DNA from: Laetmonice hystrix
Taxonomy: Eukaryota
NCBI GenBank assembly: GCA_965235115.1
Contig: OZ249445.1
Coordinates: 806,001 to 870,000 of the forward strand
Length of the DNA: 64,000 nt
Direction: 5' to 3'
Every line of letters begins with the position of its first letter. Within the stretch, counting starts at the first letter, position 1. The notes beneath the pieces were generated by a model, which was not told where the DNA came from, did not search any database, and worked only from the letters and a program-made list of their open reading frames with translations. A program made the position numbers and the translations under genes. Of the stretch, positions 1-64,000 are shown in pieces.

Positions 1-315
1 TTCCTAGAAATATTCTCAATGAGTGCCTGCCTCAGTTGTCATGGTTTTGGCACGTCCAGCGTCTCTGGGTTGCCATAGTTTTACCACATTCACAGTTCAG
101 TACTGTTGATTCCTGTCTCTGAACGATTTGGAAAATAAGAATTGTGGGTATGCCACAAACGTGGCTGTAGACTGGGGGCCGGTGGTGGTGGATTGAATCC
201 ACTCAAGTACAACAGGTGAAGCACCACTGGGTGAATTAGAAACACTGGGAGATGACTGCCTGCCATGGTGTGTGAGGAACCCCCTCCCACTCCCCCAGCC
301 TGAGCCAGTCCCACA

Positions 316-510
316 GTGAGTGTATGGTGTGTGTTTGGGTGACCGGGTGTGGGGGTGTGTGTGTGTATGGTGTGTGTTTGTGTGACCGGGTGTGGGGGTG
401 TGTGTGTATGGTGTGTGTGGGGGTGACCAGGTGTGGGGATGTGTGTGGATGTGTGTGGGGGGTGGGCGGTGTTGAGTTGAGGGGCCAGTGTTTGTTTGTG
501 TTTGTGGGGG
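316..510. repeat. TG/G-rich low-complexity tract
   Basis: Degenerate (TG)n and GGGG runs starting at a GTGAGT motif (316); explains the His/Thr/Pro and Val/Cys pseudo-ORFs at 90-717. Confidence 0.8.
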
Positions 511-744
511 GTGGTCGCTGATATCAGTGTATCCAGGTAACAGGTAATCACCAACCTCGTCCTCCCCTGCCCTCGTGATTAACATCATACCCCCCCCCCC
601 CCACCAAACAGGGGGGGACTGGAGAGTCGGCTCACTGAGGTTAGATAATAGTAGTAATATCGGGTATGTATAGGCAGAGCCTGTTGGACCCGGTTTTGGG
701 TTGGTTTGCCCGAGCACGGCAGGTGTAGCTAGGGCAGCTCACAC

Positions 745-860
745 TTGTCTCTCTGCCAATCATTATCCAATCTGTGTTTGAATGTGTTGAGGGTTCCTGC
801 TTCTATCAAACTGTTGGGTAATTTGTTCCAATCATCGATAGCTCCTATACACAAGGATAA
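745..860 (-). mobile_element. Degenerate 3' fragment of a CR1/L2-like LINE ORF2
   Basis: Minus strand reads AIDDWNKLPNSLIEAGTLNTFKHRLDNDW, matching the typical R-V-I-x-x-W-N-x-L-P...L-N-x-F-K-x-R-L-D tail of CR1/L2 reverse transcriptases; short and apparently frameshifted upstream. Confidence 0.5.
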
Positions 861-939
861 TGGTCCCGCCCAGGTTAGATAACTGGGAGGGTGGGAGGGT
901 GGCATGGTGCACCCAGTGTTTGACCTTGACTTGAAGCGT

Positions 940-2397
940 GTCGTCTGCTGTGTCGGGGACCGAGTACTTGCTGTGACTGTGCACGTTTGTTATCAAACCG
1001 TCACGCTGTCGTCTGCTGGGAGTGCTGTGTCGGGGACCGAGTACTTGCTGTGACTGTGCACGTTTGTTATCAAACTGTCACACTGTCGTCTGCTGGGAGT
1101 GCTGTGTCGGGGACCGAGTACTTGCTGTGACTGTGCAGTTTGTTATCAAACCGTCACACTGTCGTCTGCTGGGAGTGCTGTGTCGGGGACCGAGTACTTG
1201 CTGTGACTGTGCACGTTTGTTATCAAACCGTCACACTGTCGTCTGCTGGGAGTGCTGTGTCGGGGACCGAGTACTTGCTGTGACTGTGCACGTTTGTTAT
1301 CAAACCGTCACACTGTCGTCTGCTGGGAGTGCTGTGTCGGGGACCGAGTACTTGCTGTGACTGTGCACGTTTGTTATCAAGCCGTCACACTGTCGTCTGC
1401 TGGGAGTGCTGTGTCGGGGACCGAGTACTTGCTGTGACTGTGCACGTTTGTTATCAAGCCGTCACACTGTCGTCTGCTGGGAGTGCTGTGTCGGGGACCG
1501 AGTACTTGCTGTGACTGTGCACGTTTGTTATCAGACTGCCACACTGTCGTCTGCTGGGAGTGCTGTGTCGGGGACCGAGTACTTGCTGTGACTGTGCACG
1601 TTTGTTATCAAACCGTCACACTGTCGTCTGCTGGGAGTGCTGTGTCGGGGACCGAGTACTTGCTGTGACTGTGCACGTTTGTTATCAAACCGTCACACTG
1701 TCGTCTGCTGGGAGTGCTGTGTCGGGGACCGAGTACTTGCTGTGACTGTGCACGTTTGTTATCAAACTGTCACACTGTCGTCTGCTGGGAGTGCTGTGTC
1801 GGGGACCGAGTACTTGCTGTGACTGTGCACGTTTGTGATCAAACCGTCACACTGTCGTCTGCTGGGAGTGCTGTGTCGGGGACCGAGTACTTGCTGTGAC
1901 TGTGCACGTTTGTTATCAAACCGTCACACTGTCGTCTGCTGGGAGTGCTGTGTCGGGGACCGAGTACTTGCTGTGACTGTGCACGTTTGTTATCAAACCG
2001 TCACACTGTCGTCTGCTGGGAGTGCTGTGTCGGGGACCGAGTACTTGCTGTGACTGTGCACGTTTGTTATCAAACCGTCACACTGTCGTCTGCTGGGAGT
2101 GCTGTGTCGGGGACCGAGTACTTGCTGTGACTGTGCACGTTTGTTATCAAACCGTCACACTGTCGTCTGCTGGGAGTGCTGTGTCGGGGACCGAGTACTT
2201 GCTGTGACTGTGCACGTTTGTTATCAAACCGTCACACTGTCGTCTGCTGGGAGTGCTGTGTCTGGGACCCAGTACTTGCTGTGACTGTGCACGTTTGTTA
2301 TCAAACCGTCACACTGTCGTCTGCTGGGAGTGCTGTGTCGGGGACCGAGTACTTGCTGTGACTGTGCACGTTTGTTATCAGACTGTCACACTCCCAG
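940..2397. repeat. 77-bp tandem minisatellite, ~19 copies
   Basis: Unit ctgtgtcggggaccgagtacttgctgtgactgtgcacgtttgttatcaaaccgtcacactgtcgtctgctgggagtg; starts at 948, 1025 ... 2333; generates the repeated 61-aa ORFs. Confidence 0.97.
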
Positions 2398-2636
2398 TTC
2401 CTGGTAGAGTAGTTCTGAGGTAGCTACACAGTGAAATCATGTTTCTTATTATTCTTAGTCAAGGATACCACATCTATAGAAGATGTTTTATTTAAGTATA
2501 CTTAAAGCCATTGTTGGTCAAATGTTGTGGACAGAGTGCTTATGTTGAGGCCACCAGACTAAATGTTTTGATATTTTTTTTTGTGAGCTGATGCAGTAAT
2601 AAAGACTGATTGATATAATGATATTGATGTTTACAG

Positions 2637-5600
2637 ATGACGATGCTGGCCCCGGTATTGACCAGGACGATGGTGACATCGTGTTTGTGAAGACGAGCCA
2701 GCTCCCTGTCAGCCCTATATGTATCAAGACAGACGATGAGGATGACGAGGAGGACATAATCTTTGTGTCTGTCACCAAACCTCGCATTCTGTCCGAGCCG
2801 GATACACCCACCTGGGACGTGGTCAAACCCAGACTCAACTCGCCGCTACCCGGACACGATGTGGCGGTCAAGGAGAGTCTGGACGGGTCACTGGACAGTA
2901 AAGATGGAGGTTTTAGAGTCCGGCAATCACAGGACGATACACACTCGAACAACTTGCCGATCGACATGACTGTAGGGGAGAGTAACAACAGTAAAACACA
3001 GCGGGCTGGGGGTAGTGTGTACGCTACGCTCCCGGACCACCCAGCCCCTAGTACCACAAAAGGTGGTGGGGGAACGGAAGACAATACGCTCCCAGACCTG
3101 CACCCAGCCCCTATTTCTATAAAAGGGGCCAGGGTGACGGAGGACAATACGCTCCCAGACCTACATCCGGCCCCTATTTCTATAAAAGGGGCCAAGGGGC
3201 CGGAGGACAATACACTTCCAGACCTGCATCCGGCCCCTATTTCTATAAAAGGGGCCAGGGTGACGGAGGACAATACGCTTCCAGACCTGCATCCGGCCCC
3301 TATTTCTATAAAAGGGGCCAGGGGGACAGAGGACAATACGCTCCCAGACCTACATCCGGCCTCCATGACTGTGTGTGATGATATCCTCAACACCAACAAA
3401 ACCCCAACTAGTATGCTTTGTGGCCAACAGGCGGATACAACCCGCTCACAGCTAGGGGGCAGCACCAACTCGGCAGGCGTGATAGGAGGAGAAAGAAACA
3501 GCACTGTCGAAGAGCTGCAAGCATTCCTCCCAGATCTTTTCATTGAGAACGATGGTGTTGCACGGGGCACAACATGGGATAGTGGTCAAGGTGCTGGGGG
3601 TCCGCTCCTGGCCTCCAGGGCGGTCGCTGGGACATCGACCTCGACGACGGTCAGTGCTACGAGCAGTGGTCAGTCTAATGCTATAGACTTAGCCAGGACT
3701 CCCAGAATGGTGCTTTCAGTCTCGGATATATTAAACAGTGGTAGTGGCACTGACGCGGTGTCCACAAGTGATAGGAGTACATTTATCACTTCCATATTCA
3801 GTGACGCACTGAATGCTACAGGTGTGACGGGAAGTCTTGGTGCCAATCGTGTCAGTGATAGCGGCACTGGTGACTCCAGCAATACTTCAGGTGTGATAAC
3901 GTTACCAACCTCATCATCTTCTACATCCTTCTCATCATCATCATCATCATCGTCATCATCAAGCACAGCATCTTCTCAGCCGCAGCCCTTGTCGTCAAGT
4001 TTCCCACTCGCCTGCTCCACCTCCCTGCCGAGTGACTTGGCTGGTGTCATCCCCCAGCCCCTCACATCTACGATAAGTCCCTGCGTCCTCCCACTACATC
4101 ATGTCTCTGCTGACCAGTCGTCACGGCCGAGCCTGCTGGTTGTTCCCACAGTTTCCTCTTCTTCCTGCCTTGGAACGTCGCTCAGCCCCACCCAGCAGTC
4201 GAGTGGACTCCCCTCACAAAGTCATGTCAGCTTCACTGCCGGTAATCCATCATTGGGTAGTCTGACCACTAAACCCCGCGTCGGATCCAGTCACAGTGTC
4301 CCGTCATCTCCAGTCGCTATAGTACAGCCAGTCTTCAAGCGTAGTGTTTCCTACATGCAATCCGATCCAAATCAAAACCATATTCCACTGAAGAAAAGAA
4401 AACGTTTACAACGGCGCACCGCAAAAACTGCCGGCGACTCAACCAACACAGCAGTCAGCCTCCAGACAGGAGGCAGTAAGTGTTCGTTTTGCCAGAATCT
4501 GGTGTGTTTCTCGAGGCTTTCACACTGCCTCCAGGGTCACGGCTGCTGCGGAGACTGCCTACAACAGAAGGTCAAGACCTTACTGTCCAAGGCCAAGCAG
4601 GTGCGTCTTACATTATGTAGACTTCACAGTTAGGGCTCCACAACCCTAACAAGGCAACTTTTTTCAGGGATCTTAATAATTATGTGTTTAAAGTGCATAA
4701 ATAATAGATGTATTTAGAAAGGAAATATGAGAGTGGGCTAATGAATATTTATGTCATGATTCAGTAATTTAATACAGTCTTGACCTACTTCAAATTTTAA
4801 GTCCTTTAACTACTCTGTTGAAATTGTGAATTGCCAAGTGTAGTGGTCGTTGTGGTCCTGTGTACAGTGTACGTGAACATTGCCTATAATATTCCAGGGC
4901 TCCTTGAAGTGTCCTCTCACGTCGTGCGCAAGCTACTTCCCAATGAGTAAGTATCCTGTTCAAAACAGGTTCCTCTAATTAACACACTCCTTCTATTAAC
5001 ACTCTTCCTTCCATACAGTGTTTGTGATTGGATGCCCTCAGTTGTTGCAATGTTTGTGATTGGATGCCCTCAGTTGTTGCAATGTTTGTGATTGGATGCC
5101 AGGTAGTTGTTAGAATGTTTGTGATTGGAAGCCAGCACTTGTTACAATGTTTGTGATTGGATGGCAGTTAGTTGTTACAATGTTTGTGATTGGATGCCAG
5201 GTAGTTGTTACAATGTTTGTGATTGGATGGCAGTTAGTTGTTAGAATGTTTGTGATTGGATGCCAGGTAGTTGTTACAATGTTTGTGATTGGATGCCAGG
5301 TAGTTGTTACAATGTTTGTGATTGGATGCCAGGTAGTTGTTACAATGTTTGTGATTGGATGCCAGTTAGTTGTTACAGTGTTTGTGATTGGATGCCCTCA
5401 GTTGTTACAATGTTTGTGATTGGATGCCCTCAGTTGTTACAATGTTTGTGATTGGATGCCCTCAGTTGTTACAATGTTTGTGATTGGATGCCAGGCAGTT
5501 GTTAGAATGTTTGTGATTGGATGCCAGTTAGTTGTTACAATGTTTGTGATTGGATGCCCTCAGTTGTTACAATGTTTGTGATTGGATGCCAGGCAGTTGT

Positions 5601-8600
5601 TGCAATGTTTGTGATTGGATGCCAGTTAGTTGTTAGAATGTTTGTGATTGGATGGCAGTTAGTTGTTAGAATGTTTGTGATTGGATGGCAGTTAGTTGTT
5701 AGAATGTTTGTGATTGGATGCCAGGCAGTTGTTACAATGTTTGTGATTGGATGGCAGTTAGTTGTTAGAATGTATGTGATTGGATGCCCTCAGTTGTTAG
5801 AATGTTTGTGATCGGATGCCAGGCAGTTGTTACAATGTTTGTGATTGGATGCCAGGCAGTTGTTAGAATGTTTGTGATTGGATGGCAGTTAGTTGTTAGA
5901 ATGTTTGTGATTGGAAGCCAGCACTTGTTACAATGATTATGACAATGTTTTTGATTGGATGCAGGCCAGCTCCAGCAGACCCTGCCTCCCATGGTGGTGG
6001 AGATCCTCGAGGAGAAGCTGGACCGTGAATACATTGACTACGCAGCTGACCTCGTCTGGCAGAACCTCGGCGAGTCGTCAGGTGGCCGAGGTGGTGAGGA
6101 TGAGGACGAGGATGATGTGGAGACAGACACTGAGACGGGAGAGGGCGGAGAGTCAGTGGCTGGTCTTAGTAAGGAGCCAAGCTTGGTGGCCTTGCCGTCA
6201 CACTGGGACCCCATGGACGACCCCTCGGTAAGGCCCTTCCTATCATGTTCACGGCAGACAAGCCAATGACAAGGCACTCTTTTAGGGAAAATCTTTATCA
6301 GGCTCGGCAGTATCTCAAATCAGGCAGGTTCACCGGACGGTTCGTGTGGGGTTCACATTGACTCTGTATTGGTGTGTGTTCACATTGACCATGTTCCATT
6401 GTCTGACTCTGTATTGGTGTGTGTTCACATTGACCATGTTCCATTGTCTGACTCTGTATTGGTGTGTGTTCACATTGACCATGTTCCATTGTCTGACTCT
6501 GTATTGGTGTGTGTGTGTTCACATTGACCATGTTCCATTGTCTGACTCTGTATTGGTGTGTGTTCACATTGACCATGTTCCATTGTCTGACTCTGTATTG
6601 GTGTGTGTTCACATTGACCATGTTCCATTGTCTGACTCTGTATTGGTGTGTGGGGGGTTCACATTGACCATGTTCCATTGTCTGACTCTGTATTGGTGTG
6701 TGTTCACATTGACCATGTTCCATTGTCTGACTCTGTATTGGTGTGTGTTCACATTGACCATGTTCCATTGTCTGACTCTGTATTGGTGTGTGTTCACATT
6801 GACCATGTTCCATTGTCTGACTCTGTATTGGTGTGTGTTCACATTGACCATGTTCCATTGTCTAACTCTGTATTGGTGTGTGTTCACATTGACCATGTTC
6901 CATTGTCTGACTCTGTATTGGTGTGTGTTCACACTGACCATGTTCCATTGTCTGACTCTGTATTGGTGTGTGTGTGTGTGTGGTGTGTGTTCACATTGAC
7001 CATGTTCCATTGTCTGACTCTGTATTGGTGTGTGTTCACATTGACCATGTTCCATTGTCTGACTCTGTATTGGTGTGTGTTCACATTGACCATGTTCCAT
7101 TGTCTGACTCTGTATTGGTGTGTGTTCACATTGACCATGTTCCATTGTCTGACTCTGTATTGGTGTGTGTTCACATTGACCATGTTCCATTGTCTGACTC
7201 TGTATTGGTGTGTGTTCACATTGACCATGTTCCATTGTCTGACTCTGTATTGGTGTGTGTTCACATTGACCATGTTTCATTGTCTGACTCTGTATTGGTG
7301 TGTGTTCACATTGACCATGTTCCATTGTCTGACTCTGTATTGGTGTGTGTTCACATTGACCATGTTTCATTGTCTGACTCTGTATTGGTGTGTGTTCACA
7401 TTGACCATGTTCCATTGTCTGACTCTGTATTGGTGTGTGTTCACATTGACCATGTTCCATTGTCTGACTCTGTGTTGGTGTGTGTTCACATTGACCATGT
7501 TCCATTGTCTGACTCTGTATTGGTGTGTGTTCACATTGACCATGTTCCATTGTCTGACTCTGTATTGGTGTGTGTTCACACAGGGTTTCAAGAAGGTGAC
7601 ACTCGTGGAAGGCAGTGTAGAGTATGAGGAGATATTTAACTCCTTTGACCTTTCCATGGGTTCCCGCTATAACAGAATTATCAGCATCAGTCGCATTCAA
7701 AACCCAATTCTCTGGCAATTCTACAGCATGTGAGTACTTTGTTTATTCTCAGATCCAACCTTTAGATAGTAAACAAAACTTGGCTCAAAGACAAAGTATT
7801 TGAACAAAAGAAAGAAGTTTAAGAAAAGAATAATTTTGACCCTGCTTAACGTGGGCAGCGGGGCTGTGTGTGTGTGGTGTTTAGTGCAGTGACTCAGACT
7901 TAAACAGACTGTTGTTTGGGGTCCGCAGGAGGCGGATGCAGATGGTTATGGAGAATGGTGGAGAAGCGGTACTGGAGAAACAACTTTGTCATGGGACGAG
8001 TAACAACGTTGTTGACGCCATCTGTAAATCTAACTTTGACTGGCGCCTGTGTGGAGCTCACGGGACTCTCTATGGACAAGGTAATATCTCAATGACAGGT
8101 GGGCTAAGGATGTCATGGTTGTTTCGGTAATTGTATAGACTCACATTGTTTATGTGATAATTTTGTTTGTGTTTACCTGTTTTGCCACCAAAGAGACTTG
8201 ATAAGGAGCTGCCTTGATGTGAATGTAGCTTTTGGTGAAGTTTGAGGTTGATGATTGTCAATTACCACACTTAATTAAGAAATCTGTATTTGTAATCATG
8301 TTCAGGGTCGTACTTTGCCCGTGATGCCGCGTACTCACACCTGTACACGGACAATGCTCGCAGCTACTCGCAGCAGGCCAGACTACGTCGGCAGACCCAG
8401 CAGATGTACCAGCTACGCCTTCAGTATGTCCAGGACTTTCACAATCAGCGGCAGAGACAGAGACATCAGCCGCTCACCGCTCTCCTACCCAAACCACCCC
8501 CGGCCCACCAGAAGGCTGCGCGGCCCTCATCCTCCTCCACCTCCGCCGCAGGCCAACTCGCAAACTCTCAGTCCCAGACTGCAGGCCTATTCACAACAGG

Positions 8601-8982
8601 TTCGCTGAAGTCAGCCCAACCAGTTCCTGTGGCCAGTACCAGTACGGGTTTGGTGGGTTCGGGACCCTCAAACAATCGACTCATGATGTTAGCAAGTCTT
8701 CTTGGTGGTGTATACAGTCAGAACTCCACAGACCTCACCGCTCAGAAGTTGAACTTTCATAGCATGTTCATTGCCAAGGTACTCGTCGGTCAGTACACAC
8801 ACGGCAAAACCCAGTACCGTAAACCGCCGCCGTTAGATGTCAACCAGCCGTTTGGCAGGTGCTATGATACTTGCGTTGACAACATCTGTGAACCAAAGAT
8901 ATTTGTGGTGTTTGACAGTGCTCAGAGCTATCCCGAGTACCTGATAGAATATACCACGGTCGTCTCTCAGTCCGGTGTATAG
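2637..8982 (+). CDS. SIM- and RING-containing PARP12/TIPARP-like mono-ADP-ribosyltransferase (5' end uncertain)
   Basis: Exons 2637-4600, 4898-4946, 5965-6227, 7584-7729, 7929-8080, 8306-8982, all GT-AG and phase-consistent. RING: CSFC-x11-C-x3-H-x2-C-x2-C-x18-CPLTSC, split over exons 1-2. PARP motifs: LPSHWDPM, RIQNPILWQFY, LCHGT, NFDWRLCGAHGTLYGQGSYFARDAAYSH, MFIAKVLVG, YDTCVDN, PKIFVVF, QSYPEYLIEY. The 2637 acceptor is phase 1, so an upstream exon is probably missing; an in-frame ATG at 2618 is the alternative. Confidence 0.88.
3074..3363 (+). repeat. Coding tandem repeat, 63 bp / 21 aa x5 (TEDNTLPDLHPAPISIKGARV)
   Basis: Directly visible in ORF 2618-4633, in frame, inside the disordered N-terminal region. 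Confidence 0.95.
5019..5962. repeat. 32/33-bp intronic minisatellite, ~28 copies, ending in the exon acceptor
   Basis: Unit tgtttgtgattggatgccaggtagttgttacaa with variants; the last degenerate copy supplies tttttgattggatgcag|5965. Confidence 0.95.
6344..7580. repeat. 45-bp intronic minisatellite, ~27 copies, abutting the acceptor at 7583
   Basis: Unit ctctgtattggtgtgtgttcacattgaccatgttccattgtctga; contains no AG on the sense strand. Confidence 0.97.
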
Positions 8983-9155
8983 GTAATACGTGTGTCGATA
9001 GGGTACAGGGTGGTAATGACAACAGGGACCCAACCCACCATAACCCGAGTACCTGATAGAATATACGACGGTCGTGTCTCAGTCCGGTGTATAGGTAATA
9101 CGTGTGTCGATAGGGTACAAGGTGGTAATGACAACAGGGACCCAACCCATCATAA
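8932..9155. repeat. 112-bp direct duplication spanning the PARP stop codon
   Basis: cccgagtacctgatagaata...caccataa at 8932 and again at 9044; the second copy repeats PEYLIEY-coding sequence in the 3' UTR. Confidence 0.9.
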
Positions 9156-10260
9156 CCAACATGATGTTCCCCGCTGCAATAACAGCTGTCGAGGCTTGAC
9201 CGATGTGCAAGTAACCACGAATTTTCTTTTGTTTTCTCATTAAGTTATTAAAATAGAATATCATCCATAGTCGTGCTGTTATTACTGCCAAACATTTGTA
9301 TACCAGTATGATGTATAACGAAGATGATGGTGAGAAATATCTTTGGTTTGTGGTGGATACGTGTGTTACATTGTGTCACCTACTGGCAGTTGTTTGGACG
9401 GTACGAGCATGGGGAGTCATGCAGGCCGTCAATGGTTACGTCGCTATGCACAGGTTATTGTGTTGAAGTATGTCAGTCTAAGCCAGCTGGCGGCTCGGAG
9501 AGGCTCATCGTGTAGTTAACGCTGTCGACATGTCTCAGAGAGACTTCAAACGTAAAATATACCATGTCTTAACTGGACTGAGGGATTCTACCGAGTGTTG
9601 ATGGTGCAAAAAGTCTGTTTGAGGCTTTCTTGTTGATTTTATGTAGTGTCCAGGTCGTTTGCTATCTATAGATTGCTTCATCTAATTTGTTAAACACAAG
9701 ATGTTGTACGAACTTATTTATTGCATAATGTTTCACATCTACACAATGCTCCGGACTTGTAGAGGTTTGAGGGGCAGTATATGATGTTGGTTTTCTTGAT
9801 AAAACTGGCAAAAAAAAAAGCTGGCAAAAAAACCAAAACCAAAAAAATTGTTATTGTGCTTTTAGTTTAGGCTTTAGTTGAATCTGGTAAAGCTGATGAT
9901 TTATAATTTTGAAAATCAATGAAAAAAGGATTGCTTACTGAGTAAATATATAGTGATTTTAAAATCCATTACCATATGGGATGGTATTTGAGTTGTTGTG
10001 AATGGTACGGTGGATAGAGGAGATGTATACCAATATTGTAATAGAGATATACATCTGTACATTAGACAGGGTTACGGTACGCAAGGAGAGAATGCAGGAA
10101 GAAAAACAAATGATGTCATATTATCTTTTGGTTAAAAATCGTAAACGTTGGCAAAGCTACAGGCCTCTTCAAATTCTACAACCCTTTAGATGTTCAACTT
10201 CCTTTCCAACCCAAGATGTCTGCAAGCTCTTGAACTTTGTGACGACGAGGAGCAATTTAC

Positions 10261-10700
10261 CCAACGTGTCCGGAGTATCATTTACCGAACGTGTCCGGAG
10301 TATCATTTACCGAACGTGTCCGGAGTATCATTTACCGAACGTGTCCGGAGTATCATTTACCGAACGTGTCCGGAGTATCATTTACCGAACGTGTCCGGAG
10401 TATCATTTACCGAACGTGTCCGGAGTATCATTTACCGAACGTGTCCGGAGTATCATTTACCCAACGTGTCCGGAGTATCATTTACTGAACGTGTCTGGAG
10501 TATAATTTACCTAACGTGTCCGGAGTATCATTTACCTAACGTGTCCGCAGTATCATTTACCTAACGTGTCCGGAGTATCATTTACCCATCGTGTAGCCAG
10601 TGTCATTTACCCATCATGTAAAGAGTATCACCCATCATGTAGCAAGTGTCATCACGTAGTATCATTTATCTCTGTGTCATTTATCTCATGTAAGGATTAC
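10261..10700. repeat. 25-bp minisatellite, ~13 good copies decaying to the right
   Basis: Unit cgaacgtgtccggagtatcatttac. Confidence 0.95.
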
Positions 10701-11259
10701 CATTTACCCATTGTTGGCGGTAAATGCCCTTCATAAGGAGTGCCATTTACCCACCAGGCAGAGCTCATGAGTGGTTCAATCAAGGTAGTCTAACGTATGC
10801 CGATAATGTAGCCTTGAATGGATGGGGATATTCTTAGTTTCTAATTTATTGCTTTAAAAAGAGATCTTTGTGGTCAACCATCTTTGAATCTGTAACCTTG
10901 TGCTTGTTTATATGGAACATTTTGTATTCAGATAGTTACCTTGCCATTAGGAGAAACGGTTGAAATGTGACATGAAATGTTCCATATGTTTGGTAATGTG
11001 ACCAGATGTTGAAAATGGCGGGATTCCAAGACATTTCCCGGTAACAGCAAACAGGTGGAGCAGTTGTGATTCTGCAAGAAAACGCACCATGAATTAGAGA
11101 AAAGATGGTTTGCTGGCACTTTATGAGTAGGGCAGATGGAGTAAAAACGTGTGAAGTTGATGAGTACATTTAAATGAGAATTAATCATGACGTTTGTTGG
11201 AACGCACGAGCTGACTGCGACGTGATCGATGTCGTCTGCCCTTGTAGTTGTGTTCTCCT

Positions 11260-11275
11260 CCACCAGAGGGCGTTA
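11260..11275 (+). promoter_or_regulatory. CTCF-like motif (intergenic)
   Basis: CCACCAGAGGGCGTTA matches the CCASYAGRKGGCRS core; further similar motifs at 12511 and 13876. Motif match only. Confidence 0.4.
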
Positions 11276-11523
11276 GTGCATTACCTTAAATCTCCTCATT
11301 GTGGGATATGATGGCACAAGTGATAGAAGACTGTGCCAGAATGACATGCTTGGAGTAATATAAAATATGTGATTAGTCGGTGCTGTACGGTAAGGCGGCG
11401 TGGGGACCAACAACTCCATGCATACTGTCTGACCATCAACGGATTTGATCATTGCAACGCTTTGATATCAGATAAAACACTTATTTCATGTCCAATGTTG
11501 ACATGTGTACATACATGTGAGAG

Positions 11524-11565
<42 letters not shown>

Positions 11566-11586
11566 TGAGAGTGTGTGTGAGTGAGT
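11524..11586. repeat. (GA)n/(GT)n microsatellite
   Basis: Direct sequence. Confidence 0.95.
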
Positions 11587-12984
11587 GTCGTACGTGAACC
11601 TGTCCCCGTCAGCATGTGTAGTCGGACCTGTGCTAGTATGACATCTTGCAAATATTTGAGTAGTCATCATTAACTAAGGCTTAAGTCATCATCATGTAGG
11701 TGTAGGCTTAAAGAATGTGATATGTTTTTTTGATCTTTGCCCTGATTTTTAGCGTCAGAAGTTGTGCATATTGCAAAGGGAACCCGCCCCTTACCATTGT
11801 GCAAGGAGGTGATTATTAGAGGTGGCAAGAGTACCATGCAAATATTCGGAACTTTGCAAATTCTCGTGACAGAAATGTGGTTATTTTGAGATCATTTGTA
11901 CCTTAGATGTGATTGTATGTTGAAGGTGAGTTAGGATATATGACGTAATCTGTATGCCGTGGCTGAACCAATGATCGCTGTGTTTTCATAGTCACGTGAC
12001 ACCCAGAGTACACAGTGCTAGCATGTATGTTATTTGATGAAAGTATTTATTGCGCCTTTTATCTCTGTTACCAAGGTAACGGTAGTTTGTGTCCACTTTC
12101 CGAGCTATGATCCCTGACCTAGATTATGCCGTACCTCAGCAGGCCTCCGTACAGCATCAGGTTAGGCCTTTACCGTCAATGATAGAATACCCTGTCCTCC
12201 CTAAGATTTCTTAACGTATTGCATTATCAGATTACACGTATTACATTATCATTACACGTATTACATTATCCAATTACTCCCCTTGTAGAGCTTACTCAGC
12301 AAACGGAATTATTGGTGAACCCAGCACTCTCAATGACATGAATTGATGAAGGATTATGCCTATATTATTAGCCTTAAATTTCCCAAAATTGACTGTTGGA
12401 CATGCACCAAACCAGTATAATTTGCACAAAAATCCCTTTCTGCAGTTCTGAGCGTGAAGTACACGTAAACTGAAGACTGTGCATACCTGGCAATTAGTTT
12501 TCGTGAATTCCAATAGGTGGCGCCATGAGTGTGTTGCAATGCCCATTTCGCTGTCATACTAAGGACTATTATAGATATTCAAGGTCAAAGGTCAGACCAA
12601 ACCTCACAGTCAGCTGTGGAGTGTATGCTTGGAGACGAAGCATCAGTTTAAAATATTATCCAGAACATGTATATGATATTCAGAATGAGTAGGTTAGAAG
12701 CTAACATTGTGTTTGTATTTGCTTTGTAAGCGTTGATATGTAAGTTAATAACTGATGATGATACCATGGATTAACCAGGAAAGGTCCCGTTACCACCGGC
12801 TTACGTCAAACTTGGGGGGGGGGGGGGTGTCCCCCACAAACATTTTTTCAAACACTATAAGAAAGCCCCTCAGGATAACGGTCAACCTTGAAATGACCTT
12901 CTGCTGGAGGGGGTTTCCCTTCTCCTTCTCTGTCAATCTTCATTTACGACAAATATTGAAGGAATGGTTTGTACACAAGTCAGC

Positions 12985-13117
12985 CTGTGACCGAATATAG
13001 TCCGGGTGTAGTCTATACTGTGACCGAATATAGTCCGGGCGTAGTCCATACTGTGACCGAATATAGTCCGGGCGTAGTTCATACTGTGACCGAATATAGT
13101 CCGGGTGTAGTCCATAG
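12985..13117. repeat. 33-bp tandem repeat x4
   Basis: Unit ctgtgaccgaatatagtccgggcgtagtccata. Confidence 0.9.
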
Positions 13118-13375
13118 CGATATGGACTGGACCTGATCACATCCCAACAATAATATATATTTTGTCATAAAGCGTTACGTCACAGCCATTCCCTGACTCG
13201 AGCCATGGTGTGGTTTTGAAAGGTGGATGAGGTTTCCTGGATTATGATGTGTAGCTCGGGTTTCCAGTCAACCCTTGCCCCTCAGGGGGCAGTGACCTGT
13301 CGTTACTATAGTGGCACGAAATTCTTGCCTTAGGAACCATTCGACTGTTTGTCCTAGATGGGGAATGTGTGACGT

Positions 13376-13431
13376 GTTGCCATGGTGACAGCGCTGACGT
13401 GTTGCCGTGGTAACAGAGCAGATATGGCGGC
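13376..13431 (+). promoter_or_regulatory. Paired RFX X-boxes plus YY1-like motif (candidate promoter)
   Basis: GTTGCCATGGTGAC (13376-13389) and GTTGCCGTGGTAAC (13401-13414), then gatATGGCGGC and a CpG-rich stretch ending at a GTGAGT donor-like site (13626). Confidence 0.55.
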
Positions 13432-14351
13432 GGTAAAAATCGCTAGTAGTGGGAGCCACCGGAGGGAGAGAGAGTGCGGGAGGTCGCACCGACCCGCCCG
13501 GGTCAGAGTGCACTCACTGCGCTCTCCTCTCCACCGGACCCCGCGTGGTGGCGCCACCACGCGGGTGTTGGTAGCGCCGCCATCGGTAGACATATGAAAC
13601 ACGTATATACCTCTGTACTGAGACTGTGAGTGACCCCCGCACGGCCACACTCTTACTGTTATCAGCTAGTCCACGTATTATGCAGAAAGGGGCATTTTTC
13701 AGACATGTATTGATTGAACTATAATTGATAGTAGTTTGCTACCTCCTTTGATCGAATGGGTCAAAGTCGTGGACAATAGGTTCCAAAAATAACATGTATG
13801 TGTGGGAAATAAAGAGCTTCAATAGGTTTATCAATAATCAAAGATAGTTTGTATTTATCAGTTTTGCCTATTCTGGCCACCTGGTGGTCGATCTGTACAA
13901 CAATTTTCTCCGAAGATTTTTTCACAACTTCAAATCAAGTGCACACACAACATACCTTTTAAACCCAACCGTGAAACTTTAAGTGAAAATATTATCTTGT
14001 CCTATGCAAGCATATATTCTTATGAAGAAAATTTAACACCGCCTGCACGTTCCACAAACATTTTAAACGTTTTTATTTTCCCGATCAGTGCGTATCGCTC
14101 TTAAACATTGTCATTGGTCACAAACACATTGCCGTGACATTAGTGACGTCATGTCACGCCGGACAGGCCAAGGGTAGCCGGCAGACATTGTGTCATTGTG
14201 ATGGAAATATCTGGTGAAGTCTTGTAACCCTTTGTCATCCCGTGAGAACAATATGACGGGGAACCGACTGAGGTTAATGGACTTCCGGTCATTACAATGA
14301 CGCCAACTCGTGCCAACACCATGTCGCACAATAAACATATATTATAATGCC

Positions 14352-15117
14352 ACGTTTCCATGAGATACCAGTTTTCTATAACTGACTACGTTTCCATGAG
14401 ATACCAGTTTTCTATAACTGACTTTACGTTTCCATGACATACCCGTTTTCTATAACTGACTACGTTTCCATGAGATACCAGTTTTCTATAACTGACTACG
14501 TTTCCATGAGATACCAGTTTTCTATAACTGACTACGTTTCCATGAGATACCAGTTTTCTATAACTGACTTTACGTTGCCATGGGATACCCGTTTTCTATA
14601 ACTGACTACGTTTCCATGAGATACCCGTTTTCTATAACTGACTACGTTTCCATGAGATACCAGTTTTCTATAACTGACTACGTTTCCATGAGATACCAGT
14701 TTTCTATAACTGACTTTACGTTTCCATGAGTTACCCGTTTTCTATAACTGACTACGTTTTCATGAGATACCCGTTTTCTATAACTGACTTTACGTTTCCA
14801 TGACATACCCGTTTTCTAGAACTGACTTTACGTTGCCATGGGATACCCGTTTTCTATAACAGACTTTACGTTTCCATGAGATACCAGTTTTCTATAACTG
14901 ACTTTACGTTTCCATGAGATACCAGTTTTCTATAACTGACTTTACGTTTCCATGACATACCCGTTTTCTATAACAGACTTTACGTTTCCATGAGTTACCC
15001 GTTTTCTATAACAGACTTTACATTTCCATGAGATACCCGTTTTCTATAACTGACTTTACGTTTCCATGACATACCAGTTTTCTATAACTGACTTTACGTT
15101 GCCATGGGATACCCGTT
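14352..15117. repeat. 36/38-bp minisatellite, ~21 copies, each with an X-box-like core
   Basis: Unit cgtttccatgagataccagttttctataactgact(tt)a; several copies read GTTGCCATGGGATAC. Confidence 0.93.
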
Positions 15118-15259
15118 GCCCTCTCATTGCCCCAGGCTTTTCCACGACTGGCGCTTGCTCTGAGCACGGCCCACTGTGTGTGGGATCAAGGGGAGTGGCC
15201 TAGCTAGGATCGAGGGGGTGTGCCTTGTGATTAAGGGGCTTGGCTGGATTAGAGAGGGC

Positions 15260-15824
15260 GTGGCCATGGTAACCAATCACTCGGCCCCCAGACGTACCGA
15301 CTTGTTCTATCAACGTCTAGCTCCAAAAGTTCGTAATATTGAAGATAGAATACGTCACAAATACCTGTCATTATATGTTAAAGCAAAATCCGACTATCTC
15401 TAATTATTTCAATGAATGCAAAATGCAAATATGGGCTGTTAGGTTTGATAAAACCTATAGACTACAGAAATCAAAAAATGTATACGGGTCCACAGAAATG
15501 GAGAAATTTAATGAAGTTCAAAATACCAGCTGAAGCGATCGTCTCTGGCTGGTTGTTGACCTGGCACTGACTTCAACAGCCAATGAAATTCATCGGGCGA
15601 CTGTTGTCCAGTCTGGACCGAGAAAAATAAGAGATAGTCGGTGTTTGCTTTAACAGGTGATTCTGACCTTTTACATTAGTGTTTTACACGAAGGGAGGTT
15701 TAGTTGAAAATGGATAAATTGATTCTCGAGTATCATTGTTGTCCAGTCTGAAAACTGTCGGCACAATGCACAAATACACGACAGTACTTTATCCCCTTAC
15801 TGTTCTACGCGTCACCATGGTAAC
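15260..15824 (+). promoter_or_regulatory. X-box/CCAAT/GC-box cluster upstream of the tetraspanin
   Basis: ggcGTGGCCATGGTAACcaatc (15260-15278) and GTCACCATGGTAAC (15811-15824); a CRE-like GTGACGTCAC also lies just before the ATG (~16352). Confidence 0.45.
15382..15649. mobile_element. Kolobok-type non-autonomous DNA transposon (MITE), 268 bp
   Basis: TTAA on both sides (15378-15381, 15650-15653); element starts AG and ends CT; imperfect ~30-bp TIRs agcaaaatccgactatctctaattatttc / gaaaaataagagatagtcggtgtttgct. Confidence 0.7.
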
Positions 15825-16417
15825 GGAGTGTACTGTATATTATAGGACGGCTATGGTTGCTGAGAGATGAGCTGTGATGCTTAGCGACAGGTGTGTGAGT
15901 GCCACGAGTCGAGGATTAGTACAGGTGTAGTGATTTTGAGGGTCAAGGACATCGAACCTGACCACAGATCCATGAGAACTGATTCACCAGTTTCTCAGCC
16001 GGGGAACACTTATTTGTAAGGATGTGATAATTAGTACCTGAGGGCGACACGAGATTACCCAGCATCCCCTGCCCACCTGGCCTTCCTCACCTGTACTGCA
16101 CACAGTCTGCTCACAACGATTGGAGTGAGGATACGGAGAGACGCTGCAATCAGCGCCCCCTCCACTGCCCCCGTCACGCGCGTCACCAGACGACAGACGC
16201 GCACCGCCACGTTACAATCCTAGCGTTCCTGTTGGTATCATTCGTGTGCGGGGACCACTTCATGCCGGGTTTAATGTGGCTCCTTGAGAGTACATAAAAA
16301 CGGATATCATGGTGATCTCGGTCCAGAGTGTAAGGATGGTCGACGGCTTATTGTGACGTCACCAAGCACCATACACACGGCAGTCGCGTTGAAAACGTCC
16401 AAAACAACATATTGAAT

Positions 16418-19400
16418 ATGGTGGAGAGTATATGTGGAAAATGTGCCAAGTACATGCTCTTTATCTTCAACCTCTTCTTTTGGGTACGTTTATATTTATC
16501 TGGTTTTATATGTAGGCGTGTAGTCACGTGTGTGTTGCTGATTATAGTCGGTATAAAAAGCTATTTGTAGGGAACCTCTCTCTGAGTTACCCCTTGCCCA
16601 ATGTGTAGTGTAACCTGAAGATTACGACCATTTCTGTATACTACTCACTCACCACTGTCCGCGGGTAACTCGACCTAAAGGTGCTGCATGTGGATCTCAG
16701 AGAAGAAAGAAGAAGTATAGCAAGACTTTGTGCCTTTGTTTATCCCAACAAATGGGATGAATGAAAATCGCCGAATGAAATGTCTAATATAGGACATATA
16801 TAGACTCCCTGTTCACGCATTTCAAGTCTATAGGCATGAGTTCTCCCACAGGTATGACAGAGGTCATCACCCACAGGTATGACAGAGGTCATCACCCACC
16901 TTCACCTGACATGAGTTCTCCCACAGGTATGACAGAGGTCATCACCCACAGGTATGACAGAGGTCACCACCCACCTTCACCTGACATGAGTTCTCCCACA
17001 GGTATGACAGAGGTCATCACCCACAGGTATGACAGAGGTCGTCACCCACAGGTATGACAGAGGTCGTCACCCACAGGTATGACAGAGGTCACCACCCACA
17101 GGTATGACAGAGGTCGTCACCCACAGGTATGACAGAGGTCATCACCCACAGGTATGACAGAGGTCACCACCCACAGGTATGACAGAGGTCATCACCCACA
17201 GGTATGACAGAGGTCATCACCCACAGGTATGACAGAGGTCACCACCCACAGGTATGACAGAGGTCATCACCCACAGGTATGACAGAGGTCATCACCCACA
17301 GGTATGACAGAGGTCATCACCCACAGGTATGACAGAGGTCATCACCCACAGGTATGACAGAGGTCATCACCCACCTTCACCTGACATGAGTTCTCCCACA
17401 GGTATGACAGAGGTCATCACCCACAGGTATGACAGAGGTCATCACCCACAGGTATGACAGAGGTCACCACCCACAGGTATGACAGAGGTCACCACCCACA
17501 GGTATGACAGAGGTCATCACCCACAGGTATGACAGAGGTCACCACCCACAGGTATGACAGAGGTCATCACCCACAGGTATGACAGAGGTCGTCACCCACA
17601 GGTATGACAGAGGTCATCACCCACAGGTATGACAGAGGTCGTCACCCACCTTCACCTGACATGAGTTCTCCCACAGGTATGACAGAGGTCACCACCCACA
17701 GGTATGACAGAGGTCATCACCCACAGGTATGACAGAGGTCATCACCCACCTTCACCTGACATGAGTTCTCCCACAGGTATGACAGAGGTCGTCACCCACA
17801 GGTATGACAGAGGTCATCACCCACCTTCACCTGACATGAGTTCTCCCACAGGTATGACAGAGGTCATCACCCACAGGTATGACAGAGGTCATCACCCACA
17901 GGTATGACAGAGGTCACCACCCACAGGTATGACAGAGGTCGTCACCCACAGGTATGACAGAGGTCGTCACCCACAGGTATGACAGAGGTCGTCACCCACA
18001 GGTATGACAGAGGTCATCACCCACAGGTATGACAGAGGTCATCACCCACAGGTATGACAGAGGTCGTCACCCACAGGTATGACAGAGGTCATCACCCACA
18101 GGTATGACAGAGGTCGTCACCAACAGGTATATATGACAGAGGTCACCACCCACCTTCACCTGACATGTTGCGACATGTCGCCCACCCTTCCCTCGCTGGC
18201 GTGTTTCATTGTGTGAAGAAACCGACCGATGGAGGTTGAAGTTTGTGTGTTAGACCTGAGAAATCGACGCGACAAATACTGGTGTCTGTGGTTTAGACCT
18301 GTGATTGGATGGGAAATGTGTTATATCACATCCCTGACTTTGAGCTTGTCCTGGGTGTAACAGGAGATATATTACCTGACTTTGAGCTTGTCCTGGGTGT
18401 AACAGGAGATATATTACCTGACTTTGAGCTTGTCCTGGGTGTAACAGGAGATATATTACCTGACTTTGAGCTTGTCCTGGGTGTAACAGGAGATATATTA
18501 CCTGACTTTGAGCTTGTCCTGGGTGTAACAGGAGATATATTACCTGACTTTGAGCTTGTCCTGGGTGTAACAGAAGATATATTACCTGACTTCGAGCTTG
18601 TCCTGGGTGTAACAGGAGATATATTACCTGACTTTGAGCTTGTCCTGGGTGTAACAGGAGATATATTACCTGACTTTGAGCTTGTCCTGGGTGTAACAGG
18701 AGATATATTACCTGACTTTGAGCTTGGCCTGGGTGTAACATAAGATATGTTCAAAGGTTGAACAGTCAAGGTGAAAGCTATCCAGGTATCATCTATACCT
18801 GGACGATATGATGCCCCTCAGGGTTCAGAACTCAGTACAAACTTTATCCTGATGAGTTCATGAGACACCACGTATACTTACCTCTGTATAGGTCTCTGTA
18901 TAATCTACCTGTACTGACTTCAGGGCTGCACCCTACCGTCAAATCTGAGAAGAGAGTTCTATGGGGGCCCGGATACATGCCCCCTCTCCTCCCCGACTGG
19001 TCCAGAATCAGATATCGATGTGATCCGCGATCCTCTGAGCATGCTGGCAGGGGATACGTCCCCACTGGCGGATTCAAGGGGCTAAAAGGGCTCCAGCCCC
19101 CCCCCCCCTAAATTATGGACGACGTTATTTTATCATCAAATTATTATAATATTTATCATATATTTTTGGCATTGGCCTAATAATATGTCAGCGCCTCCCC
19201 TAAAAAAATTCCTGGACCTGCGTCAGCCTGTACACTTGTATATCGGCCTCGAGAGTGGACGCACCCACTAGCAGCATGATAACGGGGAGAATTAAAGGGA
19301 TTCGATTATTGATATCCCTGAAAATTACCTCCTCGCTACACGGAGCACCTCGCTTACGGCGCTTTGATACCTCCTCGCTACACGGAGCACCTCGCTTACG

Positions 19401-22400
19401 GCGCTTTGATACCTCCTCGCTACACGGAGCACCTCGCTTACGGCGCTTTGATACCTCCTCGCTACACGGAGCACCTCGCTTACGGCGCTTTGATACCTCC
19501 TCGCTACACGGAGCACCTCGCTTACGGCACTTTGATACCTCCTCGCTACACGGAGCACCTCGCGTACGGCACTTTGATGTGTCGTCAATTTGTACCTGCT
19601 GGGCGCGTCTTTAATATATAGCCACGCGTACTCGCTACATGATTCATGACGAACTATGCCAACACCACGCTGACCTCCAACCTGCAGCCCTACACACAGG
19701 GCCTGTACTTACCCTAGCAGGGGGTAGCAAGGGAGGGGGTGGTTATAAAATTAACCCATACCCAATCAACAGTATAGGGTAACCGCTCAAGCTGGAGTCC
19801 TAGTGCCTTCTGCAATCAGAAACGTTACGCAAGTTTTAACAAAGGTCTCTGAATGGTTTCAGCTGAGCGGCGGGGCCCTGCTCGGCGTGGGGATCTGGCT
19901 CCTCCAGGACCAATCCATCGTCCAACACCTGGAAGTGGTTGCCATAGAAACGAGTGACGCCGACCTACGGATGGCGACGTATATAATGATTGGGACTGGC
20001 GGCGTTATATTCCTCATCGGATTCTGTGGTTGTTGTGGCGCCTCCAGGGAGAGTCGGTGTCTGCTCGGGGTGGTGTGTACATGTACCCATTATAGGCTGA
20101 TAACATCAGATTTAACACGTTATGAATCAAGTATATAATTATGTAGGTCTATTCTATGTTTGAATGTTAAATTTGTAGACTTTCTTTAATATATATCCTG
20201 AAGGTATAGGCCTATTTCCTGCATGTGCTTTCAGAGTACAGAGGCTCATAGAGTGAGAGATAGAGTAACCACAAGGATTTGTAGGCCTCCATTTATTGTT
20301 GTGTTGTTCCAGTATGCCACGTTCATGGTTTTGATCATCACAGCCGAGGTCGGAGCTGCCGTCGTCGTCTTCTTCTTCATGAACAAGGTGGGCACACATC
20401 GCACCGCGTGTGTGCGAACTGGGGGGCACACATCGCACCGCGTGTGTGCGAACTGGGGGGGGGGCACACATCGCACCGCGTGTGTGCGAACTGGGGGGGG
20501 GGGGCACACATCGCACCGCGTGTGTGGGAACTGGGGGGCACACATCGCACCGCGTGTGTGGGAACTGGGGGGGGGGGGCAGGGGGCACACATCGCACCGC
20601 GTGTGTGGGAACTGAGGGGGGGGGGACAGGGGGCACACATCGCACCATGGGGATTGGTCTGTCGGACCATTGGTCGGTCGGACCATTAATTGGAATGTCG
20701 GACTAACGGTCCCTCCTCTTTTTGCCGACAGATAGAAACATTTTTTCACGAGTCGTTGAAGGATGAACTGCGCGACAACTACATGGCGAACACGACCCTA
20801 CAGCGGGCCTGGGACCGGCTACAAATACAGGTATAACATTCCGCCAGGGGGCGCCCTCGTACGGGTGCTCTCTGCCTGCGACTGCTGGGCGTCCGTCCGT
20901 CAGCGTGCCCCTGGCAACCCTTTCTCTGACGTCACGAACATCATAAGGAAAAAAGGAAGGAAAATAATTATGTTCGTGCATAGGTTAAGATCTGTAGAGA
21001 CATGATTTTAGTTACAATATTTATTAAAATAGAAAATTAAAATAACTGTAGGCTATCAAGTTTACCATTGTGTGTGGCTAGGACCTTAGGCTATATTTGG
21101 TCCTCGTGTATTCGAGATGCAGTGAGTTGTCGGTTTTAGTTAATATAATATACAGAATATAATATACAGATTATAATACACAGCTGTCAGACAATGATCA
21201 GGTATACCCGCCGCTTGCCCAGGTAGAGTCCCCCACTGGTGTTAGCAGGCTACCGTTCCACCATCGATTAATTATTGGCCTATAGTTGCCTGGAATATCG
21301 GCTTATATAGCCTACTGGCCACAGACGCTCCACACATTACCCATTGAACCCCCCCCCCCCCTCCGCCCCTCTGGTGATCACAGACGTACGCCCCCATATT
21401 AACCCTTTAACCCCTTCTCCATGATCCAGTTCACGTGCTGCGGAACGCGCGGTCCCTTCGAGTGGCGGGAGTCTGACTGGTTCCGGTCGGCGGAGGCCAG
21501 GGTGAGTGTTTCCTGTCTCAATTACAATGTAGGCTCTACTCTTTCAATGGGAAGGCATGACCCCCTCCCCCTCTGTGAATAAGTATGGCCTATGGCCCCG
21601 GATATAGACCTCTAGGAGGCCTATAGGGGCCTGTCCATGAGCTTCGACACTATAATATGATGGTGTCAGGAGCAGCAGGCCGGTCAGCCCTGGTTCCAAA
21701 CGGATAGCAGAACTCGTGGAAGTCTACATGGGTCGACTGTAAAGGGTAAATCCAAGGGGTAAGACCCCCCTTTTAAAATTTGTCCTTGCGTTGTTTTCAG
21801 CCGAGCGGCGTGCAGAAGTTGTACGCGCCGTGGTCGTGCTGCCGACGGGCGTCCCTGCTAGGGGGGCACGGGGACGTGTGTCAAGACGAGGCTAGGGGTA
21901 ATAGTACCCCCACCCAACACCTCCACGTCATGGTGGGTATCTAACTCATCATCTTTGCACAACTTCAACCGTCTAACTAAATGTCTGATGACCCCACGCA
22001 AACCGAAAAGCCCGGATAACACTGATGCCTGTCAATGGGCGCCAACCGCAGCCGCAGGTATATTGGTATTAAAGGGGCATATTATGAGGAAACGTTAAAA
22101 ATTGGTATTTCATAGAACTTTTGATGTTTTCATAAAGAGATCCTTCATTAAAATTGCTTAGTAAACAAAGACAGACTTATCAGTTTCATTTTGCGTGAGA
22201 AATCGAAGTTTATTAAGCTCCCTTGCCCGCTTCTCTGCCGATTTCGTAAAATATCTTTTGGGTGGCAATCTGATGCCGGGCGATCAAGTGCCACTGCTGA
22301 ATTGTTTACAACTAAGCAAAGCACGTGACTAAGCACATGCAGAGAGTGCACACACAGGATGTGACACAGTACGCGATTACACGGGTTGATGGGAGGTTGT

Positions 22401-24319
22401 CCACCAAATTATGGCGGGAGATGTGCTATCGGGATAAATCTATAGGTTTGGTCGTATAGAATCTACTTGTGCTGCATACGCAGCGAAAACACGTCGGAGG
22501 ACAAAATGCTGTGGTAGGATTATTTACTTGGATCCCTAGTACACGGTCATGTTGGATAATTGCCGGAAATCCTCAAAATCCTCGTGTTTCATAGCATGCC
22601 CCTTTAATGAAGCCGGGGAGGCGGCCCTGTACCCTGTGTGTTTCTCCCTTCCCTCCACCGAACAACCCAAAACATTAAGTTCACAGTCACCAACCACTAG
22701 ATCTATTATACCCGGAAAGGTCCGTTTTTGTAAGCGAGGACTCAGTTCAACGGTCGTGCCTCACACAAAGAGGTATCGAGGTTCTCGCCTCTGTGCTTAG
22801 ACACAACACGGTTGGTATGCGACAGCGCCTGCTGGCGGGACTTTTGAGAAACACGTTTCTGACTCTGGCGAATATAGCTAGGTCCCTGTCCCTTTTCATG
22901 ACAGACTTGTTTTCCCGACCTGGCTTCCAAGGCCAGCTACCGGCAACTGTGCTAATTGCAGTACTCTGCCTGGAGTTTGGGAGGCGTCGCACACAGTCCC
23001 CAGTCGGAACGGTCAATATACACCAGCGCCTGCTGGCGGCACTTTTGTGAAGCTTTGCAAGCTAAAATTATTTCACATCAACACCACAGGTTCAACACGA
23101 TTCGTTTGACAATTCACTTAAGATCTGCGGAAACCACAATCATTATTACAACCTTTGATTTCTTAAATCCCTCTTGATACGCGATAATCATTATTTCGTT
23201 CCTCACTATGAACGTTTAAGGCGCCGAAGCGAAGCGAAGTTCCCCCACAGCCGGTGAATCGTGATTCATGCGCACATCATGGGGTCCGCGGCAAACGGTG
23301 CTGCCATCTATCGTTTTGACGTGGAACTAAATCACGTGAATATTAGTTCAGAGTTAAAACGATAGATGGCAGCACCATTACGTTACGGTGCCGCTGTGGC
23401 GCTACTGTCGGCTGTCCAAGTAGACTGTGTAGTAGGCCTATCGACAGCGGTTTGTGTGGAACTAACCACTGTCGCCCGTGGTTGTGAAACCAAATTGGTA
23501 AAACTTCAGCGCTACTCCAAGTGTTCGCGACGACGAATAGAAGCATTATTTATCGCATGTAGAGAAGAGAGAACTCCTGACCATTCAGGAACCTTCACAT
23601 GATGATTTGAGATCAACGCGTGTCGGCAGTTTCGACGGTACGCCTGTAATTCCAAGTTTCTCGGAATCCCCGCCAGCAGGCGCTGCTGCATTTTGACCGT
23701 GTCTCATAGTGCTGTTACCAGATGGATGGATGGCCATATGCAGACGCGGATCCGACTTCTTTTGCCGTCCTGGCATAGACATAGTATTTCTAAGTTATAT
23801 GTTATTACTATATTTACACTGTAGGCCTGGGAATACAATCTATCACTAGATGTGTTTGTGATTTTACTTTCCTATTTTTGTTTCAGGGATGTTTTGACTC
23901 CCTCCTAGAGTGGGTGAAAAAGAATGCGAAAATTCTCATAGGTGTTGGAGCTGGTATTGCTGCATTGCAGGTAAGGAGTGCACCTTCCACATGTTATGAG
24001 CATAGCCATATTACTACTAGATCTATGTCGATTTGTTGTACCTATGCCTGCCTATAGTAGGCCTATAGGGACATGACGTATTCCGTTACTGATTCAGCAT
24101 AATTTACCGACTAACTTACCATAGACTATAAGTTAAATGTGTGATGTGTACATAACCATGACATCTCAGTCGAGTCTGTGGGATGTCCCGCCTGACCTCT
24201 GTCTGACCTCTGTTTGACCTCTGTCTGACCTCTGTGCCCAACAGGTCCTGGGGCTTGTCTTCTCCTGCTTCCTCATCTACGAGGTGAGGCAGGAGAAATC
24301 GGTGGGAACGATTGCCTGA
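16418..24319 (+). CDS. Tetraspanin (CD9/TSPAN-like), 270 aa
   Basis: Exons 16418-16483, 19863-20072, 20313-20387, 20732-20830, 21430-21501, 21801-21932, 23887-23970, 24245-24319; all phase 0, 813 nt in total. Motifs KYMLFIFNLFFW, GFCGCCGA, ESRCLL, CCG, PWSCC, GC and four TM segments. Confidence 0.93.
16835..18170. repeat. 25-bp minisatellite with interspersed longer variant units (tetraspanin intron 1)
   Basis: Unit acaggtatgacagaggtcatcaccc, interrupted several times by accttcacctgacatgagttctccc. Confidence 0.96.
18331..18740. repeat. 42-bp minisatellite, ~10 copies
   Basis: Unit cctgactttgagcttgtcctgggtgtaacaggagatatatta. Confidence 0.95.
19327..19580. repeat. 42-bp minisatellite, ~6 copies
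   Basis: Unit acctcctcgctacacggagcacctcgcttacggcgctttgat. Confidence 0.95.
20388..20650. repeat. G-tract-punctuated repeat, ~8 copies, starting at the tetraspanin exon 3 donor
   Basis: gcacacatcgcaccgcgtgtgtg(c/g)gaact followed by G runs of variable length. Confidence 0.9.
20841..20854 (+). promoter_or_regulatory. CTCF-like motif (intronic)
   Basis: CCGCCAGGGGGCGC, a near-perfect core consensus; motif match only. Confidence 0.4.
22073..22603. mobile_element. Kolobok-type non-autonomous DNA transposon, 531 bp
   Basis: TTAA|AGGGGCATattatga ... tcatagcATGCCCCT|TTAA; TSD-like TTAA at 22069-22072 and 22604-22607; no ORF. Confidence 0.75.
23297..23376. repeat. 80-bp inverted repeat (34-bp arms, 30/34 match) of a dispersed element
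   Basis: ggtgctgccatctatcgttttgacgtggaactaa / ttagttcagagttaaaacgatagatggcagcacc; the right arm recurs at 60761-60790 (29/30 identical). Confidence 0.85.
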
Positions 24320-25733
24320 CTGGCCCGGCCCACATCGAGGGCAACGATTGTTGAATTGAAGCGATGGTTATTTTGAGGGAGGGGAGATGGTATTGATTAT
24401 CATATATTAGTTATCTAAACTCCGTCCACATATGGCTCACCAGTAGCCTTTTAAATATAACTTCTGTGCCAAGGTTCCACACATCATAGCCACCAAACGT
24501 TTAACAGGTTTGTATTGTGCACTCGAGTGTAGAAATCACTGTGATAAAAAATCTGAGAGTAGAGTTGAAGTCAGACATAGCTGATGTCTGTTTTGTTATG
24601 CCATAGTTACACGATACATGTCCAGCTATAATAAGTCAGAGAAACTACGCCATCTTTCGGTCGTGTCCATTCCCTGTGCCTTATTCTTTCCAGGTTTTCA
24701 TGTAGGTCACCGTTGTCATTGGATGATTGACTTTCACACCTGGAATTATGGAATTTATCTTTCAGATTTTAAGCACATAAGATTAGCCCCCATTCAAGAT
24801 TCAGCATGTAACACTCTGTAGAACTTCACTCATAGTACAGTAAAAGTTTGACAGTAGTTCACAAAGCAAGGTCACGCTGCAATTCTCTGTCGTCTACGGG
24901 CACGTGGAGATCTGCCATACTGATCCACATGTTATAGTTTGGATTACATTTTGTTGTATAAAGATACAAAAGCAGCTGAAGTACTTGATAACCTACCAGT
25001 GGAAGCGGGCATGTTTTGCCCTCATACAACTGTCCGTTATAATATTATATCCTCACCTGACGTTTCACATTTACAGTAATTTTACTAAATCTAACCCAAG
25101 TTGTGACAATGTTATTGTTTGTTTCTCTACTAATAAAATTTCAGTTTTTCATGATTCATGTTTTATTTTATCACTTTACATATCCCTAAATGAGCCACAA
25201 TCATCACACGTAAATGAAGTAACAAAACATTATTTTTAGGTTTAGTTGACCTTACACTGTCTTTATTAAACAATGCGCCATTTAGGGTGTAAATCTATTG
25301 ATGAAAAGTCTCCCTGTATTGCGTACAGATGGCATCCATTACACAGACATGATGTCAGTATCAGTGGAGGATGTATTATACAGTTTATACATGATGCTCA
25401 GTTTACTTGGAATCCCTGCCTGAGACCATGGTTACATACAGTCTAAAGTAACGGTCAATTGGTATCCGGGATGGCCTCTTGTAGATCTTCCTATACGATA
25501 ACTTTAGCCAGCCGTAGCTGCTGCTGTCCACGATTCACAGTCAGACCTGCTCGCGACCACTGACTCCAGTCAGTCCGTTTACAACTGGCGCTGGCCCACT
25601 GTCCTCCACAGTTCTACCACACACGGTGGCCGCAGGGAGCCATGCCCTATCAGGTCGAGCCACAGGTGGGTGAGAGCGACAGCGAGGTTACACGGTGACC
25701 CTCTCCCTGGCTACCCTCCTCGTCTCTCGCTCA

Positions 25734-34361
<8,628 letters not shown>

Positions 34362-35288
34362 GTTTACTGTTTGCCGGCTTCTGAAACGAGGCTGGGAAGC
34401 GTGACACAGTCGGTCGATGTAAATATCACCGTGTCATCAGAGCCTAAACACGGGACAGACTTGTCATAGATCACTGAGCAGAACGTTGTGCGGCATATCC
34501 CGCCGAATGATGAACTAGAAAATAGTTCTTAAATGTTCCAATAATATCCGAGTATGCTTGTCAAATTTAGGTATAACAATAATTTTAGATTGATATAACT
34601 AATCTAAAACTTAAATGACAGATTTACTTATGTCGGACGTTGATGGAGAGAATGCTGGAACTATCTAGGTCAAAGCGGGGTCATGGGTGAAAAGTAGTCC
34701 TGCGAGCACATTTCTGGCGGCGTTGTCGGAGAGCATGGAGCGACCACAGAGACCCCTATGAACAGACTTGAGAACTAGCCGAGAACACAGGCGTTTCCTT
34801 TTCCGCTTTCGGTGCACTTGGCGTCACAGGCAACGGTAGAGACCAAAAATATTCTGCCTGGAGTTTGCAGCACGAGGATCACTTCGAATTTTGATCTTTC
34901 AAAGTAGAACCACAGATCTGTGGTAGAACTGAAGCCTTGCCAGTACTGGTACTGCAGCTTGACTACACTCCAATCTCCAATTTAGTTTAGATCTAACGTG
35001 TTAGACTATATCTAATTTTAAAAGACAGATTCAAAATGCTTTGTAGTAGTACTAGTAGTAACGCGTTATATTTACTAGCTGATCTATTTCTACTTTACTT
35101 AGCAAATTGCCAAAGGTAATGTTGGGAATGTTCCCGATCCAATCACATTATTTGGCTGACGGATTTGGGAGGGGGGGGGGGGGGGGCGCACCTCTCCAAA
35201 CGCCGAGGAGGCGCGCGTGGCAGTTTTTCTCACGTTTCTGACACCGCGTGCTCTGTGGCCGTCGGTCGCTAGGCAGGTCACGTGTATG

Positions 35289-35374
35289 TGACGTCAGACG
35301 TGGCATGTAAACAAGAGTGAAAGATTCTCGCCAGGCTCAGGGATACAGTGCCTGTCAGTGGTTCCTAGGACAAC
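35289..35374 (+). promoter_or_regulatory. Candidate KIF17 promoter within the PSMD2/KIF17 divergent interval (CRE, forkhead, X-box-like)
   Basis: TGACGTCA (35289-35296), GTAAACAA (35307-35314) and GTTCCTAGGACAAC (35361-35374); candidate non-coding exon donor aag|gtaggc near 35610. Confidence 0.5.
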
Positions 35375-36367
35375 GCAGGTGTTCGGCTTTAGACATCTAC
35401 CCTTACTGTCGACAAAACGGGAGATAACTGACTTAGGCCTATCTGGCTGAGTGTGGCGCGGAATTTATTGAGCTGTTAACCTGTTTGCTGTTGCATTTCA
35501 GATAGCTAGAGTAGAGAGCCTCAACACAAGTCAACTCAGGCCAAGCAGTCAAGCCCAGCCCCAGGCCAAGGACTGGTCTGGAGTAACTAACTCACAGCGC
35601 TCACAGTAAGGTAGGCCTACCTAATAAATTAGCTAGACTAGACTCTATAGGCACTAGGCTAGCCTACCCAACCTAGCCCTAGGCCTAGATCTCTCTAGAT
35701 CTAGCTTGAATGGCTGAAGATAAGTCTGTCCAAGATCGGCTGCAGGGCAGACATTCCTCAAACTCTACACTAACCTCAGTACTATTAAACCCTGACCCTA
35801 CCTCTAAGTCTAACCGCTATCTAAATCCGAAAGAAAATAATACCCCTAATCCATAAACGAGTTCAATACAGGCAAATTAATGGTAGAAAAAGATAAATCC
35901 CTAGCAGTGTTCAAACTCGTGTCCCATTGTTTCAAGCCTGAGGAATGTCTGCCTTGTGCAAAAATTGTCTGCCCAAGTAGGGCTAAGTACACTGAATAGC
36001 GTAAATAGGTGTGCCATTATCATGATTTTTTATGGTAGGCCGTACCGTATTGTAGTTGTACTTCAAGTTGAACTTGAAGTCATGAAAGACCTCCTGACAG
36101 CCTTCACCTCCTCCTACCCTCCTCTCCCTCCTCCACCTCAAACCCATTGTTTGCCTTCTTTGAAAGTGGGCTGGTGCCTCCTGATGCGTTAACCCTGTGC
36201 CTCCCCCTGGCTTGGGTCATTGGTCGACAAAGTGGGCAAGTGCCACAGATGTTTTTGTTGACCAATCAAAGACTTGGTTGCCTCGGATGAGTGGGCAAAT
36301 GTCCATTTGTAGTACCAGTTGCATTATTTATAATGACAGGGCTAACTTGTATTTCTTTTTTCCTCAG

Positions 36368-39300
36368 ATGGCATCAGGAGAGTCTGTTAAAGTTATTGTG
36401 CGATGTCGTCCCATGAACACCAGGGAGCGAGATCTTCGCTGCAAGGATGTTGTCCAGATGGATGGCAGCAGAGGCCAGTGTTCCATACGAAACCCCAATG
36501 ACTCCAAAGCACCCCCCAAAACATTCACTTTTGATGGAGCCTACTTTGTGGACTCCACCACAGAACAGATCTATGCTGATATTGGATTTCCACTGGTTGA
36601 GGTATGTTCCTAATTATACTAACTTATAAATAAAGGACTTTACACAATGGAATTTTTTAGTTTGTGCATTCTTTTTGTATGCTACATGTAACTGTCATTT
36701 TCACAAGTTATAGTAAACTGTATTTGTGAAAGGTCAGAGTAATTTTATCCTTATTTTAATTTCTACTAAATGTTACATGGTTTTCAAGGCCAGATATTGC
36801 CCTTCCATACATGCAGCTGTAACTGACTGTGATTTCTAGGGTGTGATAGAAGGCTACAATGGCACAATATTTGCATACGGACAAACTGGCTGTGGCAAGT
36901 CCTTCTCCATGCAGGGCATCACTGATCCTTCAACACAAAAAGGCATTATCCCAAGGTTAGTTAAACCTGCAATTAACGAGCCTACAACCAGGCTTTAAAT
37001 TTTAATGATAATAATTGGTTTGTTTTAGTTATTATTGTGAGCACTGTAGGTCATAGAAGGTGGAATTCTGTTATTGTGAGCACTGTAGGTCATAGAAGGT
37101 GGAATTCTGTTATTGTGAGCACTGTAGGTCATAGAAGGTAGAATTCTGTTATTGTGAGCACTGTAGGTCATAGAAGGTGGAATTCTGTTATTGTGAGCAC
37201 TGTAGGTCATAGAAGGTGGAATTCTGTTATTGTGAGCACTGTAGGTCATAGAAGGTGGAATTCTGTTATTGTGAGCACTGTAGGTCATAGAAGGTCGAAT
37301 TCTGTTATTGTGAGCACTGTAGGTCATAGAAAGTGGAATTCTGTTATTGTGAGCACTGTAGGTCATAGAAGGTAGAATTCTGTTATTGTGAGCACTGTAG
37401 GTCATAGAAGGTGGAATTCTGTTATTGTGAGCACTGTAGGTCATAGAAGGTAGAATTCTGTTATTGTGAGCACTGTAGGTCATAGAAGGTAGAATTCTGT
37501 TATTGTGAGCACTGTAGGTCATAGAAGGTGGAATTCTGTTATTGTGAGCACTGTAGGTCATAGAAGGTAGAATTCTGTTATTGTGAGCACTGTAGGTCAT
37601 AGAAGGTAGAATTCTGTTATTGTGAGCACTGTAGGTCATAGAAGGTGGAATTCTGTTATTGTGAATGCAAGATCTTATTGAAAGTGTATTGTCCAAAAGC
37701 CTGAGTACTTAGCAATGAAATTTAATGCATGTTTACTGTTACTGTGTTTCACATTGTTGCCTGACAACATAGCAACATGTAGATATTGATTGGACTTGTG
37801 CAAATGTTTCTAACCACTAGAAAAAAATCTGGGTATAACACAGAGCTGTCGCCTGGCAGTCTTTCTAATGCAGAAGTCATCAGATTTAAAAATTCATATT
37901 TGAATAATATTTCTCTGAACTATTTAGAGTTTGACAATCTAGACTTCGTCTGATACTCCGATGGTATGACTGCTATAGAAACCCCACCTCACCCAAGTTG
38001 AGGAAGGAAAAATCTATGAGGCACTAAACTGTGAATCAATACACCATGAATAAACCAGCCAGGTGGAGGTAGTGTAAATATTGTGGGAGCCACAGTTATC
38101 ATTGAGGGATTATCCAATCATTGTGACATGATGGAAGGTCAGCCTCACAGCGATGGGTGACACGGTAGTTAGTCCCGGATTCATGAAGAAATTGTTTGTC
38201 CATCGCGGAGATGTGTTACACTGACATTTAGTGTGAGCATTGTGTGTTAGAATAACGCGTCCAGTATGCAGGTCGAAATATAGTTTTAAATTGATGTAAG
38301 ATGTGCAATGTTACTGTTAGTAAATAAGATCAAAAGGAAGGAGATGAATTCCTTTGGATTTTATATTCCAACCTTCAATAATTCAATTGAATTGTCCTTT
38401 TAAAGTGTCCTCAGTGCATGCTGTTACTGTTAGCTCACTTCTGACTAAGGACTTGGCCTCATTTTATATATTTATGGAGTCCCTCCCTACCACATTAATT
38501 TTTGATTTTTTTTAGACCATTTGTCACATCATGATTATTCATGAAAGAGGAGTACAGTACATGTATTGACGTTTTATGTCGTGAGCCATGTTTTAAAATT
38601 ACACCCTAGAACTAAACAGGAGTATTCTGACCTACAAAAAAAGGCATGCTGAAAGGAAGCATTTACATTGTATATAACATTATGTAGACTTGCTGGCTGG
38701 AGTGTGTCAGGGATGTATGAATGACACATACTGATACCTGACCAGTGTATACCAAACTCCCACTTGTTTTGTTAAGAAATCTATGTAAATTAAAGTCCAC
38801 ATCCCTCGCGCATAAAGTGTGCACATGTGGAAATAATAAAATAATATTTAGTCAAGTGTGGGGGCGTGTGTACACCACTACATGAAGAGACATGTATGTA
38901 ACAACCCATTACCTAATGAAGCAGTCAAAGTCCTTGCAGTGTGCCAGGACTTTTCAAATGAAATGGTATTAGATATTCTGTGACATGAATGTAAGTAATT
39001 TTCTCTCGATCTGTTTTCTGACAGAGCCTTTACACACATCTTTGATACAATCTCAGTGTTGGATAACGTTAGATGCCTGGTCCATGCATCATACTTGGAG
39101 ATTTACAATGAAGAGATCCGGGATTTACTTGGGAAGAATGTCAAAGATAAACTGGAGTTAAAGGAACACCCAGACAGGGGTGTATATGTCCAGAGTGAGT
39201 AGATGTTTGTGTATTCACCAGGAACTAATCTCTGATAACTGCAGATAGAGTAAATCAGAAATAAACTAGAACTGAGGAGAAATGGGTTTTAACTGTCAAC

Positions 39301-42300
39301 CATCAGGTAGTCGTGCATTGAGGCAGTAACTTTTTCTCTGACTTTTTCAGATCTTTCAATGCACTTGGCTAAAAGTGTACAGGACTGTGAGAAAATCATG
39401 TCTCTGGGTTGGAAGAACCGATCAACAGGATCGACCCTGATGAATGCTGACTCCTCGCGGAGTCATTCCATTTTCACCATTCACCTGGAGCGGGCCGAGA
39501 CTGATGACGCAGGAGAGGAGCACATCAGGGCGGCCAAGTTAAATTTAGTAGATCTGGCCGGGAGTGAGCGTCAAGCCAAGACAGGTCAGTCATTTATGTC
39601 ACTCGCGCAGAGTTCCTGGAGCTGCCAATGGTCCGAGACTGCTGCATGCTCATACCTACTTCCAGTTTCTCTACTTCTCTCTATATGTCTCCTTCTCTCT
39701 GCATCTTTCTCTCTCTAATCCTGACGGTCTCTATACTTTCTATAGAGAATGTTTACAGAGAAATATGTTTCAGATAAAGACGACCTTGTTACAGAATGAT
39801 GTGGAGATCATGAGGTTTACTGTGACATTGGCTTTATGTTTGAATATTTTAGGAGCCACTGGTGATCGTTTAAAAGAAGCCACAAAGATCAACTTGTCAC
39901 TGTCGGCCCTGGGTAATGTTATCTCAGCTTTGGTTGATGGCAAGTCAAAGCACATTCCATACAGAGACTCCAAACTTACACGACTTTTACAAGATTCACT
40001 GGGAGGGAACACCAAGACGTTAATGGTGGCGTGTTTATCACCAGCCGACAATAATTATGATGAAACCTTGAGCACTCTTAGATATGCCAACCGCGCCAAG
40101 AACATCAAGAACAAACCCAAGATTAATGAGGACCCAAAAGATGCACTGTTAAGAGAATATCAGGAAGAGATCGCCCGTCTCAAAGCCATGCTCAAGGGCG
40201 AGATTCCCATCGATGTCGAAGGTGAGTTTTTGTTGTCAGTAAACTCGGGACTGTGTCAGGGTTGAAGCTCAGTCCTCGGACAGGTTTGGTTATTGTGTTA
40301 GTTTACTGCTTACCTCATGTGTTCTGTTGTGAATAGAATGCTACAAGTTGCTGAGATAACTGTAAAGATAAATCATATTGCTGATAGATGAAATCATCGA
40401 CTGGTTAGAAGTTGAGCAAACACACTCTGGCTGTAGTATATATATAAAAGTTCTGCTTGTCTCATGTAGAGATGGCTCGCCACATGGGTATGTATCGCAT
40501 TCAGTATGTCTCTGTAAGGTTACAGACACTCATCACATATCTTAGGAACCTCTCATACACAATCTCTTTTCAATTCTCGATTTTTAGTATTGTAATAGTT
40601 TGTCCACATCCTCTTCTCCATTGTTGCCGCAGCCTTCTCAACATTACAAGTTCAGTCATGAATGGGGGAACAGGGAGATTTATTTTCTATTGGTCACCTA
40701 CTTCATGCAGCCCTTAGATCACTTCCATAAATTTCGGACAAAAAAAAATCTGCCTATATCTCCACAGTTTTCAAAGTATTTTTGAAAGCCTTTCAAAATC
40801 TTACAGTTTCTGTATTGGATCTTTGGTACAATCATTGATAAAGAAAATTGCTATTTGTTTTAGATTAATTAAGTGTGATTGATTAATTTAAATTTGATGT
40901 TAAATTTGTGATGGTTGAATGATGGTTTCAGTACTACCAGGACATCTCAATAAATTGTTGAAGAAACAGATAGGTACTTGACGACGTTTATCAGTATTCA
41001 AACAATGTCATGACACGGTGAAAACAAAGTACTAGAACTGTAGATTACACATATTGTCACTCCATTATCATGCCATATATCAGTGGTATATCAGTCATAA
41101 TACACTGTAACGACTAGGGTATAATACATACTATCACAGTTAATGTGGACATTATACAAGTATATTTTTAACAGAAAAAGTGGCAATCCCTTGGCACTGC
41201 GGCACAGATAATGATAATATTGTCTTACTGTGACAGGTCATCGTTTGTACCAGATCCACGCTCTCAGTTGGTTCCTCTGTTATATCCTTGGTAGACCTTA
41301 ACCTATTGTAACAAATAGTGCAGCCTAGACTGTGTAACATACTACTTCATAGACAAGTTTATATCGTGACCAAACTAGAGTATATCAAAGTGATACAACC
41401 GTGCTTGAACTGCTGATAGCAGGATGTTGAGGACATAGGCAGGGGGGGGGGGATAATCTCAAATATTCTGTGATCTCGAATGGAATAAATTTGAATTTCT
41501 CTAGTCATGGTAAAGAGTCATGTGTACAAAAGTTCAATGTTAGAAGTTCATTCAAAGTACTAGTAGAGTAGTTACCATTGAACGTTTGCATCACTGCTCT
41601 TTGGAAACAGAAAATGATAAAAAAAACCCACATGAGATGAGAGAGGGTAATCTGACAATCTCTGTATTGACCGTGAACTATAGGTTTGTGATTACAAACG
41701 TATTCTACATTCTTGACTTGATGCTGATCTTATAATAGAGCAGTAACAGTCAGCTATAGTAGCGTATATGTGTAGTCTGTAGTGAATCCATGATCTTTCT
41801 CATTTACTCATAATCAAATAAGAAATAGCCAAGAAATAGCTTGTAGATTTATAACAATAAGATGGATATATGTACAGTCGGCTAGGAATACAGGTTTCTT
41901 GATATTATCTTTCCAGGACGATCACTTTGTAATTATGTCTATAGATCCAAGAAAGACTCGTTTCTCCAATGCTCAGGATTGTCCAAAAGAACTTTTTCTA
42001 TATCTTTCACGCTGATGAAACACTTTGTAATTCTTCTTTTTGAAGTGGGGGAAGAAAGTATATTTGACCTGAAATATGATAATGCTTTGAAGAAGGTGAA
42101 AAATACAAGGATGAAAAAACGTGATCAAAGTGAGTTTGGGATACTTAAGTAAATGTATGATTTTATTTGTGCCGAGACTAAAGAACTGATTGTGCTGCAG
42201 GTGCGGCAGGCGGGATTGGAGTTCCTGGGAGTGGAGCCTCTCCACACGTCGTAGAAAAGGTTGTCCATGTGGCAGACGAACAGACGCTGGAGCTTGAAAA

Positions 42301-45300
42301 ACAAAGAATTGAGCAGGTAGGTGTAGGAATAGCTGGACTGAGTGGAGTGTATGTGATTAAATCCTCCCGATGGACTGAAGCTCGGGTGAGCACTGACTCG
42401 ACTAATGGTATTATTGTAAAAATAAATTATGAAATCGATCTGGCAGATGATCATATTTTAGATTGTCAAAATTTCTCTAGGAAATACTGAATCGTGGCTT
42501 AGGTTAATAACAAATGGAGACACCAGCATTTACGTTCTTTGCTCGACATTTTTGTGGCAGGAGTACACTGAGAAAGTTCAAAATCTGGAAGCTGAGGCTG
42601 AGAAGATGAGAATGTCGAACGAGAAGTTAGTGGAGGAGATGACAAAACTCCAGGAAAAATACCACCACCAGATAGAGTCAGTGGAGCAGGCGGCAGGCAT
42701 CCACTCCCCAGGACAACGTAAGATAGCATTGATGGAAACATTCCTTTCACTAGCTGGTAGCTACTGACACACGGAAACCCACCAACACTCTATATTCTTT
42801 TTAAAATGTTTTTGATACTTTTAATATTTGTTTACTTTTTTTCGTTTATATGTACTATTTGGCCATAATTTGTGTTGTTTCTAAGTGGTTGATGTTGTTC
42901 TTGAGTCTGAGATTTCCTTTGTTTTATTTGAATGTCTGGCATTATTTCCCCTGTATGTGACAGTGTATGATGCCGCTGGCGAGGAGGGTGATAGGTCTCC
43001 TATATTTGAGAGTAAGTAGAGAGTGAACTCCCCCCACACCTTCCTCAACCCTTACCTCTCTCTGTTTGCTTGAGATAATCTTGATATCTGACCTCCTTGG
43101 TATGTGGAATTAGAAATCACAGAGCAAGGATTGTTTTCTTGCCTTGTGGATACGTTATTCTCTCGATGAGGATTAGATCAGATGTTTTTGGACAAACTAA
43201 ATTTATCATTACAGGTGGCGGAGTTGGATCATCAGCCTTGGTAAGTAGATGACACTTTGACTATACAAACTGTTATTGTCATCAGGTGTGAGAAATGAAG
43301 ACTCATGTGTATGAGCCTCAGTCAGTGGTGACAGGGACTATGGCAGTGAGAAAGAGGGAGAGACTATAAAAGTTTAAATCTGGTAAAGATGCTATGAATA
43401 TGACATTGTCAGATGGGTGACTGTGTAAGATCGTCTCTGTGTATGTAGGGCCGTCTGGGCGGCGGGGGCGGAGCGGCTGGCATGGAGCCGCAGCGAGCCG
43501 TTCACATCACCACCGTCCGGGGAGAGAGTTCTACTGACAGCCAGGGAGGTGTTGCTAGCGGAGAGATACACCTTACGGCCAGCCAGCATGACGAGGCTGT
43601 ACAAAGGTAGGCAGCTACGACTACCCAGTAATAGTTTACTGGCAGTGTCCCGAGTTCAAGCCGTCGCCCTGACTCAACCTGTGGACTGATTCAGGCTCTG
43701 GCCCTCGCTCAGGGGTATTGCATACACAGAGTAAAGTACTATTTGCACGTGTGTACAGTACAGACTATTTCTATGTGTCATCATTGAATATTGTGTATGT
43801 TTATAGACTGTAGAATAATCTACCCAATGATTCATACAGTAATGAAGATTTTCCTCCAGTAGTAATTAATTGGTACTAGAAATAGTTGACAGTGTGTCCT
43901 CATTCATAAATTTTACTGCAGCGTGTTTTTTGCTTTTCAACGAATAACATTTTTTACCTTTTGTTATTTGAAAATGTAGGCTTTTTGTTAACATAAATGT
44001 AGATTTCTAGCTTTGAGCTTTTTCTTCTCATTATTTGGTCACTCAGCGCTTTACTTGGTGACCAGAAGGAGGCTTTATTCAGGTAACGGAGGTGACATAA
44101 ACTCATCACGTGATCACAAGTCATGTGACCTCTAATATCCAATCACAAGAGTGAGGATAAACAGCACTTGACTGCATGGATGATAGAATTTAATGCATGC
44201 ATTAAAAAAACTTGTCAGGTTGCGATTTTTGAAAGTGAAATTTGTAACTTTATGTTCTCCAAACCAGAGTTATCAATAGTACATAAATCTTTATGTTCTC
44301 CAAACCAGAGTTATCAATAGTACATAAATCTTTATGTTCTCCAAACCAGAGTTATCAATAGTACATAAATCTTGAAAATGCAGTACTTGAGAGAAGGAGT
44401 GAAAAAAAGGAAAAAATTGTGGCAATGAAACATCAGGTGTATACATACTTGTAGGCCCTATAGTTTGGTGTGCACGTTTCTAACCAATGATTTGACAACC
44501 TCCTGATAAATCTTAAAAGATTTCTTATTCTACAACTTCTTGATAGATTTGCCATTTTACTATTTAATCCTGCTGTGTAGTCAAGATGCAATAACCAGGT
44601 AATGTTTAACCTTTTTGTACTGACTCCTGAGAGATTCATCCCTCTGGTATATCTGTTCTTTTGGTATCTCCCCCGTGGTAACTCCCATGACATGAGCATG
44701 ACACATTGACTGCAAACACCACTCAGACTGTGTGCTATGTCATGTTGTAATCATGAGGGTTAGCCTCAGACCGGGGTAACTCCCATGTTGTAATCATGAG
44801 GGTTAGCCTCAGACCGGGGTAACTCCCATGTTGTAATCATGAGGGTTAGCCTCAGACCGGGGTAACTCCCATGAAATGAGCATGACACGTTGACTGCAAA
44901 CACCACTCAGACTGTGTGTGGTAGGTCATGTTGTAATCATGAGGGTTAGCCTCAGACCGGGGTAACTCCCACGACATGAGCATGACACGTTGACTGCAAA
45001 CACCACTCAGACTGTGTGCTATGTCATGTTGTAATCATGAGGGTTAGCCTCAGACCGGGGTAACTCCCATGTTGTAATCATGAGGGTTAGCCTCCGACCG
45101 GGGTAACTCCCATGAAATGAACATGACACGTTGACTGCAAACACCACTCAGACTGTGTGCTACGTCATGTTGTAATCATGAGGGTTAGCCTCAGACCTGG
45201 GTAACTACCATGACATGAGCATGACACGTTGACTGCAAACACCACTCAGACTGTGTGCTACGTTATGTTGTAATCATGAGGGTTAGCCTCAGACCGGGGT

Positions 45301-48300
45301 AACTCCCATGTTGTAATCATGAGGGTTAGCCTCAGACCTGGGTAACTACCATGACATGAGCATGACACGTTGACTGCAAACACCACTCAGACTGTGTGCT
45401 ACGTCATGTTGTAATCATGAGGGTTAGCCTCAGACCGGGGTAACTCCCATGAAATGAACATGACACGTTGACTGCAAACACCACTCAGACTGTGTGCTAC
45501 GTCATGTTGTAATCATGAGGGTTAGCCTCAGACCTGGGTAACTACCATGACATGAGCATGACACGTTGACTGCAAACACCACTCAGACTGTGTGCTACGT
45601 CATGTTGTAATCATGAGGGTTAGCCTCAGACTGGGGTAACTCCCATGTTGTAATCATGAGGGTTAGCCTCAGACCGGGGTAACTCCCATGACATGAGCAT
45701 GACACGTTGACTGCAAACACCACTCAGACTGTGTGCTATGTCATGTTGTAATCATGAGGGTTAGCCTCAGACCGGGGTAACTCCCATGTGGTAATCGTGA
45801 GGGTTAGCCTCAGACCGGGGTAACTCCCATGTTGTAATCATGAGGGTTAGCCTCAGACCGGGGTAACTCCCATGACATGAGCATGACACGTTGACTGCAA
45901 ACACCACTCAGACTGTGTGAGCACTACGTCATGTTGTAATCATGAGGGTTAGCCTCAGACTGGGGTAACTCCCATGAAATGAGCATGACACGTTGACTGC
46001 AAACACCACTCAGACTGTGTGCTATGTCATGTTGTAATCATGAGGGTTAGCCTCAGACCGTGGTAACTCCCATGAAATGAGCATGACACGTTGACTGCAA
46101 ACACCACTCAGACTGTGTGAGCACTACGTCATGTTGTAATCATGAGGGTTAGCCTCAGACTGGGGTAACTCCCATGTTGTAATCATGAGGGTTAGCCTCA
46201 GACCGGGGTAACTCCCATGACATGAGCATGACACGTTGACTGCAAACACCACTCAGACTGTGTGCTACGTCATGTTGTGCCTCAGACCGGGGTAACTACC
46301 ATGACATGAGCATGACACGTTGACTGCAAACACCACTCAGACTGTGTGCTACGTCATGTTGTGCCTCAGACCGGGGTAACTACCATGACATGAGCATGAC
46401 ACGTTGACTGCAAACACCACTCAGACTGTGTGCTAAGTCATGTTGTAATCATGAGGGTTAGCCTCAGACCGGGGTAACTCCCATGACATGAGCATGACAC
46501 ATTGACTGCAAACACCACTCAGACTGTGTGCTACGTCATTTTGTAATCATGAGGGTTAGCCTCAGACCGGGGTAACTCCCATGACATGAGCATGACACAT
46601 TGACTGCAAACACCACTCAGACTGTGTGAGCACTACGTCATGTTGTAATCATGAGGGTTAGCCTCAGACTGGGGTAACTCCCATGAAATGAGCATGACAC
46701 ATTGACTGCAAACACCACTCAGACTGTGTGCTATGTCATGTTGTAATCATGAGGGTTAGCCTCAGACTGGGGTAACTCCCATGAAATGAGCATGACACGT
46801 TGACTGCAAACACCACTCAGACTGTGTGCTATGTCATGTTGTAATCATGAGGGTTAGCCTCAGACCGTGGTAACTCCCGTGAAATGAGCATGACACGTTG
46901 ACTGCAAACACCACTCAGACTGTGTGCTATGTCATGTTGTAATCATGAGGGTTAGCCTCAGACCGTGGTAACTCCCGTGAAATGAGCATGACACGTTGAC
47001 TGCAAACACCACTCAGACTGTGTGCTATGTCATGTTGTAATCATGAGGGTTAGCCTCAGACCGTGGTAACTCCCGTGAAATGAGCATGACACGTTGACTG
47101 CAAACACCACTCAGACTGTGTGCTATGTCATGTTGTAATCATGAGGGTTAGCCTCAGACTGGGGTAACTCCCATGTTGTAATCATGAGGGTTAGCCTCAG
47201 ACTGGGGTAACTCCCATGAAATGAGCATGACACGTTGACTGCAAACACCACTCAGACTGTGTGCTATGTCATGTTGTAATCATGAGGGTTAGCCTCAGAC
47301 TGGGGTAACTCCCATGAAATGAGCATGACACGTTGACTGCAAACACCACTCAGACTGTGTGAGCTATGTCATGTTGTAATCATGAGGGTTAGCCTCAGAC
47401 CGGGGTGACTCCCATGACATGAGCATGACACGTTGACTGCAAACACCACTCAGACTGTGTGCTATGTCATGTTCTGTTGTAATCATGAGAGTTACCATGG
47501 GGCGGGATGTTCTCTCAGTCTGTCGGCTTCCATCGTCCTACCTGGACCAATAATCTAAGTTTACTAACACCTAGAAATTCCTACCTAGCTCAGGTTAACA
47601 TATCACAGTAAGTGAAGACACTGGAGAACGATGAGATCTCACTGGAGAGGTTGACGACCACCACCTTGATGACCTGCGATCAAACACATGCATGTCTCAG
47701 GACAAGACTATATCTCTCACATATCCTGGACCACATCCGGCCCGCAATGATCTGTGTGTGCATGAGTTCACTGTGTCAGCCTCTCCAAATTCTCGTCACA
47801 CACGATTTACCGACGTTAAAAGGGGGTCCACCCCCACCTCCACCCCCACCCAGAGGACACTGGCCTGGTGCATGGTGTGGCTAGACTTTAATCACTTGTT
47901 GTTTGGACATTTCAATGTCCCTTTCTTTATTCACACTGGATGCTATAATAATGTTGTCACACAGAGTGAATGGTTCAGGTACAGGTCTACATGTAGCCAG
48001 TCTACGGAGTGTAGGTCTACGGGATGATATTCTGCTAACACATACTATCCTATACTGTGTCTACCCAGCTTTGATACATAACGTAGCTTGTCTATACCTG
48101 TTCTGTAACTATGATCTCTTTTTTATTTTAAATATACTTATCTCAGTGTATTGTTTAAAGTAGTAGCGTTGGTGTGACGCTAACTATGTGTAGAATGTTG
48201 GTAGATTGTTATTTGGATTGGTGTGTAGTAGTGAACCCATGATGTGGTTTAGTTAGCACGGTCTACCCGTATGTCACCGTATTGTGACAGAGATTTGATG

Positions 48301-51300
48301 ACTGGAGAGATAGGAGAGATTGTGATGATGTTTTGGTCTGACTGTTACAAACTACAGGAGTCACCGTATGGTAATGTGACAGAGATTTGATGACAGGAGA
48401 GATAGGAGAGATTGTGATGATGTTTTGGTCTGACTGTTACAGACTACAGGAGTCACCGTATGGTAATGTGACAGAGATTTGATGACTGGAGAGATAGGAG
48501 AGATTGTGATGATGTTTTGGTCTGACTGTTACAGACTACAGGAGTCACCGTATGGTAATGTGACAGAGATTTGATGACAGGAGAGATAGGAGAGATTGTG
48601 ATGATGTTTTGGTCTGACTCTTACAGACTACAGGAGTCACCGTATGGTAATGTGACAGAGATTTGATGACAGGAGAGATAGGAGAGATTGTGATGATGTT
48701 TTGGTCTGACTGTTACAGACTACAGGAGTCACCGTATGGTAATGTGACAGAGATTTGATGACAGGAGAGATAGGAGAGATTGTGATGATGTTTTGGTCTG
48801 ACTGTTACAGACTACAGGAGTCACCGTATGGTAATGTGACAGAGATTTGATGACAGGAGAGATAGGAGAGATTGTGATGATGTTTTGGTCTGACTGTTAC
48901 AGACTACAGGAGTCACCGTATGGTAATGTGACAGAGATTTGATGACAGGAGAGATAGGAGAGATTGTGATGATGTTTTGGTCTGACTGTTACAGACTACA
49001 GGAGTCACCGTATGGTAATGTGACAGAGATTTGATGACAGGAGAGATAGGAGAGATTGTGATGATGTTTTGGTCTGACTGTTACAGACTACAGGAGTCAC
49101 CGTATGGTAATGTGACAGAGATTTGATGACAGGAGAGATAGGAGAGATTGTGATGATGTTTTGGTCTGACTCTTACAGACTACAGGAGTCACCGTATGGT
49201 AATGTGACAGAGATTTGATGACAGGAGAGATAGGAGAGATTGTGATGATGTTTTGGTCTGACTGTTACAGACTACAGGAGTCACCGTATGGTAATGTGAC
49301 AGAGATTTGATGACAGGAGAGATAGGAGAGATTGTGATGATGTTTTGGTCTGACTGTTACAGACTACAGGAGTCACCGTATGGTAATGTGACAGAGATTT
49401 GATGACAGGAGAGATAGGAGAGATTGTGATGATGTTTTGGTCTGACTCTTACAGACTACAGGAGTCACCGTATGGTAATGTGACAGAGATTTGATGACAG
49501 GAGAGATAGGAGAGATTGTGATGATGTTTTGGTCTGACTGTTACAGACTACAGGAGTCACCGTATGGTAATGTGACAGAGATTTGATGACTGGAGAGATA
49601 GGAGAGATTGTGATGATGTTTTGGTCTGACTGTTACAGACTACAGGAGTCACCGTATGGTAATGTGACAGAGATTTGATGACAGGAGAGATAGGAGAGAT
49701 TGTGATGATGTTTTGGTCTGACTGTTACAGACTACAGGAGTCACCGTATGGTAATGTGACAGAGATTTGATGACTGGAGAGATAGGAGAGATTGTGATGA
49801 TGTTTTGGTCTGACTCTTACAGACTACAGGAGTCACCGTATGGTAATGTGACAGAGATTTGATGACTGGAGAGATAGGAGAGATTGTGATAATGTTTTGG
49901 TCTGACTCTTACAGACTACAGGAGCTCCAGCAGGCTATGGTTGGAGGGCAGGAGGCGCAGAATGAGGAGAAAAAACAACAAAGGGCAAAGAAGAAACGAC
50001 ATGCTGATGAACGGACACGTAAACTGCTCGGTAAGCTGGGTATAAATTAGTTTGTGATTAAAGTAGCAGTTTGCCATTTTGTTGCTGAGATATGTCATCA
50101 AAACTAAATATGGCAGACGAACAAAAAAATGGTAAAAAAATGTGTTTGCTGCAGAACTTCGCAAGCTGGAGGACCGTGGGATCATGCTCCAGGTTTATGA
50201 GAACCTGGAGGAGGAGATCAAGGGGCGAGACCAACAGGTTAATGTACTGGAGGAGAAGGTAGGTAGGAAAATTATAAAGGTATCTCACATTGGAAAGATG
50301 AGCATACATATCTTGTCTTGTTCATCAGCGATGTGTTCTGTGGTCGTGACTCCTGATTCTCCCATTGCAGACTCGTGAACTCCAGGCAGAAGTTCAAGAC
50401 CTTCAATCTGAGTTTGAGTTCGACCGTATTGACTACCTGGACTCGATCAGAAAACAGGAACAACAGATCAAACTGCTGCAGGTACAATCATGTCTCAGCT
50501 GGTCAACATGGGCTGAGGGTCTCTGACTGGATTTGATTGGCTTCGATCTAAATATTTGTTTTCTTTGTAGAACTAGAAATGATTGTGGTTTCAATGGATG
50601 TTACAGGCCCTGTTGGACAAGGTACACCCGTGTTTGCGGCGGGACTGTAACTATGCCAACCTGGACAAAATCAAGGCCCAGTGTGTGTGGGACGAGGAGG
50701 CTCAGCGCTGGAGCCTTCCGAAGATGGTCATCGAGAAAACTAAACTTCCACCTGCTGGTCAGTTACAGAACTTCTCGACTTGGTACCCTGGTAGGGGTGG
50801 CGTGCCGGGGGGGTTGTAACTTTGGTGATTTGTGAACTGATGGTCTCCTGGTTTAATAACATCATGATATAGACAGACCCTGAGCAGCTGGGCTAACTGG
50901 TCCGGGAGTTATGTATCATAAGTAACGGCACACACACACTGCGATTACTTGTCACACGGTGGTCTGACGATGGTCCGTCGCCATGACAATGAGTTGACCC
51001 TGAGCAGCTGGGCTAACTAGTCCAGGAGTTGTGTATCATAACTTAACGGCACACACACACTGCGATTACTTGTCACACGGTGGTCTGACGATGGTCCGTT
51101 GCTATGACAATGAGTGGACCCTGAGCAGCTGGGCTAACTGGTCCAGGAGTTGTGGATCATAACTTAACGGCACACACACACTGCGATTACTTGTCACACG
51201 GTGGTCTGACGATGGTCCGTCGCTATGACAATGAGTGACCTGAAACATCACGTGACTGTCACAGACGTTCTGACAGTGCCAGAACTTCTGTGACCCTCGC

Positions 51301-54300
51301 AGGCTCCATTATGTCTTGTGTAGATGAGCTGGGTTCATATTGCATGCAAGGCAATTGCAAGGTCGCATTGCAAGGCATTGCAAGCAATCGCAGTGTGTGT
51401 GTTGGGCTTTTAAAATAAGTTCTGTACGGAGGTTTAACCTGAGGGGCATATGTTACCAAGCAATGGGAGCCCCTGGAATGATTGTGTCCCAAACGATACC
51501 TTGGACACAATGACACAGTTTACTTCACTTTTCATGCCTTCCCTTTTTAATATTTTTAATATATAGCCAACATCAGTAGGGGCGTGTTAGTATCCACTCA
51601 GCAAGGTATCCATCCTCTCGGTGATGTTTGAGTTGAGACTGAGCTTTGTCTACTTACTGCATACGACATCAAGTATGATCAGTAAGGACTTCACACTGTG
51701 GGACAATCAACAGTTGCCATGTACACGTCCACTATATTGCGGGACATCAAATAACGTTTCTACACATTCTGCAAATCCAGATTCTCAAAATTCTGATACA
51801 CACCATGTGTCTAAAGGTGTGAAACTGGCCATGTGTTTATAAGTCGGATACAGACCCCGTGTTAAATGGTCGAATGCAGACCACATGTTTGAGGTGTTTG
51901 CTGACCTTGTTGAAATGTTTGACCAAAGCTAGGTGTCATTTGCCGGAAGTCAGCAAGCCAGTCCTTTTGATAGATGAGCTTTTTTTTGGTCAATTTTGAG
52001 AAAGATTTCTATTGTCAAAAATGCATGCACATTTCTTGCTTTCCTCAGTCTACGAGGTTTATCGTTGTATGTGCTGGGTGTGTAGGCAGGAGGGTAATAG
52101 ACATCACATAATGCAGAGACGATTTGTATACAAACCTGCCAAACTGATACAGACCTATGAAATCAAACCAGTAAAATAATCTCTCCACAAACAAGGAAGT
52201 CAAAGTAGGTCCCCTTAGATTATCTTTGTTAATCCTGATGCATCCCATGGTGGACGTTTTCGGATTGAATGATTTCAAATACAGATGATATAGGAATTAC
52301 ATTTTGTTACCCGAGTCTGGGAATGTAGAGTTGGGTTTGTGCACCGTTTTCTAGACATGTGAGTTGTTTGCATTGCCTTGATTTAGAAGTTCGTGTATGA
52401 TGCATTAGCTGCACACTCCCGACTCCCCCACCATACCCCCTAGGTCCTACACCCCCTCGACACCTCTATAGGGAGGGTAAGTACGTCAGGTTACAATACG
52501 CGTGATTCCAGTTCTGGTCATTTAACATTGGTAGGTCCATTTACAAACTTTCTCTCAACTTTAACCACAAATATTGTGTTCTTATTTATCAAACCTACTA
52601 TACATCACAACCAACATCTCTTATGTTAGAAAACATACATTTCATAAAAAAGAAAATTTAATTGTAAAAATATATGGAGAGGTGCACATTCGAAGTCTTG
52701 GTTTGGTGTGTTGTAGGTGTGATGCCGGGAGGACGGCAGGATGATCCGCGACGTCCAATGAATGGAGACCTCCACGCCAGTGTCTACGACGACCTCCGCT
52801 CGGAGGACAGGTTCCTTCAGGTAAACAAAAAGTTCGGGAGAGAGCAATTTATATAGTAGGTGAGATTGGTTGTTTCTATCTGACATCTAGAGAACTGAAT
52901 GAGGTTCGTAACTATGGCGATTTGGTCAATGTCAGTGGAGGAAATAAGACCAATTTGTAACATTTTTTTATTATTTTGACCGTTTTATGTATGTGTGACA
53001 GAAATTACAGAACAGTTCTGAGCAAGACCTCGCAAAGGATTACTTCCGGCCAACACGGCCAGGCCAGCTACTCACCATGACGCAGGATGACAGATATAAC
53101 CGTCGTAAGTCTAGCCCCAGGGCTTCTTCCCAAGGTCACTCCTCTCAAGGTCATCCCTCGCCCACAAGTAGGTCACAACCCCAGCTACTGCTTGCTGCCT
53201 TTCTATCTTCATTCGTACAAACATTATGTATAAGTGTTGTAGAACATTTGTCGCCTTGGTTACCACTGTCCAATCACTGATGTCCACACATCCAGACAAA
53301 TCCCCCGTAACAACTACCATTACAATGTAGTCAGGCCTTGGGGTTGTCACAGTGAAGGATTTATTTTAAACCTCCAACCATGGAGAGCTGTAGCACATAA
53401 TATAGTGTGCAGCCTGAGAATGGTTGAGCTTTATGTTTATAATAGTGTCAAACAGAATGTTATACCTAAAATTGAAAGGTATAAATCCATTTGATATATT
53501 ATATAGGTGTCAATCTTTTTCTGTTTGACCTTTGAAACGACTAGAGAATGTTCCTGAACCAGCTGCCGGACCATCAGCGCCACCTGTTGGCAGTCCACCA
53601 GCCCCTATTACAGGAACTCAAGGTGACACCTGGTGGTCAGGAGTTGAACTCACTCACCTGTGCTCCAGTTGGGGCCGTTAATTGAGTATCTGATCGCTGG
53701 CATGAACTGTACAGGTCACTGTGCATACTTGACCTATTTGTTAGGTCGTCCATGGCTTTGTTCAGCTCTTGACCTCTGTTAGGTCGTCCATGGCTTTGTT
53801 CAGCTCTTGACCTCTGTTAGGTCGTCCATGGCTTTGTTCAACTGTTGACCTATTTGTTAGGTCCTCCATGACTTTGTTCAACTGTTGACCTCTTTGTTAG
53901 GTCCTCCATGACTTTGTTCAACTGTTGACCTGTTTGTTAGGTCGTCCATGGCTTTGTTCAACTGTTGATTTGTTAGGTCGTCCATGGCTTTGTTCAGCTG
54001 TTGACCTTTTTGTTAGGTCGTCCATGGCTTTGTTCAGCTCTTGACCTTTTTGTTAGGTCGTCCATGGCTTTGTTCAGCTCTTGACCTCTGTTAGGTCGTC
54101 CATGGCTTTGTTCAACTGTTGACCTCTTTGTAAGGTCGTCCATGACTTTGTTCAGCTGTTGACCTTTTTGTTAGGTCCTCCATGGCTTTGTTCAACTGTT
54201 GACCTGTTTGTTAGGTCGTCCATGGCTTTGTTCAACTGTTGACCTCTTTGTTAGGTCGTCCATGACTTTGTTCAGCTGTTGACCTTTTTGTTAGGTCCTC

Positions 54301-56378
54301 CATGGCTTTGTTCAACTGTTGACCTGTTTGTTAGGTCGTCCATGGCTTTGTTCAACTGTTGACCTCTTTGTTAGGTCGTCCATGACTTTGTTCAGCTGTT
54401 AACCTTTTTGTTAGGTCGTCCATGGCTTTGTTCAACTGTTGACCTTTTTGTTAGGTCGTCCATGGCTTTGTTCAACTGTTGACCTGTTTGTTAGGTCGTC
54501 CATGGCTTTGTTCAACTGTTGACCTGTTTGTTAGGTCGTCCATGGCTTTGTTCAACTGTTGACCTCTTTGTTAGGTCCTCCATGGCTTTGTTCAACTGTT
54601 GACCTGTTTGTTAGGTCGTCCATGGCTTTGTTCAACTGTTGACCTTTTTGTTAGGTCGTCCATGGCTTTGTTCAACTGTTGACCTGTTTGTTGGGTCGTC
54701 CATGGCTTTGTTCAACTGTTGACCTATTTGTTAGGTCGTCCATGACTTTGTTCAACTGTTGACCTATTTGTTAGGTCCTCCATGGCTTTGTTCAACTGTT
54801 GACCTATTTGTTAGGTCGTCCATGGCTTTGTTCAACTGTTGACCTATTTGTTAGGTCGTCCATGGCTTTGTTCAGCTGTTGACCTATTTGTTAGGTCCTC
54901 CATGACTTTGTTCAACTGTTGACCTATTTGTTAGGTCGTCCATGGCTTTGTCCAGCTTTTAACCTTTTTGTTAGGTCGTCCATGGCTTTGTTCATTTGTT
55001 GACCTTTTTTTACATGGATTCAATGTTACTGTTAGTTTTTAAAAGAGAGAGTTAGTGTAACAATCAAACTAGTAATAGCGCATTCTCTCAGGCCTCCCGT
55101 ACCGTAGAATCAACCTTCAAATTGTTAACTGACCTTTAGACTGAGAACCAACTTTCTCCATTTTTGTTGACCTCTGCCATTTGTGATCACAAGACAATTC
55201 AAACTGCTTAAACTAAGCGATGTCCATGGTCCGAGAATTTATTTGTTGGTTGTTCATTAGCAATGATTGTTGGCATTTTGGTTTAGTATTCATGTACATG
55301 TACTGTCAGAGATGCTGTCACATCCAGTCTAGAGTGTACATACAGCTGCCATGATAAGAAATCTTACAGTCTACTTGTGAGACATTTACAATAACCTCAG
55401 AAAGACAGGCATGTTAAAATCTTGTAATGTTTTGTCATATTGTGATTGATGTTTGTTATGTATGTAGGTATATGTAACGTAAGGCATGTACAGAGTGGAA
55501 ATCTTGTTGTGTTTATACATGAATGTTAAAGTGATTTACACGTGAGTCAGTGCTAAGTTCACCCCTACTGTTCACCATCTCCTGGACTGGTCAGAATGGT
55601 GACCTCTGACCTTACTCTGACCTCAGTCCAAGGTCAAAGGTTAACCACAGTCATCCTATGAAATGTCCAGCTCAGTTTGGGCAGATTATGTAATGATATG
55701 AGAACACATTTTCTTGACATGCTAATCGAAGGAGGTAAGCTTTATGGTGTCTCGCATCTTTCTCTTGATTTAAGTGTTCACAAAGTACATAGTGTGAACA
55801 TTTTGTAAGGTTTTAGTCAAGGTAGGACTCGGGTATTCAACACGTGAAGTTATTCTGAATAAATTTATCTCTCAAAATTTATTTGCTGTTTGCATGGGGA
55901 ATGTGTTGGTCCGGCATAATATATGATTGTGATTGGGTGAGGAGCATCGCCAAATGGTCGTACTGCGAGCACTAAAGTGTACGTTTAACCATTCAGTAAT
56001 CATCTATATCGATTTACTTGGTCATATGTAATCAAGTGAGTTCAAGCGAGACTTTCTAAGTTAATCTACTGTCCAACTCAAGCTGTTTGCTGACTGAACC
56101 ACAGGATAATTCCTAACAACATTGTTCTCTTACCTTCAGATCTGAATAGCACCAGTCCGAACGGCTCGAGCAGTCTGATTAATGGTAAGGTCACAAGTGG
56201 TGCCCCGTGGCAACCAGAACCTATGTCTACTGACCAGCTCCGAGCTGCACATGTTCACGGACAGATCAGCAACGATGACTTCCCGATGCGTAAACCCACA
56301 CGACTCGAGTCCCTTCCTCAACCCTCGGCCAAGGCCCGCAAGAAGAAACGGCCAGTGAATACAATGGAAGCTATATAA
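36368..56378 (+). CDS. KIF17: Homodimeric kinesin-2 motor (KIF17/OSM-3)
   Basis: Motor exons 36368-36601, 36840-36955, 39025-39194, 39351-39584, 39853-40221 ([60 protein letters not shown]). Stalk/tail exons 42201-42316, 42561-42717, 42964-43011, 43215-43240, 43449-43606, 49915-50030, 50155-50258, 50371-50481, 50607-50757, 52717-52820, 53002-53104, 56140-56378; optional phase-symmetric exons 40932-40973 and 53545-53622. KIF17-type tail motifs [22 protein letters not shown]...KARKKK. Confidence 0.92.
37025..37665. repeat. 39-bp minisatellite, ~16 copies (KIF17 intron 2)
   Basis: Unit gttattgtgagcactgtaggtcatagaaggt(g/a)gaattct. Confidence 0.96.
44250..44372. repeat. 41-bp tandem repeat x3
   Basis: Unit ctttatgttctccaaaccagagttatcaatagtacataaat. 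Confidence 0.9.
44672..47480. repeat. 2.8-kb composite minisatellite of two interleaved modules
   Basis: Module A catgttgtaatcatgagggttagcctcagaccggggtaactcc and module B catgacatgagcatgacacgttgactgcaaacaccactcagactgtgtgctatgt, in irregular BA/BAA order. Confidence 0.95.
48274..49924 (+). repeat. 92-bp array x18 containing the KIF17 acceptor plus 10 nt of exon
   Basis: Exact 92-bp period (48361, 48453 ... 49741, 49833); each unit ends ctgact(g/c)ttacag|ACTACAGGAG and the last copy runs into exon 49915. Confidence 0.97.
50878..51238. repeat. 120-bp tandem repeat x3
   Basis: ccctgagcagctgggctaact... at 50878, 50998 and 51118. Confidence 0.93.
53728..55012. repeat. ~40-bp minisatellite, ~32 copies (last KIF17 intron)
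   Basis: Unit ttgacctNtttgttaggtcgtccatggctttgttcaactg; internal gacct...aggtc inverted pair. Confidence 0.96.
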
Positions 56379-58464
56379 TAATGTCCTTAGATACTGATGT
56401 AGTCGTAGTTTGTTACTGGTAGGAAATGATACTGTCAATCCGTCCAGGTTTGCCTGTTGTTAGCAAAGAATCAAGGTATGAGTAGAAGGTGCCTTGCCTG
56501 AGTGGCAAGGGGTAAATTACTGACGACAAAATGATGTTCAATGAAAAGGTGATAAAGATATTCAATCAAACAGTTTGTGATAATATGCGAGGACCAATTT
56601 ATACCTATGGCAGTCAGGGTTTTTATGTGATGTTAGTTAAAGTAGGGCCACAGAGGACCATATTTGGGATACTTGGAATATTTAGGTGTGACAGTGGTGT
56701 ATTTCTTGTGAACACTTCAGTATTGAGGTAGGCTTAGTATGCAGTAACTGCAATAACAGGATGTGAAACTCGAAATGTACAATATTATGTGAAAGTATTC
56801 CAGAAACTTGGCGGGATTCTATGGAGTAGTTGCAGACTTATTGACTGCATTTGGAAGGAGATATGTTTATAAGGTCAAAGATTTATCATGTTCCCTGTTC
56901 CCAATTGTAAAAATCTTTCTGCTCCTGTGGGTAAAGAATTGAACAACTAACTTGAATGCAGCGTTTAAATGTGGCGTCCCACTTGTTGGAACCTGACGCC
57001 GGCTCGTTGTCGGGCCCGCCAGGAGATGGCGCTGTAAACAGGGGGTACGGGTATTCCATGTGTGTCCATCATTCCACATCCGAGTTCTCTGGGATGTTAT
57101 GGTATAGAAGGTGTATCAATAGTCATCGTAATGGACGACTCGTAAAAATCTTGTTCTCCATGGTGGCAGCACTGTCGCACCGGTCCTCGCTCCAACGTAG
57201 CACAAGCTTAGATAGGACGAGGAAACGCCAAGCTGTGTCCAGATGTGTTAAAACTTTTTGGCATGGAAAATTACAATGTGTAGGGCTTCCTGAACTATAG
57301 AACCTTTAAATGTTACTATATTTCCTGATAATTACAGTTACGGGATCCAGGCATAGATTAGAACTTCGTCGTCCTATCCAAACTATGCTGATGTACTACA
57401 GCAGGGACTGGTACGACAGTGCTGCCGCCAGCAGGCGGATGTGCCTGGAATACCCCATTGCCTTGAGTCTGCCATTAGCTCTTGCAAGATAGACTTGCAT
57501 GTTTTAAAATCTGTCTGGCGTGATTTGTGAACTGTGATAACGCATTTATTATTTTCTGTTGTCTAGAAGTGATATGAAGATATGATATACAGCATTTGTT
57601 CTGTGCCGTACAGTTAACTAGATATATAGAGATCAGCATATCATTGATACTGGGAATTGCCGCTGGATGGCGCTCAAATACCAGAACCAGAGTCATAGCA
57701 AGAAACGGGCGGGGGGGGGGGGGGGGGGGGGGAGTGGTAGGCCATGGTTGTGTAGGTTGAGTTTGGTCATTTTCTTGTAGTGGGTGTAGCACCCCACGAC
57801 ACCATAAAACCTCTTGACAGACCTCCGGTGGATTTGAAAACATAATTTATGTATTGAGGATATGTTAGTAAAGTCATTCATGAAACCTCACCTTGGCTCT
57901 CATATTAGTGTACGCTCTTTCTAAGAAAAGGCAAACTAAAGCTTGTATTAAAAAAAAGAATAACCTGAATTACTTGAGTATTTTAGTGTTTCTATTTACA
58001 TAATATATAATGAAGAAAATGGTCTGGGACGACCCAGAAAAATTCTCTTCATTTGCATTGTACTGAGTATAATTTATTGTGTGCATGGCCTGGGGCCATG
58101 AATAGTTCTTATTGTGGTAAACGAAAACTTGCAATATGTAGAGCTGCATACAGAGTACAAAAATATGCACTTGTTCCATGTACCGGTAATGTATGGCTTG
58201 TAAATGATATAAAAACGATATTGTCATAGCAGTGTCGTTGTAAACAAAATCTGGAAGGACCCTGTGCCTTGGAAGGAGTCAATGGGTTCCAGTATTTTGG
58301 ATAAGGTCAGAAGACCCTTTTCCGTCCAGAAAGAATTTTGTGAAATATCCGAGATCCGAGGTGAGATAGGTAGTGGGTGGGAGGATAGGTGGTCGGAAGA
58401 TCCCCTGCTTGTGTGATAGGTGTGACATTCATATGGTGCTGTGCGTGATACACATCGAAACAGA

Positions 58465-59330
58465 TGATGTGTGGTAGAAAGTTGATTGTAAGGATATAGC
58501 AGCTGGATGTAATCTGTGTCTCCGTGTGTGGTAGAAAGTTGATTGTAAGGATAGCAGCTGGATGTAATCTGTGTGGTAGAAAGTTGATTGTAAGGATATA
58601 GCAGCTGGATGTAATCTGTGTGGTAGAAAGTTGATTGTAAGGATAGCAGCTGGATGTAATCTGTGTGGTAGAAAGTTGATTGTAAGGATAGCAGCTGGAT
58701 GTAATCTGTGTGGTAGAAAGTTGATTGTAAGGATAGCAGCTGGATGTAATCTGTGTGGTAGAATGTTGATTGTAAGGATAGCAGCTGGATGTAATCTGTG
58801 TCTTAGTGTGTGGTAGAAAGTTGATTGTAAGGATAGCAGCTGGATGTAATCTGTGTGGTAGAAAGTTGATTGTAAGGATAGCAGCTGGATGTAATCTGTG
58901 TGGTAGAAAGTTGATTGTAAGGATAGCAGCTGGATGTAATCTGTGTGGTAGAAAGTTGATTGTAAGGATAGCAGCTGGATGTAATCTGTGTGGTAGAAAG
59001 TTGATTGTAAGGATAGCAGCTGGATGTAATCTGTGTGGTAGAAAGTTGATTGTAAGGAGAGCAGCTGGATGTAATCTGTGTGGTAGAAAGTTGATTGTAA
59101 GGATAGCAGCTGGATGTAATCTGTAGAAAGTTGATTGTAAGGATAGCAGCTGGATGTAATCTGTGTGGTAGAAAGTTGATTGTAAGGATAGTAGCTGGAT
59201 GTAACCTGTGTGGTAGAAAGTTGATTGTAAGGATAGCAGCTGGATGTAATCTGTGTGGTAGAAAGTTGATTGTAAGGATAGCAGCTGGATGTAATCTGTG
59301 TGGTAGAAAGTTGATCGTAAGGATAGCAGC
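58465..59330. repeat. 45-bp minisatellite, ~19 copies
   Basis: Unit gtgtggtagaaagttgattgtaaggatagcagctggatgtaatct with small indels. Confidence 0.96.
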
Positions 59331-59554
59331 TGCAAACAACGATCGAGTTGCATCACGGGGCAGGCTATCAAGGAAAATGACCGGGTATATATTATGTGGG
59401 TCTCTGAAAGAAAACAATGAACCTTTCATTGAGAATCTATTTATCTATTGTTTAGGGATCTTTGTGTGCAGGCACATATTTTTAGCCACACGATTTCAGC
59501 ATTCATCGTTTCCTTGTCCTTGTGTGGCACGAAATGTAGATTTCATGTTTACCC

Positions 59555-59985
59555 GCTAATTGACCCGGTTACGGTTGAGGATGCAAACCGCTAATTGACC
59601 CGGTTACGGTTGAGGGATGCAAACCGCTAATTGACCCGGTTACGGTTGAGGATGCAAACCGCTAATTGACCCGGTTACGGTTGAGGGATGCAAACCGCTA
59701 ATTGACCCGGTTACGGTTGAGGGATGCAAACCGCTAATTGACCCGGTTACGGTTGAGGGATGCAAACCGCTAATTGACCCGGTTACGGTTGAGGGATGCA
59801 AACCGCTAATTGACCCGGTTACGGTTGAGGGATGCAAACCGCTAATTGACCCGGTTACGGTTGAGGGATGCAAACCGCTAAATGACCCGGTTACGGTTGA
59901 GGGATGCAAACCGCTAATTGACCCGGTTACGGTTGAGGGATGCAAACCGCTAATTGACCCGGTTACGGTTGAGGGATGCAAACCC
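59555..59985. repeat. 36-bp minisatellite, ~12 copies
   Basis: Unit ccgctaattgacccggttacggttgagggatgcaaa. Confidence 0.96.
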
Positions 59986-60259
59986 AATTTTCACGTCAGA
60001 GTGGTTTATTTAAACAAAACGTCTTTCATGTTTTCATGTAAGGTGGTAAATAAAAGAGACATTTAACAGATCAGAAAGTGTTTATTACATCTCTTACATA
60101 TAAAGGCACGACTGTTAGAACCCCCCCCCCCCCGGAAACTTGTGAAGAATGTGACCTGATCGATCCCGCAAACTACATGATTACTGCATTTCCAAACTTG
60201 CTATATTTTTATGATTTTTAGGGGGTGTGGTGGTGGTGGGGGGGGGGGGTTGATGTGCT

Positions 60260-60905
60260 GATGTCGGAAGTTTATTTGGACCATAACATGGCGCCGTGTT
60301 GTCCGTGGACGATGACCCCGGGAAACACAACCTGAATCATCACGCCATCTGTTGGCATACGCCAGTGTGGGCCAACACGGCCAGTATACCGCAACGCCTG
60401 CTGGCGGAAATTTTGTGAACCCTGAAATGAATTTCCTGTCTGCAAACTTTCACCAGAGGTCGCTTTTGCCCTAGAGTACGGGCATGCGCAGTTTGATAAA
60501 ACCTACTGAGAACGGATCGATTGGGGATCGTAACATGTGCATGTGAAGGTGGTTTGATGAACATGACGCCGTCGACATCTTCTTTCTTGCCATTATTTAT
60601 GCTAAAATGTCACGAGGACGTTCAATATAATTCATATTTTGGGAACTTTTTCTAACCGCACGGCAGGATACGCGTAGTAATAAAAGACGGATTCGTACAG
60701 TGATTTACCGGAGTTAGTGTAGTTCCCACTTAAACCGCTAGGTGTCAGGCCGTAATTTGAGTTCAGAGTTTAAACGATAGATGGCAGCACAGCCTGTTTG
60801 ACGTCATAGTGTGGTGACGTCAGACGGCAGGCCCGGCAGCGTGTTGAGACATGCGAGGGGGTTCCCGCCTCATATTGATGAGCCACCCGTGGTATATAAG
60901 GGCAG
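60260..60905 (+). promoter_or_regulatory. Candidate promoter of the ET-like gene
   Basis: ETS-like CGGAAGT (~60265), YY1-like AACATGGCG (~60283), two TGACGTCA (60799, 60815) and TATATAAG (60893-60900), followed by a candidate non-coding exon ending aaacag|gtaagg (61141). Confidence 0.5.
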
Positions 60906-61442
60906 GCGCCGCTACTTCAACCACACACTGCCGAGACGGATCACAACGATTGCTACTCAGCCCTGGGTTGTATTACATCGACTGCTGGCTCCGAGTGGTA
61001 TGACAGTACTTAGGCATACTATAGCAGGCCGATCTAGACTTCTATAACCGAGACCAGCCTACACTACACTCTACAGACTTGGCCCTGCAGCAGGCTATAT
61101 AGGCCTGGCCTACAGCGCTATTTCCTTTCGGACTTAAACAGGTAAGGATTTAAACGGGCGCCGACATTCCTACCGTTCCGTTGATAAAGATATCCATTGG
61201 TCCACAGAAAATAAATTTATGATGTTCAAAGGCTTTTATAGATAGGCCTATAGGCAGACACGCCCCCCCCCTCCAAGCACAAACACAGAATTTCAAGGCA
61301 GGCCTACGTTAATTATATGGCTACCTAGGCCTAGGCTTAGATCATCATATCTATGTTGTCCTAATTTGATGTGTGTTGATGTTACAGGGTGATGTTTTCC
61401 TCCAGTGACCTTACTCCGCTGCTGTCTGACGGACTGTGGAGG

Positions 61443-63484
61443 ATGCCCGCCCTGGAGCAGGCCGTCACTGACCCGTACTTGTGTCCACCACCCATCGTGC
61501 TGTCCCCCATACCGTCGTTTGACTGCTATCATATCCTCAGACGGATCCCCACAGAGCAGGTCACTCCTCCCGGCGGGTCGGGCCTGGACACGCCGCCCGT
61601 CACCTCCAGGGACTCGGCCGTCTTTGTCAACATGGTCATGGACCGGCTGGCAAGAGGGCTCACCGCCACCCTGGAGGACGCTGAGGTTGTGGTGGAAGAG
61701 GGTGGTGACCTGGGAGGTCAGACAGACAAGTCAGGAGTTTCACCCCTCGCTACCCCACCCGTCATCACCCGTCTGTCCACTGTGCCACTCTGCCTTCTCC
61801 CACCAGGCGGCGCTGCGGACGACCAAACCTCCGACCCGAGTGACGACTGTAGAGTCTCAATGGCGGCGTCCTACCTTAGCGCTGTGACCACTCAGGAAAC
61901 ACATTCCCTCGAGACGGGTTCCTTGTCAAGGTCATCGACCCTGACCCTGCCGGACGGTGACAGGCCATGTGACATGTCGGTTCCGTCGCTGTTGACAAGG
62001 GACGCCAGCGGTGACACGCTGTCCCCACCACATAACTTTGATCCAGCGGTGGTTAACCGGTGGAACGCTGCAGACTGCTCTCCTGCGGCGCCCGTTACAC
62101 ATGACGTCACACAAACAATGCCACTAAGTTTGGTTATACCTCGAAATAACTCTGAAAGGTCTACGCAAATCAGGAAAAAGCGTTCCAAGAAGAGCGTAGA
62201 TCGTGTGAGATTTAACACTTTGGTTAAAGTTAACACAGCGGGAAAGGCTGTACTTGCACCGAAAGTGTCGCCATCTACAGGAAAGAGGCGGCCTCTGACG
62301 TCACGAGTACCTGCAAACAGCGGGCAGACAACTGTGACGTCACGATCACCTGCAAACAGCGGGCGCACAACTGTGACGTCACGATCACCTGCAAACAGCC
62401 GGCGCACAACTGTGACGTCACAATCACCTGCAAACAGCCGGCGCACAACTGTGACGTCACAATCACCTGCAAACAGCAGGCAGACAAATGTGACGTCACG
62501 ATCCCCTGCAAACAGCGGGCAGACAACTGTGACGTCACGATCACCTGCAAACAGCGGGCAGACAACTGTGACGTCACGATCACCTGCAAACAGCGGCAGA
62601 CGGTCAAGTCGAAGTCGGCGCAGCACGGTAATCGTGAAAACATGGTCGCTGCGACCGAGGACAATGAGACAATGCAATCTTGTGGGAGAATCTAAATCAG
62701 AACAGGTAAGAGCAAATTTGTGTTCTCATTAGATTATGAGTAGACTCTAGCATGAAGTATTTAGTATGTTCAATCCTAGTTTAAGTTTCTTAAGGTGTCC
62801 CTGTACACGACGGTTGATAATTTCCGAATATATAAAATCTATATAGGCTACCCGTAAAATTAAAAGGTATAATCAAAGGAATTTTACGCTTTACAGAAAT
62901 CGAAGTCCATAAAAACGACTTTGCCAAGAGTACCCCGGGAGAGAATGAGCCCTGCACAGTTTACATTAGAGACCTGTCTACCGTGGACATCCTGGCAACT
63001 AGGGATTGCAGCCGAACCACCCAAAAAGGGCCGCGCCAATTGGTCAATGAGGCGTTCTGTAACCGGCGATTTTATTGGCTTCCACAACAATAAACTGTTT
63101 CGAGAAACGAGACAGAGGGGCTCAGCTATGTATGAAGTGGCAGTGCAGGATGCACGTAGTTGTAAGAAGAAAGTCGTCTACTACCACACAACGCTGGGCT
63201 CCGAGCTGGACCGGTCCTGGGATCTGGTTATCTTCAAAAACAAACCCCATGTCGTCAGGCAGGTGGATGACGTCATACGTCATGGCTGTAAGGTGTACGT
63301 TCGACGCGCCGTCCTCTCCGCCAATCAAATCGTGTGTAACATAGAGCGAAGGAAGACTGTGGTGCGGAGTCTGAGTGCACTGAGGACGCTCATTAAGAGA
63401 TCATACGATTACGCGTGGAACGAACGCCGGGAGGACCGTGTGAACATTCGTGGCGGGTTGACATTATCAAACGACACACTCTGA
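61443..63484 (+). CDS. Long disordered protein with a C-terminal ET/HRT-like (GIY-YIG-related) domain, ~616 aa
   Basis: Exon 61406-62705 (acceptor ttttcctccag, first in-frame ATG inside the exon at 61443, donor cag|gtaaga) joins in phase 0 to exon 62897-63484 (tttacag|AAA), fusing ORFs 61389-62732 and 62921-63484. C-terminal motifs SWQLGI, AMYEVAV, VVYYHT, DDVIRHGCKVYVRRA, YDYAWN; basic patch IRKKRSKK. Confidence 0.7.
62310..62597 (+). repeat. Coding 39-bp / 13-aa repeat x~7 (SPANSGQTTVTSR)
   Basis: In frame within the 447-aa ORF; each unit contains GTGACGTCAC. Confidence 0.93.
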
Positions 63485-63792
63485 TTATTGTTGTCAGAAT
63501 AATTTAATATACTGCAAGCATGTGAATTTTACGTCGGGAACGGAGGGTTTCATTCTGCTCTCTGGTAATCATGATCATTAATTATGTGCACTGGTTTATA
63601 TACAAGTATACCCCTACCATTTTCACGTGCAAATCATGATCCTAATAAAATGAATCTCTTCAATCCAAAGTTTACAGACTTTTTCCTTATTGAGATTCCT
63701 GATATATATTCGTGTGGTGACCCCCGTTTGGTGCGGTTTTCCTATAGTAAATCCCCATTGTATTCAACTCCTGGATCAGCCCGCCATGTTGT

Positions 63793-64000
63793 TGTGGGCA
63801 TAGCTTATCTCTGAGCTCTCAGAGATAAGCTATGCCCACAGCTTATCTCTGAACTTATCTCTGAGCTTATCTCTGAGCTTATCTCCGAGCTCTCAGAGAT
63901 AAGCTATGCCCACAGCTTATCTCTGAGCTCTCAGAGATAAGCTCAGAGATAAGCTCAGAGATAAGCTCAGAGATAAGCTCAGGGATAAGCTCAGAGATAA
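63793..64000. repeat. Palindromic 12-bp (ctcagagataag) array, truncated by the window end
   Basis: 23-bp-arm hairpin tgtgggcatagcttatctctgag-ct-ctcagagataagctatgcccaca (63793-63840), then units in both orientations. Confidence 0.9.

What the first reader, a model, noticed from the sequence alone, without database searches (positions are those of the whole stretch)
2637..8982. Single polypeptide joining SUMO-interacting motifs, an RBR-type RING1 and a mono-ART PARP domain
Seen: N-terminal acidic-flanked hydrophobic motifs (DDGDIVFV, DDEDDEEDIIFVSV), an NLS-like PLKKRKR, a complete C3HC4 RING followed by YFPMSQLQQTLPPMVV, an acidic linker and a PARP domain with an H-Y-I triad (HGT, SYF, PKIFV). 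Knowledge: SIM plus RING defines SUMO-targeted ubiquitin ligases (RNF4/RNF111); the RING and trailing helix resemble RNF216 RING1 as I recall it; H-Y-I marks mono-ADP-ribosylating PARP7/11/12, which normally carry WWE and/or CCCH domains not seen here. No IBR or RING2 follows. Inference: a self-contained SUMO-reading ubiquitin/ADP-ribose writer, hard-wiring crosstalk that vertebrates achieve with separate proteins (e.g. DTX3L-PARP9), possibly in innate immunity or nuclear bodies.
Basis: partly seen in the sequence, partly recalled or inferred. Interest (0 to 1): 0.72.

Follow-up and report, generated by a model that had tools for sequence, protein, structure and literature searches.

The report
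Orphan RNF216-type RING1 fused to PARP
This invertebrate gene is a real member of a protein family shared by molluscs and annelids. It joins the front half of the ubiquitin ligase RNF216 (SUMO-binding motifs plus its first zinc finger, but not the catalytic part) to a PARP12-like enzyme that adds single ADP-ribose tags. As far as I could find, this combination has not been described.

Summary
Six + strand exons with canonical GT-AG splice sites (2618-8982) give a 1089-aa protein. It has three acid-flanked SIM-like motifs, about 550 aa of disorder, a basic NLS-like patch and a C3HC4 zinc finger. A helix, an acidic linker and an H-Y-I PARP domain follow. The gene is not a one-off: at least 20 full-length relatives in bivalves, gastropods, a chiton and an annelid share the architecture. 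Two uninterrupted cDNA-like contigs also carry it.

In sequence and predicted fold, the zinc finger matches only RNF216 RING1 plus the RING1-IBR helix. There is no IBR or RING2. The PARP domain is closest to PARP12. It lacks WWE and CCCH modules and carries a family-wide disordered insert of 115-440 aa.

RNF216 itself has N-terminal SIMs, so "SIM + RING" is inherited from RNF216 and is not a new STUbL. All members keep the RBR-type C-x4-C second zinc loop, and the usual hydrophobic E2 contact is not conserved. Autonomous E3 activity is therefore doubtful.

Best reading: a nuclear, SUMO-directed mono-ADP-ribosyltransferase with an orphan RING1 docking module. Pfam sees only PARP in these proteins, and I found no paper on the fusion. 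This species has no RNA data.

The parts
2618..4600 (+). Exon 1 (aa 1-661): SIM cluster, long disordered Ser/Thr-rich region, NLS-like patch, and the first six zinc ligands of RING1. Donor is AAGCAG|gtgcgt.
   Evidence: The intron position inside the RING is the same as in a relative's genomic fragment (P0152 ends at the aligned residue).
2621..2767 (+). Three SIM-like motifs (ILMF-TDDD, DDGD-IVFV, DDEDDEED-IIFV).
   Evidence: One search gives the coordinates. All three are conserved as acid-flanked hydrophobic quartets in 16 of 18 aligned N-termini (A5).
3069..3361 (+). 63-bp coding tandem repeat (4.7 copies; 21-aa unit TEDNTLPDLHPAPISIKGAR) in the disordered region. It is specific to this lineage.
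   Evidence: absent from relatives.
4385..4405 (+). Basic NLS-like patch PLKKRKR.
   Evidence: A similar LPPKKQ(K/R)R patch precedes the RING in many relatives (A3).
4481..4927 (+). RNF216-type RING1 zinc finger (C622, C625, C637, H641, C644, C647, C666, C671), split by intron 1. The second zinc loop is C-x4-C.
   Evidence: All eight ligands are invariant in 17 relatives. RNF216 is the only significant PDB match. Fold search top hit is 8eb0_A RNF216.
4898..4946 (+). Exon 2 (last two zinc ligands, YFPM).
   Evidence: ccag|GGCTCC ... CAATGA|gtaagt.
5965..6227 (+). Exon 3: conserved LPxMVVEILEEKL helix (counterpart of the RNF216 RING1-IBR helix), acidic linker, and the start of the PARP domain (PSHWDPM).
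   Evidence: model helix 78-108.
7584..7729 (+). Exon 4: PARP N-terminal helices (RIQNPILW).
7929..8080 (+). Exon 5: LCHGT (H835 at 7990-7992) and the donor-loop region.
   Evidence: Pfam PARP E 2e-5 on this exon alone.
8306..8982 (+). Exon 6: GSYFA (Y867 at 8311-8313), disordered insert, C-terminal half of the PARP fold with I1063 (8899-8901), stop at 8980-8982.
8353..8763 (+). 137-aa low-complexity insert in the loop between YSHLYTD and MFIAKVLVG. It is not an intron.
   Evidence: Every full-length relative has an insert of 115-440 aa at the same point, including the cDNA-like contigs. It is predicted disordered (pLDDT below 50) inside an otherwise confident PARP fold.

Best explanation
This is an intact orthologue of a conserved family found in molluscs and annelids. 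An ancient fusion put the N-terminal half of an RNF216-like RBR ligase in front of a PARP12-like H-Y-I catalytic domain. The RNF216 half comprises a triple SIM cluster, a disordered region, a basic patch, RING1 and the RING1-IBR helix.

Shown here: the gene model, the family, the RNF216 and PARP12 affinities, the absence of IBR, RING2, WWE and CCCH, and the conservation of the zinc ligands, H-Y-I/V and the NAD-site motifs.

Inferred: the protein is nuclear. The SIM cluster takes it to poly-SUMOylated proteins, and the PARP domain mono-ADP-ribosylates them or itself. The orphan RING1 plus helix acts as a docking or regulatory module for an E2~Ub, ubiquitin or another partner. It is not an autonomous ubiquitin ligase, because it keeps the RBR-type wedge loop and has no catalytic RING2.
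For: - Gene model with six canonical splice pairs.
- End-to-end alignment to relatives at 32-40% identity.
- At least 20 cluster representatives share RING1 + PARP + insert. They come from bivalves, gastropods, a chiton and an annelid.
- Uninterrupted ORFs of 995 and 1015 aa lie on 3.2- and 3.4-kb Logan contigs. The same protein is split into fragments on ENA genomic contigs.
- The RING profile matches RNF216 at E 4e-9, and every other PDB chain is at 0.04 or worse. The AF2 model (pLDDT 81) has 8eb0_A RNF216 as top Foldseek hit, followed by other RBR RING1s.
- Eight zinc ligands and the LP..VV.IL helix are invariant or nearly so.
- The PARP profile matches PARP12 at E 9e-61, ahead of PARP15, PARP14, PARP10 and ZAP. 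The model covers the whole PARP12/15 fold with TM 0.88-0.91 by target.
- HGT, GxGxYFA and [IV] at the third triad site are present in all RING1-bearing members; the divergent outlier P0104 departs.
- SIMs appear in published RNF216 domain maps.
- The C-x4-C loop II is present in the window and all 20 RING1-bearing relatives checked; only the divergent outlier P0104 departs. Canonical RINGs are invariably C-x2-C, and the extension blocks closed E2~Ub (PMC5462532).
- Full RNF216-like RBR genes exist separately in this genome.
Against: - No transcript data exist for this species, so exon joining here rests on splice signals and homology.
- SIM function, nuclear localisation and ART activity are all motif-level inference with no biochemistry.
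- The hydrophobic E2-contact residue between C1 and C2 is not conserved (F, N, K, T, D, Q and others). Even E2 docking is therefore uncertain.
- Strong conservation of the zinc scaffold shows that it matters but does not say for what.
- The role of the conserved insert is unexplained.
Confidence: 0.6

Rival explanations
1. One reading: a dual writer. RING1 has reverted to a canonical RING E3, so the protein both ubiquitinates and mono-ADP-ribosylates SUMOylated targets. This would make it a true STUbL with an added ART.
For: The complete C3HC4 scaffold is invariant across the family. The SIM cluster plus RING resembles RNF4 and RNF111. RNF4 appears among the weak sub-threshold RING matches (E 0.04).
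Against: The C-x4-C Zn-loop II is retained in all RING1-bearing members checked, whereas canonical RINGs are invariably C-x2-C and the extension disfavours closed E2~Ub. The hydrophobic E2-contact position is not conserved. The only significant homologue is an RBR RING1.
Confidence: 0.15
2. A coupled Ub-ADP-ribose enzyme. RING1 holds an open E2~Ub next to the ART site. Ubiquitin is then either ADP-ribosylated or esterified onto ADP-ribose, a single-chain analogue of DTX3L-PARP9 or DTX-type chemistry.
For: An E2~Ub-binding-type RING1 and an apparently active ART sit in one conserved chain, separated by a short acidic linker. This rests on general knowledge of DTX3L/PARP9 and was not tested here.
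Against: No DTC-like domain is present. The E2-contact residue is not conserved. There is no direct evidence.
Confidence: 0.1
3. RING1 is purely structural or autoregulatory. It could be an intramolecular lid, a dimerisation element, or a partner for canonical RNF216-like ligases. In that case the protein is simply a SUMO-targeted or otherwise scaffolded MART.
For: The most conserved surface is the helix after the RING rather than the E2 face. This genome carries many RNF216-like RBR genes.
Against: Nothing tested here argues against it. It overlaps with the best explanation.
Confidence: 0.12
4. Artefact: two neighbouring genes, or a decaying copy, read as one.
For: No RNA is available for this species. 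Long minisatellites fill introns 2 and 3.
Against: The frame is intact and the splice sites are canonical. The same order of parts occurs in at least 20 species and on uninterrupted cDNA-like contigs. All catalytic and zinc residues are kept.
Confidence: 0.03

Closest known systems
RNF216 (TRIAD3), an RBR E3 ligase
   Same: N-terminal SIMs, a long disordered region, and RING1 with identical ligand spacing: C-x2-C-x11-C-x3-H-x2-C-x2-C-x18-C-x4-C. The FPxSxLxxxLP strand and the start of the RING1-IBR helix also match. RNF216 is the only significant sequence match in the PDB and the top fold match.
   Different: IBR and RING2, with the catalytic Cys, are absent. The IBR cysteines are already lost within exon 3. 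A PARP domain takes their place. RNF216 residues that contact UbcH7 (C517, Y519) have no conserved counterparts.
PARP12 and the PARP7/11/12/13 mono-ART subgroup
   Same: The catalytic domain is closest to PARP12 (E 9e-61). It has an H-Y-I triad, PxxWxxM, RIQN, GxGxYFA and a YPEYLIxY tail. Vertebrate PARP12/ZAP are the nearest proteins outside the family.
   Different: There are no WWE or CCCH fingers. A disordered insert of 115-440 aa sits in the loop after the YSHxYTD helix. The N-terminus is RNF216-derived.
SUMO-targeted ubiquitin ligases RNF4 and RNF111
   Same: Clustered acid-flanked SIMs lie upstream of a RING-fold zinc finger.
   Different: The RING is an RBR RING1 with a C-x4-C loop II, not a canonical dimeric RING. 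Matches to RNF4 are non-significant (E at or above 0.04). The likely catalytic output is ADP-ribose, not ubiquitin.
DTX3L-PARP9, RNF146-tankyrase, and U-box or UBC-PARP fusions of Dictyostelium and fungi
   Same: All link ubiquitin machinery with ADP-ribosylation. Fusions of PARPs with ubiquitin-pathway domains are on record (PMC4245714).
   Different: Those use DTC/RING, WWE-RING, U-box or UBCc modules, or separate polypeptides. None uses an orphan RBR RING1 or SIMs.

Membership tests
RBR (RING-between-RING) E3 ligases | RING1 with RBR-type features (RING fold, extended Zn-loop II) | tested here: met
   C-x4-C is present in the window and in all 20 RING1-bearing relatives checked. Fold hits are RNF216, ARIH1/2 and Parkin RING1.
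RBR (RING-between-RING) E3 ligases | IBR domain | tested here: not met
   An RBR profile built from this genome's own RNF216-like genes finds nothing in six frames of the window. Relatives run from the helix straight into a linker and PARP.
RBR (RING-between-RING) E3 ligases | RING2 with catalytic cysteine | tested here: not met
RNF216 family | Specific sequence similarity of RING1 and the following segment | tested here: met
   Profile against the PDB: RNF216 at E 4e-9, all others at 0.04 or worse.
RNF216 family | N-terminal SIMs | tested here: inconclusive
   Three conserved SIM-consensus motifs are present, and RNF216 maps show SIMs. Direct homology of the motifs was not aligned, and binding was not tested.
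Mono-ADP-ribosylating PARPs (H-Y-Phi) | Complete ART fold with H, Y and a hydrophobic third residue in place of Glu | tested here: met
   H835, Y867 and I1063. I or V in all RING1-bearing members. Fold TM 0.88-0.91 to PARP12/15.
PARP7/11/12/13 subfamily | WWE domain before the catalytic domain | tested here: not met
   Pfam finds only PARP in five full-length members. No WWE hit on this contig.
PARP7/11/12/13 subfamily | CCCH zinc fingers (PARP7/12/13) | tested here: not met
STUbL (RNF4/RNF111 type) | Canonical RING able to activate E2~Ub (C-x2-C loop II, linchpin) | tested here: not met
   Loop II is C-x4-C throughout. Criterion taken from PMC5462532. Activity itself cannot be tested here.
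STUbL (RNF4/RNF111 type) | Poly-SUMO binding by clustered SIMs | not testable with these tools
   Motif-level match only.

The most novel reading that the evidence does not exclude
The orphan RING1 is a working E2~Ub holder placed beside an active ART. On this reading the family performs chemistry not seen in a single chain: SUMO-directed formation of ubiquitin-ADP-ribose hybrid marks, or ADP-ribosylation of the E2-bound ubiquitin. The conserved disordered insert would act as the auto-modification or condensate-forming arm.
Probability: 0.1. Interest if true: 0.85.

Novelty: new variant of a known kind. Interest (0 to 1): 0.55.

Why it matters
RBR RING1 domains are thought to work only together with RING2. 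Here a RING1 has stayed under strong constraint, without RING2, across molluscs and annelids, welded to a mono-ART. That makes it a natural experiment on what a RING1 can do alone.

The protein also places SUMO reading, a ubiquitin-pathway module and ADP-ribose writing in one chain. This bears on current work on Ub/ADP-ribose crosstalk (DTX3L-PARP9, PARP14, RNF146).

In practical terms, Pfam sees only "PARP" in these proteins, and databases call them uncharacterized, "PARP7S" or even "ZAP". The RNF216-derived half is therefore invisible to architecture searches. PARP12 and RNF216 both act in vertebrate innate immune signalling, so an immune role in lophotrochozoans is a reasonable hypothesis to test.

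Tried and rejected
- The word-indexed protein search with the exon 1 RING region found nothing. With a relative's RING region it found only one more member. That index is too coarse for this short domain.
- Pfam on single exons gives only sub-threshold PARP hits and no RING.
- No RNA run exists for the organism. The three DNA holders are probably the source sample and would add nothing.
- The idea that the 137-aa stretch in exon 6 is an unspliced in-frame intron is rejected. All relatives, including the cDNA-like contigs, carry an insert there.
- The idea that upstream exons add WWE is rejected for this contig.
- The AFDB cluster search with the RING model returned generic RING and RBR entries and gave no taxonomic extension.
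- The PARP-core tree, rooted on PARP12, places the window with the annelid and other non-mollusc rows, but support is weak and one branch is long. I draw no donor or order-of-events claim from it.
- Complex prediction was not run. No E2 or SUMO sequence was at hand as an unaltered reference, and I make no firm binding claim.
- 'PARP7S' in GenBank and one paper is an automatic orthology label, not a description.
Full report
OBSERVATION. Joining them at consensus splice sites gives one open frame of 3270 nt (1089 aa plus stop). The exons are 2618-4600, 4898-4946, 5965-6227, 7584-7729, 7929-8080 and 8306-8982. Every intron starts with gt(a/g)(a/c)g(t/g) and ends in cag. The zinc ligands are C622, C625, C637, H641, C644 and C647 in exon 1, and C666 and C671 in exon 2. 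The triad is H835, Y867 and I1063. Pfam on single exons gives only sub-threshold PARP hits on exons 5 and 6 and no RING.

THE GENOME AND RNA. The window is contig 11:806001-870000 of a 627-Mb, 35-contig assembly. Earlier notes of the scan describe it as an invertebrate. No RNA run holds the stretch. The only three holders are DNA-like runs of one sample. Transcript proof in this species is therefore not available.

IT IS A CONSERVED FAMILY.
- A full HMMER search with the last exon returned full-length proteins of 925-1189 aa. They show the same order of parts: a SIM cluster at the very N-terminus, a long Ser/Thr-rich disordered region, a basic LPPKKQ(K/R)R patch, the zinc finger, the LPxMVVEILE helix, a linker and a PARP domain.
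- The window protein aligns with them from the N-terminus to the stop codon, at 32-40% identity over the RING-to-PARP part.
- A profile of the RING region finds it in 17 further cluster representatives among the hits and in the window protein (E 1e-30). Two more members came from a later search.
- Named sources are bivalves (Pinctada, Mya, Mactra, Mizuhopecten, Potamilus, Ostrea, Solemya), gastropods (Patella, Haliotis, Gigantopelta, Bulinus, Biomphalaria, Lymnaea, Bradybaena), a chiton (Liolophura) and annelids (Owenia, plus a Helobdella fragment).
- All are called uncharacterized, hypothetical, 'Poly [ADP-ribose] polymerase', 'PARP7S' (an automatic orthology label) or, once, 'Zinc finger CCCH-type antiviral'.
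- Two members lie as uninterrupted ORFs on contigs of 3205 and 3380 nt with short flanks. The same protein appears as separate fragments on megabase genomic contigs. One of those fragments ends at the residue aligned with the window's exon 1 end, inside the RING. This is what a spliced mRNA and a conserved intron look like, and it argues that RING and PARP are on one transcript in relatives. I could not read the library type of these runs.

THE ZINC FINGER IS RNF216 RING1.
- In a 17-sequence alignment all eight ligands are invariant. K45, L72 and L76-P77 are invariant too, and the following VV.I positions are nearly so.
- A profile search of all PDB sequences finds RNF216 (7m4m, 8eb0) at E 4e-9. 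Nothing else is better than 0.04 (with five sequences the values were E 1e-6 against 0.02). The match runs through RING1, the FPxSELxxxLP strand and the start of the RING1-IBR helix.
- An AlphaFold2 model of this segment (pLDDT 81, and 90-96 over the finger) has RNF216 8eb0_A as its best Foldseek hit (E 5e-4, rmsd 2.1 A over 81 columns). Other RBR RING1s follow: ARIH1, ARIH2 and Parkin.
- The helix continues for about 30 residues and then the chain becomes an acidic, poorly conserved linker. The positions where RNF216 has the first IBR cysteines are non-cysteine within the same exon.
- A profile of complete RNF216-like RBR genes from this same genome finds no IBR or RING2 in any frame of the 64-kb window. 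Those genes are several intronless ORFs on contig 29, and one matches RNF216 over the whole RBR at E 3e-73. Canonical RNF216-like ligases and the RING1-PARP gene therefore coexist.

THE SIM CLUSTER COMES WITH RNF216. Published domain maps of human RNF216 show SIMs N-terminal to the RBR (PMC9834252 Fig. 1a legend; PMC13153464). In the family, three acid-flanked hydrophobic quartets within the first 50-60 residues are conserved in 16 of 18 sequences. 'SIM + RING' is thus best read as the retained N-terminal half of an RNF216-like ancestor, not as an independent STUbL invention. SUMO binding itself is inferred from the motif only.

THE PARP DOMAIN.
- The family profile matches PARP12 best (E 9e-61), then PARP15, PARP14, PARP10 and ZAP.
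- Outside the family, the nearest database proteins are vertebrate PARP12/ZAP with WWE and CCCH domains. They cover only the PARP half of the query.
- Full-length family members have no Pfam domain other than PARP, and no WWE match lies on this contig.
- HGT, GxGxYFA and I (V in three species) at the third triad position are kept in every RING1-bearing member. This is the mono-ART pattern.
- Between the YSHxYTD helix and the MFxA(R/K)VLVG strand, full-length members carry a low-complexity insert of 115-440 aa, 137 aa here; the one exception is the partial Lymnaea entry P0015, with about 17 aa. In the model the insert is disordered (pLDDT below 50), while the rest superposes on the whole PARP12/PARP15 catalytic fold with TM 0.88-0.91 by target.
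- The insert is therefore a family feature, not an unspliced intron.

WHAT THE RING1 PROBABLY DOES NOT DO. Canonical RINGs invariably have C-x2-C as their last ligand pair and often a linchpin residue. RBR RING1s have up to C-x4-C, and this extension acts as a wedge that keeps E2~Ub open and unreactive towards lysine (PMC5462532; PMC9834252). The window and every RING1-bearing relative checked have C-x4-C; the only departure is the divergent P0104. With no RING2 cysteine to receive ubiquitin, autonomous ligase activity is unlikely. In addition, the residue between the first two cysteines is a hydrophobic E2 contact in RINGs and corresponds to RNF216 C517. In this family it is F, N, K, T, D, Q, Y, L, V or G, so even E2 docking is uncertain. 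The best-conserved surface is the strand and helix after the finger. In RNF216 that part forms part of the allosteric ubiquitin site.

MECHANISM (inferred). I read the protein as a nuclear, SUMO-directed mono-ADP-ribosyltransferase. The SIM cluster and basic patch target it, the PARP12-like domain writes the mark, and the orphan RING1-helix is a docking or regulatory module. Rivals are:
- a true dual Ub/ADP-ribose writer;
- a coupled Ub-ADP-ribose enzyme;
- a purely structural RING1.
Only biochemistry can separate these.

NOVELTY. Fusions of PARPs with ubiquitin-pathway domains are known: U-box in Dictyostelium, UBCc in fungi, UIM in PARP10 (PMC4245714). I found no paper describing an RNF216-type RING1 or SIMs on a PARP. 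Pfam-based architectures hide the RING. The sequences themselves are public. I class this as a new variant of a known kind, of moderate interest.

LIMITS.
- The 5' end is not fixed.
- There is no RNA evidence for this species.
- The taxonomic range beyond molluscs and annelids was not probed exhaustively. Only the best 150 and 120 hits were seen, and one divergent unnamed member, P0104, has a C-x2-C last pair.
- The PARP tree is weakly resolved.

Noticed in passing
window 5014-5964: The 33-bp minisatellite of intron 2 (about 28 copies) repeats the 3' splice-site context of exon 3. The unit reads AATGTTTGTGATTGGATGCCAG|G, and the real acceptor reads AATGTTTTTGATTGGATGCAG|GCC. The intron therefore holds roughly two dozen acceptor-like decoys upstream of the used site.
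   Followed up: partly
window 6359-7583: The 45-bp minisatellite of intron 3 (about 27 copies) runs to 3 nt before exon 4. Its last unit, changed from TTCACATTG to TTCACACAG, supplies the acceptor.
   Followed up: partly
window 8932-9157: A 112-bp tandem duplication (96% identical) copies the last 17 codons, the stop codon and the first 3' UTR bases of the gene.
   Followed up: no
window 946-2392: A 77-bp minisatellite (18.8 copies, 98% identical) lies directly upstream of exon 1, where a promoter or 5' exon would be expected.
   Followed up: no
G000 contig 29 (L006-L013, L015): At least nine intronless RNF216-like ORFs with complete RING1-IBR-RING2 sit on one contig. Four of them have the same 595-aa open frame, and some have an extra N-terminal RING. 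This looks like a lineage-specific expansion of RNF216-type ligases.
   Followed up: partly
P0265, P0001 and P0005: A lungfish 'MIB2-like' protein of 1112 aa carries a PARP domain, which would be an independent E3-PARP fusion. One unnamed 709-aa protein has three tandem PARP catalytic domains and another has two.
   Followed up: no
window 19800-64000: Other genes in the window are a tetraspanin-like exon (19803-20138), a PSMD2-like exon on the minus strand (32493-32828), KIF17 motor exons (36197 onwards, 39359-40265), and a Ser/Thr-rich ORF with an 11-aa repeat (61389-62732).
   Followed up: no

Follow-up and report, generated by a model that had tools for sequence, protein, structure and literature searches.

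Can an animal gene carry the GIY-YIG-like domain of the plant EFFECTOR OF TRANSCRIPTION (ET) proteins, and if it does, is that domain still a nuclease? ET genes have been called 'exclusively found in plants', and the ET factors with their GIY-YIG domain are treated as plant-specific epigenetic and repair regulators (PMC6585611). The question is raised by a locus in the window, i.e. the whole 64-kb stretch of Laetmonice hystrix DNA that was analysed, where the first-pass annotation had joined two open reading frames into one gene whose product would end in an ET-like GIY-YIG domain, probably nuclease-dead. What it observed was confirmed from the sequence, the open reading frames and a spliced contig, and its interpretation is supported, all of its testable points having held.

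Is there a gene at all? Both frames were found in the window by the ORF scan (61389..62732 and 62921..63484), and the clean phase-0 GT-AG join that had been proposed for them is present, with GT at 62706, AG at 62895-62896 and position 62705 joined to 62897. Exactly this junction is carried by one spliced contig of the sequencing run X4 (n = 1, 872 nt), in which 191 nt that begin with GT and end with AG are left out; its junction can be placed at 62705|62897. Coverage by run X4 is confined to the exons, while the genomic runs X1-X3 cover the intron. Run X4 is public; we take it to be RNA because its coverage is exon-only, and it is not recorded as such. The coding region had been placed from 61406 onwards with a product of about 616 aa, and here a correction is needed. 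Position 61406 is out of frame; the frame is open from 61380 and its first ATG is at 61392, and therefore the product is 438 + 195 = 633 aa. An AG at 61386-61387 is a candidate acceptor and could serve an exon further upstream. At the other end, coverage by run X4 stops at 63629, and the AATAAA listed in Table 1 may be used as the polyadenylation signal. The answer is that the locus is a real animal gene, spliced and with two or more coding exons.

Table 1. Features of the locus in window coordinates. Residues are numbered from the start of exon B, except in the basic patch, and column counts refer to 81 family sequences.
Feature	Position	Strand	Description and basis
Exon A, coding part	61392..62705	+	438 aa, without recognisable domain; ORF and translation
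NLS-like basic patch RKKRSKK, residues 261-267 of the protein	62172..62192	+	Regular expression on the translation
39-bp tandem repeat, 7.9 copies	62296..62601	+	Tandem Repeats Finder, 94% matches
Intron	62706..62896	+	191 nt, GT-AG, phase 0; sequence and X4 contig
Exon B	62897..63484	+	195 codons and TGA stop; translation, homologues, AlphaFold2 model
Folded domain, residues 11-191	62927..63469	+	Secondary structure and confidence of the model, aligned ranges, column statistics
Y79-E80	63131..63136	+	Y79 is the Tyr of 'GIY' (here AMY); column Y 77/81, E 81/81
Y95-Y96-H97	63179..63187	+	'YIG' position (here YYH), aligned to EndoII VYIG; column Y 41/81
R136-R137, strand beta-3	63302..63307	+	R136 in 81/81; aligns with the Arg of EndoII FYARQ
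S160-A161-L162-R163	63374..63385	+	Canonical Glu helix position; VIA-align range offsets and hhalign register
Y170-D171-Y172-A173-W174-N175 signature	63404..63421	+	W174 invariant; N175 at the canonical Asn
AATAAA, putative polyadenylation signal	63644..63649	+	Pattern search; 160 nt downstream of the stop codon

What kind of domain does the gene encode? The entire ET-type GIY-YIG-like domain lies within the single exon B, and the five motifs that had been quoted for it (WTSWQLGI, SAMYEVAV, VYYHTT, QVDDVIRHGCKVYVRRA and RSYDYAWN) are all in its translation. Residues 11-64 of the domain are an N-terminal extension with the invariant W30 and W33, and residues 77-175 are the GIY-YIG core. An AlphaFold2 model of the domain built on a two-sequence alignment was unusable (pLDDT 39), while the model built with 81 of its 127 relatives has a pLDDT of 90.8. 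It contains the elements by which the GIY-YIG superfamily fold is recognised, namely a beta-hairpin that bears both Tyr motifs, followed by a helix, a third strand and a last helix whose end carries the Asn motif. The GIY-YIG fold had been claimed from motifs, with AlphaFold and Foldseek named as the check, and in both PDB structure searches of the model GIY-YIG nucleases take the lead. Foldseek ranks T4 EndoII and Hpy188I first, and in a VIA-align scan of 48,161 chains the top five are EndoII (Z 7.3), Hpy188I, PD-T4-3, UvrC and I-TevI, with GIY-YIG enzymes making up 7 of the 16 best rows. When 550,129 Swiss-Prot models were searched, the top two matches were Arabidopsis ET3 (Q9FJT6) and ET2 (F4K933), both with probability 1.00. 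Among AlphaFold DB clusters, the matches come in the order VWFA proteins, plant ET2-like proteins and bacterial GIY-YIG proteins. As judged by the model, exon B is a GIY-YIG-superfamily domain of the ET / PF19239 / T4-EndoII-like subtype.

The likeness to solved nucleases is one of fold and motif order. The alignment with T4 EndoII (DenA, PDB 2wsh) extends over 120 residues and takes in model residues 15-177, that with the N-terminal domain of UvrC and with I-TevI covers the core, and Hpy188I and Eco29kI are also among the best matches of known structure. With EndoII the window domain has in common a strand-1 Tyr, a strand-2 Tyr, a strand-3 Arg and a W-N ending, in this order. It differs from the solved nucleases in sequence (identity 8-13%), in having R163 at about the place of EndoII E118, in a helix-1 Arg that is not conserved and in an additional beta-hairpin at residues 145-156. 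The structural match to ET2/ET3 has a TM of 0.48 by query and aligns residues 11-176 with ET2 15-178, so it takes in the N-terminal W-x2-W extension and goes beyond the core; the sequence identity, however, is just 14-16%.

Can the same assignment be made by sequence? The exon B domain alone found nothing useful in Pfam or among PDB sequences, with no match to PF19239 or PF01541 even at E 10, and neither this genome nor the control genomes gave a match to the PF19239 model. A profile search of the PDB with alignment A2 gave only chance ribosomal matches, the ESM Atlas feature search gave no usable match, and none of the PADLOC defence models matched. The relatives of the domain do match PF19239: 28 of 81 at E <= 1, four of them above its cut-off of 21.4 bits (P0026 with 28.8, P0089 with 26.2, P0071 with 25.1 and P0068 with 23.0 bits). 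Since relatives pass this model and the window domain does not, its membership of PF19239 is transitive rather than direct. Together with the Swiss-Prot matches, this upholds the ET-likeness that had been proposed. A link to Penelope-like GIY-YIG elements was considered and rejected, for PF01541 is matched by those but not by the window domain; the genome's canonical PF01541 copies form a Penelope-like set of their own, with tandem units of ~5.6 kb and 759-aa ORFs.

Although the domain is of ET type, the protein is built differently from ET proteins. In the latter, which have plant hosts, the domain is N-terminal and is accompanied by C-terminal Cys-rich ET repeats that bind zinc and DNA. In the window protein, whose host is an animal, it is C-terminal as had been stated (residues 439-633), and the ET repeats are indeed lacking: its 633 aa include 11 Cys and 8 His, and they show neither C-x2-C nor any spaced Cys/His pattern. 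Where then does such a gene come from? A profile search collected at least 127 representative clusters at E <= 1e-3, in which the usual architecture is a VWA domain, a linker and the ET-type domain. In an ESM Atlas cluster of 123 members, 79% bear VWA and the commonest phylum is Mollusca. As to whether the family is an animal family already characterised, the named relatives are molluscan (Potamilus, Pecten, Littorina, Haliotis, Lymnaea, Gigantopelta, Batillaria, Nucella and Lottia) and all uncharacterised; every one is annotated 'uncharacterized' or merely 'VWFA domain-containing', one being called 'CCDC71-like'. Homologous-protein searches returned 1, 3 and 14 proteins, only P0123 (Lottia gigantea) being named, and when further members of the family were compared with exon B by tblastn, the E values were 1e-7 to 1e-17. 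One further candidate, P0117 (Amia, 5 stretches, E 2e-4), was set aside, its match being apparently driven by internal repeats. The domain is found in a mostly molluscan VWA family, so this domain type is not plant-specific. In the literature searched, neither the combination of VWA with the ET-type domain nor that of a disordered region with the ET-type domain is described.

The window gene also has relatives at home. Three paralogues in this genome (L003, L008 and L009) are 34-40% identical to it in the domain (E 1e-15 to 2e-19), and they share its phase-0 intron, which lies 12-13 codons upstream of the R-E motif of the domain (at 62896|62897 in the window). All three have VWA exons and a linker exon with A-Y-E-K-E-V-R, while neither a VWA domain nor this linker exon was found within the 64-kb window. 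The family signatures W-S-x-W, Y-E-x-A-V-Q, V-R-R-A and Y-D-Y-A-W are all present in the window domain. Outside this genome, a VWA-less homologue, P0001 (ENA ERZ26222911), was found in another assembly. It is 55% identical and has no stops, and all the listed family-invariant residues inside the alignment fall in identical columns. In the tree, the window protein and P0001 are paired with 100% support on a long stem, within a group that is poorly resolved and has VWA-linked proteins among its members. The C-terminal domain is homologous to that of molluscan VWFA or uncharacterised proteins such as Lymnaea A0AAV2H023, Haliotis XP_071118228 and Potamilus KAK3602915. Unlike these, the window gene has no VWA, and the 438 aa in front of its domain are unique and bear no relation to theirs. 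The gene is a VWA-less and diverged paralogue in an undescribed family of mostly molluscan proteins.

The N-terminal part, encoded by exon A, had been described as an S/T/P-rich disordered body with an NLS-like basic patch. By composition it is rich in S (14.6%), T (11.9%), P (9.6%) and R (9.1%), and the patch was located as RKKRSKK; this patch may have a nuclear role. The 39-bp repeat encodes SPANSG(R/Q)TTVTSR units, followed by GRRSSRSRRS. Exon A has no match in Pfam, does not resemble the N-terminal parts of other members of the family and matches only itself in this genome, in which it is unique; it is covered by the RNA-like run X4.

There is a further question of concern: is the domain still able to cut DNA? 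The canonical metal-binding Glu is E75 in I-TevI, E76 in UvrC and E118 in EndoII, and no counterpart of it had been obvious to the first-pass annotation. Residues S160-A161-L162-R163 are aligned to this Glu of EndoII, UvrC and I-TevI, none of them is acidic, and the same is true of the whole stretch 159-163. The correspondence of R163 with E118 comes from the hhalign register of a non-significant alignment and is illustrative only. Against a six-sequence EndoII family hhalign gave E 0.026 and a probability of 1.9%, which is not significant, nor is the alignment to EndoII alone, and the alignment to I-TevI is meaningless; for the residue mapping we therefore depend on structural ranges together with an alignment that is weak. 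In the family, column 161 has E in 30, K in 16, A in 9 and D in 9 sequences, and column 163 has R in 37 and K in 11 (n = 81). At this column 161 each of the three paralogues has Glu and the window protein Ala; one Glu-bearing copy of the domain lies at C5:16725529-16726089. The residues that the window domain keeps are the Tyr of GIY (Y79), the Tyr of YIG (Y95) and the Asn (N175). Y79 is aligned by range with Y6 of I-TevI, and also with the VIY tyrosine of EndoII. N175 corresponds to EndoII N130 in the P-P-W-N motif and to I-TevI N90, and is N in only 19 of 81 family sequences. For the canonical helix-1 Arg after strand 2, which is R27 in I-TevI and R57 in EndoII, the window protein offers R106, 11 residues past Y95 (10 in EndoII), at a place where hhalign has a gap and where the column is R in only 18 sequences. 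The residues invariant over the 81 sequences are W30, W33, E80, R136 and W174, which is not the canonical catalytic set; Y79, Y172 and R181 are nearly invariant, and D171 is 86% conserved.

In its usual form the family has an intracellular VWA, a basic linker and the ET-type domain. In place of the VWA exons, the window gene has a disordered exon that is S/T/P/R-rich and particular to its lineage, with the NLS-like patch and eight 13-aa repeats. The protein would be nuclear and its domain would bind DNA. The domain has kept its scaffold, the tyrosines of both motifs and the Asn but lost the metal-binding Glu, so it is most likely a binding or recruiting module and not a canonical nicking enzyme. 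Probably, then, the window protein is a nuclear DNA binder without canonical cutting. A domain that has lost the canonical Glu may nevertheless be active, and 'nuclease-dead' is a property that we infer. One may ask whether the active site has shifted instead, with E80, D171/Y172 and R136/R181 replacing the canonical Glu/Arg pair, so that the protein would still nick or cut DNA. The conservation of E80, R136 and W174 in every one of 81 diverged sequences, and of Y79, Y172 and R181 in nearly all, exceeds what a scaffold usually needs; the window protein retains Y79, Y95, N175 and the candidate helix Arg R106, and E80, R136, Y172 and D171 could form a non-canonical active site. The ET2 domain, moreover, is reported to nick single strands of DNA (cited in PMC6585611) and to complement the nicking domain of UvrC (Ivanov 2008, as cited in the same paper). 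Against this, the canonical Glu column holds a basic residue (R/K) in 48 of the 81 sequences and column 161, close to it, an acidic one in just 39, the window protein has nothing acidic at 159-163, and the helix-1 Arg is not conserved. On balance an active nuclease with a shifted site seems unlikely to us.

It could also be asked whether the gene has any function, for it might be a decaying or chimeric duplicate, a copy of the domain exon lying beside unrelated low-complexity sequence, with a spliced transcript that is only noise. The VWA exons of the paralogues and the catalytic Glu are gone, exon A has no homologue in anything searched and carries a young repeat, and the pair with P0001 stands on a long stem. 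Yet both exons are open over their full 438 and 195 codons and are spliced in frame in a transcript-like contig, and variation between contigs shows a synonymous excess in both. In exon A there are 14 synonymous and 9 nonsynonymous variants where 27% synonymous would be expected (binomial p 6e-4), and in exon B 4 and 5, with pN/pS about 0.24 and 0.39, respectively. The VWA-less type also persists in P0001 with the aligned family-invariant residues kept. A functionless duplicate is thus very improbable. We therefore favour, with good though not full confidence, an expressed 633-aa nuclear protein that binds DNA or recruits through an ET-type domain, a diverged VWA-less paralogue without canonical nicking.

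What does the locus mean for the evolution of this domain? The locus and its family show the ET domain subtype in animals, in two architectures, and the 81 animal sequences provide an outgroup for finding which ET residues matter. Within a single genome, paralogues with the Glu and a copy that lacks it make a natural pair on the question whether the subtype is a nuclease. Taken jointly, the observations allow a wider reading, which we hold only tentatively, as possible rather than probable. The ET-type GIY-YIG domain would be no plant invention but a module scattered patchily over bacteria and cyanobacteria, plants and invertebrates of the sea. Molluscs would have fused it to an intracellular VWA and expanded it into a sizeable uncharacterised family, possibly as a nuclear system that senses DNA damage or foreign DNA and nicks it, and VWA-less, Glu-less offshoots like the window gene would regulate the active paralogues, or act as decoys for them, without catalysis of their own. 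The members of the family are candidate nuclear or genome-defence proteins of molluscs.

The gene lies on the + strand, where two ORFs of the window sequence, 61389..62732 and 62921..63484, are joined in phase 0 (62705 to 62897) through the donor CAG/GTAAGA, with its GT at 62706, and the acceptor TTTACAG/AAA, with its AG at 62895-62896. The start at 61406 proposed in the first-pass annotation is out of frame; the first in-frame ATG is 61392, in a frame open from 61380, directly 3' of a TGA. This gives a product of 438 + 195 = 633 aa, so the earlier length of about 616 aa was slightly low while the two ORFs joined by a phase-0 GT-AG intron are as described. The 5' end is provisional: an AG at 61386-61387 could be the acceptor of an upstream exon. 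Exon A is rich in Ser (14.6%), Thr (11.9%), Pro (9.6%) and Arg (9.1%), and carries a basic patch and a tandem repeat (see the table). It has no resemblance to the family members described below, and no second copy was found in the genome. Note that an antisense ORF of 261 aa spans the repeat; it is a by-product of this repeat, and the pattern of synonymous variants favours the + frame over it.

Is the gene transcribed? Four public runs from one sample (X1-X4), none on record as RNA, were mapped. In X1-X3 the exons, intron and flanks are all covered, as for genomic DNA. Coverage by X4 is patchy and confined to 61431-62701 and 62893-63629, leaving the intron and both flanks at zero depth; one 872-nt X4 contig skips 191 nt with GT..AG ends, at the junction 62705/62897 with a '+4' offset. 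From this coverage pattern we infer that X4 is transcript-derived. Variants between contigs comprise 14 synonymous and 9 nonsynonymous in exon A (pN/pS ~0.24; synonymous share against 27% expected, binomial p 6e-4), and 4 and 5 in exon B (pN/pS ~0.39). Since they are mostly synonymous, both exons are read in the frames given here and are under constraint. The product is an expressed protein consisting of a disordered region and an ET-type GIY-YIG domain.

The five motif strings quoted in the first-pass annotation all occur in the translation of exon B, whose domain alone had no match in Pfam or among PDB sequences. An AlphaFold2 model was built from an alignment of 81 family sequences (pLDDT 90.8, pTM 0.87). 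Foldseek against the PDB put T4 EndoII (probability 0.99) and Hpy188I at the top. VIA-align, which is independent of Foldseek, ranked EndoII first among 48,161 chains (Z 7.3, model residues 15-177), followed by Hpy188I (4.3), PD-T4-3 (4.1), the UvrC N-terminal domain (4.0, model 62-176 to chain 1-89) and I-TevI (3.9, model 75-178 to chain 2-93), with Eco29kI and the AtGRXS16 N-terminal domain at lower ranks. Among 550,129 Swiss-Prot models, Foldseek ranked Arabidopsis ET3 and ET2 first and second (probability 1.00 each), ET2 residues 15-178 matching query residues 11-176. The top AlphaFold DB clusters are VWFA or uncharacterised proteins (E 1e-12 to 2e-8); next come plant 'EFFECTOR OF TRANSCRIPTION 2-like' and 'GIY-YIG domain-containing' proteins, then bacterial GIY-YIG proteins. 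The Pfam profile PF19239 touches 28 of the 81 family members (best E 6.5e-8), and P0026, P0089, P0071 and P0068 exceed its cut-off (21.4 bits); for the window protein, whose own sequence is below the profile's reach, the link is transitive. Two structural aligners and a curated profile thus back the ET/GIY-YIG assignment made earlier.

A single protein, P0001 (197 aa, 55% identity), is closely homologous to the domain; it is encoded on a eukaryote-like contig of 645 kb. A two-sequence profile searched against 1.84 billion representatives matched 127 clusters with E <= 1e-3, of which 51 had E <= 1e-10. The named members are all molluscan (Potamilus, Pecten, Littorina, Haliotis, Lymnaea, Gigantopelta, Batillaria, Nucella, Lottia), and are called 'uncharacterized', 'hypothetical', 'VWFA domain-containing' or, once, 'CCDC71-like'. 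In an ESM Atlas cluster (n=123), 79% have VWA and the commonest phylum is Mollusca. Long members run from a VWA domain through a conserved A-Y-E-K-E-V-R-x-R-E-G element and a basic linker to the domain; in P0091, P0102 and P0119 it is N-terminal, followed by a long disordered tail. The VWA-linked P0004, P0012 and P0023 terminate, C-terminal to the domain, in short C-x-C-x2-C motifs (e.g. QCNCVMCW ... QCSCIMCW), possibly a small zinc-binding tail, which the window protein lacks. On the P0001 contig (ENA ERZ26222911), a 193-aa ORF stops 175 nt short of the P0001 ORF; this gap is close to the 191-nt window intron, so the ORF could be the end of a counterpart of exon A. A further 197-aa ORF about 5 kb upstream could be a tandem duplicate of the domain exon.

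Counting the window gene, the domain occurs four times in this genome. Each of the three paralogues has two VWA exons, a linker exon and a domain exon, all within ~2.5 kb; no VWA was found across the 64-kb window. The domain exon of each of the four genes begins in phase 0 immediately 3' of an AG, with a conserved R-E 12-13 codons further on, so the genes have inherited a common exon structure. A quick maximum-likelihood tree pairs the window protein with P0001 (100% support) on a long stem (0.76), within a group that is poorly resolved (fork support 81%) and also contains VWA-linked members. Thus the window gene, a diverged paralogue of the VWA-linked family, belongs to a derived VWA-less lineage older than the split from the P0001 species.

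Coordinates of the gene, its paralogues and other sequence features (window positions unless a contig is named)
Feature	Position	Strand	Remark
Exon A	61392-62705	+	
Exon B	62897-63484	+	
Basic patch RKKRSKK	residues 261-267		exon A
39-bp tandem repeat, 7.9 copies	62296-62601		exon A; encodes SPANSG(R/Q)TTVTSR units, then GRRSSRSRRS
Antisense ORF	61892-62677	-	261 aa
Paralogue	C10:20.22 Mb		
Paralogue	C5:16.73 Mb		
Paralogue	C5:7.81 Mb		
Very high-copy repeat, ~117 nt	60734-60850		540 nt upstream of ATG
Array of 12-mer AGCTTATCTCTG and its reverse complement	63802-64000		periods 12, 38, 74; long palindromic units
Minisatellites	58307-59987, 6298-7733, 25982-26884, 37025-37696		e.g. LHPAAILTINFLPHR units, GLHPSTVTGSIS units
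Exon, C-terminal third of kinesin motor domain	39564-40265	+	PF00225, E 1.2e-38
ORF ending in weak PARP catalytic domain match	8404-8982	+	PF00644, E 3e-4, below cut-off
671-aa ORF, internal repeats, Cys-rich C-terminus	2618-4633	+	no Pfam match
PF01541 matches, examples	C7:18340570-18374328, C21:23120155-23170389, C6:37009-75592		

Around the gene, the high-copy repeat has a summed contig depth of ~4,750-11,450 in the genomic runs X1-X3, compared with ~35-65 in its flanks, with contig breaks at 60790/60804. The 12-mer array begins just past the 3' end of the gene, and the window ends inside it. The minisatellites give long spurious ORFs on both strands. Elsewhere in the genome, many contigs hold at least 126 matches to the canonical GIY-YIG profile PF01541, most of them identical 36-bit matches at intervals of ~5.58 kb in ORFs that reach 759 aa. 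Their layout suggests tandemly arrayed Penelope-like retroelements, and they were rejected as relatives of the ET-type domain.

ET proteins are described as exclusively plant, with a GIY-YIG domain that nicks DNA and C-terminal ET repeats (PMC6585611), and such an animal family is absent from the 2006 census of the superfamily (PMC1564403). Full-text literature searches on PF19239, GIY-YIG with VWA/von Willebrand and GIY-YIG with molluscs turned up no account of the family. A few animal proteins in AlphaFold DB clusters are already named 'GIY-YIG domain-containing', so the presence of the domain outside plants is implicit in databases, though absent from the literature searched. Lacking ET repeats and with its domains in the opposite order to plant ET proteins, the window gene does not encode an ET protein.

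Does the domain still act as a nuclease? With residues numbered within exon B, the VIA-align ranges equate Y79 with I-TevI Y6, and N175 with I-TevI N90, UvrC N88 and EndoII N130. An hhalign comparison of the family alignment with phage sequences, T4 denA and five homologues, was not significant (E 0.026, probability 1.9%), yet it spans the whole core in the expected register. In this non-significant register A-M-Y79 falls on V-I-Y of EndoII, V-Y95-Y-H on V-Y-I-G, V-Y-V-R136-R on F-Y-A-R-Q, R163 on E118 and A-W-N175 on P-W-N130. Among the 81 sequences Y172 is kept in 80, Y79 in 77, D171 in 70 and Y95 in 41; the N175 column has N in 19 and R in 24, column 163 R in 37 and K in 11, and column 161 E in 30, K in 16, A in 9 and D in 9. 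The first-pass annotation saw no obvious catalytic Glu, and indeed S160-A161-L162-R163 of the window protein holds nothing acidic; in the three paralogues, column 161 holds Glu. The metal-binding Glu that is canonical for the superfamily is thus missing here and only weakly conserved across the family. The invariant residues W30, W33, E80, R136 and W174 (the last three counted in 81/81) are not the canonical catalytic set. Together with the absence of the Glu, they favour a non-canonical role for the domain.

How, then, might the protein work? One alternative is a nuclease whose active site has been relocated, which we consider rather unlikely. That the locus is merely a non-functional chimera is very improbable. 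There is roughly an even chance that the window protein is a non-catalytic binding or recruiting module. The protein would be nuclear, given its basic patch and RS-like repeats, its domain may bind DNA by analogy with the superfamily and ET proteins, and, lacking the Glu, it would not nick DNA in the canonical way.
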